Source: Bacteroidetes bacterium GWA2_31_9b
GTDB lineage: Bacteria > Bacteroidota > Bacteroidia > Bacteroidales > UBA12077
Direction: 5' to 3'
Length of the DNA: 33,586 bases
Assembly: GCA_001769005.1 (NCBI GenBank)
Contig: MENE01000037.1
Coordinates: 1 to 33,586 of the forward strand
Notes under the pieces: generated by a model
Databases searched by the model: none
What the model was told of the DNA's origin: nothing
The model's input: the letters and a program-made list of their open reading frames with translations, nothing else
Shown: piece by piece, positions 1 through 33,586 of the stretch
Layout: the number at the start of each line of letters is the position of its first letter
How positions within the stretch are numbered: position 1 is the stretch's first letter
Program-made: the position numbers and the translations under genes

Positions 1-558
1 AAAGTTTCACTGGTTGCATACGAAAGATTTGTAACAGCAGAAGATCAAGAAAAACAGGAAAGAGCATTAAATGATCATATAATGTCAATAAAGAATCACA
101 TAAAACAATTAAGTGAAAAAAAATATCAAGATTTAATTGATATTAATTCTTTAGACTTTGTTATGTTGTTTATGCCAATAGAACCATCATTCCTTATTGC
201 AATTCAAAAGGATCCAGAATTATGGAACTATGCGTATGAGAAAGGAATAATACTGATAAGTCCAACAAATTTAATTGCGGTTCTAAAAATGGCTTCTAAT
301 TTTTGGGAACAGGATAAACAAAATAAAAATGTTATGGAAATTGCACGCCAAAGTGGAGCATTATATGATAAATTTGTTGGATTTGTGAGTGACCTAAAAG
401 ATATTGGAAATAAATTGGAAGCTACCAAGAAAGCCTATGATGGTGCAATGAATAAGATTAGTACTGGAAATGGAAATTTAATAATAAGTACTCAAAAAAT
501 TAAGGAGTTAGGCGCAAAAACCAAAAAAGATTTACCTAAGGAATTGATGGAAGAATAG
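1..558 (+). CDS. rmuC: DNA recombination protein RmuC, C-terminal part (5' end outside the window)
   Basis: Frame 1 is open from base 1 through the ATG at 82 to the stop at 556-558, so the gene is cut by the window edge. The translation (DFVMLFMPIEPSFLIAIQKDPELW, ILISPTNLIAVLK, ALYDKFVGF) matches the conserved C-terminal region of RmuC-family proteins as I remember it. Confidence 0.8.
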   Translation, partial: KVSLVAYERFVTAEDQEKQERALNDHIMSIKNHIKQLSEKKYQDLIDINSLDFVMLFMPIEPSFLIAIQKDPELWNYAYEKGIILISPTNLIAVLKMASNFWEQDKQNKNVMEIARQSGALYDKFVGFVSDLKDIGNKLEATKKAYDGAMNKISTGNGNLIISTQKIKELGAKTKKDLPKELMEE

Positions 559-575
559 TATGAATTACGAACTTG

Positions 576-600
576 TCTGCCGAAGGCAGATTACGATTTT
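576..600 (+). terminator. Weak stem-loop after rmuC
   Basis: 6-bp perfect stem tctgcc/ggcaga (576-581 / 585-590) with a gaa loop, 18 nt after the stop. The stem is short and the T-tract is poor. Confidence 0.3.
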
Positions 601-611
601 AATTATAAATA

Positions 612-1118
612 ATGCCTGTAAAAGAAATTCTATTGTTAGGAAATCCTCTTTTAAGAGAGAAATCGAAAGATGTTGTTGACTTTGATTCTCAACTTAATAC
701 TATTATTGATGATTTGCGAGATACATTAATCGATTTTCAAAAGCGAAAAAAAATTGGTCGGGGCATTGCTGCTCCACAAATTGGGATTTTGAAAAAGATA
801 ATTTATATTCATCTCTCAAATAGGTCTTTTGCTCTAATAAATCCCGAGGTAATTGAAAAAAGTACTGAAACTTTCGAAGTGTGGGATAGTTGTTTTAGTT
901 TCAATGTTGCTTTTTTTGTTCTTACAAAACGATATACTTCAATAACTGTAAAATATCAAAATCAAAAAGGCGAAATACTTACCGAAAAGTTTTCTGATGA
1001 TCTTTCAGAATTAGTACAACACGAAATTGATCATTTACATGGAATTCTGGCTACTGATTATTTGGTTGAAAAAAATCAAATAATTATGCGCAAAGAATGG
1101 GAGAAAATCAAGAAATAA
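612..1118 (+). CDS. def: Peptide deformylase
   Basis: 168 aa. Motif 1 GIAAPQIG and motif 3 HEIDHLHG are canonical. Motif 2 reads DSCFS instead of the usual EGCLS, with the metal-ligand Cys retained. Confidence 0.85.
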   Translation: MPVKEILLLGNPLLREKSKDVVDFDSQLNTIIDDLRDTLIDFQKRKKIGRGIAAPQIGILKKIIYIHLSNRSFALINPEVIEKSTETFEVWDSCFSFNVAFFVLTKRYTSITVKYQNQKGEILTEKFSDDLSELVQHEIDHLHGILATDYLVEKNQIIMRKEWEKIKK

Positions 1119-1225
1119 TCAAATAAATCCTTTTTGAAGTTTATCAACTAATCTATTAATAATGAAACAATTGTTTTATTATTTCGTTTATAATTAATAG
1201 TCTCTTCTCATTTATAAAAAAAGTG

Positions 1226-1912
1226 ATGTCTAAATATTTTATTTTCATTTTAATTGTGTTTATAGCTGGGTTTTTTATACCAGAACGTTTTGTTAATAAC
1301 AGATATCATCCTGATAATGAAAATGTTGTTGTAGAAAATACTATATCTTCTTCGTGGAATAAAGAATTAACTGAAAAATATGGATTAGCTCCTGAGATAA
1401 TCCAAATGGCTTTAAAAAATATTTCAGAACTAAAAGAAAAGAATTTGATTAAAAACAACTCAATACTTACAATTATTGATTTTAGTCGACCATCAACCGA
1501 TAAACGATTATTTATTCTTGATTTGAAAAATGAAAAAGTTATTAAAAATACTTTAGTAGCTCATGGTGTGAATTCAGGAAATAATATGGCTGAATCATTT
1601 TCTAATAATCAACATTCTAATAAGAGCAGTTTAGGCTTTTATATTACAAAAGGAACATATTCTGGTAAACATGGATATTCTTTACGTATTGATGGAAAAA
1701 ATATTGGATTAAATAATAATGCTCTTAAAAGAGATATAGTAATTCATGGAGCCGATTATGTAAGTGAAGATTTTATTAAAAAGAATGGAAGAATCGGTAG
1801 AAGTTTTGGATGTCCGGCAGTTCCAGTTGAAGAGAATCAGGAAATAATTGATTTAATAAAAAATGGTACTTGCCTGTATATTTATCATCCTGTTTTAAAT
1901 CCTACTGATTAG
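1226..1912 (+). CDS. L,D-transpeptidase catalytic-domain family protein (YkuD_2-like), membrane anchored
   Basis: N-terminal hydrophobic anchor. C-terminal IVIHGADYV...GRIGRSFGCPAVP resembles the His/Cys active-site arrangement of the YkuD_2 family. The ORF track starts at GTG 1223; the ATG at 1226 is the more likely start. Confidence 0.7.
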   Translation: MSKYFIFILIVFIAGFFIPERFVNNRYHPDNENVVVENTISSSWNKELTEKYGLAPEIIQMALKNISELKEKNLIKNNSILTIIDFSRPSTDKRLFILDLKNEKVIKNTLVAHGVNSGNNMAESFSNNQHSNKSSLGFYITKGTYSGKHGYSLRIDGKNIGLNNNALKRDIVIHGADYVSEDFIKKNGRIGRSFGCPAVPVEENQEIIDLIKNGTCLYIYHPVLNPTD

Positions 1913-3581
1913 TTTGATTTGTAAACATGGTTACAATATTTTGTTTATCCAGATTGTAAACATCATTGTAAAATTCCATATCTGAGTTTTCTTTTCCTGA
2001 ACAAGTAATGTATTGAATGTAAATTGTAATTTTCTGTGTAAGATTTATTTCGTTATTTTCATTTGATGCAATAAGCTTCTTAATATTTAAAGAATTCTCA
2101 GTATAATATTTGTCGGTTAAATACTGAGCCAGTTTGTCAGGGTTTTCCAATCGAATACAACCATGAGAAAATGTTCTGTTTTTTTGTTTAAATAGCCCTC
2201 TTGATGGTGTATCATGCAAGTAAACACTTTGTTCGTTTGGGAAAATAAATTTTACTAATCCAAGTGCATTCGATGTGCTGTTTTTTTGGCGAATAAAGTA
2301 TCTTGTTCCAAGAGGATCGCTACAGCTCCAATCTATTGTCGATACATCTATTGTTTCTTCTCTGTTATTTATTATGTAATATCCGTTTCTTTCAAGATAA
2401 GTTGAATCTTTACGAATTTTTTTAAGCATTTCGTTGTCGACAATACTTTTTGGAACTGTCCAGTAAGGATTTGTAACTACTTTCTCAATATTGCTCGATA
2501 ATATTGGAGTTGGAGTGTCTTCTTTGCCTACAATAACATTAAATATTTCTTTTTCTTGTTTCGATTCAATTACATGCAATCTGAATTCAGGAATATTTAC
2601 AAAAAGGTAATTTTCGTCATTATGTATTATGTTTCGTAAGCGGTTTAAGTTTAAGCAAGCTTGTAAATATTTGTATTCTAATAATGATATTAAAGTTCGA
2701 TGACTAACATTATTTAAATTAGAATCTTTAGGTAAATGATACAACTCTTGCAATTTAAAAAGTGCTACAGAATTATTTTCTGTTGAGTCAATCTCCGATG
2801 TTTCAGTTATTCCTGCATAATATAATCCTTTAGCAAGTAATTTATCGTCGATAAATTTAGGTGTTGTAAATTTTATGGATAACTGAAGATCGATGAAACC
2901 AGGAAGTGAACTTATAATTTTTTGAAGTTGAACCAATTCGGGTTGCTGCGATAAAATCTCGTTTCTTAAGTTATTCTGATTTAATGCAAAATTCAATATT
3001 TCAGGTAAAGATTCATAATTTGATAAATCGGTAGTTAATGTATCTCGTTCAATTATTCCCTTATTGAGATAAATCATGAGCTTTAATGCAGAATATGTGG
3101 CTGTTAATTCAAGATTAATTCTTGAATTTTGTGATTTTGTATCTGTAAATTCAGTTGTTAATTGTTTTATTTTTTCATTTTCAAAATAATCTATTGGGAA
3201 TCCAAAATATTTTGCACTATCAAGTAAGTTGGTTAAATATTTTAACTGAGTATTTGTTTCTTGTTCAGTTGTCCATGCAGGTTGAAAATCTCTCTGATTA
3301 TAAAAACTAGTTACAAAATTATTTATTTGATTTTTAATTGTTTGTGAAGAATCTGAATCGCAACTTAAAACCAATGAATTTAAATTTGCTTTTAAATAAG
3401 CCTGAAAATCAATTAAAATAGATTTTGTTTCTGAATTTACTTTTAGCGAGGGATTTTGATAACTGCTTAAGATTACCAACAAAACAACGAAATAAAACTT
3501 TATTAGAACATGAATTAAGACTCTACCAACACTTTGTTTTGGTTTAAAATCAAATTCTAATATGATATTTTCTGCGTTCAT
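1902..3581 (-). CDS. L,D-transpeptidase family protein (YcbB/ErfK-like)
   Basis: 559 aa with an N-terminal TM segment. C-terminal YLHDTPSRGLF...RTFSHGCIRLENP is the classic YkuD catalytic motif (His ... SHGC[IV]R). Confidence 0.8.
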   Translation of the reverse strand: MNAENIILEFDFKPKQSVGRVLIHVLIKFYFVVLLVILSSYQNPSLKVNSETKSILIDFQAYLKANLNSLVLSCDSDSSQTIKNQINNFVTSFYNQRDFQPAWTTEQETNTQLKYLTNLLDSAKYFGFPIDYFENEKIKQLTTEFTDTKSQNSRINLELTATYSALKLMIYLNKGIIERDTLTTDLSNYESLPEILNFALNQNNLRNEILSQQPELVQLQKIISSLPGFIDLQLSIKFTTPKFIDDKLLAKGLYYAGITETSEIDSTENNSVALFKLQELYHLPKDSNLNNVSHRTLISLLEYKYLQACLNLNRLRNIIHNDENYLFVNIPEFRLHVIESKQEKEIFNVIVGKEDTPTPILSSNIEKVVTNPYWTVPKSIVDNEMLKKIRKDSTYLERNGYYIINNREETIDVSTIDWSCSDPLGTRYFIRQKNSTSNALGLVKFIFPNEQSVYLHDTPSRGLFKQKNRTFSHGCIRLENPDKLAQYLTDKYYTENSLNIKKLIASNENNEINLTQKITIYIQYITCSGKENSDMEFYNDVYNLDKQNIVTMFTNQTNQ

Positions 3582-3806
3582 TTTTCAATGTGTTTTCTAT
3601 TTTCATATACGTGTGTTTTTGTAAAATGAAATTTATTTTAGATGAACGGCAAACTGCTTTTGACCAATAATGGTAATTTGGAAACTAAAAATAATTAGCT
3701 ACGTAATACACAGAAAAACAGCATATTATAAAAGATGATGTAGATCATTTTTTGTAAATCGGAAAATAAAATAGGTTGAATAATTATACAACTTTAATGA
3801 ATAAGT

Positions 3807-3840
3807 AAAGAGGTAAAAACAGATCTGTTTTTACCTCTTT
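3807..3840. terminator. Perfect 34-nt palindrome, likely terminator of the FtsX permease gene
   Basis: aaagaggtaaaaacaga/tctgtttttacctcttt. It lies 45 nt downstream (minus-strand sense) of the stop at 3885 and is flanked by T/A runs. Confidence 0.6.
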
Positions 3841-3884
3841 TTATCCTTGATTATATGACTAAATTATTTGAATTAGCTTATTTG

Positions 3885-6284
3885 CTATTCGTAACGCAAT
3901 GTATCTGCCGGATTAGTATTCGATGCTTTAATTGCCTGAAAACTTGTGGTTAACAATGCTATTGCTATAGATAAAACAGCAGCCAGAACAAAAACCCACC
4001 AGCTTAATTCGGTTTTGTAAGCATAATTTTGTAACCATTTGTTAATCAAAAACCAAGATACAGGAATAGCAATAACAATTGCAACAATAACTAGTTTTAT
4101 AAAGTCTTTTGATAAAATATAAACTATCTCTGATGAGGTTGAACCCATTGCTTTTCGTATACCAATTTCTTTTGTACGTCTTTCTGTCATAAATGAAACT
4201 AGTCCGAATAAACCCAACGAAGCAATTATAATTGCAATTAGTGAAAAGTATTTAATCAAACTACCCATACGTTGTTCGGAATTGTACATTTGCTCATATT
4301 CATCATTTAAAAAGTGGTATTCAAATGGATATGAGGGCATCACAGAGCTCCAGGTATCTTTTAACTTATCAACTGTTTGCGCTACATTACCCGGTTTTAT
4401 CCGCATGATTATTAATCGTACGTAATCGTCAAAACCAACAGCAATTGCAAGAGGTTCTATTTCTGAACGCATAGAATAAAAGTGGAAATTTTTCATTACA
4501 CCAATAATTCTTCCTTTATTAATTCCCATAAATGAAAAACGCATGCCAATAGGATCGTCAACATTAATAATTTTTAGCATTTCCTCATTTATTAAAAATG
4601 CTCCTGTTGAGTCAGCAATACGGTCTGAAGGAAAATCTTTAGAAAAAGATCTTCCTTTAACAATAGGTATTTTTAATGTTTCAGTATAATCAAAATCAAC
4701 AATACTCATGCTTACAAGAATAGTAAGGTTTGGATCTTTACCATCCCAGTCAGCACCACCCGAGTTACTCCCAATATTACTGGGTAAATGCGATGATGCT
4801 GTTACATTTTCTATCAAAGGATTTGCTTTAAATGCATCTTTGATAACTGAGTAGGATTTATTAATATCGCCAAACATCTGAATATAAATAACATGTTCCT
4901 TATCGTATCCAAGCTTTTGAGCTTGCATAAATTTGAGCTGTTTATATATAAAAATGGTACTAATAATCAGAATTATGGATAAAAAAAACTGAAATATTAC
5001 CAAGAATTTTCTGAGATTTCCCTTTTTTGATGATTCGGTAAATCCACCCTTAAGAACTTTTACAGGATTAAATTTTGAAAGATATATTGCTGGATATATA
5101 CCGGCAACAATCCCGGTAAAAAAGGTAATTAGTATTAAGCCTAAAATAAATTCAGAACTCTTAAAAAACTCAAACGAAATTTGTTTGCCGGAAAGTAAGT
5201 TGAATTTTGATAAGAGTAATGCTGTTATGAGTAAAGCAATAATTGCTGCAATAACTGTAGTCAGAACCGATTCGCCAAAAAACTGAAGTATTACATTTCC
5301 TCTGCTTGCCCCAGAAGTTTTTCGCATTCCAATTTCTTTAGCTCTTCTCGATGATCTGGCTGTTGATAGATTCATAAAGTTGATACAGGCAATTAATAAT
5401 ATAAAAAGCCCGATTGTCATAAAAATATATACAATCTGAATTTGTCCGGCCGAATGCCCATAACCGAAATACTGATGCAAATGCATATCACTTAATGATG
5501 AAAGCATAAAATTTGTTTTATAGTCGCTTTCTTTATAGCTTTCATCGAATTCAATATGACTTTTAACAACATCGGTTAATTTTCGATTAACTGGAATTGG
5601 ATCAGTATTATATTTTAGCTTTACATAAGTAAAAATGGAATTATTTCCCCATTGTTCCTGATAAAAACCAATTGTTTTTGTAAAATCGAATGGTACAAAA
5701 AACCCAAAACGGATACTTGAGTTGGTAGGTATTTTTTTTAATACACCGGTAACTGTAAAATCAAATTGATTATCGATACGAATAATTTTTCCCAAAGGAT
5801 TTTCGGAACCAAAATATTTCTCGGACATTTCCTTTGTTAAAACCAGACTCAAAGGTTTTGTTAAGGCTGTATTTGGATCGCCCGTTTCAAGATCAAAATT
5901 AAAAACCGAAAAAATCGTAGAATCAACAGCAACTATTCCTGATTCAAAGAAAGATTTTTCATCATATTTCAACAGTAAATTTCCAGTATAAGCAAATCGA
6001 ATGGCATCTTCAATTTCAGGAATTTCCAGCTTCCAACCTTCGCCCGAAGGATAAGGTGTAACATTAACGTGATACGATTCACCATTGTAAAACTGATCTT
6101 GTTCAACGCGGTATATCTGATCAATTTGTGCATGGAATTTATCAAACGTTACCTCATCGTAAACCCACATAAAAATTAATAAAGCACAAGTTATTCCAAG
6201 TGCTAATCCGAAAATGTTAATAAAGGAAAAACCCTTATGCCTGGTAATATTTCGGAAGGCAATTTTAAGGTAATTCTGAATCAT
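3885..6284 (-). CDS. ABC transporter permease, double FtsX / MacB-like periplasmic-core family
   Basis: 799 aa. N-terminal TM (FSFINIFGLALGITCALLIFMWV), two FtsX-type TM clusters each preceded by a large soluble domain, and a C-terminal NPADTLRYE. It is a paralogue of 25358..27751. Confidence 0.85.
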   Translation of the reverse strand: MIQNYLKIAFRNITRHKGFSFINIFGLALGITCALLIFMWVYDEVTFDKFHAQIDQIYRVEQDQFYNGESYHVNVTPYPSGEGWKLEIPEIEDAIRFAYTGNLLLKYDEKSFFESGIVAVDSTIFSVFNFDLETGDPNTALTKPLSLVLTKEMSEKYFGSENPLGKIIRIDNQFDFTVTGVLKKIPTNSSIRFGFFVPFDFTKTIGFYQEQWGNNSIFTYVKLKYNTDPIPVNRKLTDVVKSHIEFDESYKESDYKTNFMLSSLSDMHLHQYFGYGHSAGQIQIVYIFMTIGLFILLIACINFMNLSTARSSRRAKEIGMRKTSGASRGNVILQFFGESVLTTVIAAIIALLITALLLSKFNLLSGKQISFEFFKSSEFILGLILITFFTGIVAGIYPAIYLSKFNPVKVLKGGFTESSKKGNLRKFLVIFQFFLSIILIISTIFIYKQLKFMQAQKLGYDKEHVIYIQMFGDINKSYSVIKDAFKANPLIENVTASSHLPSNIGSNSGGADWDGKDPNLTILVSMSIVDFDYTETLKIPIVKGRSFSKDFPSDRIADSTGAFLINEEMLKIINVDDPIGMRFSFMGINKGRIIGVMKNFHFYSMRSEIEPLAIAVGFDDYVRLIIMRIKPGNVAQTVDKLKDTWSSVMPSYPFEYHFLNDEYEQMYNSEQRMGSLIKYFSLIAIIIASLGLFGLVSFMTERRTKEIGIRKAMGSTSSEIVYILSKDFIKLVIVAIVIAIPVSWFLINKWLQNYAYKTELSWWVFVLAAVLSIAIALLTTSFQAIKASNTNPADTLRYE

Positions 6285-6411
6285 TTTTTTAGGTTTGATT
6301 TTTAGAAAGACGAATTAAATATTTGTTTGTTGCATTTTTACTTTTAAAATGATTTTTAAAGCTCTAATTTAATTGATATATTTGATTTTGAAGTTGATAA
6401 TTTGAAATATT

Positions 6412-7704
6412 ATGAATAAACAGACTTTTCGAATGTTCCTTTTATCTTTATTTCCTTTTTTATTTTTTAGTCAATGTTCCGTTTCTCATAAAGTAAAAAA
6501 GAATCCTGATGAATTAATTCATGGATATGTAGCTCCCGGATTTGAAGATGTGAAGAAAGAGTTTACCCGGAATTTTATTCAGCGTGGTGAAAATGGAGCA
6601 GCATTTTCAGTTTATTATAAAGGCGAAAAAGTGGTTGATTTGTGGGGAGGATATAAAGATGCTGTAACTAAAGAACCATGGGAAGAAGATACAAAAGTAA
6701 TTGTATTTTCTACAACAAAGGGTTTGGCAGCTATTTGTCTGGCAATGGCTAATTCTAACGGATGGCTCGACTATAACGAAAAAGTATCAACATATTGGCC
6801 CGAGTTTGCTCAAAACGGTAAAGAAAACATTACTGTTCGTCAATTATTAGCTCATGAAGCTGGTTTGTGTTTAGTTGATGAATTATTTACAATCTCTGAT
6901 TTAAAAGATTTTGATAAGATAGCAGGCATTATGGCTCGTCAGAAGCCCTTGTGGGAGCCCGGGTCACAACATGGTTATCATTTATCAACAATGGGAATGT
7001 ATATGAACGAACTTATGCGGCGTGTCGATCCTCAGCATCGTAGTATTGGTGTATTCTTTTCTGAAGAGTTAGCCAAACCATTAAATCTGAATTTTTATAT
7101 TGGTTTACCCGATTCAATTCCAGAGAAAGAGATCGCAAAGGTTTATTATCCATCTATTGGGCAGTTTGTTTTAAATATGAACAATATGCCCGAAAAAATG
7201 AGGAAAGATTTCAGAAATAAAAATTCCATTTTATCCCGATCATTTAAGATTCCTGAAAAATTCAGTCCCAATAGCAGGGCAACACAACGAGTAGAAATGC
7301 CGTCGGGTAATGGAATCGGCGATGCCCGTTCTATTGCCAAAGTTTATGGTCTATTTGCACAAGGAGCCAAGGAGCTGAATTTTAAGAATGAAACTTTCAA
7401 TTTAATAAAGCAGGATGCGAAATTACCTCCTATGGGAGCTTATGATGTTGTTATGGGTTTAGATACATACTTTGCATATGGATTTCTGAAATCAGGTCCC
7501 GATTTTTTATATGGACCCAATCAACAGACTTTTGGAACACCCGGAGCAGGTGGATCGTATGGTTTTGCTGATCCTGAAAAGGAAATTGGTTATGCTTATA
7601 TTATGACCAGGATGGGACTCTATCTGGTAAACGATCCTCGCGAAGTAGCTTTACGCGAAACAATGTATCGATGTATAGTTCAAATAGAGAATTCCCTAAA
7701 ATAG
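6412..7704 (+). CDS. Serine hydrolase, beta-lactamase/transpeptidase-like fold (probable lipoprotein)
   Basis: Signal peptide with lipobox-like FFSQC. S-x-x-K nucleophile motif FSTTKG. Overall resemblance to class C beta-lactamase-family esterases. Confidence 0.8.
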   Translation: MNKQTFRMFLLSLFPFLFFSQCSVSHKVKKNPDELIHGYVAPGFEDVKKEFTRNFIQRGENGAAFSVYYKGEKVVDLWGGYKDAVTKEPWEEDTKVIVFSTTKGLAAICLAMANSNGWLDYNEKVSTYWPEFAQNGKENITVRQLLAHEAGLCLVDELFTISDLKDFDKIAGIMARQKPLWEPGSQHGYHLSTMGMYMNELMRRVDPQHRSIGVFFSEELAKPLNLNFYIGLPDSIPEKEIAKVYYPSIGQFVLNMNNMPEKMRKDFRNKNSILSRSFKIPEKFSPNSRATQRVEMPSGNGIGDARSIAKVYGLFAQGAKELNFKNETFNLIKQDAKLPPMGAYDVVMGLDTYFAYGFLKSGPDFLYGPNQQTFGTPGAGGSYGFADPEKEIGYAYIMTRMGLYLVNDPREVALRETMYRCIVQIENSLK

Positions 7705-7947
7705 ATTTTATTTATTGTTTAAAATGTCGTGCATTGTATTTTTAAATCGAATATAATAAAATAAAATAGCAATTTGATACAGTTCAATGCATTTCATAAA
7801 TAGGATTGCTGATTTGTATTATTTTATATTTTTAAATACCTTACTAAGTTTTAAATTCTACATGTTTCTAATCAAGTTAGCTTTAAAAGTTTACAATTCT
7901 TTAGTTGGGAAAGCTGATGGGTATAAATCTTAAAACGGAGAAAAATC

Positions 7948-10536
7948 ATGAAGTTGCATGAATCAAAAAAACAAGATCAATTGGAAATTCTTATTATTGA
8001 TAATGAACAAACAAATAGTGACATTTTAACAACTGCTCTAAAGGAACAGGGGTATTCTGTTAGATCGGTTACTAATGGAACTACTGCTTTACAATATTTA
8101 ACTAAGAAATTACCTAACCTAATTTTACTTGAACTTAACTTGCCAGATATAAGTGGTTTTGAACTTTGTCACAACTTGAAATCAGACAAAAAGAGTTGCA
8201 ATATACCAGTAATTTTTATAAGCGTTTCTAATAGCAAAGATGAAAAAATAAAAGCTTTTGAAGTTGGGGGAGTAGACTTTATAATTAAACCTTTCGAACC
8301 TGCAGAATTGTTTGCACGAATTAAAAGCCAATTGCAATTGCAATCATTGACCAAAAAGCTAGAACAAGAAATTACAGATTTAAAAAATAAACTAAAAGAA
8401 AGGGAAGCAAAATTCCATAATTTGATTGAAATAACAAGCGACTGGATTTGGGAAGTTAACACAGAAGGAGTTTATACTTTTTCTAATTCTAGAGTAAAAG
8501 AAATACTAGGATATACACCTAAACAAATTGTGGGAAAAACACCTTTTAATTTAATGCCAGAAGAGGAGGCAGAAAAATTGGCTGGTAAATTCTTAGAAAT
8601 AATAAATTCAAAAAAGCCGTTTTTTAATCTAGAAAATATCAATTTACATAAAAATGGTAAGAAAGTGGTGCTTGAAACAAGTGGTGTTCCGTATTTTGAT
8701 TATAACGGGAGTCTGATGGGCTATAGAGGTATAGACAGGGATATTACTAAAAGAAAAGAATCAGAAGAACAATTAAGACAAAAAGAGCATTATTATCGTT
8801 CTTTATTGTACAATATGCATGAAGATATTATTGTTATTGATTCTAACTACCAAATAACAGATGTAAATAATACCTTTTTAGTGACATCAGGTCACAAACG
8901 TGAAAAAGTTATAGGCAAACATTGTTATGAAATATCCCATGGATATAATGATCCATGTTATTTGCATGGTGAGGTATGTATGCTAAAGGAAGTATTTGAA
9001 ACTGGCGAACCACGTAACTGTTATCATATTCATAAAACGATTAAAGATGTTGATGTGCATGTAGATATACTTTTATCTCCACTAAAAGATGATGAGGGAA
9101 ATGTAACTCACATTATTGAAACAGTGCGTAACATTTCTGATGTCTTTGAAGCTCAGGAAGCATTGAAAAAAAGCGAAGAGGAATATCGTTCTTTATTTGA
9201 GAATACAACAATAGGTATTTACAGATCAACTCCTGAAGGAAAAGTTCTTATGGCAAACCCAGCTTTATTAATGATGATGGGATGTAATAATTTAAACGAA
9301 TTTCAAAGAATAAGTCTTGTAACAGATTTTTATACTAAAAAATATCCAAGATCATATTTCAAAAAAAACCTGGAGCTTTATGGAGAAATTAATGGTTTGG
9401 AGTCAAAATGGAAAAAGAAAGATGGAAACGAAATTGATATTAGGCAAAGTGCAAAGATAGTTAGGGATAGCAATGGGATAGCAATGTATTATGAAGGTTG
9501 GGTTGAAGATATTACAGCACGAAAAAAGGCTGAAAAAGCACTTTTAGAAAGTGAAGAAAAATTCCGAAATTTATTTAACTCAAGTAGTGATGGAATTATT
9601 ATTACAGATGAGAATTCCAATATTCTTGCTTTCAATGAAACTTTAATTAATTCGCTTGGTTTTAATGAGGAATATGTAAGAAACAAAAAAGCTACTGATT
9701 TTATTATGCCTGATCAGGTTGATAAAGTTAAGCAAAGAATAAAAACCTTGTATAATAATGAATCATTATTGCCTCTTGAGATTGACATTTATAATGCAGC
9801 TGGAATGCCTGTGTCTGTAGAAATTAATAGTAAAATAATTGAATATGAAAATAAGAGGTCTGTATTATCAATAATAAGAAATATTTCAGATAGAAAAGAA
9901 GCAGAAAGGAAAATTCTTAACGCTGTTATTGAAACTGAAGAACATGAAAGGGAAAAATTTGCAAAGGATCTTCATGATGGTATCGGACCATTATTATCTG
10001 CATCAAAAATATATTCAAAATCATTCCAATTATGTGAAAACGATGAAGAAAGAAGTCAAACAATTCAAAAGTTAGAAGAAACTATTGACGAGGCTATACA
10101 AAGTGTACAAGAAATTTCAAACAATCTTAGCCCTCATATACTAAAGAATTTTGGTTTAAAAGTTGCAATTGAGTCCTTTTTAAAAAAAATAACAGATGCT
10201 AGTTTAATTAAATTTACTATTGGTTCTAATTTTGAAAAAAGAGTTTCTGAAAATATTGAAATAATACTTTATAGGGTAACAGTAGAGTTGATTAATAATA
10301 CAATAAAACATTCTAATGCTAATACAATTCAAATAAAACTTTTACAAAAAGAAAATAACCTATTTTTACATTATACCGATGATGGAATAGGATTTAATAT
10401 TAATGAAACATTGAATAAAAGCACTGGTATGGGATTATCAAATATATATAGTCGCATAAGATCATTAGATGGTGATATAGTTATGGATAGTAGTAAAAAT
10501 AGAGGATTAAGTGTTAAAATAAGAATTGTACTTTAA
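7948..10536 (+). CDS. Hybrid sensor histidine kinase: atypical N-terminal receiver, four PAS domains, HisKA_3, HATPase
   Basis: 862 aa. REC-like N-terminus (ILIIDNE ... LILLELNLPDISG ... IIKPF). Four PAS-like repeats (about aa 150-650). H-box KDLHDGIGPLL is NarX/DegS-type. N and G boxes: NNTIKHSNA, DDGIGF, GMGLSNI. GGAG lies 10 nt upstream of the ATG. Confidence 0.85.
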   Translation: MKLHESKKQDQLEILIIDNEQTNSDILTTALKEQGYSVRSVTNGTTALQYLTKKLPNLILLELNLPDISGFELCHNLKSDKKSCNIPVIFISVSNSKDEKIKAFEVGGVDFIIKPFEPAELFARIKSQLQLQSLTKKLEQEITDLKNKLKEREAKFHNLIEITSDWIWEVNTEGVYTFSNSRVKEILGYTPKQIVGKTPFNLMPEEEAEKLAGKFLEIINSKKPFFNLENINLHKNGKKVVLETSGVPYFDYNGSLMGYRGIDRDITKRKESEEQLRQKEHYYRSLLYNMHEDIIVIDSNYQITDVNNTFLVTSGHKREKVIGKHCYEISHGYNDPCYLHGEVCMLKEVFETGEPRNCYHIHKTIKDVDVHVDILLSPLKDDEGNVTHIIETVRNISDVFEAQEALKKSEEEYRSLFENTTIGIYRSTPEGKVLMANPALLMMMGCNNLNEFQRISLVTDFYTKKYPRSYFKKNLELYGEINGLESKWKKKDGNEIDIRQSAKIVRDSNGIAMYYEGWVEDITARKKAEKALLESEEKFRNLFNSSSDGIIITDENSNILAFNETLINSLGFNEEYVRNKKATDFIMPDQVDKVKQRIKTLYNNESLLPLEIDIYNAAGMPVSVEINSKIIEYENKRSVLSIIRNISDRKEAERKILNAVIETEEHEREKFAKDLHDGIGPLLSASKIYSKSFQLCENDEERSQTIQKLEETIDEAIQSVQEISNNLSPHILKNFGLKVAIESFLKKITDASLIKFTIGSNFEKRVSENIEIILYRVTVELINNTIKHSNANTIQIKLLQKENNLFLHYTDDGIGFNINETLNKSTGMGLSNIYSRIRSLDGDIVMDSSKNRGLSVKIRIVL

Positions 10537-10561
10537 TAGGATTACGTTTATATTTGATTTC

Positions 10562-11221
10562 ATGAATAGAAAGATAAAAATAATTTTAGTAGATGATCAT
10601 AACCTTTTCAGGGAAAGTTTAAGTTTTTTGTTGTCAAAATCGAAAAAAATTGAAATAATAGCTGAAGCTGAAAATGGAGAAGTTTTTCTAAAATTATTAG
10701 ATAAAATGATACCTGATGTTGTGTTGATGGATATTAATATGCCTAATATGGATGGAATTGAGGCCACAAAAAGAGCATTAGAGAGATATCCCAATTTAAA
10801 GATTATTGCTTTGTCAATGAACGGTGATGAAGCGTATTATTATAAAATGATACAAGTTGGGGCTAAAGGATTTGTACTTAAAAAAGCTAGTAGTGAAGAA
10901 TTAGAAGAGGCTATAGAAACAGTTTTAAATGGAAATGATTTTTTTTCGCCCGAACTAATGAAAAATATAATAATTAACTTTGGATCAACAAAAGAAATTA
11001 AAACAGATAAAGGACCAAAATATATTAATCTTTCGAATCGGGAAAACGATGTTTTGAAATTAATTTGTAACGGATTTACAACTAAAGAAATTTCCAATAT
11101 GCTTTTCATTTCAACTCGCACCGTTGAAGGTCATAAATCTAGAATTATGGATAAGCTAGATGCTCAAAATACTGCAAACATTATTATTCAGGCAATAAGA
11201 AATAAGTTAATTGATATTTAA
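10562..11221 (+). CDS. Response regulator, NarL/FixJ (LuxR HTH) family
   Basis: Receiver motifs LVDDH, VVLMDINMPNMDG, IIALSM, FVLKK. C-terminal LuxR HTH LSNRENDVLKLICNGFTTKEISNMLFISTRTVEGHKSRIMDKL. The ATG at 10562 is preferred over the track's TTG at 10526, which overlaps the kinase stop. Confidence 0.85.
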   Translation: MNRKIKIILVDDHNLFRESLSFLLSKSKKIEIIAEAENGEVFLKLLDKMIPDVVLMDINMPNMDGIEATKRALERYPNLKIIALSMNGDEAYYYKMIQVGAKGFVLKKASSEELEEAIETVLNGNDFFSPELMKNIIINFGSTKEIKTDKGPKYINLSNRENDVLKLICNGFTTKEISNMLFISTRTVEGHKSRIMDKLDAQNTANIIIQAIRNKLIDI

Positions 11222-11376
11222 TTTCAATTAGAGATCATTCATTATTAAAAATACTTCTTTGTTAACTGATTTAAACTTATTTCTAACTATTTAAATAAAA
11301 ATTAAATAGTGACTCAAAGAATTAGTAAAAATTCAGAATCTATTTTCATTTAATACATATTTAATTCTAGTGTTAT

Positions 11377-11406
11377 TACGTAGGTAATATTACCTACGTA
11401 TTTTTT
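11377..11406 (+). terminator. Intrinsic terminator after the NarL-type regulator
   Basis: Perfect 24-nt palindrome tacgtaggtaat/attacctacgta (11377-11400), followed directly by tttttt. Confidence 0.6.
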
Positions 11407-11490
11407 ATGTCAAAACACGAAAACTTGCTCTAAAATCAGGGCGTTATCCAAATTATATTTACTAATGAATAATTTTTAAATACAGAAATT

Positions 11491-11895
11491 ATGAATATAA
11501 TAATTGTAGATGATAATAAATCTTTTAGGGCAGCATTAAAACATTTATTAGAAAAAAATAAAGATTACGAAATTATATGTGAAGCTGATAATGGTATACA
11601 AGCTTTGGAATTGCTCAATTCTTATACTCCTGAACTAGTATTAATGGATATTGAAATGCCGATAATGGATAGTATAAAAGCAATTAAACTGATGCTAACG
11701 GAAAATAATCAAATTAAATTTATTGCAATAACTGAGTATAGTGACAAAGTTTATTTAGATGAAATTATGGGAGCAGGATTCCATGCTTGTGTTTTAAAAT
11801 CGGATGTATTTGATGAAATAGATGCAATTATTGAAGCTGTTTGTAATGATAAATATACCTTTCCTAAAGGTATCATGTTAAATGACCCATTATAA
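11491..11895 (+). CDS. Single-domain (CheY-like) response regulator
   Basis: 134 aa with a receiver only: IVDDN, LVLMDIEMP, AITEY, VLKSD. No output domain. Confidence 0.8.
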   Translation: MNIIIVDDNKSFRAALKHLLEKNKDYEIICEADNGIQALELLNSYTPELVLMDIEMPIMDSIKAIKLMLTENNQIKFIAITEYSDKVYLDEIMGAGFHACVLKSDVFDEIDAIIEAVCNDKYTFPKGIMLNDPL

Positions 11896-11937
11896 TTAAT
11901 ATCAAAAGAATTAAAAAAAATTAAAGATGGAGATATT

Positions 11938-12435
11938 ATGAAAATGAAAAAAAACGAACCCCCAAATTTTAATCATGTTTTAACATATTTATCATTTGAG
12001 CTAAATAATGAAATATTTGCTGTAAATGTTGAAAATGTGATTAATATACTTGAAATGAAAAAGATTACTAGTATTCCAAAATCACCAGAATATTTTAAAG
12101 GGATAATAAACCTACGTGGGAAAGCCCTTCCTGTAGTAGATTTAAGAATTATTTTTGGAATAAATAATCTCAAATTTACAAATGATACATGCATTCTTGT
12201 TCTTCAAATAAAAGTTGAGGGAGAAGAAATACTGTTGGGTGCTATTGTTGACTGTGTTAAAGAAGTACTTGAATTAGAGCAAAATTATATTGAGCCAGTT
12301 CCTAGTATCGGTACAAAATATCATCCTGATTTCATTAATGGAATATGGAAAATGGATGAAAGATTTATCATGTTACTAGATCTAGATAATGTTATAAACC
12401 CAAAGGATATATTAATTGTTCAAAATGCAAGTTAA
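11938..12435 (+). CDS. cheW: Chemotaxis coupling protein CheW
   Basis: 165 aa. YLSFELNNEIFAVNVENVINILE ... IPKSPEYFKGIINLRGKALPVVDLRIIFG matches the CheW-like domain consensus. GGAG lies upstream of the ATG. Confidence 0.8.
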   Translation: MKMKKNEPPNFNHVLTYLSFELNNEIFAVNVENVINILEMKKITSIPKSPEYFKGIINLRGKALPVVDLRIIFGINNLKFTNDTCILVLQIKVEGEEILLGAIVDCVKEVLELEQNYIEPVPSIGTKYHPDFINGIWKMDERFIMLLDLDNVINPKDILIVQNAS

Positions 12436-12513
12436 GCATTTGATAATATGTAAATAACAAATTCAAAGAGTGGTATTAATAAACAGAAAAATTTACACAT
12501 AAAACATATAGTT

Positions 12514-14556
12514 ATGAATTGGAAGAATATTAAACTTGGAAAAAAATTGTCTATAGCTTTTGGAATAGTTATAGTAATTTTAATAATAGTAACAATTTGG
12601 TCTATAAAAGGGATAAATGAAATTGTAAGAAATTCAAAAGAAATTATTGAGGTTGATAAGCTCCTTGCTGATATTGAACAAAAGCACATTGACCATTTGA
12701 AATGGGCAAGTGAAGTTAATAAACTATTAACTGATAAAAATGCTAAGGAACTCAATGTTCAAACTGATTATCATTTGTGTGCTTTTGGTCAATGGTACTA
12801 TGGGAAAGGGAAAGAGAATGCGATAAAATTAATCCCAGAAATAGAAACATTATTAAATGAAATTGAGGAACCACACAAGCATCTTCATGAATCTGCTATT
12901 GAAATTTCAAAAGTATTTATACAATCCGATTTTAAAGTCGGTTCTAAAATTAGAGATGTTAAAAGTGAGCATCTTCTTTGGATGAATAATATTAAAGATG
13001 CTCTATTAACCAAAAGTAGAGAATTAAATGTTCAAACTGATTATCATGAATGTAGCTTGGGTAAATGGTTGGAAAGTGAAGAAATTCTTGAGATGAGAAG
13101 AAATAACCCAGATTTCAATGCTTTAATAACAAAGGTGGAAGAGCCTCATAAACATTTACATGAAAGTGCTATTCAAATTGAAAAATACATTAAAACGGGT
13201 GATTTTAATACTGCTAATAAATATTATACATCAAATACAAATAATTATGCTCACGAAACATTAGGTTTATTGGATGATGTTCTTAAATATCAGGATAACA
13301 ATATGAAAGGAATGGATCAAGCTAATAAAATATACAATACCAAAACTACGGTTGCATTGGAAAATGTTGGAACTCTTTTAAATAAGATAGTTGATAAAGC
13401 CAAAAAAGAAGTTGAAACAAATGAAGCTATTATGACTGAAGAATCAAATAAAACACGTCAAGGAGTTTTAATATTTAGTTTTATAGCAGTGTTAATTGCA
13501 ATTGTTTTTGCAATAGTAATTACTCGCGGTATAATAAACCCTATTCTTAAAGGAGTAAAATTTACAAAACTAATTTCTTCTGGAGATTTAACTGCACAAG
13601 TTGAAATTGATCAGGAGGATGAGATTGGTGAATTAGCATATGCTTTGCAATCAATGGCAAATAAATTAAAAAATATTGTAAATGAGATTATTTCAGGATC
13701 TGATAATATTGCTGCTGCCTCTGAGCAAATGAGTTCCACTTCACAAAATATGTCTCAAGGATCTTCCGAACAAGCATCATCTACAGAGGAAATATCATCA
13801 TCAATGGAACAAATGGCTTCAAATATTCAACAAAACAATGATAATGCTCAACAAACTGAAAAAATATCAGTATTAGCTGCTGGAAAAATTGAGAAAGTAG
13901 GAAATGCCTCAAAAGAAAGTCTGAAATCAATTCGAGAAATAGCAGAAAAAATATCAATTATTGGAGATATTGCTTTTCAAACCAATATTCTTGCATTGAA
14001 TGCTGCAGTTGAAGCTGCGCGTGCTGGAGAACATGGAAAAGGATTTGCTGTGGTGGCAACTGAAGTTAGAAGATTAGCTGAACACAGTAAAATTGCTGCT
14101 GAAGAGATTAATGTATTATCGAAATTTAGTGTTAATTTAACTGAAGAAGCAGGAAAAATGATAGAAGACTTAGTTCCTGAAATTCGAAAAACAGCAAATC
14201 TAGTTCAAGAAATTTCTTCTGCAAGTATGGAGCAAAGTAGTGGGGCTAATCAAGTTAATGAAGCTATTCAGCAATTAAGTCAGGTAACACAACAAAATGC
14301 AGCAGCAAGTGAAGAGATGGCTACTAGTGCTGAAGAATTATCTAGCCAGGCAGAGCAATTAAAAGAAATTGTTACTTTCTTTAAAATTGATAATTACCAA
14401 AGAGATATCACTCCAGAAACAGGTTTTAATAAAAAAATGAAAATAAAATCCAAGCTTTGGAAAAGCTCAAGTAAACAACCCCTAAAGGAGAAAGTTGGTG
14501 TAGATATCATATTGAATTCAAGTGATTTGGTAGATAGGGATTTTGAGAGTTATTAA
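12514..14556 (+). CDS. Methyl-accepting chemotaxis protein with an extracytoplasmic tandem CZB-like sensor
   Basis: TM1 at about aa 12-31 and TM2 at about aa 316-336. HAMP follows TM2. The invariant signalling hairpin [38 protein letters not shown] is present. Confidence 0.9.
12685..13161 (+). repeat. Intragenic tandem duplication encoding two CZB-like modules
   Basis: The DNA blocks aatgttcaaactgattatcat and gagga/gaagagcc-ca[ct]aa[ag]cat-t-catgaa-tgctatt recur about 270 nt apart. The peptides are HLKW...CAFGQW...HKHLH and HLLW...CSLGKW...HKHLH. Confidence 0.7.
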
Positions 14557-14579
14557 TAAATTATAATTTATAGGTTAAA

Positions 14580-14620
14580 GAAAAGCCTTGCAAATATTTG
14601 TTTGTAAGGCTTTTCTATTA
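14580..14620 (+). terminator. Intrinsic terminator after the MCP gene
   Basis: 10-bp stem gaaaagcctt / aaggcttttc (14580-14589 / 14607-14616), with a T-rich tail. Confidence 0.6.
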
Positions 14621-14924
14621 GTAAATTTGTTTCAGTATTGGTTTAAGGTACATTAGTAAAACAGGAAAATATTCATTTTTTATATTCAAAATCGGAATAC
14701 AAGGATAAAAACAGGCTGAAATAGTATTTGGGAAAACGATTTGACTTGTTTACTACCGATGTAAAATATTTGCAAATAGTGCAAAAAGCAACACGTAGGG
14801 TTGAGATAAGCCTATTTAAGGAGCAAACCAAAAATAACACTTTATAAATTTAAGAATCAATAAAAAATATGGATAGTTAAATCGAATTGAGTAATATTGA
14901 AAACTTAAAAAATCAATTAGTATA

Positions 14925-15680
14925 ATGAGAACGTTTTATTTATTTTTCTGCTTAATTATTGGTATTTCTGGATACGCCCAAAAAATGAATAAGCTTGGAA
15001 AAATTGTTATAGATGAGCTTCCAAAAGCTCCGGATTATTGGGTAATTAAAAATGGGCTTAATTACCGTATGGTATATAAAGACACTATAAATCTGGAAGG
15101 TAATGTATTTTACAAATTACCTAACGCGATTATTGCAAGCGAAGAAACTGCCGATGACCGACCTGATAAAATAAATTATTATGATACAACAGGCAGGTTA
15201 ATCGTTTCAGTTATTAGTCCACGAATCATCAATTTAAAAATTTCAGAAAAAGGAAATTATGCTGCTTTTTACAACCAAAAAAATATTATCCAAATTAATC
15301 TGCATAATTTTAGTCTGGATACACTTTTTGGATCATACTCATTTGCATTTACAAACGACGAAAAACTAGTCTATTATGATTCTGAGGAGAGAGTTGTAGT
15401 ATATGACAACCAGGTTTATTCATTTGAAGATTTTCCAATCATGTTTCTTGACTTCAATTCAACTATACTTGTTTTTACATCTGAAAAAATATTAAAACTC
15501 ACCGGTTCTGGCTTTATTCCTGTGCGCGAATTTCATGGTTCTTTTTATGATGCTATGATCATAAATCATATTCTATATTTTGTAGATAAATCAGTAAAAC
15601 GAAACGATATTACTTACAGGCTATATAAAACAACTGATTTAGTAAATTATTCAATTGTTGAAATATCGGACTATGAATAG
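14925..15680 (+). CDS. Hypothetical secreted protein
   Basis: 251 aa with a signal peptide ending GYA-QK. I recognise no motif. Confidence 0.55.
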   Translation: MRTFYLFFCLIIGISGYAQKMNKLGKIVIDELPKAPDYWVIKNGLNYRMVYKDTINLEGNVFYKLPNAIIASEETADDRPDKINYYDTTGRLIVSVISPRIINLKISEKGNYAAFYNQKNIIQINLHNFSLDTLFGSYSFAFTNDEKLVYYDSEERVVVYDNQVYSFEDFPIMFLDFNSTILVFTSEKILKLTGSGFIPVREFHGSFYDAMIINHILYFVDKSVKRNDITYRLYKTTDLVNYSIVEISDYE

Positions 15681-15901
15681 CGCAGGGTATATAGCGTAGA
15701 GCAGAGGGCGCGGGGCAAAGTGCGCAGGGCATAGAGTGCAGAATTAATATTGATAATACTGTACGAGTAAATTTGTTCTCAAGATTAATTGTATTGAGTT
15801 CGCAAATAACTAACTTCAGAAAAACTCTTTTAAAGCTTCCAGTATAAATATTGTACAGATATCATTACGTTTCTCTTCGCTCTTTGCTCTAAGTCCTATG
15901 C
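15680..15901. repeat. GC-rich purine/pyrimidine inverted arms flanking an AT-rich spacer (MITE-like or structured intergenic element)
   Basis: The left arm (15680-15742) carries two gcgcaggg[tc]ata..ag.gcag direct copies. The right arm (15871-15901) is the pyrimidine-rich counterpart. By hand alignment, 14 of 21 positions match between gcgcagggcatagagtgcaga and the reverse complement of tctttgctctaagtcctatgc, and most mismatches are transitions. Confidence 0.35.
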
Positions 15902-15905
15902 TTTT

Positions 15906-16664
15906 TTAAAATCGCAATGATAAACAACTCAATCCACCATCCATCTTCTGAAACTCTGAGAGTTCCAGTTCAATAATTTTATATCCTAGCTTTTCAACAT
16001 TTGCTTTAGTTTTTGGAAATCCTTTAGGAACTAAAACATAATCGTTTACCCGAAGGCAATTTGCTGCATAAGATTCGTTTTGGTCAATAAGAATGCGGTT
16101 AAAAGCACTTAATTCGTTCATTGTGCAAATTCCTTCCTGCACAAGCAGGTTATTCTCACCTAAATAATTTACACCTGTTTTAAAATGCAAAATATTGCAA
16201 ATAGGAATTACATATACAGTATAGTTATATTTTTCGAGTGTTTCCTTTAGTTGTCGTGAACCAGTTAGGTTTGTCCTGTTCGATAATCCGATAAAAAAGA
16301 TATTATCGGCTTGCATTACGTCTCCACCATCAAGTGTTCCAAGATCATTTATCGAGTATAATGGGAGTAAAGGTTCAAGAACTTTTTTGATTTCAATTTC
16401 TTCGCCCAATCGTTTTTTATTTCCCGGACGGGCAATAACACCAAAGTCTTTTGTAACAACCGCAGTATCTTCAACAAAGCATGAATCGGGGAAATCAGGA
16501 TTAGCATCAAGAACAGTTAATTTTAGTCCGCATTTTTCGAGTGCTTCGCAATATGCATCGTGTTGTTTTAATGCAAGTTTGTAATCTGGTTTTCCTAGTT
16601 TAGCTTCTGTAATTCCATTGGCAAAAGTATGTGCCGGTTTTCTGACTATTGCTTTTGTAAACAT
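15906..16664 (-). CDS. ddaH: N(G),N(G)-dimethylarginine dimethylaminohydrolase-like amidinotransferase
   Basis: 252 aa. It is collinear with bacterial DDAH as I remember it: MF.K.IVR.P, LGKPDY, FPDS.FVED, ESYAANC, and the C-terminal catalytic DGGLSCLSLRF. Confidence 0.85.
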   Translation of the reverse strand: MFTKAIVRKPAHTFANGITEAKLGKPDYKLALKQHDAYCEALEKCGLKLTVLDANPDFPDSCFVEDTAVVTKDFGVIARPGNKKRLGEEIEIKKVLEPLLPLYSINDLGTLDGGDVMQADNIFFIGLSNRTNLTGSRQLKETLEKYNYTVYVIPICNILHFKTGVNYLGENNLLVQEGICTMNELSAFNRILIDQNESYAANCLRVNDYVLVPKGFPKTKANVEKLGYKIIELELSEFQKMDGGLSCLSLRF

Positions 16665-16751
16665 ATTCAGGTTGTTTTTTTTAATTTATTCGCTAAATTA
16701 AACCTTTTATCGAAATGTATTTCTAAATTTCAGAACTAAATAAAATTAATA

Positions 16752-17888
16752 ATGAGAAAATTAGTATTGTTATTTGTTGCATCAACTATAATTATTTCGT
16801 GCCAATCGGAACGAAGTAAAAAAGAATCAGAAATAAGAAATGAACTGAAAAAAATTATTAACGAAGTTGGTTTACCCGGAATAAATCTGGCAATTTCAAT
16901 GCCCAATAATGAACTCTGGACAATATCCGAAGGGTATTCCGATAAAGAAAAACAATCGATAATGAAACCTGAAGATGTTATGTTTTCAGGCAGTACAGGC
17001 AAAACCTTTTGTGCTGCACTTATTTTGCAATTACAAGACGAAGGCAAATTAAATGTTGATGATTCACTTTCGAAATATTTTGGCAATGAAGAATGGTTCG
17101 GTAAAATTGCCAATTCACGTGATTTAACTTTACGAATGTTACTAAATCATACATCAGGGCTTGAACGGTATGAATTTGACGATTCGATATCCATAAAATT
17201 GAAAGAAAATCCAGATAAAATCTGGACAGGAGTGGAGCGATTATCGCATATATTTGGTAAGCCCGCATTACACGAAGCAGGTAACGGTTGGGCATATTCC
17301 GATACCAATTATATTCTTTTGGGTATGTTAATTGAGAAACTTATTGAAAATGAATATTATGCCGAACTTGAAAAGAGATTTTTTCAGCCACTTAAATTGG
17401 AGAATACTTTTCCCGGAAATAACCGAGAGATAAAAGGTTTAATTACTGGTTACTCTATTTATTCAAAAGAATTTGCAGTACCTGAAAAAGTATTACTTGA
17501 AAATGGGAAATTTGCATTTAATCCTCAAATGGAATTCACTGGTGGAGGAATAGCTTGTACAGCATCTGATTTAGCAAAATGGGGTAAGTTGTATTATGGA
17601 GGTAAGGTCTTTTCACAAAATGCATATAAGTTAATGATTACTCCTTCATTCCAAAAAACAAATTTACAGGATAATGCAAAATATGGAATGGCTTGTTTTG
17701 TATGGAACGATGATGGTAGAATTTCTTTTGGCCATACAGGTTTTTTTCCGGGTTATGTAACTATTGTTGAATATATTCCTGGAAATAATATCTGCATTGC
17801 TATGCAATGGAATACCGATAAAAAAAACCCAGAAAAGTCTTTACATATGTACCTTGAAAACATTAAGGAAATAGTAAAGAAACATTAA
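16752..17888 (+). CDS. Serine hydrolase, beta-lactamase family (probable lipoprotein)
   Basis: Lipobox IISC. S-x-x-K motif SGSTGKTF, plus LLNHTSGL and YSDTNY motifs typical of the family. Confidence 0.8.
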   Translation: MRKLVLLFVASTIIISCQSERSKKESEIRNELKKIINEVGLPGINLAISMPNNELWTISEGYSDKEKQSIMKPEDVMFSGSTGKTFCAALILQLQDEGKLNVDDSLSKYFGNEEWFGKIANSRDLTLRMLLNHTSGLERYEFDDSISIKLKENPDKIWTGVERLSHIFGKPALHEAGNGWAYSDTNYILLGMLIEKLIENEYYAELEKRFFQPLKLENTFPGNNREIKGLITGYSIYSKEFAVPEKVLLENGKFAFNPQMEFTGGGIACTASDLAKWGKLYYGGKVFSQNAYKLMITPSFQKTNLQDNAKYGMACFVWNDDGRISFGHTGFFPGYVTIVEYIPGNNICIAMQWNTDKKNPEKSLHMYLENIKEIVKKH

Positions 17889-17900
17889 TAATTCATAATA

Positions 17901-17929
17901 AAAATAGAGCGATTTTTCGCTCTATTTTT
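17901..17929. terminator. Bidirectional intrinsic terminator between convergent genes
   Basis: 11-bp stem aaaatagagcg / cgctctatttt with an A/T-rich loop, and T runs on both sides. Confidence 0.65.
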
Positions 17930-17962
17930 ATTTTAGATTTTTATATAAAAAAATTGAAATAT

Positions 17963-18646
17963 CTATTGAACATTAAAACAAAATCCAATACCTCGTATCG
18001 ACTTTATATTAATTGATTTGTCGTTTATTAAATACTTTCTTAATCTACTTATAAAAACATCCATACTCCTTCCGGAAAAATAATCATTACCTCCCCATAT
18101 TTCGTTTAAAATATCACTTCGTTTTATTACTTTGTTGGAGTTTTTAATAAAGTATTGTAATACAAGTGCTTCTTTTTCGGTGAGTTGTATTTTGTTTTCT
18201 TTGTAAATGAGTAAAAAGTTAGAAATATCAAATTTATATTCACCTATACAAATCGAATCATTTGTATTGATAATTTTTCTTTTTAAAATATTATTTATTC
18301 TAAGTATAAGCTCTTCTGGTTCAAATGGTTTGCATATATAATCATCGGCGCCAAGTTTAAGCCCTTTTATTCTATCCTCTATCATTATTCTAGCTGTAAG
18401 AAAAATAAAAGGTATACTATTATTGTTGATTAAAATATTTTCAGCGAGTGTAAATCCATCCATTTCTGGCATCATTATATCAAAAATACATAGATCAAAC
18501 TTGTTTTCCTTAAAAGCATTTAATCCAATTAATCCATCTCTACATAACGTTACTTCAAAATTATTTAAAACAAGATATTGTTTTAAAACGTTTCCAAGAT
18601 CAATATCATCTTCTACCAATAAGATGTTTTTTATAAACTTATCCAT
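17963..18646 (-). CDS. Response regulator, OmpR/PhoB winged-helix family
   Basis: 227 aa. Receiver motifs LLVEDD, LCIFDIMMPEMDG, FLTA, YICKPF. C-terminal LTEKEALVLQYF ... VFISRLRKYL ... IRGIGF matches a trans_reg_C-type domain. Confidence 0.85.
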   Translation of the reverse strand: MDKFIKNILLVEDDIDLGNVLKQYLVLNNFEVTLCRDGLIGLNAFKENKFDLCIFDIMMPEMDGFTLAENILINNNSIPFIFLTARIMIEDRIKGLKLGADDYICKPFEPEELILRINNILKRKIINTNDSICIGEYKFDISNFLLIYKENKIQLTEKEALVLQYFIKNSNKVIKRSDILNEIWGGNDYFSGRSMDVFISRLRKYLINDKSINIKSIRGIGFCFNVQ

Positions 18647-18731
18647 ATTAATAAATATTAATCCAAAATATATTTAGAAAAGATTTCTCTAAAATTAAGA
18701 AAGTTATTTAGAAGAAATTTAAAAAAGTATT

Positions 18732-20117
18732 TTAATTGTTTTGTAGTTTTATGTTTCTTTTTAATTTGAGTGTAAAAGTTGTACCAATGTTAATCTCGCT
18801 ATTAACTGAAATTTTCCATTTATGAGATTTAGTAATTAAATAAACATAGTATAATCCAAGGCCAGTTCCTTTTATCTTATGAATATTCCCTGTTGGTACT
18901 CTATAAAACTGTTTAAATAAATGTTTTTGATACTCTTTACTAATGCCTATGCCATTGTCTGATAAAATAATTTCAAAATACTTTTTACTCTCTAATGTTG
19001 TTATATTTAGTTCAATAATGTCTTTAGAATATTTAAATGCGTTATCTAGTAAGTTTGTAAGTATCATTTCAAAATAAAAAGGATCGGCAAGTATTTCTGG
19101 AGTTGAAATAAATAAACTTGTATTAATTGTAAAAGATTTCTGATGATTTCTTATCTTAAATTCATCAACAACCTTATTTATTAAATCATGTAAATTAATC
19201 TTTTTATAGTTTAATTGAATAATTCCATTTCTAAGAGCAGATAAATTTAATACATTATCTACCAGATTAATTAGTCTTCTAGATTGATTATCAATAGATT
19301 TTACCAGATTTAATAATTCTGTTTTTTGATTTAAAATGATTGGGTTTGATAATGTTCTTGATGCAATTGATATGGTTGTTATAGGTGTTTGAATTTCATG
19401 AGTTATATTATTTATAAAATCTGTTTTCATTTTATCATGTACTTCTTGTCTTTTAATTGTTTTTATTGTATAAATCACAATAATTATAAAAACAATAAGA
19501 ATAATGAAAGCACCCCAAATTACATTTTTTATACTTCTTAAATAATAATTCCTTAACGAACCATATTTTATATATAGATTAATTTGAAAATTGTAGTTAT
19601 TTCCATTAAAATATAAATAATTAGCAGGTAAAATATCAGTAATAATGCTGCTATCTCCAAATAAATATATAACTGATTCTTTTAATTTGTCATCATCTGC
19701 TATTGTTATTATTTTATTAGAACCATTAATATTGAACTTATTTAAGCTAATTAAGGTATTAAATGGAACATTAATTTTGTATGATAAAAAAGATTCTTTT
19801 AAATTTTCATTAATTTTTTTATAAACATTGAACGTATTTTTTAATGTATCAATCAATTTTTTTTTAGAATCTTCTTTAAGTTCACCATTTAAATCCATAC
19901 TATTCTTATCTTTTAGTAGGATGTCACATACTTGTTCTAACTTTTCATCATTAACCTTATATTTATAAAATTCAGAAGCACTTAAATAATCTGTTGAATA
20001 TTTAAATTTATTGCTTTGTAGCTGTAGTGTATTAAAAAGGAGGTATCCCAGTATTATAAATATCAAGATACAAGATAAAATAAGAAAGAAGATTGAAAGT
20101 TTAATTCTATTTATCAT
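18732..20117 (-). CDS. Sensor histidine kinase (two TM segments, ~165-aa extracytoplasmic loop)
   Basis: 461 aa. H-box FINNITHEIQTPIT, N-box LTNLLDNAFKYS, G-boxes DNGIGI and GTGLGLYY. It lies upstream of, and is co-oriented with, the OmpR-type regulator. Confidence 0.85.
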   Translation of the reverse strand: MINRIKLSIFFLILSCILIFIILGYLLFNTLQLQSNKFKYSTDYLSASEFYKYKVNDEKLEQVCDILLKDKNSMDLNGELKEDSKKKLIDTLKNTFNVYKKINENLKESFLSYKINVPFNTLISLNKFNINGSNKIITIADDDKLKESVIYLFGDSSIITDILPANYLYFNGNNYNFQINLYIKYGSLRNYYLRSIKNVIWGAFIILIVFIIIVIYTIKTIKRQEVHDKMKTDFINNITHEIQTPITTISIASRTLSNPIILNQKTELLNLVKSIDNQSRRLINLVDNVLNLSALRNGIIQLNYKKINLHDLINKVVDEFKIRNHQKSFTINTSLFISTPEILADPFYFEMILTNLLDNAFKYSKDIIELNITTLESKKYFEIILSDNGIGISKEYQKHLFKQFYRVPTGNIHKIKGTGLGLYYVYLITKSHKWKISVNSEINIGTTFTLKLKRNIKLQNN

Positions 20118-20230
20118 TATTATTATTTTTATTTTTTCTAAAATTAATAGAATTGTTAATTTAAAAAATAGATTAACTCTTCATTAACCTTTTATTAACA
20201 CATACCCAGTAAAGAAATAGTTATTTTCGT

Positions 20231-20264
20231 AAAATCAAATTTCATTAAAAATCAAATTTCATTA
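20231..20264. promoter_or_regulatory. Perfect 17-nt tandem direct repeat in the divergent HK / peptide-locus intergenic region
   Basis: aaaatcaaatttcatta occurs twice (20231-20247, 20248-20264), followed by a partial third copy. It ends 25 nt upstream of the ATG at 20290. The repeat is certain; its function as a regulator-binding site is inferred. Confidence 0.4.
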
Positions 20265-20289
20265 AAAATAAAATTAAGCAATAACTAAT

Positions 20290-20832
20290 ATGAAACTAAG
20301 TATATGGATCATTTTTTTTCTTGCAATGTTTTTAACAACATTAAAATCTTATAAAGTGTTATCTCAGAATCATATATGTGTACAAACAAATGGAAATATT
20401 AATGATGCTATTGATATTAACCTAAATTGGTTTAAGCAATTATCAGAAAATTATAATGAATCAACTTTTGTTGTATATTATGGTTTAGGAAGTCATTCCT
20501 ATCACTTTACAGCTTCAGACAATGATTTTGTGAAAGAAAATAGCGATTATTCAGATAATAATGATTATCAATTCGGTCAAGGTTCTGTTTTAATGGATAA
20601 TGGAAGAAAGCTTGATGTTAAATATTTATATAATAAAGAAAAATTTAAAGTTGAATTAGCTCGCTATTTAAAGAATGGAGAATTAGACACATCTTTTTTT
20701 AAAAACGGGAGAATAACAAAAACAGTTTATAAAAAAGACAAAAAGGGAAGTATGATCGTATTTAAATCAGATGAAAATTTGGTAATAGCCGGTTATACAG
20801 AATCAGACTCAACCTTTATTTATATTAAATAA
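20290..20832 (+). CDS. Hypothetical secreted protein
   Basis: 180 aa with an N-terminal signal peptide (IWIIFFLAMFLTTL). NGELDTSFFKNGRI resembles a single propeller-type repeat. Its 3' end is duplicated at 21200..21274. Confidence 0.55.
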   Translation: MKLSIWIIFFLAMFLTTLKSYKVLSQNHICVQTNGNINDAIDINLNWFKQLSENYNESTFVVYYGLGSHSYHFTASDNDFVKENSDYSDNNDYQFGQGSVLMDNGRKLDVKYLYNKEKFKVELARYLKNGELDTSFFKNGRITKTVYKKDKKGSMIVFKSDENLVIAGYTESDSTFIYIK

Positions 20833-20871
20833 CCAATATAAAAACAATCTATTTAACCAAAATCTAAATTT

Positions 20872-21045
20872 ATGTACGATCAAAGAAGCCACATTATTTG
20901 TGGCCCAGCTGCAGTTATAAATAAAGAACTAGCAATGTTAGCTTGTACTGAATATGCATGTCATTGTCAATGTAATCAAGGGAGCGGAAGTGGTGCTGGT
21001 GTTGAAGGTGGGCATGTTGTAATTTTCAAGCCTTCGTTGTTATAG
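20872..21045 (+). CDS. Putative RiPP precursor peptide A1 (57 aa), absent from the ORF track
   Basis: Hand translation: MYDQRSHIICGPAAVINKELAMLACTEYACHCQCNQGSGSGAGVEGGHVVIFKPSLL. It shares the leader-like motif, the CxCQC core, the Gly-rich linker and the hydrophobic tail with A2 and A3. Confidence 0.7.
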   Translation: MYDQRSHIICGPAAVINKELAMLACTEYACHCQCNQGSGSGAGVEGGHVVIFKPSLL

Positions 21046-21199
21046 GTAAAGATTTTTGATTCATTACTTTTCAATCGAAATAGCTATAATTAATTCTAAA
21101 AATAGATTAAAGAGAGAATTGTTAACCGGTTGAAAAGTTTATCATCATAAAAAATAAAACCAATTTGGTTTATTAAGAAACTCGAAAGTAAGTTTGATT

Positions 21200-21274
21200 A
21201 TGTTTAAATCAGATGAAAATTTGATTCTAGCCGGCTATGCAGAATCATGCTTCACTTTTGTGTACATAAAGTAG
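21200..21274 (+). pseudogene. Duplicated 3' fragment of the 20290..20832 gene
   Basis: It encodes MFKSDENLILAGYAESCFTFVYIK*, compared with VFKSDENLVIAGYTESDSTFIYIK* at the end of 20290..20832. Like the parent, it is followed about 40 nt later by a precursor gene. Confidence 0.6.
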
Positions 21275-21318
21275 CTATTGGGTTGCTTTATATTAATTAT
21301 TAATCTTAATTTAAAATC

Positions 21319-21489
21319 ATGAAAGAACAAAAAAAACATTTTATTTGCGGTCCAACAGCGGTTGTAAATAAAGAATTAGCAATGATGGCAGCATCAAGTT
21401 GTGCTTGTGCTTGCCAGTGTGGTTCACAAGTTGGAACTGGTAATGGTGGTGGATCAGGAGGTTCATTATTAGATTTACTTTCTTTTTAA
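21319..21489 (+). CDS. Putative RiPP precursor peptide A2 (56 aa), absent from the ORF track
   Basis: Hand translation: MKEQKKHFICGPTAVVNKELAMMAASSCACACQCGSQVGTGNGGGSGGSLLDLLSF. Confidence 0.75.
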   Translation: MKEQKKHFICGPTAVVNKELAMMAASSCACACQCGSQVGTGNGGGSGGSLLDLLSF

Positions 21490-21522
21490 TTAATTATTAT
21501 TAAACATTAAAAAAACAAAAAA

Positions 21523-21711
21523 ATGAAATCAGTAAAACATGTAATTAGTGGACCATCTTCAGTGGTTCAAAAAGAACTGGCTACTTTAGCAGCAGCTGGT
21601 TGTGGATGTCAATGTGGTTGCGGAAGTGCATCAGGTAGTGGTGGTGGAACTGGCGGCGGTGGCGGCGGCGGTGGCGTTGGCGATTTAATAAGCTTGCTTT
21701 CTTTATTATAA
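21523..21711 (+). CDS. Putative RiPP precursor peptide A3 (62 aa)
   Basis: ORF track: MKSVKHVISGPSSVVQKELATLAAAGCGCQCGCGSASGSGGGTGGGGGGGGVGDLISLLSLL. It starts 33 nt after A2 and has the same architecture as A1 and A2. Confidence 0.8.
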   Translation: MKSVKHVISGPSSVVQKELATLAAAGCGCQCGCGSASGSGGGTGGGGGGGGVGDLISLLSLL

Positions 21712-21725
21712 GAAAACAATAAATG

Positions 21726-21764
21726 GAGATGTATGCATTAATTTATTTAATGCATACAGATCTC
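21726..21764 (+). terminator. Stem-loop after the precursor genes (possible leaky terminator or attenuator)
   Basis: 12-bp perfect stem tgtatgcattaa / ttaatgcataca with a 5-nt loop, extendable with one bulge (gagat...agatctc). The downstream T-tract is weak. Confidence 0.45.
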
Positions 21765-21842
21765 TCTTTAATTATTAAGCGGGTATTTTGTAATATTTTA
21801 TTTGTTAAAGTTCAAAATATCAATTTTTCATATTAAGCTTAA

Positions 21843-22001
21843 AAAACAAAAAAGAATACACATAATCATATTATTTGTGGATTATCAGCAGTTGTCAAAA
21901 AAGCCAGTTTAGATACTATAGGATGCACTTTTCCATGCAGTTGTGGAATTGAATTAGGCGCTGAATATTCATATGGGGGTGGAGTAGCAATTACAAATTA
22001 A
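21843..22001 (+). pseudogene. Decayed fourth precursor-like copy (no start codon)
   Basis: The in-frame translation after the stop at 21840 is KTKKNTHNHIICGLSAVVKKASLDTIGCTFPCSCGIELGAEYSYGGGVAITN*. It retains H.IICG..AV and a C.....C.C segment. The position aligned to the A3 ATG reads aaaaaacaaaaaaGAA, and the KELA motif, Gly linker and Leu-rich tail are lost. Confidence 0.45.
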
Positions 22002-22038
22002 TTTTAAAATCGCTTTTAATCTTTTAAGATAAATGAGA

Positions 22039-22075
22039 TTTTGTATGAATCAAATATTGCTTGATGCATACAAAA
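22039..22075 (+). terminator. Second stem-loop related to the one at 21726
   Basis: tttgtatgaatcaa / ttgatgcatacaaa forms 14 bp with one mismatch and a 7-nt loop. It shares the gtatg.at...atgcatac core with the 21726 hairpin. Confidence 0.4.
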
Positions 22076-22151
22076 ACTAAATAGAAATAATAAAAATTTG
22101 GATTTCATAATTTTTGATTATCATTTAAAAATACTTACGTTAAACTTAACC

Positions 22152-23471
22152 ATGGATACACTAAAAAATTTTGAGAAAAGTTTTCTTATTGAAGAAATTA
22201 ACGAAAATAAATATATAATATATAATGTTGATAGACATATACCGATTATTGTTGATAAAACAGGGAAAAAGTTTTTTGATATTATTTTAAATAATAGAGA
22301 TTTAGAATCATGTAAAAAGAGCCTTTTGAAAAATGAATTCGATGATTTTGTACTATTTTTAAAAGAAATTGGCAATTTACAAGTATTGGATACATCACCT
22401 TCAGAAACGATTAAACCAAAAAACAACCCGCCAAAAACAGCTTATTTACACCTTACTTATAAATGTAATTTAAATTGTAATTATTGTTACAATAAAGATG
22501 TACGAAATAAATTTGTTGATCTCCCATTTGAAAAATGGAAAAATATAATTGACAAATTATTACCTACAACAAATTATTTTATTTTAACAGGTGGAGAACC
22601 ATTTCTATTTAAAGATCTAAAAAACATAATAAACTATATTCATTCCTATAATTCTGAATATCAAGTTGAGATATTATCAAACGGAATGATTAACTTTTCG
22701 GAATATTCAGATTCAAATGAAGTTTTTAACAATATTCATAGAATTACATTTAGTTGCGATAATTTTAAATCAAATAATCAGGTAAGAAAAGGATTTGAAA
22801 TAGAAGAATTTAAAAAGAATCTGGAATGGATTATTAAAAACGGATATGCAGAAAAAGTTGGTTTAAGTTCAGTTTATTATAAAGAAAATCTTGAGGGAAC
22901 TATTGAAGTTCAACAATATTGCAAAAGTCACTGCATGCAACATAGAAGAGTTCTAGTTATTCCTAATAATCGTGATGAAATCAATATTATGCCATCTTTA
23001 GAATCATTTCTAGAATCTCTAGGTTCTAACGAAGCAATTTATGACTTAACTACTTTTTTTAAGCGATTAAATTGTGGAGCTGGGGTTGGACTTATTAGTA
23101 TCGACCCTGAAGGAAATTGTTACCCTTGCCAGAATTTACATTATGATAAATTTAATTGTGGTAATATATTAAATAAATCATACAAAGAAATTCTTGATTC
23201 AGAAGTAATTAATCTTTTTAGATCGGATTTAATTGTTGAAAATATTTCTACCTGTAACGAATGTAAACTTAGATATATTTGTGGAGGAGGTTGCAGAGCT
23301 GCAAGCTACAGATTGGAAGGAAAAATTGATGCTTTTCCAGAAGTTATGTGTTCATATTACAAAAGCTTAGCTAAACACAAACTTATAAATGGTGTCTTTT
23401 TTACTCCCAGTGAATTATTAAATCGTAAAGATTCTATAAATAAATTAATAGAAAAAGAATTTATTATTTAA
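22152..23471 (+). CDS. Radical SAM / SPASM-domain peptide maturase with an RRE-like N-terminal domain
   Basis: CNLNCNYC (CxxxCxxC) at 22464-22487. GGEPFL SAM-binding motif. C-terminal cysteine pattern C326-x12-G-x4-C344 ... C386-x2-C389-x5-C395-x3-C399 ... C418 (ORF-track numbering). About 90 aa lie before the rSAM core. The ATG at 22152 is preferred over the track's TTG at 22098. Confidence 0.85.
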   Translation: MDTLKNFEKSFLIEEINENKYIIYNVDRHIPIIVDKTGKKFFDIILNNRDLESCKKSLLKNEFDDFVLFLKEIGNLQVLDTSPSETIKPKNNPPKTAYLHLTYKCNLNCNYCYNKDVRNKFVDLPFEKWKNIIDKLLPTTNYFILTGGEPFLFKDLKNIINYIHSYNSEYQVEILSNGMINFSEYSDSNEVFNNIHRITFSCDNFKSNNQVRKGFEIEEFKKNLEWIIKNGYAEKVGLSSVYYKENLEGTIEVQQYCKSHCMQHRRVLVIPNNRDEINIMPSLESFLESLGSNEAIYDLTTFFKRLNCGAGVGLISIDPEGNCYPCQNLHYDKFNCGNILNKSYKEILDSEVINLFRSDLIVENISTCNECKLRYICGGGCRAASYRLEGKIDAFPEVMCSYYKSLAKHKLINGVFFTPSELLNRKDSINKLIEKEFII

Positions 23472-23520
23472 TATTTTATAAAAAAAGATAAATGTTCGGG
23501 TTACTTTAATATATCAGATT

Positions 23521-25302
23521 ATGAACTTTAGTTTTAAAAATTCTTCATACAACATTGGCAAAGATAAATTTAACTGCTTGAAGCAGTATTTAATTAAGCC
23601 TAAAAAATATGCTATATGGGGAGGTGTTGCAATGATATTTAATATCCTTTTAATGCTGCCAACACCTCTTATTACAATGTATCTGATAGATCAGATTTTA
23701 CCTCAGAAGGATTTTCCGATGTTAAGTTTGGTTAGTGGATTGCTGGTAATATTTATCTTATTTAAATTTATTAGTTCATACTTTCAGAATTTATATTTTG
23801 TTAAGTTTAATGAGCTCGTAATATTTCATATTCAAATTGATTTAAACGAAAAAATACAATCTTTTACTGCCAGATATAGACAAAAACTTCAAACAGGTTA
23901 TTTAATGTCAAGAATTTCAAATGATCCCAATCGACTACATGGATTATTTGCTACTATTTTATTAACTGCTGTAAGCGATATTTTAACTTTTATTGTAGGA
24001 TTGATTATTATTTTCTTTATTCATTGGAAATTAGCTTTAGCGTCTCTTTTTATTTTGCCTTTTTTTATTTATGCAATTAATTATTTTAGTAAAAAAATCA
24101 GAGATACTGCAGAAGTAACTTATGAAGAAAGTGCACAAGTTTACAAAAAAATGCAAGAATCAATATCTTTAATTGATACATTCTTAATGTTTAATGCTCA
24201 AAAGTACGATGCAATAAAACTTGTTCAAAGAATGAGAAAATCGGTAGTTAGTTATATTCACTTATCTGTTTTGTCGAGTCTTTCAATGAATATAGCCGCT
24301 CTTATAAGTGGTATTGGACCTGTAGTTGTAATATGGTATGGAATGTATGAGATTATGAATGGGAATTTAACTTTAGGAGAATTAATTGCATTTAATGCTT
24401 TTATTGGATATCTCTTTGGTCCTGCAAACAGATTAATGAATGCAAATTCTAGTATTCAACAGTCACTCGCAGCATGGGATAGAATATATGAAATACTCAA
24501 TGAAAAGAAAAATGTACTTAAAAAATCTAAAAAAAATGTAAGAAATAAGATTCTAGGCCATGTTTCTTTCCAGAATGTAGCTTTTTCGTACGATGATCAA
24601 CCAGTATTAAAAAATATTAATTTAGAAATTGCTCCAAAAAGTATATTGGGAATTGTTGGTGAAAGTGGCTGCGGAAAGAGTACTCTGGTTAGCCTAATAC
24701 CTGTTTTAAATGAAAAAAATGAAGGTGAAATATTTATTGATGATTTACAAGTAGGTGATTATAACGTAAATACCTTAAGAGATCAAATTGCTTATGTAAA
24801 TCAGGAACCATTACTCTTCAATAATACAATACTAAATAATATTAAACTTGGTAATAAAAATGCGAGTCGTGATGAAATTATTCATGCTGCACATTTAGCC
24901 AAAATTAGTGATTTTATAGAATCTTTACCTGATGGATATGATTCAATAGTTGATGAAAGAGGATTAAATATGTCTGTAGGACAAAAACAACGAATTGCTA
25001 TTGCAAGGGCAATACTTAAGAAACCATCAATTTTAATTTTGGATGAATTCACATCAAACCTAGATTCAGAGTCGGAGTATGATTTGTTCGAAACACTTAA
25101 AGATTTCATGAAAGAACGAACTACAATTATTGTTGCTCACAGATTATCAACACTTAAATATGCAAATAAAATTGTTGTTCTTGATAAAGGGTGTATTGTA
25201 GAAGAAGGTAGCCATCAAGATCTTATGAAATTGGAAGGTTCATACAGCAACCTTTTTAATAAACAACACGCTAATGGCGAAATAAAAGTCCTTGTAAATT
25301 AA
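23521..25302 (+). CDS. ABC exporter, fused TMD-NBD half-transporter (no C39 peptidase domain)
   Basis: 593 aa. Six predicted TM segments begin around aa 30. Walker A GESGCGKST, signature MSVGQKQRIAIARA, Walker B ILILDEFTS, H-loop VAHRLST. Confidence 0.9.
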   Translation: MNFSFKNSSYNIGKDKFNCLKQYLIKPKKYAIWGGVAMIFNILLMLPTPLITMYLIDQILPQKDFPMLSLVSGLLVIFILFKFISSYFQNLYFVKFNELVIFHIQIDLNEKIQSFTARYRQKLQTGYLMSRISNDPNRLHGLFATILLTAVSDILTFIVGLIIIFFIHWKLALASLFILPFFIYAINYFSKKIRDTAEVTYEESAQVYKKMQESISLIDTFLMFNAQKYDAIKLVQRMRKSVVSYIHLSVLSSLSMNIAALISGIGPVVVIWYGMYEIMNGNLTLGELIAFNAFIGYLFGPANRLMNANSSIQQSLAAWDRIYEILNEKKNVLKKSKKNVRNKILGHVSFQNVAFSYDDQPVLKNINLEIAPKSILGIVGESGCGKSTLVSLIPVLNEKNEGEIFIDDLQVGDYNVNTLRDQIAYVNQEPLLFNNTILNNIKLGNKNASRDEIIHAAHLAKISDFIESLPDGYDSIVDERGLNMSVGQKQRIAIARAILKKPSILILDEFTSNLDSESEYDLFETLKDFMKERTTIIVAHRLSTLKYANKIVVLDKGCIVEEGSHQDLMKLEGSYSNLFNKQHANGEIKVLVN

Positions 25303-25357
25303 TAGTTCATTTTTCACTTAAATTGATTTAAATAATTATAACTCAAATTATGTAATT

Positions 25358-27751
25358 ATGAAATTCTCTTTGAAATTTTTATTAAGAAGATTATTTAGAA
25401 ATAAACTAACATCATTAATTAATATTTTTGGTTTAACAATTGGTATTGTTTGTTCATTTTTTATTTTAATATACATATCATATGAATTAAGCTTTGATAA
25501 GTTTCATTCAAATTATAAGCATATTTATAGAATAACAGAAGAAAGAACACTAACAGAGCAACCAAGAACTTTAGCAGTTACTTGCCCTCCAATTGCAGGA
25601 ATAATATCAAACGAGTTTCCTGAAATTAAAACTGTTCGCATACTGCCATATGAGGCCAATATATTTTTAGAAAATGAAATAAATTTTAAAGAAAACAAAT
25701 TCTATTTTACTGAAAATTCAATTTTTAATATTTTTGATTTCCACTTTATTGAAGGAAATAGTAAAGAAGCTCTTTCCAACCCTAATTCAATAGTTGTGTC
25801 AGAAAGTATAGCAAAAAAATATTTTGGCAATGAAAAAGCAATTGGTAGAATAATAAAACTCAATAATAAGGTTGATTTCGTTGTTACAGGAGTTGTTAAA
25901 ATTTTTTCAGGTAATTCGCATATTAAACTGGAAGTTTTAGCATCCTTAAATACCTTCTTTAACGATAAAAAACTTATGGAGTCGTGGTGGAAAACAGATT
26001 TTTATACTTATGTTTTGATCCCAGAAGCCAGGGATAATCAAAATTTCAAAGAAAGCATCCCCAACATTATCAACAATTATATGCCTGATGCAAAAGGACA
26101 GCGAATATTTACTCTTCAGCCATTGAGGAAAATACACCTGTATTCAAATTTGGAAAATGAATTGGAGAAAAACAGCGATATAAAGTATATCTATATATTT
26201 GTTTTTATTGCCTTACTTATTATTGTTATAGTATGTTTTAATTTCATGAATTTATCCACAGCAACTTTTATGAAAGCATCAAAAGAAGTTGGTTTAAGAA
26301 AGATTTTTGGAGCAAAAAAAAGAAATTTGTCACTTTTATATTTTGGAGAATCTATATTAATCTCTTTTTTCTCTTTACTAATAGCAATAATTATTGTTGA
26401 AACAACAATTCATTTTTTTAATTCATATTTTCCTGGTATATATGAATTTTACTTTCTAAATAAATTAAAACTCTATTCGTTTTTTTTCTTTATCACTTTT
26501 TTAATAGGAATATTTGCTGGAAGTTACCCTGCAATTTATTTGCCATCTCTAAAACCCGTAGATGCACTAAAAAAATTAAATAGAATTGGAAAAAGTAATA
26601 TTATAACCAGGAATGTTCTTATTGTTTGCCAATTTGTAATTGCCTGTGTAATGATTTCTTCAACATTTATTATTTATAAACAGTCACAATATATAAAAAA
26701 GCTGGATTTAGGTTTTGATAAGCAAAACCTATTAGTTCTTAATATCCCAAAGGAATTAAATTCAAAATATGAGCTTTATAAAGATTTACTAAAAGGAAAC
26801 AATAAAGTTATTGATGTATGTATTTCAGGCGGGGTTCCAGGTGTGCCGTTAACATCAGAATTTCCATATCAATTAGATAATGTTAACTATAAAGGTAGTT
26901 TGCCTAACATATTAACATTTATGATCGATTATGATTTTATTCAGACCTATGGTCTTCAAATAATTAAAGGTCGTGGATACGAAAAAAATAGTGAATTGGA
27001 CAAAGATAAATCATTTATATTAAATCAAAAGGCTGTAAATACTTTTGGTTGGGATGATCCTATTGGTAAATCGTTTACAATTCATCAATTTAATGGGAAA
27101 GAAATGGAGACAAAAAAAGGAACTGTTATTGGAGTAGTTAAGGATTTTAATTTTAAGTCTCTTAATACCTCAATTGAACCTCTTGTTTTAGAGATAGCAC
27201 CATCTGATATGTTTTATAACTCACTATCAATAAAGTATAAAAATGGAGCAGATCAGGAAGTTTTAAGTATTTCCAAAAAACAATTGAAAGAAATGGGAAT
27301 AGACGAACCAATTGAATATTATTTTCTAAGCGATAAGTTACAGTCAGATATGAAGAAACAAGAAAATCTAAAAAGCTTGATGTATTTGTTTACAATCTTA
27401 ATTGTAATATTAGCTTGCCTCGGATTATTTGGTTTAGTATCTTTTAGTCTTAATCAAAGATCTAAAGAAATAGGTATAAGGAAAGTTCATGGTAGTAATA
27501 CCTTTAATATTGTTTTTCTATTTTATAAACAATACTTGAAATTAATAATCTATTCAAACATAATTGCTATTCCTTTTACCTTTTTTATAATAAATAAATG
27601 GATGCAATATTTTGCTTATAAAACAACAGTTAATTGGACAGTATTTATAGTTTCTTTTATAATGCTCTTTATATTGACATTTATAACTGTCACTGTTATT
27701 ACCATTCGAAATGCTAGAATAAACCCAGCAATTACTTTAAAATACGAATAA
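25358..27751 (+). CDS. ABC transporter permease, double FtsX / MacB-like family
   Basis: 797 aa. It has the same architecture and the same termini (FRNK..SLINIFGLTIG ... NPAITLKYE) as 3885..6284. No MacB-type ATPase gene lies adjacent. Confidence 0.85.
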   Translation: MKFSLKFLLRRLFRNKLTSLINIFGLTIGIVCSFFILIYISYELSFDKFHSNYKHIYRITEERTLTEQPRTLAVTCPPIAGIISNEFPEIKTVRILPYEANIFLENEINFKENKFYFTENSIFNIFDFHFIEGNSKEALSNPNSIVVSESIAKKYFGNEKAIGRIIKLNNKVDFVVTGVVKIFSGNSHIKLEVLASLNTFFNDKKLMESWWKTDFYTYVLIPEARDNQNFKESIPNIINNYMPDAKGQRIFTLQPLRKIHLYSNLENELEKNSDIKYIYIFVFIALLIIVIVCFNFMNLSTATFMKASKEVGLRKIFGAKKRNLSLLYFGESILISFFSLLIAIIIVETTIHFFNSYFPGIYEFYFLNKLKLYSFFFFITFLIGIFAGSYPAIYLPSLKPVDALKKLNRIGKSNIITRNVLIVCQFVIACVMISSTFIIYKQSQYIKKLDLGFDKQNLLVLNIPKELNSKYELYKDLLKGNNKVIDVCISGGVPGVPLTSEFPYQLDNVNYKGSLPNILTFMIDYDFIQTYGLQIIKGRGYEKNSELDKDKSFILNQKAVNTFGWDDPIGKSFTIHQFNGKEMETKKGTVIGVVKDFNFKSLNTSIEPLVLEIAPSDMFYNSLSIKYKNGADQEVLSISKKQLKEMGIDEPIEYYFLSDKLQSDMKKQENLKSLMYLFTILIVILACLGLFGLVSFSLNQRSKEIGIRKVHGSNTFNIVFLFYKQYLKLIIYSNIIAIPFTFFIINKWMQYFAYKTTVNWTVFIVSFIMLFILTFITVTVITIRNARINPAITLKYE

Positions 27752-27770
27752 TACTTTAAACTTATAAAAA

Positions 27771-29723
27771 ATGCAAAACTTAAAAAGACTAAAACCATAT
27801 AAATCTGAAAGACCTTTAAGAACAATTAATAAAATAAGAAATATTCTTGGTGAACATGATATTTTTACAATTGAAAGCCATATAATAGATGATGCCGATT
27901 TTCATTCCTGTCATGTAACTTTTGACAATAGCACTTTAGCTTTACTTGGAATAGCAACCAATGGAAAAGGTTTGAGTAGAGAATATTCTTTAGCAAGCGG
28001 ATATGCAGAATTCCTCGAAAGAATCCAAAATAATGCAAAAATTCATTTGCAGAATTATCAGGCTACCAAACGCTATTTGGAAAACGAAAATATGAATAAT
28101 GCTTTTCATAGAAAATTAAAACAAGAAGATTTGGTTCAGGATTTTAGATTCGCTCCTGACGAAAAATTTTTAAACATAGAAAAAGCGGTAAATGAGCAAC
28201 CAGATATTTATCAAAAAATTTTAAACTTGAATGATAATAAAGAAATCATTCAATTTATTGAAGAAGAACTATGTACCAATGAGATTGAAACTGTTCCTTT
28301 TTATGAGGTAAATAGTAATGAAATTAAAGAATTACCAATTCGATTAATTCAGAATGTTTGTGGAACAAATGGGATGTGTTCTGGTAACAACAAGATTGAA
28401 GCAATTTTACAAGGTATATCTGAAATTTTTGAACGATATGCAATAAGAGAAATATATTTAAAAGAGCTTTCACTTCCAACAATCCCACTTGAAGTATTTA
28501 TGGGAAATGAAATTTATGAGAGAATAAAAAAATTAGAATTAGAGAAAAGTTATACTTTCATTATCAAAGATTGTTCTTTAGGAATAGGTTTGCCTGTTTT
28601 AGGTGCACTTATTATTGATCATTCAAATAGCACATATACACTACATTTAGGTGCTGACCCAAGCCCAATAACTGCACTTGAAAGATGTTTTACTGAAGTT
28701 TATCAAGGGGGAAAAAATGCACGATTTAAGCCTGTTCATTACAATACTAAAGATATTTTCAGCTTTTTAGGAGCTAATAATCAAAAATCCCGAGAATGGA
28801 ATAAGTTAAATCAAATGTATAAAACCATTAAACAAGGTACGGGGTATTGGCCTGATTCAATATTTCTAAACAAAGAATCATATTCTTTTAATGGATTTGA
28901 AAACCCGGTATCTTATAGTAATGAAAAAGATATGAATTATTTTCTAAATATTATTGAAAGAAACAATTACAAACTTTTTATTAGAGATCATTCATTTTTG
29001 GGTTTTGACTCTTTTTACATTTATATTCCTGAATTAAGCCATTTATATAATATTGCAGATAATAATGCCTGCAAAATTGATTATAAACTAAAGCAGAAGT
29101 TTACTATTCTTGCTAACCTAAATAAAGCAAATGAAAATGATATTAAACAGGTTGTTGAACTAATTGAAGAAGATTACAATCATCCAAGATTCAGTGAAAA
29201 AAATATTAGACAGTACTTTTTGGCAAATCTAAATTTTGAATTTGTTGACATGTCACCTGAACTTTTCTTAGTGATGTTAAATTACAGAATTCAAAATTTT
29301 GATAAAGCATTTTATTTTTTAAATCAACACCTGATTAATTGTAAATCTGAAAATAATATTAATTATGCTTATTTATATGCTATATCAGAATATTTAAAAT
29401 TAAAAATTGAGAAAAACTCTAACGAAGATATTTTTAATAGATTGAGAATCCAATTTACTGAAAATATGGCTAATGATGTAATAAATGATATGGATAAAAA
29501 TGAAGAAATATTTAAATATCATAGACTTCCTTCATGTTTCGATTGCGATAATTGTCCAGTTTCTAATGAATGTAAATTCTTTGATCTTTTAAAGTGTTAT
29601 AAACCAATAAAAACAGCCTATAAGCTAAATGTTATTGATCAGAATGACTTGTCGAAATTATTTTATAACACGAATGATATTAAAACAAATAATTTATTCA
29701 AAGCAGAGTTTTCATCTAATTAA
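27771..29723 (+). CDS. YcaO-domain protein, stand-alone, with an extended C-terminal region
   Basis: 650 aa. YcaO signatures: NGKGLSREYSLASGYAEFLERIQN, GTNGMCSGNNKIEAILQGISEIFERYA, LHLGADPSPITALERCFTEVYQ. The C-terminal ~250 aa is helical-repeat-like and carries a Cys cluster. It starts 19 nt after the permease stop. Confidence 0.8.
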   Translation: MQNLKRLKPYKSERPLRTINKIRNILGEHDIFTIESHIIDDADFHSCHVTFDNSTLALLGIATNGKGLSREYSLASGYAEFLERIQNNAKIHLQNYQATKRYLENENMNNAFHRKLKQEDLVQDFRFAPDEKFLNIEKAVNEQPDIYQKILNLNDNKEIIQFIEEELCTNEIETVPFYEVNSNEIKELPIRLIQNVCGTNGMCSGNNKIEAILQGISEIFERYAIREIYLKELSLPTIPLEVFMGNEIYERIKKLELEKSYTFIIKDCSLGIGLPVLGALIIDHSNSTYTLHLGADPSPITALERCFTEVYQGGKNARFKPVHYNTKDIFSFLGANNQKSREWNKLNQMYKTIKQGTGYWPDSIFLNKESYSFNGFENPVSYSNEKDMNYFLNIIERNNYKLFIRDHSFLGFDSFYIYIPELSHLYNIADNNACKIDYKLKQKFTILANLNKANENDIKQVVELIEEDYNHPRFSEKNIRQYFLANLNFEFVDMSPELFLVMLNYRIQNFDKAFYFLNQHLINCKSENNINYAYLYAISEYLKLKIEKNSNEDIFNRLRIQFTENMANDVINDMDKNEEIFKYHRLPSCFDCDNCPVSNECKFFDLLKCYKPIKTAYKLNVIDQNDLSKLFYNTNDIKTNNLFKAEFSSN

Positions 29724-29769
29724 TTAAATAGGATTTATATAAAATGTTATTAAATTGATAGTTATATTG

Positions 29770-29794
29770 TTCTTATTGATATAAGAATTTATTT
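29770..29794 (+). terminator. Weak AT-rich stem-loop after the YcaO gene
   Basis: 7-bp stem ttcttat / ataagaa with a 4-nt loop, followed by tttattt. Confidence 0.3.
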
Positions 29795-29888
29795 CTTAAT
29801 AATTGGGATGGGTTAAGTAGTTTAAAAATAAAGTTTTCGAGCTGAGAATCGTTTCTCAAATTAGCTCTCTCAAAGCTATGCAACTTGT

Positions 29889-30005
29889 GTTGATTATGTT
29901 ACTTGAAATGATATCTGTATAACCATGCAGTGGAATACCGATAAAAAGAACCCAGATAAATCATTTCACAAATATCTTGACAATATTAAACTATTTGTAA
30001 AATAG
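29889..30005 (+). pseudogene. 3' remnant of a serine-hydrolase gene paralogous to 16752..17888
   Basis: It translates to VDYVT*NDICITMQWNTDKKNPDKSFHKYLDNIKLFVK*, compared with GYVTIVEYIPGNNICIAMQWNTDKKNPEKSLHMYLENIKEIVKKH. By hand alignment, 24 of 32 residues and 73 of 96 nt are identical. It has an internal stop, a deletion, and no upstream coding body. Confidence 0.6.
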
Positions 30006-30389
30006 GAAAAGATACTGCAAGGCAACAACTTAAAGAGAACATTGTAACTGCGCTAGGCTACTCAAATTTTTCGAGCATTATGCAGACATGATAACTCTGG
30101 TAAAAAGTCACTGCGAATGAGTCCTAAAAGGACGTTCCGAAAGCTTTCGGAAGAAGCAGTCTTTATAAAGATAGCTTCGAATAGCTCGTTATGATTTAAA
30201 AGGGAAAGTTACTACTAAGATTGGATGTTTAAAAATCCTCAAATTAATAGTATTATTTTTTTCGATATATTTTAATATCAATGTTTAAACTTTTTTAAAT
30301 TTTGAAATGTTATACTTAACATAAATTTTGCCATGTATTTTTATTTTTTCTAAATTGTAAATTTATTATAAACTAAACTCTATAAAACT

Positions 30390-31412
30390 ATGAAAACACT
30401 CAAAATTATTGGAATTATTATTATTGTATTAATTGTAATATTCTTATTGTTGGGTATAATTATGCCAAAAGCATATCATGTTGAACGTTCAGCAAGCATT
30501 AATGCACCTGTAGGAATTGTGTTTGATCAGGTAAAATATTTTAAAAACTCTTCAACCTGGGCTCCATGGAATGCATACGATACAAATATGGTTACTACTA
30601 TAGAAGGTGAGGATGGCACTGTTGGAGCAATAAGCAGGTGGAAAGGAAATAAAAATGTTGGTTCTGGTTCTCAGGAAATAGTTACTATTGAAGAGAATAA
30701 ACGAATTGATTTTAAAATGATTTTTCTAGAACCATTTGAATCTGAAAGTATGGCTTATTTCGATCTTATTCAAGAGAATAATACCGTAAATATTACTTGG
30801 GGTTTCGATGGTGTAAATAAGTTCCCATGGAATGCTTTATCCATATTTATGGATATGGATAAAATGTTAGGAGCTGATTTTGAAAAAGGCCTGAATGATT
30901 TAAAAGTAAAATGTGAAGGTATTAATGCTCAAATAGAAAAATATGGATTTCAAATTAGCGAATTCAATTTTGAAGGAAAAGCATATCTTGCTAAAAAGAA
31001 ATCGTTAAAATTTGATGAAATGCATAACTTTTTTGCAACAAATTATGCAGCAATTGGTCAGTTAATTAAAGAAAAAGGAATTGAAATGGATGGTTATCCT
31101 GTAGGTTTATATTATAGCTGGGATATGGAAAAAATGATATCTGAATTAGCAGTTGCAATGCCTGTAAAAGGAATTACTGAATCACCATCACCAGATTTTG
31201 AACTTATTACTTTAGGAAAAAATAAAGCTTTAAAAATTAAATTTTATGGAGATTACGAAAAAATTGGTGATGCTCACATGGCAATGGATGCTTATATGAA
31301 AGACAATAACCTAAAACAATTAGTTCCTGTTATAGAAATATATGTTACTGATCCAATGACCGAGCCCGATACCAGCAAATGGTTAACCAAACTTATATAT
31401 TTTGTTGAGTAG
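30390..31412 (+). CDS. Membrane-anchored SRPBCC-domain / GyrI-like small-molecule-binding protein
   Basis: N-terminal TM. An SRPBCC-like segment (ERSASINAPVGIVFDQVKYFKNSSTWAPW). A C-terminal GyrI-like effector-binding segment (GYPVGLYYSWD ... PVIEIYVTDPMTEPDTSKWLTKLIYFV). Confidence 0.7.
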   Translation: MKTLKIIGIIIIVLIVIFLLLGIIMPKAYHVERSASINAPVGIVFDQVKYFKNSSTWAPWNAYDTNMVTTIEGEDGTVGAISRWKGNKNVGSGSQEIVTIEENKRIDFKMIFLEPFESESMAYFDLIQENNTVNITWGFDGVNKFPWNALSIFMDMDKMLGADFEKGLNDLKVKCEGINAQIEKYGFQISEFNFEGKAYLAKKKSLKFDEMHNFFATNYAAIGQLIKEKGIEMDGYPVGLYYSWDMEKMISELAVAMPVKGITESPSPDFELITLGKNKALKIKFYGDYEKIGDAHMAMDAYMKDNNLKQLVPVIEIYVTDPMTEPDTSKWLTKLIYFVE

Positions 31413-31432
31413 ATTCATGTTTCAGAATATAT

Positions 31433-31458
31433 AAAGCCACTTTTTGTGGCTTTTTTTG
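31433..31458 (+). terminator. Intrinsic terminator
   Basis: aaagccac / gtggcttt stem followed by a T run, 21 nt after the stop. Confidence 0.65.
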
Positions 31459-31578
31459 TATAATAAATCTGTAATCTTTCTTTTTTGACAAGAAATTTTT
31501 GAAACAAAATTTAAACTATTAAACTTGCTACAAGTCAAAAGCTTGTATTTTTGAAAATAATAATTTAAAACTATAATT

Positions 31579-33465
31579 ATGAGAAGACTGTTAATTATTA
31601 CACTTATGTTGATTTGTGTGAGTTCCTTTGCTCAGAAATCAACAAAACAGGAAGTAAAAGAAAATCCATACAAATACACATGGAATTTAACCGATGTTTA
31701 TCCTAACTGGGATGCATGGCAAAAAGATCTTGAATATGTTAATTCTCAGATTCCAAAATATCTTGAGTTTAAAGGTCGTTTAGGCGAGAGTGTACAAACA
31801 ATGCTCGATTTCCAGAAATTTTCTGAAGAAGTTTCGAAAATCAGTTCCAAATTATACATCTATGCTTCTTTAAGTCAGGATGTTGATGGTAAAAATCCAA
31901 TTTATATTACTAAGCTGCAGCAATTACAAACGGTAGGTATAGAAATGAGTAGAAATACTGCTTGGATTCAACCCGAATTAGCTACAATTCCAAAAGAGAA
32001 AATAGAAGGTTGGATGAAAGAGAATAAAGATCTGGCAATTTACAACCACGATTTTGAAAGCTTTTATCGTACTCTGGAACACATTATTGATGAACAAACT
32101 CAAAAAATAATTAGTTATTACAGTCGTGCATTAGGAGCAGCAAGTAATGCTTATGGCTCTCTTTCAACTGCCGATATGGAGTATCATAATGTAACTTTAT
32201 CAACCGGCGAAGAAATTGTAACAAGTCCTGCAAATGCATCAAAAGTTTATTCTGGTAATCCAAATCAGAACGATCGAAAAATAACAGCGAATGCTCGTGA
32301 AGCAGTGTATGCAAAAAATAAAAATACCTATGCCGACCTTTGGATGGGTGTTGCACAAAATCGCTGGGCAAGTTCACAATTACAAGGTTATGAGTCTGGT
32401 CTTGATGCAGTTTTACAATCGAATAATATTCCGAAAGATGTGTATATGAATTTAATCGATGTTGCTAGTAACAATACTGCATCTTTATTAAAATACCGAG
32501 AATTACGTAAAAAAGCTTTAGGACTTGAGAAATATTATTTTTCAGACGAATCGTTCGAATTGGTTGATTTTATGAAAAATTACTCTTGGGAAGAAGCTGT
32601 TGATATGGTTCAGAAATGCTTAAAGCCAATGGGTGACGAATACAATACTCTTTTAAATACTGCTATTCAGGGTGGTTGGATTGATGTTTACGAAAAACCT
32701 GGCAAACGAACAGGTGCTTATAGCTGGTCCATTTATGGTGTGCATCCATATATACTAATGAACTGGGATGAGAGTCGCGACAATGTGTACACACTTGCTC
32801 ACGAATTAGGTCACTCTATGCATAGTATGTTAAGTAGCAAATATCAACCATATACTTATTCAAGTTATGCGTCAATGGTTGCTGAAACTGCTTCTACTTT
32901 CAACGAGAACATGTTACTTGATTATATGATAAAAAACTCAACCGATCCGAATGAAAAGATTGCTTTATTGGTTCAGGCTATCGATAATATTTCAGGTACT
33001 TTCTACCGCCAATCTCAATTTGCTGAGTTCGAATACAAAATGTATACTATGATAGAAAAAGATGAGCCTATGAATGCTGATATAATTGCTAATTTGTATT
33101 TAGAAATTGATAAAAAATACAATGGCGATATTTTTGACCGTTCAGAAGATTTTGCTTACAGTTGGCCAAGAGTTCATCATTTCTTCGGATATTTCTATTA
33201 TGTGTATAATTATGCAGTTTCATTTTCTGCATCAAGCAGTTTATTTAACCAGATAGCTTTGGCCGAAACTCCTGAAGCTTCAAAAGCTGCCCAGGAAAAA
33301 TACCTTACTTTATTAAAGTCAGGAGGAAGTGATTATCCTGTTGAATTGCTTAAAAAAGCAGGTGTTGATTTAAATACCAAAGAGCCATTTTTAGCTGTTA
33401 TTAAACGTATGGATCAGTTGGTTAATCAACTAGAGGTTGCTTTAAAAGAAGCTGGAAAGATCTAA
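31579..33465 (+). CDS. pepF: Oligoendopeptidase F (M3B family), secreted
   Basis: 628 aa with a signal peptide ending SFA-QK. Zinc motif HELGHSMH, with downstream E in AETASTFNE. Length and layout are typical of PepF. Confidence 0.85.
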   Translation: MRRLLIITLMLICVSSFAQKSTKQEVKENPYKYTWNLTDVYPNWDAWQKDLEYVNSQIPKYLEFKGRLGESVQTMLDFQKFSEEVSKISSKLYIYASLSQDVDGKNPIYITKLQQLQTVGIEMSRNTAWIQPELATIPKEKIEGWMKENKDLAIYNHDFESFYRTLEHIIDEQTQKIISYYSRALGAASNAYGSLSTADMEYHNVTLSTGEEIVTSPANASKVYSGNPNQNDRKITANAREAVYAKNKNTYADLWMGVAQNRWASSQLQGYESGLDAVLQSNNIPKDVYMNLIDVASNNTASLLKYRELRKKALGLEKYYFSDESFELVDFMKNYSWEEAVDMVQKCLKPMGDEYNTLLNTAIQGGWIDVYEKPGKRTGAYSWSIYGVHPYILMNWDESRDNVYTLAHELGHSMHSMLSSKYQPYTYSSYASMVAETASTFNENMLLDYMIKNSTDPNEKIALLVQAIDNISGTFYRQSQFAEFEYKMYTMIEKDEPMNADIIANLYLEIDKKYNGDIFDRSEDFAYSWPRVHHFFGYFYYVYNYAVSFSASSSLFNQIALAETPEASKAAQEKYLTLLKSGGSDYPVELLKKAGVDLNTKEPFLAVIKRMDQLVNQLEVALKEAGKI

Positions 33466-33492
33466 ATTATAATTGAATTTAGGATTCAAGGG

Positions 33493-33521
33493 GGGATTGT
33501 CTTTATGGCAATCCCTTTTTA
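33493..33521 (+). terminator. Intrinsic terminator
   Basis: gggattg / caatccc stem (33493-33499 / 33509-33515) followed by ttttt. Confidence 0.6.
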
Positions 33522-33586
33522 ATTCGCTTTTGTAATTTGTTAATTTGGTTCGTGTTTTCGCAAAACTTGTGACAAATATTTCAATA

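Follow-up and report, generated by a model that had tools for sequence, protein, structure and literature searches.

Three short genes in the window (the whole stretch of 33,586 nucleotides analyzed) probably encode sactipeptide-like RiPP precursors, in which a ladder of Cys-Gly cross-links would be built by the adjacent radical SAM (rSAM) enzyme, by analogy with the StsA/StsB system. The genes, all on the forward strand, are A1 (20872-21045, 57 aa), A2 (21319-21489, 56 aa) and A3 (21523-21711, 62 aa). The hand translations given in the first-pass annotation are identical to the translations of the corresponding ORFs, which says that two of them escape the ORF track; A1 and A2 are both shorter than 60 aa, so that an ORF list made with default settings would leave them out. 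All three peptides carry the motif H-x-I-[CS]-G-P-x-x-V-x-[NQ]-K-E-L-A-x-[LM]-A as described, followed in each by four Cys including C-x-C-Q-C, a Gly-rich stretch and a Leu-rich tail.

A1, A2 and A3 are genuine genes under coding-sequence evolution. A degenerate codon pattern for G-P...K-E-L...C-x-C-x-C has three matches in the window and none in 100 shuffles. Comparisons between paralogues and orthologues find synonymous sites almost saturated (pS 0.44-0.86), with pN at 0.21-0.40, and dN/dS is 0.08-0.38 where computable. Frame-disrupting variation in close relatives, named at first pass as an argument against the genes, was not seen: near-identical strains, from five other assemblies, carry 0-4 substitutions and no indels over the region. 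The organism has a GC content of about 28% and is represented in groundwater and sediment metagenomes.

Residues C30, C32, C34, G39, G41 and G43 are invariant columns in the alignment of 10 family sequences, and spell CxCxCx4GxGxG. Gly is found 5, 7, 9 and 11 residues past the last Cys in 23-24 of 27 intact members, at even offsets in 6-13 only. In 22 of these 27 peptides, all donor Cys are matched by a Gly at the spacing known from StsA; 2000 within-segment shuffles reach full Cys-Gly pairing in 1.8 peptides on average and in 7 at most, figures to be read for related sequences in which the segment is rich in Gly. Five family members have the register displaced by one residue, and all 27 satisfy it at some loop length of 3-7. 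The numbers of Cys and Gly co-vary. A1 has three Cys in the run, position 28 being Tyr, and features Glu (position 45) in the would-be fourth acceptor position; the peptide of locus L023 has five Cys, and at least five Gly in register. The residues between the Cys vary (A, G, S, Q, H, T, N, L, F).

The Gly/Ser/Thr stretch had been taken for a flexible linker. The data do not support this: the alternating Gly register corresponds to the acceptor side of the StsA motif CxCxCx4GxGxG (PMC10288494), and the stretch most likely forms one strand, that of the acceptors, in a rigid hairpin. The enzyme would link the Cys of the run to the α-carbon of alternating Gly in a nested fashion, the innermost pair closing a four-residue loop, to yield a hairpin ladder of three bridges in A1 and four in A2 and A3. 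The predicted pairs are C34-G39, C32-G41 and C30-G43 in A1; the same three plus C28-G45 in A2; and C33-G38, C31-G40, C29-G42 and C27-G44 in A3. Cross-link positions are thus predicted for each peptide in a concrete and testable form.

StsA of Streptomyces sparsogenes is the closest known parallel. According to the published account of this peptide, StsB installs in it three nested sactionines from Cys sulfur to Gly Cα, and the links C2-G15, C4-G13 and C6-G11 were assigned by mass spectrometry, deuterium-labelling desulfurisation and Cys/Gly mutants (PMC10288494). The StsA core, C-x-C-x-C-x4-G-x-G-x-G, has a spacing identical to that of the window family, and in both systems a rSAM/SPASM maturase is encoded next to the peptide, StsB being the best NCBIfam match of the window enzyme. 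At model level, A1 scores 13.8 bits (E 0.043, cut-off 42) against NF045558 (StsA_sacti_RiPP), residues 27-43 aligning to model positions 19-35; the [CS]-G-P...K-E-L-A segment and the tail lie outside these 17 A1-aligned positions of the 38-position model. The same model gives no match to A2 and A3 at E up to 10, and 9 bits for P0128. The systems also differ in many respects. Window peptides and enzyme score far under both curated cut-offs; StsC is a separate protein, while the RRE is fused to the window enzyme; the number of donor/acceptor pairs is usually four in the window family (range 3-5), three in StsA and two in BlaA; the export genes are different, and the window cluster has a YcaO neighbour. 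BlaA/BlaB are described as related to StsA/StsB (Precord et al. 2023, PMC10288494).

The host of StsA is an actinomycete, that of the window peptides a low-GC environmental bacterium with relatives named Bacteroidales. To our knowledge, sactipeptides come almost entirely from Firmicutes; the Cys-Gly hairpin type represented by StsA and BlaA is known to us from recent genome-mining work only (PMC10288494), and shown so far only in Streptomyces. If the proposed reading is true, the hairpin chemistry reaches low-GC environmental bacteria and gut, oral and environmental Bacteroidales, and the ladders comprise up to five nested bridges.

The cross-linking enzyme would be the RRE-rSAM-SPASM peptide maturase encoded at 22152-23471 (forward strand, 439 aa), not the YcaO protein, and is a predicted sactionine synthase. 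Pfam detects Radical_SAM and SPASM domains. The AlphaFold model (pLDDT 90.3) has an N-terminal domain of three strands and three helices (residues 11-75). The protein has what is expected of an RRE-associated SPASM maturase, the CxxxCxxC core, the SPASM domain, the RRE and a Cys-containing precursor beside it, the precursor genes lying 450-1300 nt upstream of the rSAM gene. The score against StsB (NF045574) is 85.6 bits with a cut-off of 625, and other SPASM families are nearly equal (CbpB 76.8 and WgkB 76.5, as well as DynA, MftC and SCIFF), so that enzyme homology by itself leaves the reaction type unfixed. The sequence alignment to CteB places the proximity residues at Y113, T146, L175, S201, Q327 and N328. 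Among 46 homologues, Y113, T146, S201 and Q327 each show at least 90% conservation. In the published comparison the corresponding residues are Y, T, I, S, K and L in StsB (group 1 hairpin sactisynthases), and F, F, T, S, H and Q in CteB (PMC10288494). By this alignment, positions 1-4 of the window enzyme (Y, T, L, S) are the same as, or conservative relative to, those of StsB (Y, T, I, S), and positions 5 and 6 differ (Q, N vs. K, L).

CteB, the maturase of the SCIFF peptide CteA (thermocellin; PDB 5WGG and 5WHY), is the window enzyme's closest match among solved structures both in sequence and in fold, the fold match in the PDB extending over the full length (TM 0.65-0.69). The two systems share the full-length RRE-rSAM-SPASM architecture and a Cys-rich precursor. 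They differ at five of the six proximity positions, and the window enzyme scores 65 bits against the CteB/SCIFF model TIGR03974 (cut-off 425). CteB forms a link from Cys to Thr Cγ. We know of no SCIFF peptide with an alternating run of Gly acceptors.

The likeness to CteB, the matches of the enzyme to models of ranthipeptide and SCIFF maturases, and the close spacing of the four Cys would also suit a peptide carrying a non-α thioether (ranthipeptide) or a cross-link to a residue other than Gly, or one whose Cys are left as free thiols that bind metal, as in metallothionein-, chalkophore- or Fe-S-like sites; a site of the metallothionein or chalkophore kind was raised in the first-pass annotation. 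We regard both forms as quite improbable. The alternating Gly are the only other invariant residues, and metal binding by free thiols leaves their co-conservation unexplained; since Gly lacks a side chain, any thioether to Gly is necessarily at Cα. Moreover, all Cys are consumed in StsA, which has the same motif, the residues between the Cys are variable, and a strictly co-inherited rSAM enzyme is unexpected for a simple metal-binding peptide.

The association between peptide and enzyme holds well beyond the window. In all the contexts examined (L008/L009, L010-12, L013-16, L019/20, L021/22, L023, L025 and L026), family peptides are encoded upstream of homologues of the rSAM/SPASM protein with 28-61% identity, and directly so on independent contigs. 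The proposal that A1, A2 and A3 are RiPP precursors and substrates of the neighbouring enzyme gains from this, homologous short ORFs adjoining orthologous rSAM genes in other metagenomes. The question raised at first pass, whether such ORFs always accompany rSAM and YcaO genes, has a split answer: the rSAM gene is a constant neighbour, the YcaO gene is missing from seven homologous cluster types.

The YcaO protein of the window is encoded at 27771-29723 (forward strand, 650 aa; Pfam YcaO, 3.8e-43), and the gene starts 19 nt after the upstream permease gene. It stands alone and is of the type of E. coli YcaO and the rSAM-associated YcaO proteins of Bacteroidales: the best-scoring models are those of E. 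coli-type YcaO, and among solved structures E. coli YcaO (4q84) is the closest relative. At first pass this protein had been proposed to heterocyclise Cys (and Ser) beside Gly on the pattern of microcin B17, which would give thiazol(in)es and oxazol(in)es, with the Gly stretch as part of an azole core or as a linker behind it. Richness in Gly, Cys and Ser together with a neighbouring YcaO gene is indeed reminiscent of microcin B17 and other TOMMs, the YcaO gene shares the gene string, and Gly, Ala or Ser flank the Cys. Yet YcaO is absent from L010, L014/15, L019/20, L021/22, L023, L025 and L026, all of which retain the Cys/Gly motif, so it is not co-conserved with the peptide family. It is also of another subtype, scoring 42.7 bits against the SagD cyclodehydratase model TIGR03604 (cut-off 219), and neither an E1-like/Ocin-ThiF partner nor an FMN dehydrogenase was found among the cluster proteins scanned. 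The only characterised Bacteroidales rSAM-associated YcaO, ItfB, forms a C-terminal amidine (PMC11002830, PMC10352776), and azole formation leaves the period-2 Gly register unexplained. Because of its absence from seven cluster types and its likeness to the E. coli and ItfB type, microcin B17-style heterocyclisation is very unlikely. YcaO may add a further backbone modification, and is not the family-defining enzyme.

Such a modification could affect the tail. In the leaderless clade to which the window peptides belong, the rSAM enzyme would build the Cys-Gly ladder, and YcaO would then alter the backbone of the tail by amidine formation or another ATP-dependent amide activation. We consider this sequence of events rather unlikely. 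YcaO is co-directional with, and tightly spaced from, the cluster genes, and over 636 residues, practically the full length, it shares 33% identity with the YcaO that L013 encodes in an itf-like cluster of a peptide, a rSAM protein, a TonB-type outer-membrane protein and YcaO. The substrate peptide of ItfB ends in Ile-Thr-Phe and is modified at its final two residues; A2 ends in LLSF, the peptide L008a in YFKF. However, A1 and A3 end in Leu-Leu and lack Phe, tails are also found in the YcaO-less clusters of the double-glycine type in L010, L023 and L014/15, and the relation to ItfB is indirect, through the YcaO of L013. The remaining contigs of the leaderless clade end too early to reveal whether YcaO is conserved. 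The fullest form of the scheme, in which four nested sactionines and a YcaO-modified tail occur in a full-length, membrane-active product of 56-62 residues with no leader cleavage, is likewise doubtful; if true, it would be a hybrid sactionine/YcaO-modified product of a kind not yet described. In the itf cluster of Bacteroides thetaiotaomicron (ItfA/B/D/E/F), which the window recalls through its YcaO, ItfD forms a Trp-Ile C-C link in a different peptide (PMC11002830, PMC10352776).

Under the preferred reading, a Cys-Gly ladder made by the rSAM enzyme, this enzyme probably recognises its substrates by their conserved N-terminal segment, and its RRE-like N-terminal domain would bind H-x-I-[CS]-G-P-x-x-V-x-x-K-E-L-A-x-L-A. 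Only 5-6 residues precede the segment in A1, A2 and A3, which have no double-glycine leader; in Bacteroidales relatives the segment is placed after a double-glycine export leader. Of the leader role first assigned to it, recognition by the enzyme remains plausible; a role as export leader is not supported, the segment being downstream of the double-glycine leader in relatives. No double-glycine leader would be removed from the window peptides because they have none, and the window cluster shows no evident protease that would take off the recognition segment.

The ABC exporter encoded at 23521-25302 (forward strand) is made up by transmembrane and ATPase domains and lacks a C39 peptidase domain. 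Pfam detects ABC_membrane and ABC_tran only, and the match to the bacteriocin_ABC model begins at profile position 129, which indicates that the peptidase domain is missing. Relatives with a double-glycine leader carry ABC transporters with Peptidase_C39, and leader and exporter thus co-vary, the leaderless peptides going with the C39-less form. If the reading is true, one modified module occurs with or without a double-glycine leader, matching the presence or absence of C39 on the transporter. A duplicated permease of the FtsX/MacB type (ADOP family; DarB-like, with a low score) is encoded 55 nt after the exporter gene (25358-27751, forward strand), and its position makes it a possible export or immunity component. 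Export would proceed through the C39-less transporter, perhaps with this permease, as the gene order suggests. A paralogue of the permease is found at 3885-6284 on the reverse strand.

Clusters of Bacteroidales encoding rSAM enzymes, C39-ABC transporters (PCATs) and peptides with double-glycine leaders have been catalogued (PMC10352776), and most relatives of the window peptides have such a leader and reside in rSAM + PCAT clusters. Partners in these clusters are a TonB-type outer-membrane protein in L019/20, L025 and L026, an AprE/HlyD-like fusion protein in L010 and L021, and a TolC-type OEP in L021. Unlike these, the window peptides have no double-glycine leader and the window transporter no C39 domain. 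Of the models for the double-glycine Bacteroidales system (TIGR04148, TIGR04149 and TIGR04150), TIGR04149 does not match the window peptides at E up to 10, and TIGR04148 is not among the best 25 families listed for the window enzyme. A partner of 403-433 aa seen in relatives was considered as a pseudo-rSAM protein and discarded; it proves to be a lipoprotein with HExxH and without an NCBIfam match, and is absent from the window.

The Leu-rich tail, described at first pass as conserved, is present in A1, A2 and A3 but restricted to one part of the family, as a clade-specific, optional element. It would stay outside the ladder and, speculatively, make the product membrane-active or self-associating.

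The peptide family is rare. An exhaustive profile search with full-length sequences, the leader columns of which were confirmed not to count as profile positions, retrieved 18 clusters (50% identity) among 1.84 billion representatives. A first word-indexed protein search with A1, A2 and A3 matched their own peptides alone, and family members surfaced only via the neighbourhoods of rSAM homologues. A genome scan with the rSAM protein found two unrelated radical-SAM loci (L001 and L002) and nothing else. A degenerate DNA pattern searched on metagenome contigs recovered the known lineages L016 and L018, plus one chance match on a high-GC contig (L017). The family is without annotation in Pfam and NCBIfam, and the literature search found no published description of CxCxC...GxGxG peptides in Bacteroidota. 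It most likely constitutes an unannotated Gram-negative relative of a sactipeptide type. Short gene length makes such peptides easy to overlook in default ORF lists.

The ORF directly upstream of A1 encodes a 180-aa protein (20290-20832, forward strand), the N-terminus of which is hydrophobic and, on inspection, signal-peptide-like. It has no significant Pfam or NCBIfam family, the matches to delta-60/DUF5122 being far under the cut-off; a relation to DUF3244 was considered and dismissed for lack of similarity. In L024, the leaderless family peptide P0134 is directly preceded by a homologue (42% identical) of this protein, hence the pairing with a family peptide is kept in a second lineage. 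Between A1 and A2, at 21185-21273 (forward strand), a remnant copy of the final part of the 180-aa ORF is found. It belongs to a direct repeat, D2 (20743-20831 and 21185-21273, 76%, spacing 442 nt), and a second one, D3, joins 20853-20942 to 21300-21389 (74%, spacing 447 nt). The ORF 21194-21274, translated as MIMFKSDENLILAGYAESCFTFVYIK, resembles the C-terminus of the 180-aa protein. Judged by these repeats, the segment 21185-21273 is a relic of the tandem duplication yielding the A1 and A2 units.

A degenerate fourth copy, A4 (21843-22001, forward strand), is contained in the stretch that the first-pass annotation had covered. It has no ATG, GTG or TTG start following the preceding stop (at 21840), GP is changed to GL, the Cys run is reduced to C-x-C, and the Gly register is lost, one Gly being still in place. 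A4 is probably a pseudogene. A Rfam scan of 20000-22300 gave nothing meaningful, and matches in a sigma-70 promoter scan were not above those in shuffles. A stem-loop at 21725-21765 (forward strand), directly 3' of the A3 stop codon, has a predicted RNA fold of -21.8 kcal/mol (z = -4.1; none of 200 shuffles folds equally well) and includes a terminator-like match of 12 pairs at 21730-21758; it is a candidate partial terminator separating precursor from enzyme genes.

Three short ORFs on the + strand, A1 (20872-21045, 57 aa), A2 (21319-21489, 56 aa) and A3 (21523-21711, 62 aa), encode Cys/Gly-rich peptides with translations identical to those of the first-pass annotation; A1 and A2 are missing from the ORF list, as noted there, being below its 60-aa default. 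Pfam and NCBIfam gave no meaningful match for any of the peptides. In a repeat search of the window, DNA encoding H-x-I-C-G-P-x-x-V was found in four copies. The fourth (A4, 21843-22001, +) has no ATG, GTG or TTG after the preceding stop, features GL in place of GP, retains little of the Cys/Gly pattern, and is therefore treated as a decayed copy. The same search revealed that 20743-20831, the 3' end of an upstream ORF of 180 aa, recurs at 21185-21273, immediately before A2, with a period of ~445 nt, the same as that of the A1/A2 repeat, which argues that the array grew by tandem duplication of a unit made up of the upstream gene end and a precursor. A1, A2 and A3 are real genes. The degenerate codon pattern G-P...[KH]-[ED]-[LI]...C-x-C-x-C has three matches in the window, and none in 100 shuffles. 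Among paralogues and orthologues, synonymous change approaches saturation (pS 0.44-0.86 vs. pN 0.21-0.40), and dN/dS ranges, where computable, from 0.08 to 0.38. Groundwater and sediment metagenomes supplied five further assemblies that represent essentially this strain; in them the region is free of indels and has 0-4 substitutions.

When A1-A3 were used as queries in a word-indexed protein search, only the window's own peptides were recovered. The radical-SAM/SPASM enzyme (439 aa, 22152-23471, +; Pfam/NCBIfam), the predicted maturase, retrieved a family of ~60 clusters showing 28-61% identity, several named Bacteroidales by source. Short ORFs beside orthologous enzyme genes, the test proposed in the first-pass annotation, were found in every neighbourhood examined, the homologous peptide gene lying just 5' of the enzyme gene. 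The two peptides of contigs L008/L009 are leaderless, as in the window; double-glycine (GG) leaders are found in L010-12, L013-16, L019/20, L021/22, L023, L025 and L026. In total, 18 clusters reached E <= 0.001 when a set of 5.8 billion proteins was searched with a profile and 1.84 billion representatives exhaustively with an HMM; every one consists of short peptides of the same design. The family is genuine but rare.

The sole invariant columns (A2 numbering) are one Gly of [CS]-G-P, C30, C32, C34, G39, G41 and G43, the Cys and Gly columns after it reading C-x-C-x-C-x4-G-x-G-x-G. This is exactly the core motif of StsA, a sactipeptide precursor of Streptomyces sparsogenes (Precord et al., PMC10288494), in which the rSAM/SPASM enzyme StsB installs three nested Cys-S-to-Gly-Cα bridges (C2-G15, C4-G13, C6-G11), shown by mass loss, iodoacetamide labelling, NaBD4 desulfurisation and Cys/Gly variants; two bridges are formed in its relative BlaA (PMC10288494). 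Among 27 intact family members, Gly resides at +5, +7, +9 and +11 past the last Cys in 23-24, at even offsets in 6-13. A Gly partner at StsA spacing is available for all donor Cys in 22 of the 27 (within-segment shuffles: mean 1.8, maximum 7 in 2000 trials, figures which are not probabilities, as the sequences are related), and complete pairing at some loop length of 3-7 in all 27. The numbers of Cys and of partner Gly co-vary, with four pairs in A2 and A3 and five in L023; A1 has three run Cys, and Tyr and Glu where the fourth pair would be. The period-2 pattern is plain on both the Cys and the Gly strand, and its match to the StsA register suggests that the Gly-rich stretch, initially described as a Gly/Ser/Thr linker, is most likely the acceptor strand of a cross-linked hairpin. 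The bridge positions predicted here are directly testable.

The top NCBIfam match of the enzyme is the StsB sactisynthase family, other SPASM maturase families scoring close behind. Its AlphaFold model (pLDDT 90.3) has an N-terminal RRE-type domain of three strands and three helices ahead of the rSAM barrel and the SPASM domain; CteB, which forms thioethers, is the best match by fold and aligns along the entire length (TM 0.65-0.69). Six positions near the catalytic site (Precord et al.), taken from a sequence alignment with CteB, read Y113, T146, L175, S201, Q327 and N328 in the window enzyme, Y, T, I, S, K and L in StsB, and F, F, T, S, H and Q in CteB. Positions 1-4 are thus the same as in StsB or conservative (L vs. 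I at position 3), positions 5 and 6 differ; across 46 homologues, conservation reaches at least 90% at Y113, T146, S201 and Q327. These residues lean, though not decisively, towards a hairpin sactisynthase. By analogy, the system most likely operates as StsA/StsB does. Its scores place it outside the curated StsA and StsB families (A1 peptide 13.8 bits vs. a cut-off of 42; enzyme 85.6 bits vs. a cut-off of 625). It differs in five further respects: the RRE fused to the enzyme, a larger number of predicted bridges, a conserved recognition segment with an optional tail, other export genes and another host group. No description of peptides of this type in Bacteroidota was found in the literature searched.

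The first-pass annotation had proposed azole formation of the microcin B17 type by the YcaO protein (650 aa, 27771-29723, +; Pfam/NCBIfam). YcaO is absent from the seven other cluster types examined. The 624-aa YcaO of L013 belongs to a separate, strain-specific module resembling itf clusters (533-6254: a 52-aa GG-leader peptide, a PapB-like rSAM, a TonB-type outer-membrane protein and the YcaO), which lies 1.3 kb 5' of the StsA-like cluster and is missing from the corresponding site of L014 and L015. The peptide of this module reads L-S-G-P immediately past the GG site. Over 636 residues the window YcaO shares 33% identity with that of L013; it has E. coli YcaO as its closest solved relative, and scores far under the NCBIfam cut-off for TOMM cyclodehydratases. 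The characterised YcaO of itf clusters, ItfB, forms a C-terminal backbone amidine (PMC11002830, PMC10352776). Distribution, score and kinship make azoles on the Cys run unlikely; possibly, the window YcaO adds an extra modification to the C-terminal tail of the peptides, the other contigs of the leaderless clade being too short to show whether YcaO is present. The C-terminus of the window YcaO (29520-29600) is Cys-rich (...SCFDCDNCPVSNECKFFDLLKC...), and may form a metal or Fe-S site; the L013 protein does not have it at the aligned positions.

The conserved N-terminal segment H-x-I-[CS]-G-P...K-E-L-A had been taken as a leader. Its counterpart in Bacteroidales relatives, [FL]-S-G-x-x-A-V-x-E/H-..., follows a canonical GG leader, in clusters which have C39-peptidase ABC transporters. 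The window peptides have no GG leader, and the match of the ABC exporter (23521-25302, +) to bacteriocin-type transporters begins past the C39 domain, which it lacks. The segment is thus not an export leader, and is best read as a recognition sequence for the fused RRE. The hydrophobic tail is found in the leaderless clade and a single GG-type clade (L010, L013, L023); most other family peptides lack it and end directly after the Gly run, so the rSAM step does not require it. A role in membrane activity or self-association is a guess. A protein of 403-433 aa is encoded beside the rSAM gene in four GG-type clusters (L010 9284-10546; L013 8841-10142; L023 6221-7507; L021 6817-8028) and has no counterpart in the window. 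It matches no Pfam or NCBIfam family; the hydrophobic, lipoprotein- or secreted-like N-terminus and a conserved HExxH (HE[SLC][WY]H) make it a candidate extracytoplasmic metallopeptidase, which could trim the exported peptide.

The genes from enzyme to YcaO lie downstream of A1-A3 and are co-directional with them, with gaps of 19-55 nt between enzyme and transporter genes. They include a duplicated FtsX/MacB-type permease (25358-27751, +; Pfam/NCBIfam), not securely part of the peptide system since a second one (799 aa, 3885-6284, -) has the same domain layout. Partial terminators often lie between structural genes and enzyme genes; the strong stem-loop 3' of A3 (21725-21765, +; -21.8 kcal/mol, z = -4.1) is, by its placing, a candidate. 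An inverted repeat (22036-22078; 18-nt arms, 89% complementary, 7-nt spacer) separates A4 from the rSAM start codon, and an Rfam miRNA match to its - strand was rejected as spurious. Directly 5' of A1, the 180-aa ORF (20290-20832, +) has a signal-peptide-like N-terminus. Several GG-type clusters (L013 6707-7084, L014 2600-2953, L015 7161-7514, L026 8189-8560) encode a small DUF3244 protein ahead of the precursor and, further 5', a TPR protein of ~550 aa; the 180-aa protein of the window holds an equivalent position, but is unrelated. The genes of an OmpR-type response regulator and of a HisKA/HATPase histidine kinase (17963-20117, -) diverge from the cluster, which their products possibly regulate. 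The intergenic region between the kinase start (20117) and the 180-aa ORF (20290) hosts a perfect 17-nt tandem direct repeat (AAAATCAAATTTCATTA, x2; 20231-20264), a candidate site which a response regulator could bind to control the cluster. Two Bacteroidales-type contigs have class I lanthipeptide genes within a few kb of their StsA-like clusters: L021 (12624-17263) has LanB and LanC-like genes, with IS66 transposase genes in between, and L023 (378-3150) a LanC-like gene and a faint Lant_leader_dom ORF. The host is a groundwater bacterium, motile and low in GC (genome ~28%), with chemotaxis genes (CheY-like, CheW, methyl-accepting) at 11491-14556.

Follow-up and report, generated by a model that had tools for sequence, protein, structure and literature searches.

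A putative hybrid RiPP operon pairing Cys-Gly hairpin sactipeptide precursors with a stand-alone YcaO protein on a low-GC island

A gene cluster on a groundwater-metagenome contig of Bacteroidetes bacterium GWA2_31_9b (MENE01000037.1; the whole stretch of 33,586 nucleotides is called the window below) is read here as a hybrid RiPP operon that joins two modules, each recurring elsewhere, on an acquired 12.1-kb island, an explanation that we hold to be somewhat more probable than its negation. The first module, three precursor peptides and a radical SAM (rSAM)-SPASM enzyme with a fused RRE, would make hairpin sactipeptides. The second consists of an ABC exporter without a C39 domain, an FtsX/MacB-type permease and a stand-alone YcaO protein resembling ItfB.

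In the mechanism that we infer for this operon, the conserved N-terminal segment of the precursors would dock on the RRE of the rSAM enzyme, which would join each cysteine of CxCxC(xC), across a four-residue loop, to the alpha-carbon of its mirror-position glycine in GxGxG(xG). Nested thioether rungs would result, three in A1 and four in each of A2 and A3. With ATP, the YcaO would activate one backbone amide of A1-A3, most likely in the hydrophobic C-terminal tail, to give an amidine (as ItfB does) or a thioamide (as E. coli YcaO does). The ABC exporter and the permease would then carry the product out of the cell or protect the producing cell, maturation would need no leader removal, and a divergent two-component system in the island probably regulates the operon.

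A low-GC island and its genes

The cluster lies within a 12.1-kb island of low GC content, delimited by the GC profile and a repeat analysis of the window. Its borders are observed; its acquisition is part of the main explanation and shares the modest preference given to the whole.

17963..18646, minus strand: OmpR-type response regulator (Response_reg and Trans_reg_C), within the island, transcribed divergently from the operon
18732..20117, minus strand: membrane histidine kinase (HisKA and HATPase_c), paired with the OmpR-type regulator
20290..20832, plus strand: 180-aa protein with a hydrophobic, signal-peptide-like N-terminus (judged by eye), first gene of the plus-strand block
20872..21045, plus strand: precursor A1, 57 aa, core CHCQC-NQGS-GSGAG, tail ending IFKPSLL, no GG leader
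21185..21273, strand not assigned: 76% copy of the 3' end of the 180-aa gene, from the repeat analysis
21319..21489, plus strand: precursor A2, 56 aa, core CACACQC-GSQV-GTGNGGG, tail ending SLLDLLSF
21523..21711, plus strand: precursor A3, 62 aa, core CGCQCGC-GSAS-GSGGGTG, tail ending GDLISLLSLL
21730..21758, plus strand: hairpin with a 12-bp stem and a weak T tract, directly after A3, from a consensus scan only
21843..22001, plus strand: decayed fourth precursor copy, in frame, HIICG.SAVVKK kept
22152..23471, plus strand: RRE-fused rSAM-SPASM maturase (Pfam Radical_SAM and SPASM), a predicted sactisynthase
23521..25302, plus strand: ABC exporter half-transporter, TMD-NBD (ABC_membrane and ABC_tran)
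25358..27751, plus strand: duplicated MacB_PCD/FtsX permease, ADOP/DarB-like by Pfam and profile matches
27771..29723, plus strand: stand-alone YcaO of the E. coli/ItfB type (PF02624, E = 3.8e-43) with a helical C-terminal domain
29877..30001, plus strand: remnant of the 3' end of a beta-lactamase-family gene at the right island border, a 77% direct repeat of 17754-17878

A preliminary description from the sequence had placed every operon element on the plus strand, with gaps of 49, 55 and 19 nt between the four large genes, a divergent histidine kinase/response regulator pair on the left and a gene remnant on the right. An ORF check reproduced the strands, positions and gaps, domain matches identified both members of the pair on the minus strand, and the remnant is genuine, its source being the beta-lactamase-family 3' end at 17754-17878; coordinates, motifs and intergenic distances were correct wherever they were checked. 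The OmpR-type regulator is a candidate regulator of the operon. The hairpin after A3 looks terminator- or attenuator-like, and a promoter scan gave 81 sites where 72 were expected, which is uninformative in such AT-rich DNA.

The segment at 21185..21273 is the scar of a tandem duplication that gave A1 and A2. The 180-aa protein itself had only sub-threshold repeat matches in domain and profile scans, and no homologue was present in the other loci compared. Kinship with the DUF5128 proteins found beside YcaO relatives was considered and discarded, as the two show no similarity. The precursors are the only small-peptide candidates in the island. An M3 oligoendopeptidase is encoded at 31579-33465, outside the island.

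Precursor peptides and the radical SAM maturase

The cores of A1-A3 follow the register CxCxC(xC)-x4-GxGxG(xG), which extends the motif of StsA; A2 and A3 contain a fourth Cys/Gly pair, and A1, with three cysteines, has Glu where the fourth Gly would stand. In StsA, the sequence CxCxCx4GxGxG is converted by StsB to nested sactionines between Cys sulfur and Gly alpha-carbon (C2-G15, C4-G13 and C6-G11; Precord et al. 2023, PMC10288494), and hairpin sactipeptides with such links are also reported for BlaA/BlaB (He et al. 2022, as cited in PMC10288494). By the same register, three sactionines are predicted for A1 and four each for A2 and A3. The core had previously been called microcin-B17-like, but the resemblance is compositional only, and its cysteines and glycines are spaced in the sactipeptide register of StsA (PMC10288494).

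Peptides of this family adjoin an rSAM of the same kind in 11 further independent loci. The register CxCxCxC-x4-GxGxGxG is kept in 21 of the 26 family peptides, and Gly fills 85% of positions +5, +7, +9 and +11 past the last Cys, as against 23-58% of neighbouring positions. Many relatives of the GG-leader type have their C-terminus one residue past the fourth Gly. The N-terminal part contains the conserved segment H-x-I-[CS]-G-P-x-x-V-x-x-K-E-L-A. A2 and A3 are present in the peptide-family set (P0242 and P0244), A1 has a near-identical database variant (P0241), and in a variant locus (L171) a 49-bp deletion removes the start of A2. The decayed copy at 21843-22001 has neither an ATG, GTG or TTG start nor the CxCxC/GxGxG register.

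The window's precursors end in Leu-Leu (A1 and A3) or Leu-Ser-Phe (A2), and none contains Trp. The tail motif D-L-x-S-L occurs also in L008, a locus without a YcaO, which counts against the main reading. A search with the precursor profile added four peptides that lack a GG leader, none on a contig longer than 1.7 kb, and the contigs of L172, P0247 and P0249, peptides without that leader, are too short to show a YcaO context.

The rSAM ORF spans 22098-23471 with an alternative TTG start at 22098; the database form begins at the ATG at 22152 and has 439 aa. Its CxxxCxxC motif is exactly at 22464-22487, as first described, and seven or eight SPASM cysteines span 23073-23351. The AF2 model has a mean pLDDT of 86.9 and a full SPASM domain, and an N-terminal beta3-alpha3 unit in it (three strands and three helices; residues 11-75) is read as an RRE. 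Among solved structures, the thioether-forming CteB is the best match to the model, over the full length (TM 0.66-0.69). The residues mapped to the proximity of the catalytic site are Y113, T146, S176, S201, Q327 and N328, from motif landmarks and the alignment to CteB, with no alignment to the StsB sequence itself; the corresponding residues of StsB are Y113, T147, I174, S199, K338 and L339 (PMC10288494). By this landmark mapping, three of the six agree, namely positions 1, 2 and 4 (Y113, T146 and S201, which are invariant in the family), and positions 3, 5 and 6 differ.

In NCBIfam, both the enzyme and its L008 homologue match the StsB family (NF045574) best, the enzyme with 85.3 bits against a cut-off of 625. 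Its top scores lie close together (StsB 85, CbpB 77 and WgkB 76 bits), and it is only distantly related to any characterised enzyme. This distance, the functional polyphyly of SPASM enzymes (PMC10288494) and two loci (L006 and L008) whose Gly register fits only with a loop of three or five residues would suit an enzyme that performs other chemistry, such as beta- or gamma-thioethers to the N-terminal segment, a carbon-carbon cross-link or epimerisation. We consider this unlikely, given that the periodic conservation of Gly mirrors the Cys positions exactly, that peptides terminate just past the fourth Gly, that the Cys number of A1 covaries with its in-register Gly residues and that the best structural match forms thioethers. 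Sactionine formation stays the preferred reading of the rSAM chemistry.

About 45 homologues of the rSAM are known, the family extends to the cultured strain Prevotella corporis DSM 18810, and a scan of a genome collection with an rSAM profile gave about six true family members and many distant SPASM enzymes. No NCBIfam or Pfam model covers the four-rung Cys-Gly family. Co-occurrence in other genomes, proposed earlier as a check, was found for the rSAM and the peptides in the 11 further loci; it was not found for the rSAM family and a YcaO, which are joined in none of nine distinct loci with usable context. Therefore, the functional link between YcaO and peptides rests on the operon structure of one lineage.

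The YcaO protein and its export partners

The YcaO resembles E. coli YcaO most closely among solved structures, both in sequence and in fold (TM 0.66/0.74), including the C-terminal helical, TPR-like domain. It matches 4Q86 over the full length, and its ATP/Mg-binding motifs align with those of the E. coli protein. Its identity with the ItfB-like YcaO encoded in L135 is 33% (residues 4-630); L135 is a metagenome locus that we take from the published description to be an itf cluster because its precursor ends in SPWTITF and its genes follow the order YcaO, PCAT, rSAM and TonB-like outer-membrane protein. A C-terminal CxxCxxCx5C motif (C589, C592, C595 and C601) is shared with the L135 protein, and all four cysteines are invariant in 35 clade members. 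This domain may possibly bind an Fe-S cluster that couples the YcaO to the rSAM or supplies sulfur.

Azoline formation is within the repertoire of YcaO enzymes, and those that form azolines have a Pro-rich C-terminus. The preliminary description implied that the YcaO cyclodehydrates core cysteines to thiazolines and that the rSAM adds a separate cross-link, a model with which the Cys-, Gly- and Ser-rich core and a weak match to the TOMM SagD model would agree. It is nevertheless highly improbable. That match (TIGR03604) scores 42.7 bits against a cut-off of 219, the last 20 residues of the YcaO contain no proline, its sequence and fold are of the E. coli/ItfB type, and neither an E1/Ocin-ThiF partner nor a dehydrogenase was found among the window ORFs scanned. 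Moreover, CxCxCxC is kept equally in relatives without a YcaO, in the sactionine donor register. Therefore, the cysteines of A1-A3 are most likely sactionine donors rather than azoline precursors.

Genes for an E1/ThiF-like protein, TfuA, an FMN dehydrogenase or a dedicated leader peptidase are absent from the window ORFs scanned or annotated, in keeping with what had been noted. The first three absences are explained by the stand-alone E. coli/ItfB-type clade of the YcaO: the literature consulted names no E1-like or TfuA partner for characterised members of this clade, and the passages on ItfB in two reviews (PMC11002830, PMC10352776) name no E1-like, TfuA or dehydrogenase partner for it. The YcaO peptidase MusD (Zheng and Nair) was set aside, since that work concerns cyanobactins and the structural match is weak (7U58, TM about 0.4).

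The lack of a leader peptidase has its own account. Alignments of the ABC protein to models of peptidase-containing exporters start at about model position 130-180, so it has no C39 domain. Its identity is 42% and 36% with the C39-less ABC proteins encoded next to the closest YcaO relatives, against 27-33% with peptidase-containing exporters. PCAT-linked relatives of the family all combine a GG leader with a C39-peptidase ABC exporter, and both are jointly absent here, such that leader and domain appear to have been lost together and no leader cleavage would be required. The FtsX permease, 30% identical to one that follows a YcaO in L097, may act in export or in self-protection.

Loci of the YcaO clade have RiPP-type neighbours in 54 of 80 cases and an rSAM in their flanks in 33 of the 80, and in at least 12 loci the precursors terminate in Phe; A2 terminates in Ser-Phe. 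The substrates of the clade are highly diverse; L090, for example, has an unrelated peptide with a GA leader. On a rival reading, which this diversity would suit, the YcaO accompanies A1-A3 only as a passenger: it would modify another, unlinked or unrecognised substrate or be simply co-inherited with the ABC and FtsX genes, and the product would be a plain sactipeptide. The rSAM/peptide family is never found with a YcaO in the nine context-bearing loci, the closest YcaO relatives (L001 and L002) have a C39-less ABC protein without these peptides, no convincing substrate peptide being seen there on inspection, and L097 joins YcaO and FtsX to an unrelated GG peptide. Yet the YcaO gene shares the strand and the island of the precursors, is 19 nt from the gene upstream and has no other small-peptide candidate in the island. 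The ABC protein that travels with the YcaO is the sole exporter for peptides that lost their GG leader, and the tails of these peptides are hydrophobic at the end, like those of many precursors in the YcaO clade. A passenger YcaO is accordingly judged rather unlikely, and the preferred reading remains that the YcaO acts on A1-A3. A more particular form of it, action on the cross-linked, Gly-rich sactionine hairpin or on the tail to give, with no proteolytic step, a sactipeptide whose backbone holds an amidine or thioamide, is itself rather doubtful.

Relation to described systems and significance

The earlier view of the locus as an operon for a doubly modified, exported peptide was partly right: a co-oriented RiPP operon with several precursors, an rSAM-SPASM maturase, exporters and a stand-alone YcaO with intact ATP/Mg-binding motifs is present. 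The suggestion of an undescribed precursor class did not hold, as the peptides form an uncharacterised branch of the Cys-Gly hairpin sactipeptides. Nor is the pairing of YcaO and rSAM a new class, since both kinds of enzyme and their co-occurrence are already known in Bacteroidota, from the itf cluster and BGC6-8 (PMC11002830, PMC10352776). What is new is the joining of an ItfB-like YcaO, with ABC and FtsX partners, to this sactipeptide module. In the literature searched, no description was found of a YcaO paired with this sactipeptide family, nor of a peptide that combines sactionines with backbone modification by a YcaO and matures without loss of its leader.

The window shares with StsA/StsB(/StsC) of Streptomyces sparsogenes the CxCxC-x4-GxGxG core, and its maturase would, like StsB, depend on an RRE, here read from the model. 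Unlike in the Sts system with its discrete StsC, the RRE is fused to the rSAM; most members of the family have a fourth Cys/Gly rung, relatives use GG leaders and peptidase-containing exporters, the window locus adds a YcaO, and the lineage is probably of Bacteroidota rather than actinomycete type.

The itf cluster of Bacteroides comprises the precursor ItfA, the YcaO ItfB, the rSAM ItfD, the PCAT ItfE and the TonB-type ItfF (Clark & Seyedsayamdost 2022, as cited in PMC11002830 and PMC10352776), and ItfB makes a backbone amidine, a conversion of the amide that depends on ATP and ammonia. The window resembles the itf cluster in that its RiPP operon, too, has a YcaO of this stand-alone clade with an rSAM-SPASM enzyme and an ABC exporter as neighbours. 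Similarity between the rSAM and that of L135, in contrast, is confined to the SPASM region, with 26% over 103 residues, and the precursors are unrelated to ItfA, with neither its Trp/Ile pair nor its Ile-Thr-Phe end, two of the three ending in Leu. The window also lacks a GG leader, a C39 domain and a TonB-type outer-membrane protein, and has an FtsX permease instead.

E. coli YcaO (PDB 4Q84-4Q86) is the thioamidase for Met82 of uL16, and YcaO proteins of that function are recognised by at least 700 bits to NF040716, a pI of about 4.4 and no RiPP context (PMC13063428). Like it, the window YcaO would work without TfuA, no adjacent gene for which was found, but it is only 19-20% identical, has a pI of 5.69, scores 153.9 bits and lies in a RiPP operon. 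The absence of TfuA likewise sets the window apart from YcaO-TfuA thioamide systems. Microcin B17 (McbBCD) has in common with the window a core rich in Gly, Ser and Cys and an operon that includes a YcaO, but the window has no E1-like partner or dehydrogenase, its YcaO belongs to another clade, and its Cys motif is kept in relatives without a YcaO.

With about 45 rSAM homologues, the four-rung Cys-Gly family is sizeable and uncharacterised, and its motif leads to a structural prediction, four nested sactionines from CxCxCxC-x4-GxGxGxG. The locus represents a natural module swap, in which the sactipeptide module exchanged GG leader and PCAT export for a C39-less ABC exporter, an ItfB-like YcaO and an FtsX permease. 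Should the YcaO act on A1-A3, they would become sactipeptides that bear a backbone amidine or thioamide and are made without leader cleavage, which could be of use in RiPP engineering and in defining what substrates the poorly understood ItfB/E. coli-type YcaO clade accepts. Relatives are mostly from Bacteroidales or Cloacimonadota MAGs.

Operon layout and genomic island

The RiPP locus proposed in the preliminary description is real and coherent, but it is not the undescribed class that was suggested there. It combines two kinds that are already described: Cys-Gly sactipeptides of the type made by StsB, the radical SAM enzyme of Streptomyces sparsogenes, and tailoring by a YcaO like ItfB, from the Bacteroides itf cluster. 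The earlier placement of the features on the plus strand throughout is matched by the ORF positions, and the coordinates given for the CxxxCxxC motif and the SPASM cysteines are exact.

Features of the operon and its flank
20872-21045, plus strand: precursor A1, intact ORF
21319-21489, plus strand: precursor A2, intact ORF
21523-21711, plus strand: precursor A3, intact ORF
21843-22001, plus strand: fourth precursor copy, decayed; N-terminal HIICG.SAVVKK kept, start codon and Cys/Gly register gone
22464-22487 (CxxxCxxC) and 23073-23351 (SPASM cysteines), plus strand: radical SAM/SPASM gene; in its database form it begins at ATG 22152 and has 439 aa
Plus strand: ABC half-transporter, C39 domain absent
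Plus strand: duplicated MacB_PCD/FtsX permease
Plus strand: YcaO (PF02624, E = 3.8e-43)
Left of the operon, divergent: OmpR-type response regulator and histidine kinase

The gaps of 49, 55 and 19 nt between the four large genes and the divergent two-component pair were also as first described. Genes for an E1-like or TfuA partner, a dehydrogenase or a dedicated peptidase, already reported as missing, do not occur among those ORFs of the window that were scanned or annotated.

The gene remnant noted on the right is one arm of a direct repeat of 125 nt with 77% identity (17754-17878 versus 29877-30001), in which the right-hand arm copies the 3' end of a gene of the beta-lactamase family whose last position is 17888. 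Enclosed by the repeats are 12,123 nt that contain the two-component system, the precursors, the four large genes and a 180-aa protein whose hydrophobic N-terminus resembles a signal peptide by eye. GC content is 21-29% within this island and 30-35% outside. The contig is of groundwater metagenome origin, and the source organism has a GC content of about 28%. The repeat-bracketed, low-GC segment of 12.1 kb suggests acquisition by recombination beside a homologous gene. Within it, 20743-20831 matches 21185-21273 and 20853-20942 matches 21300-21389 (74-76% identity); these matches are the trace of a tandem duplication that gave rise to A1 and A2, its unit comprising a precursor gene and the tail of the 180-aa gene. 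The same locus is found in a second sample (L171, JGI 3300025308) with a 49-bp deletion at window positions 21322-21370, which removes the start and N-terminus of A2; outside the deletion, the approximately 13 kb compared are 99.97-99.99% identical to the window.

Genes of a chemotaxis type (CheY-like receiver, CheW and methyl-accepting protein) adjoin the island at 11491-14556 and are unusual for classical Bacteroidales. Another duplicated MacB_PCD/FtsX permease, which shares 32% identity with that of the operon, lies outside the island at 3885-6284 on the minus strand.

Precursor family and predicted radical SAM chemistry

Homologues of the radical SAM protein number about 45 at 32-42% identity, plus one fragment (L172; ERZ27248448, Ga0182027) at 61%. 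Homologues of A1-A3 are encoded upstream of such genes in the metagenome or genome loci L004, L006/L007, L008/L009, L011 and L012, the last being Prevotella corporis DSM 18810. Two A1-A3-like peptides are found with the L172 fragment, and a precursor profile search yielded about 20 further family peptides. Neither for the peptides nor for the radical SAM protein does any Pfam or NCBIfam model reach its cut-off.

The family core is CxCxCxC-x4-GxGxGxG, which fits 21 of 26 peptides. Glycine occupies 85% of positions +5, +7, +9 and +11 past the last cysteine, versus 23-58% at neighbouring positions; A1 has three cysteines and a glutamate in the fourth glycine slot. This core is the CxCxCx4GxGxG motif of StsA, the S. 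sparsogenes precursor, with one further rung. StsB makes three nested Cys-S to Gly-Cα sactionines in StsA, as reported from mass spectrometry, alkylation, NaBD4 desulfurisation and mutagenesis (PMC10288494). Among NCBIfam models, the StsB family scores best for both the window enzyme and its L008 homologue, but the score of the window enzyme, 85 bits, is far below the cut-off of 625. The AF2 model of the window enzyme (pLDDT 86.9) superposes along its whole length on the thioether-forming CteB (TM 0.66-0.69), and its N-terminal unit of three strands and three helices is read as a putative recognition domain (RRE). Three of the six positions defined in PMC10288494 by their "catalytic site proximity" appear to be as in StsB (Y113, T146 and S201, all family-invariant), as mapped by motif landmarks rather than by the StsB sequence. 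Taken together, the core register, the likeness to StsA, the StsB match and the CteB-like model make hairpin sactipeptides the probable products, with three rungs predicted for A1 and four for A2 and A3. Chemistry other than sactionine formation by this enzyme is rather improbable.

In each relative with context, the peptide carries an N-terminal GG-type export leader and is followed by an ABC exporter with a C39 peptidase domain. The leader is absent from the window peptides, both L172 peptides, and P0247 and P0249 from the profile search; these start just ahead of a conserved segment, H-x-I-[CS]-G-P-x-x-V-x-x-K-E-L-A, and all seven end in a hydrophobic residue. Since the window peptides have no GG leader and the window exporter no C39 domain, the absence of a leader peptidase is a correlated loss and not a gap in the pathway. 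Both the four-rung family, uncharacterised and uncurated, and its variant without GG leader and C39 domain look new.

Many GG-type relatives stop one residue past the fourth glycine. Those from Bacteroidales (L012 1120-1350, L011 9588-9824 and P0245-P0264) end at this point and form a sizeable family to which no curated model applies; each adjoins a radical SAM gene and a C39 exporter. For a cultured strain, they predict a sactipeptide reduced to a minimal set of four rungs.

The YcaO and its clade

Among solved structures, E. coli YcaO is closest to the window YcaO by both sequence and fold; the match takes in both the YcaO and the C-terminal helical domains (TM 0.66/0.74), and the ATP/Mg motifs are conserved. 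The nearest database relatives of the window YcaO reach at most 41% identity. The microcin-B17-like core put forward initially was not supported, and thiazolines formed on such a core are unlikely: the cysteine motif is conserved in loci without a YcaO, it lies in sactionine register, and the YcaO falls outside the TOMM type (42.7 versus 219 bits).

In a survey of 80 metagenome loci of the YcaO clade, RiPP-type neighbours occur in 54 and a flanking radical SAM gene, mostly PapB-like, in 33. Reviews and this survey agree that a radical SAM gene beside a YcaO is common in the clade. TonB-like outer-membrane proteins and C39 exporters also recur, and the nearby GG-leader peptides are of many unrelated kinds. 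One locus, L135, encodes a precursor ending in SPWTITF and has the order YcaO, PCAT (peptidase-containing ABC exporter), radical SAM and outer-membrane protein, features that agree with the itf cluster as published. The YcaOs of L135 and the window share 33% identity over residues 4-630, and the two have in common a C-terminal CxxCxxCx5C, whose four cysteines (C589, C592, C595 and C601 in the window YcaO) are invariant in a 35-sequence alignment. ItfB is reported to convert the C-terminal Thr-Phe amide to an amidine with nitrogen from ammonium (PMC11002830, PMC10352776), and E. coli YcaO thioamidates uL16 without TfuA (PMC13063428). YcaOs of this clade therefore work stand-alone, which accounts for the "missing" partner genes. 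Precursors that end in Phe occur in at least 12 clade loci, and A2 ends in Ser-Phe.

Several variants were seen in the survey. Two of the four C-terminal cysteines are lost in one subclade (L095, L098, L126, L128, L137 and L138; for example, YFDCKNCNI), always beside a PapB-like radical SAM gene and usually also a TonB-like outer-membrane protein and/or PCAT; its precursors contain ...C.GGC....A[AWY]I..., several with a terminal Phe. Tandem paralogous YcaO genes, each with CxxCxxCx5C, number three in L168 (6530-14231) and two in L160 (8432-12043). In L002, a MiaB-like methylthiotransferase radical SAM gene (13779-15032, minus strand) and a Cys-rich 70-aa ORF (15351-15563, minus strand) are located 2-3.5 kb away from the YcaO that shares 41% identity with that of the window, reminiscent of the old E. 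coli YcaO/RimO association.

Proposed joining of two modules

The radical SAM gene and the peptides recur together, but the expected co-occurrence with YcaO is not seen beyond the window: the nine other distinct radical SAM/peptide loci whose context is usable all lack their own YcaO. The YcaO in L006 is part of an adjacent itf-like sub-cluster, which is lacking in the otherwise identical L007. The window ABC protein shares 42% and 36% identity with the C39-less ABC proteins beside the two closest context-known YcaO relatives (L001 and L002), versus only 27-33% for peptidase-containing exporters, and in L097 a YcaO is followed by an FtsX permease 30% identical to that of the window. Therefore, the operon is best read as a sactipeptide module fused with a YcaO/ABC/FtsX module. 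This junction looks new and is so far confined to one lineage.

It is rather likely that the YcaO modifies A1-A3, given the 19-nt gap and shared inheritance in the island, the absence of other candidate substrates, and the fact that the exporter that travels with the YcaO is the sole one for peptides without a GG leader. That the YcaO is a passenger with respect to these peptides is less likely, yet a serious alternative. If it does act on them, the product might be an amidine, or else a thioamide, in the C-terminal tail, although this specific chemistry is much less certain than the action itself.

In L097, a GG-leader peptide (…GGEGDTAKIEPIPPKKLEEVAPPDSLHIPQ), the YcaO and the duplicated FtsX permease span 9679-14237 with no radical SAM gene and a C39-like fragment upstream; the apparent sole tailoring enzyme there is the YcaO.

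Follow-up and report, generated by a model that had tools for sequence, protein, structure and literature searches.

What does a YcaO protein do when none of the usual partner proteins is encoded beside it, and what is the four-cysteine (Cys4) loop near its C-terminus for? Both questions are raised by a gene in a stretch of 33,586 nucleotides from Bacteroidetes bacterium GWA2_31_9b, the whole of which is called the window here. That a YcaO can lack partners and possibly carry an Fe-S site is not news to specialists, the enzyme type having been reported in 2022. We consider it likely that the window protein tailors RiPPs as a partner-independent YcaO similar to that of E. coli (EcYcaO), and that it belongs to a Cys4-loop subfamily whose loop most probably binds a [4Fe-4S] cluster, in line with what has been reported for the enzyme ItfB.

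The operon, its peptides and its relatives

A preliminary description of this DNA had called the YcaO stand-alone. As far as canonical partners go the term is apt: when all sizeable ORFs of the window are scanned against Pfam and NCBIfam, no ThiF/E1-like protein, no TfuA and no nitroreductase-type dehydrogenase is detected, in agreement with that description. It does not fit the setting, as ycaO closes a radical SAM/SPASM RiPP operon and has the radical SAM enzyme as its operon partner. Three Cys/Gly-rich precursors, the radical SAM/SPASM gene, an ABC exporter and a MacB-like permease precede it in an operon of about 9 kb, and the operon lies, ycaO included, within a 12.1-kb island bounded by 125-nt direct repeats. 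The features of the island and of the YcaO itself are:

17754..17878, + strand: left copy of the 125-nt direct repeat, which is the 3' end of a beta-lactamase-family gene (repeat search, 77% identity)
20872..21045, + strand: precursor A1, 57 aa, with leader HxIxGPxxVxxKELA and a core of CxCxC, a Gly/Ser-rich stretch and a hydrophobic tail
21319..21489, + strand: precursor A2, 56 aa, C-terminus ...LLDLLSF
21523..21711, + strand: precursor A3, 62 aa
21730..21758, + strand: terminator-like hairpin directly 3' of A3
21843..22001, + strand: degenerate frame resembling a fourth precursor (..HNHIICGLSAVVKKASLDTIGCTFPCSCGIELGAEYSYGGGVAITN*), lacking a canonical start codon (repeat family, translation)
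22098..23471, + strand: radical SAM/SPASM peptide maturase, 457 aa, with an N-terminal extension of ~110 aa (Pfam Radical_SAM and SPASM)
23521..25302, + strand: ABC exporter, fused TMD-NBD, without a C39 peptidase domain (Pfam, NCBIfam)
25358..27751, + strand: MacB/FtsX-type permease, 797 aa, akin to the darobactin exporter subunit DarB (Pfam MacB_PCD, FtsX)
27771..29723, + strand: ycaO gene, 650 aa, EcYcaO/ItfB-like architecture, final gene of the operon
27960..29039, + strand: YcaO ATP/Mg2+-binding domain, aa 64-423 (Pfam PF02624, E 3.8e-43)
29058..29498, + strand: TPR-like helical domain, aa 430-576, homologous to the C-terminal domain of EcYcaO (hhalign to residue 546; AF2 helices)
29535..29573, + strand: loop C589-x2-C592-x2-C595-x5-C601, a putative [4Fe-4S] or other metal site (conservation; not in EcYcaO)
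29877..30001, + strand: right-hand 125-nt direct repeat, left over from the 3' end of that beta-lactamase-family gene (repeat search; ORF fragment)

The genes for the radical SAM enzyme, the ABC exporter, the FtsX-type permease and the YcaO are 20-56 nt apart, ycaO starting 20 nt past the permease gene, and the right repeat copy begins 154 nt 3' of the ycaO stop. Judging from this gene order, ycaO would be co-transcribed with the three precursor genes, the maturase and the two export components; the hairpin after A3 may be an attenuator that sets the enzyme genes apart from the precursors. The best NCBIfam models for the radical SAM enzyme are those of StsB/CbpB/WgkB/DynA-type peptide maturases, all of them below cutoff, and the permease matches NF038008 with an E value of 1.9e-48, likewise under the cutoff.

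The precursor family is nearly orphan, its peptides being almost unique in public data. They occur in fewer than 10 of 1.8 billion representative proteins; a word-indexed search with the precursors returned the window's own peptides only, and no match could be confirmed when metagenome contigs were scanned with a precursor profile. A hand-made DNA pattern led to a single contig of 1.7 kb (L089), which carries two precursors and the orthologous radical SAM gene and is too short to include a YcaO. Across seven aligned precursor relatives Cys-x-Cys-x-Cys is the sole invariant core motif, and A1 has weak matches to sactipeptide precursor models.

Among known systems the window is best read beside the itf cluster, whose YcaO, ItfB of Bacteroides thetaiotaomicron (UniProt A0A173ZJC6, WP_004319383.1), was reportedly described by Clark and Seyedsayamdost in JACS in 2022. 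Neither locus provides an E1 or TfuA partner, a comparison for which ItfB is taken from its literature description only; both are RiPP clusters of Bacteroidota in which precursor and exporter genes accompany one for a radical SAM maturase, so that the window has an ItfB-type context. The itf cluster has a TonB-like OMP and a PCAT-type ABC transporter as neighbours (PMC11002830), whereas the window exporter is without a C39 peptidase domain and no TonB-like OMP is encoded in the window. The precursors are unrelated to ItfA, being Cys/Gly-rich and devoid of its W-x-I-T-F motif. ItfA has a C-terminal Thr-Phe and A2 a C-terminal Ser-Phe, an end reminiscent of the ItfA site. WP_004319383.1 was not among the homologues from a search seeded with a Bacteroides member, and tblastn of a plasmid for ItfB-like genes found EcYcaO-type genes only.

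The family to which the window YcaO belongs comprises more than 1,000 proteins from Bacteroidota, Bacillota and others with the full EcYcaO architecture, and is concentrated in anaerobes. A radical SAM/SPASM setting is typical for it: at least 33 of 76 species-level loci have a radical SAM gene no more than 8 kb from that of the YcaO, and one is present in the Pfam-annotated contigs L002, L003, L085, L087 and L091 as well; 16 Bacillota relatives have neither a radical SAM nor an ABC gene within 8 kb. Bacteroidota members adjoin TonB-like OMPs and large PCAT-sized ABC transporters, with an ABC protein of the C39-peptidase type in L003, and thereby, together with the radical SAM genes, show the neighbours reported for itf. 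One Clostridia MAG (L061) repeats the triad of the window, with a Cys4 YcaO, a CACLCALGGSGSG precursor and the radical SAM enzyme that is the window enzyme's best BLAST match. The closest YcaO homologues (P0001, P0003 and P0006, ~40% identity) also lie in BGCs; these are not orthologous to the window locus because the cluster types differ.

Fold, nucleotide ligands and variable domain

The open reading frame at 27771-29723 had been described as carrying ATP/Mg signatures and ending in ...NNLFKAEFSSN, and translation, Pfam and hhalign bear this out. With 148.5 bits against a cutoff of 25.7 for PF02624, the 650-aa protein is a member of the YcaO superfamily. By hhalign, S76, E80, E83 and R84 of the window protein correspond to S71, E75, E78 and R79 of EcYcaO, and E218, E221, R222, R305 and E309 to E199, E202, R203, R286 and E290. 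Eight of these positions (S76, E80, E83, E218, E221, R222, R305 and E309) are invariant in 110 homologues and R84 is conserved in at least 90% of them. In this alignment all equivalents of the EcYcaO nucleotide and Mg ligands are kept; the ATP/Mg roles of S71, E75, E78, E199, E202, R203, R286 and E290 in EcYcaO were reportedly worked out by Dunbar et al. in 2014.

The likeness to EcYcaO extends over the whole chain. An AF2 model of the window YcaO (pLDDT 92.5, pTM 0.93) has EcYcaO structures 4q84-86 as its best full-length Foldseek match (TMq 0.67, TMt 0.75), and hhalign aligns residues 7-576 with EcYcaO at an E value of 9e-42. At the level of the fold, the architecture of N-terminal lobe, YcaO domain and a TPR-like C-terminal domain of ~150 aa is therefore that of EcYcaO (PDB 4Q84-4Q86), with the same domain order, at a sequence identity of ~20-25%. 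The helices at ~432 to 636 in the model agree with the helical C-terminal region that had been noticed from the letters. The best NCBIfam model, covering aa 44-582, is also of EcYcaO type. It had been considered that the protein might fall into a partner-dependent clade with the partner encoded just beyond the window; NCBIfam, Foldseek and hhalign instead place it with the EcYcaO-like proteins, and because this clade is partner-independent no E1 or TfuA partner is to be expected there.

Cyclodehydratases of the SagD/McbD/LynD/TruD type have the ATP-dependent amide-activation domain in common with the window YcaO, but they have a fused or separate E1-like/RRE partner and a PxPxP C-terminus and match it with a TMq of only ~0.4. 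P-x-P-x-P is absent from the whole of the window YcaO, in line with the missing Pro-rich C-terminal motif of the preliminary description, from EcYcaO, and from the last 40 aa of 96 relatives. The SagD-type azoline model TIGR03604 scores 42.7 bits against a cutoff of 219. A canonical TOMM cyclodehydratase was rejected on the missing PxPxP and partner. YcaOs associated with TfuA (McrA-Gly thioamidation, thioamitides) likewise share the YcaO domain and act on backbone amides with an external nucleophile; they are single-domain proteins of ~380-400 aa, usually with TfuA, and differ from the window YcaO in having neither a TPR-like domain nor a Cys4 loop. Their TMq is again ~0.4, and their model TIGR03266 gives 40.7 against a cutoff of 365.

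Proteins of this architecture had been called functionally poorly defined, a view that is now outdated. EcYcaO was identified in 2026 as the uL16-Met82 thioamidase; its TPR domain mediates dimerisation, its sulfur donor is unknown, and its strongly acidic character (pI 4.4) is complementary to uL16 (PMC13063428). ItfB, which lies beside the radical SAM enzyme ItfD, forms a backbone amidine from ammonium (NH4Cl) (PMC11002830; PMC10352776).

Given that the window YcaO has the same architecture as EcYcaO, and that 16 Bacillota relatives lie apart from radical SAM and ABC genes, it might be asked whether it is a housekeeping enzyme modifying a protein such as uL16 and a neighbour of RiPP genes by chance. 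We regard this as extremely improbable. EcYcaO acts on a folded ribosomal protein and lies outside any BGC, whereas the window ycaO is operonic with RiPP genes, follows the upstream gene within those 20 nt, sits inside the repeat-bounded island and has its closest relatives in BGCs. Its pI is 5.7 rather than the 4.4 of uL16-binding enzymes, and the equivalog model of the uL16 thioamidase (NF040716) gives 153.9 bits, far below the cutoff of 700. The uL16-type function was rejected on pI, operon position and model score.

Where, then, does substrate recognition reside? The preliminary description had proposed the C-terminal domain. The region of aa 424-576 has no column conserved at 90% or more and varies more across the family than any other part, and this variability is compatible with substrate-specific recognition, though it falls short of proving it. 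For recognition of a substrate or partner, and for dimerisation as well, we hold the variable TPR-like domain to be the strongest candidate.

The four-cysteine loop

Five cysteines, C589, C592, C595, C601 and C609 (nt 29535-29597), had been put forward as a cluster that may bind zinc or an Fe-S centre. The first four hold up as a genuine site. Each is present in 91-94% of 203 relatives (EcYcaO excluded), all four together in ~90% of the 204-sequence alignment (EcYcaO included), and they are the sole columns conserved at 90% or more within the last 230 residues, although the overall identity among these relatives is just 23-41%. The conservation spans several phyla. C609 is replaced by I, L or V in relatives, and because it is unconserved we reject it as a member of the site and as a fifth ligand. 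In the AF2 model the loop has a pLDDT of 92-94 and makes one helical turn at C592-C595. EcYcaO has no such loop.

That the site holds metal is in keeping with the spacing and with the ItfB literature, which favour an Fe-S centre: ItfB is described as a 'YcaO-like protein ... fused to an [Fe-S]-recognition domain', the place of cluster binding being unstated (PMC11002830). By this spacing and by analogy to ItfB, the Cys4 site is most likely an iron-sulfur cluster, probably [4Fe-4S].

Alternatively the loop may be a structural zinc knuckle that stabilises the last two helices and has no redox or Fe-S role, a reading we find unlikely. Zinc would suit four cysteines in a loop that is short, modelled with confidence and contains a helical turn; some likely aerobes retain the loop (loci of Polaribacter, Gemmatimonadaceae and Acidobacteria), and its loss from ~10% of members with retention of the fold suggests a stabilising role. 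Against this, C-x2-C-x2-C within seven residues followed by C-x2-C-x5-C is typical of cubane clusters, a spacing known from ferredoxins, Wbl proteins and EndoIII/MutY, whereas zinc sites usually consist of two separated CxxC pairs; the family lives mostly in anaerobes, and the domain reported for ItfB is an Fe-S domain.

The same losses bear on what an iron-sulfur cluster would do. Several of the members without the four cysteines still adjoin radical SAM genes (L009, L028, L029, L034 and L042), and the cluster is thus not indispensable to the chemistry of the family. Loss of the cysteines correlates neither with a missing radical SAM neighbour nor with loss of the other family-specific cysteines, C268 and C306. 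Since one family member in ten has lost it, the metal site is probably a structural, redox-sensing or docking module and not the catalytic centre.

The preliminary description had linked the cysteines to sulfur delivery, an idea that sits badly with these losses. In its explicit form it makes the YcaO a thioamide synthase whose Cys4-bound Fe-S cluster supplies or relays sulfide in place of TfuA/ThiS, which we think very unlikely. The nearest solved structure is that of EcYcaO, a thioamidase independent of TfuA, the window is without TfuA, and sacrificial or auxiliary Fe-S clusters serve as sulfur donors in BioB and RimO; but EcYcaO thioamidates without such cysteines, the product of ItfB, with its Fe-S domain, is an amidine and not a thioamide, and about one member in ten lacks the ligands. 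A bolder proposal, also unlikely, has the cluster take part in catalysis: it might provide or relay sulfide, or serve as the interface, for electrons or for partner binding, with the SPASM radical SAM enzyme. Together the two enzymes would introduce a backbone modification new to the clade into a metallothionein-like CxCxCxC/Gly-rich peptide and so define a new RiPP class.

Candidate chemistry and meaning for the family

In the mechanism that we propose, the radical SAM enzyme would crosslink the cysteines of CxCxC(xC) by sactipeptide-like thioethers, the YcaO would act on a backbone amide of these peptides, O-phosphorylating it at the expense of ATP once a nucleophile has attacked, and the ABC and MacB-like pumps would export the product. 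A small external nucleophile is slightly favoured by analogy, ammonia giving an amidine as with ItfB or sulfide a thioamide as with EcYcaO.

The cysteines of the core could themselves be the nucleophiles. The YcaO would then be a partner-less azoline synthetase that cyclodehydrates Cys (and Ser/Thr) within the core CxCxCxC-G-S-x-x-G-[ST]-G, forming thiazolines or oxazolines and yielding a linear azoline peptide that the radical SAM enzyme modifies further. We judge this possible but doubtful. The cores are rich in Cys, Ser and Thr flanked by Gly or Ala, as are substrates of the microcin B17 (McbA) type, the three spaced cysteines are all that is invariant in them, and in bottromycin biosynthesis azolines form without a partner. 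On the other hand the PxPxP C-terminus, an E1/RRE partner and a dehydrogenase are all missing, the match to TIGR03604 is weak, both characterised enzymes of this architecture, ItfB and EcYcaO, use external nucleophiles, and the core cysteines are equally obvious substrates of a SPASM radical SAM enzyme.

Whichever nucleophile is used by the EcYcaO-like tailoring enzyme that we favour, the finding concerns a large group of proteins. Fe-S-type YcaOs are misannotated as 'S12 methylthiotransferase accessory factor', and a single member has been studied among more than 1,000. The locus is a compact test system, its 9-kb operon supplying exporters and a single radical SAM partner along with three natural substrates, and could show both the role of the cluster and the nucleophile used by the clade. 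Its almost unique Cys/Gly-rich peptides may yield a new natural product.

An intact YcaO of E. coli-type architecture

The ORF at 27771-29723 (+) encodes a 650-aa protein that ends in ...NNLFKAEFSSN and carries a full YcaO domain at residues 64-423 (Pfam, E 3.8e-43). We find that its YcaO active site is intact. Profile alignment places S76, E80, E83, R84, E218, E221, R222, R305 and E309 at the equivalents of all nucleotide and Mg ligands of E. coli YcaO, bearing out the ATP/Mg signatures claimed in the preliminary description, and these positions are mostly invariant among 110 homologues (R84, at least 90% conserved). The PxPxP motif, its lack likewise claimed, is absent from this protein as well as from the last 40 residues of 96 relatives.

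The architecture is of the E. coli type. The E. coli-type YcaO model is the top NCBIfam match (residues 44-582), its 154 bits falling far under the equivalog cutoff of 700, and E. coli YcaO (4Q84) is the best solved relative. An AlphaFold2 model built from the 110 homologues is confident (pLDDT 92.5, pTM 0.93); among its full-length Foldseek matches E. coli YcaO ranks first (TMq 0.67, TMt 0.75), whereas azoline-forming and methanogen YcaOs match the catalytic domain only (TMq about 0.4). hhalign aligns residues 7-576 with E. coli YcaO 5-546 (E 9e-42). Given these Foldseek and hhalign matches, the C-terminal helical repeats described earlier are the TPR-like domain of the E. coli architecture. 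The two proteins differ at their ends: residues 577-636, comprising a cysteine loop and the last two helices, stand in place of the final 40 residues of E. coli YcaO, which hold no cysteine.

The earlier statement that E. coli-type YcaOs are functionally poorly defined is outdated. In 2026 the thioamidation of Met82 in ribosomal protein uL16 was attributed to E. coli YcaO, which acts without TfuA. Its TPR domain serves dimerisation and may also bind the substrate, and within its network group the non-acidic members are located in RiPP clusters (PMC13063428). ItfB of Bacteroides thetaiotaomicron, characterised in 2022 by Clark and Seyedsayamdost (PMC11002830, PMC10352776), forms a backbone amidine from NH4Cl and is described in a review as being "fused to an [Fe-S]-recognition domain". 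Besides this YcaO, the itf cluster encodes a TonB-dependent transporter, a C39-ABC exporter and the radical SAM enzyme ItfD (PMC11002830).

A conserved four-cysteine loop

The C-terminal region of the protein has cysteines at 589, 592, 595, 601 and 609 (nt 29535-29597). In a 204-sequence alignment spanning 23-41% identity, each of the first four, hereafter the Cys4 loop, occurs in 91-94% of sequences, and about 90% have the full set; they are the only columns at least 90% conserved in the last 230 residues. Thus the cluster noticed initially is conserved family-wide, save for C609, which lies outside the putative metal site, its position being I/L/V in relatives. The TPR-like domain (424-576) has no column conserved at that level, and this variable domain could plausibly be what recognises the substrate or a partner. 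Chance does not account for four cysteines so spaced in a protein of 2% Cys. AlphaFold2 models the loop at pLDDT 92-94 and gives C592-C595 a one-turn helix. Seven residues accommodate C-x2-C-x2-C, and C-x2-C-x5-C is also present; such spacing is typical of cubane Fe-S sites, as in ferredoxins, Wbl proteins and EndoIII/MutY. The JACS abstract of Clark and Seyedsayamdost reportedly states that their YcaO "contains an iron-sulfur cluster", and that the ItfB Fe-S site is the Cys4 loop of the present family is a well-motivated inference.

What might such a cluster do? In about 10% of family members the four cysteines are partly or wholly missing, and several of these members still adjoin radical SAM genes (L009, L028, L029, L034, L042). 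This loss speaks against a catalytic role that is indispensable, and the putative cluster as sulfur donor has no direct support.

Two more family-specific cysteines, C268 (89% of members) and C306 (80%, often Thr/Ser in the others), sit in the catalytic domain, C306 adjoining the ATP-binding R305; E. coli YcaO has Gly and Thr there. Neither co-varies with the Cys4 loop in the 204-sequence alignment.

The RiPP operon and its possible product

In line with the first description, scanning all sizeable ORFs of the window against Pfam and NCBIfam detected no ThiF/E1-like, TfuA or nitroreductase-type gene. The YcaO is "stand-alone" in that it lacks a canonical partner gene here; its gene nevertheless sits in an operon with a radical SAM/SPASM enzyme, precursors and exporters, starting 20 nt past the end of the permease gene.

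Features upstream of ycaO
20872-21045 (+), A1, paralogous precursor gene
21319-21489 (+), A2, paralogous precursor gene
21523-21711 (+), A3, paralogous precursor gene
21730-21758 (+), terminator-like hairpin with a 12-bp stem, straight after A3 and ahead of the enzyme genes
21843-22001 (+), fourth, degenerate precursor-like frame, HIICGLSAVVKK...CTFPCSCG..., with no ATG/GTG/TTG start
22098-23471 (+), radical SAM/SPASM maturase
23521-25302 (+), ABC exporter
25358-27751 (+), MacB/FtsX-type permease

All of A1-A3 have the leader HxIxGPxxVxxKELA, a CxCxC(xC) motif, a stretch rich in Gly/Ser and a hydrophobic tail; A1 weakly matches sactipeptide precursor models. The top NCBIfam models of the radical SAM enzyme are peptide maturases, among them StsB, CbpB, WgkB and DynA, every one below cutoff. 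The degenerate frame is a copy in decay unless it relies on a non-canonical start, and the hairpin is a possible attenuator setting the precursor-to-enzyme ratio. A tandem duplication of about 445 nt (20743-20942 versus 21185-21389) took in both the first precursor and the 3' end of ORF 20290-20832, leaving the gene remnant MIMFKSDENLILAGYAESCFTFVYIK ahead of A2; it shows how the array of precursors grew.

We propose that the radical SAM enzyme forms thioether crosslinks from the CxCxC cysteines, that the YcaO activates a backbone amide of the same peptides with ATP, and that the modified product is then exported. The nucleophile is ammonia for ItfB and sulfide for E. coli YcaO, the two characterised enzymes of this architecture. 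A2 ends in Ser-Phe, resembling the Thr-Phe site of ItfA, an analogy that tips the balance slightly towards an amidine or thioamide; azolines would likewise fit the precursor core, which is rich in Gly and Cys/Ser/Thr.

From the 3' end of gene 16752-17888, of the beta-lactamase family, 125 nt (17754-17878) recur as a direct repeat of 77% identity at 29877-30001, 154 nt downstream of ycaO and 12.1 kb away from the first copy. The repeats bound a block holding a two-component system, ORF180, precursors, radical SAM, ABC, FtsX and YcaO genes, which suggests an inserted island; its GC is slightly lower (23-28% versus 28-33%), and no integrase was seen. Window GC is about 28%. Two paralogous MacB/FtsX-type permeases of about 800 aa are encoded in the window, at 3885-6284 (-) and 25358-27751 (+), only the second in the RiPP operon. 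Elsewhere the window encodes an MCP whose CZB domain binds zinc, as well as CheW, which is uncommon for Bacteroidota.

Relatives of the YcaO and of its precursors

Full-length homologues numbered 455 in a first search and at least 553 among GTDB species representatives; a second search gave 1,189 at E <= 1e-20. They are chiefly from Bacteroidota and Bacillota, with a few other phyla. A radical SAM gene lies within 8 kb in at least 33 of 76 species-level loci. Among Bacteroidota loci, 18/35 have a radical SAM gene, 18/35 a TonB-like OMP beta-barrel, and 30/35 one or more of radical SAM, OMP and ABC genes. Contigs annotated with Pfam repeat this picture, with changing partner genes. In a Clostridia MAG (L061), a Cys4 YcaO accompanies the top BLAST match of the window radical SAM enzyme and a precursor ending CACLCALGGSGSGAAAAVK, the core type of the window precursors.

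Gene content of selected YcaO loci (Pfam annotation)
L085, precursor, radical SAM, YcaO, OMP, ABC
L087, radical SAM and glycosyltransferases
L091, radical SAM/SPASM and a 40-aa peptide
L002, 264-18820, YcaO between NRPS modules, carbamoyltransferase and B12-radical SAM genes; unusual setting
L003, 2766-15585 (Marinifilaceae), four YcaO paralogues, LanB/LanC-like genes and radical SAMs; unusual setting

Sixteen Bacillota loci (Clostridia, Negativicutes, relatives: L036-L041, L045, L047, L049, L052, L055, L056, L059, L060, L068, L069, L073) have no radical SAM or ABC gene within 8 kb. Their Cys4 loop is mostly kept, commonly as a "CWNC" variant, and is lost or altered in a few; by analogy with E. 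coli YcaO, these may be protein-modifying housekeeping enzymes with a metal site. A minimal cluster recurs in Bacteroides/Prevotella (L092 610-7214; L018 and L021, Prevotella): a Cys4 YcaO accompanied by a precursor with a GG leader, an ABC transporter of PCAT size (~720-730 aa) and a TonB-like OMP beta-barrel. An HMM found no radical SAM gene in the available sequence of each of these loci, and the YcaO may be the sole tailoring enzyme there.

The precursor family has almost no known relatives: among 1.84 billion representatives, a full HMMER scan yielded four more only. One short metagenome contig (L089) encodes two precursors (131-583) and the orthologous radical SAM enzyme. Two of the four (P0136, P0137) carry an extra N-terminal Bacteroidetes-type GG leader before the conserved GPSxxV...CxCxC module; therefore the conserved "leader" module of the window precursors may not be a simple leader but belong to the part that is recognised or ends up in the mature peptide.

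Taken together, the protein first described is real and was correctly described, and its kind of YcaO is already known and under-studied. The remaining interest lies in what the putative cluster does and in the Cys/Gly-rich precursors A1-A3, which are almost unique.
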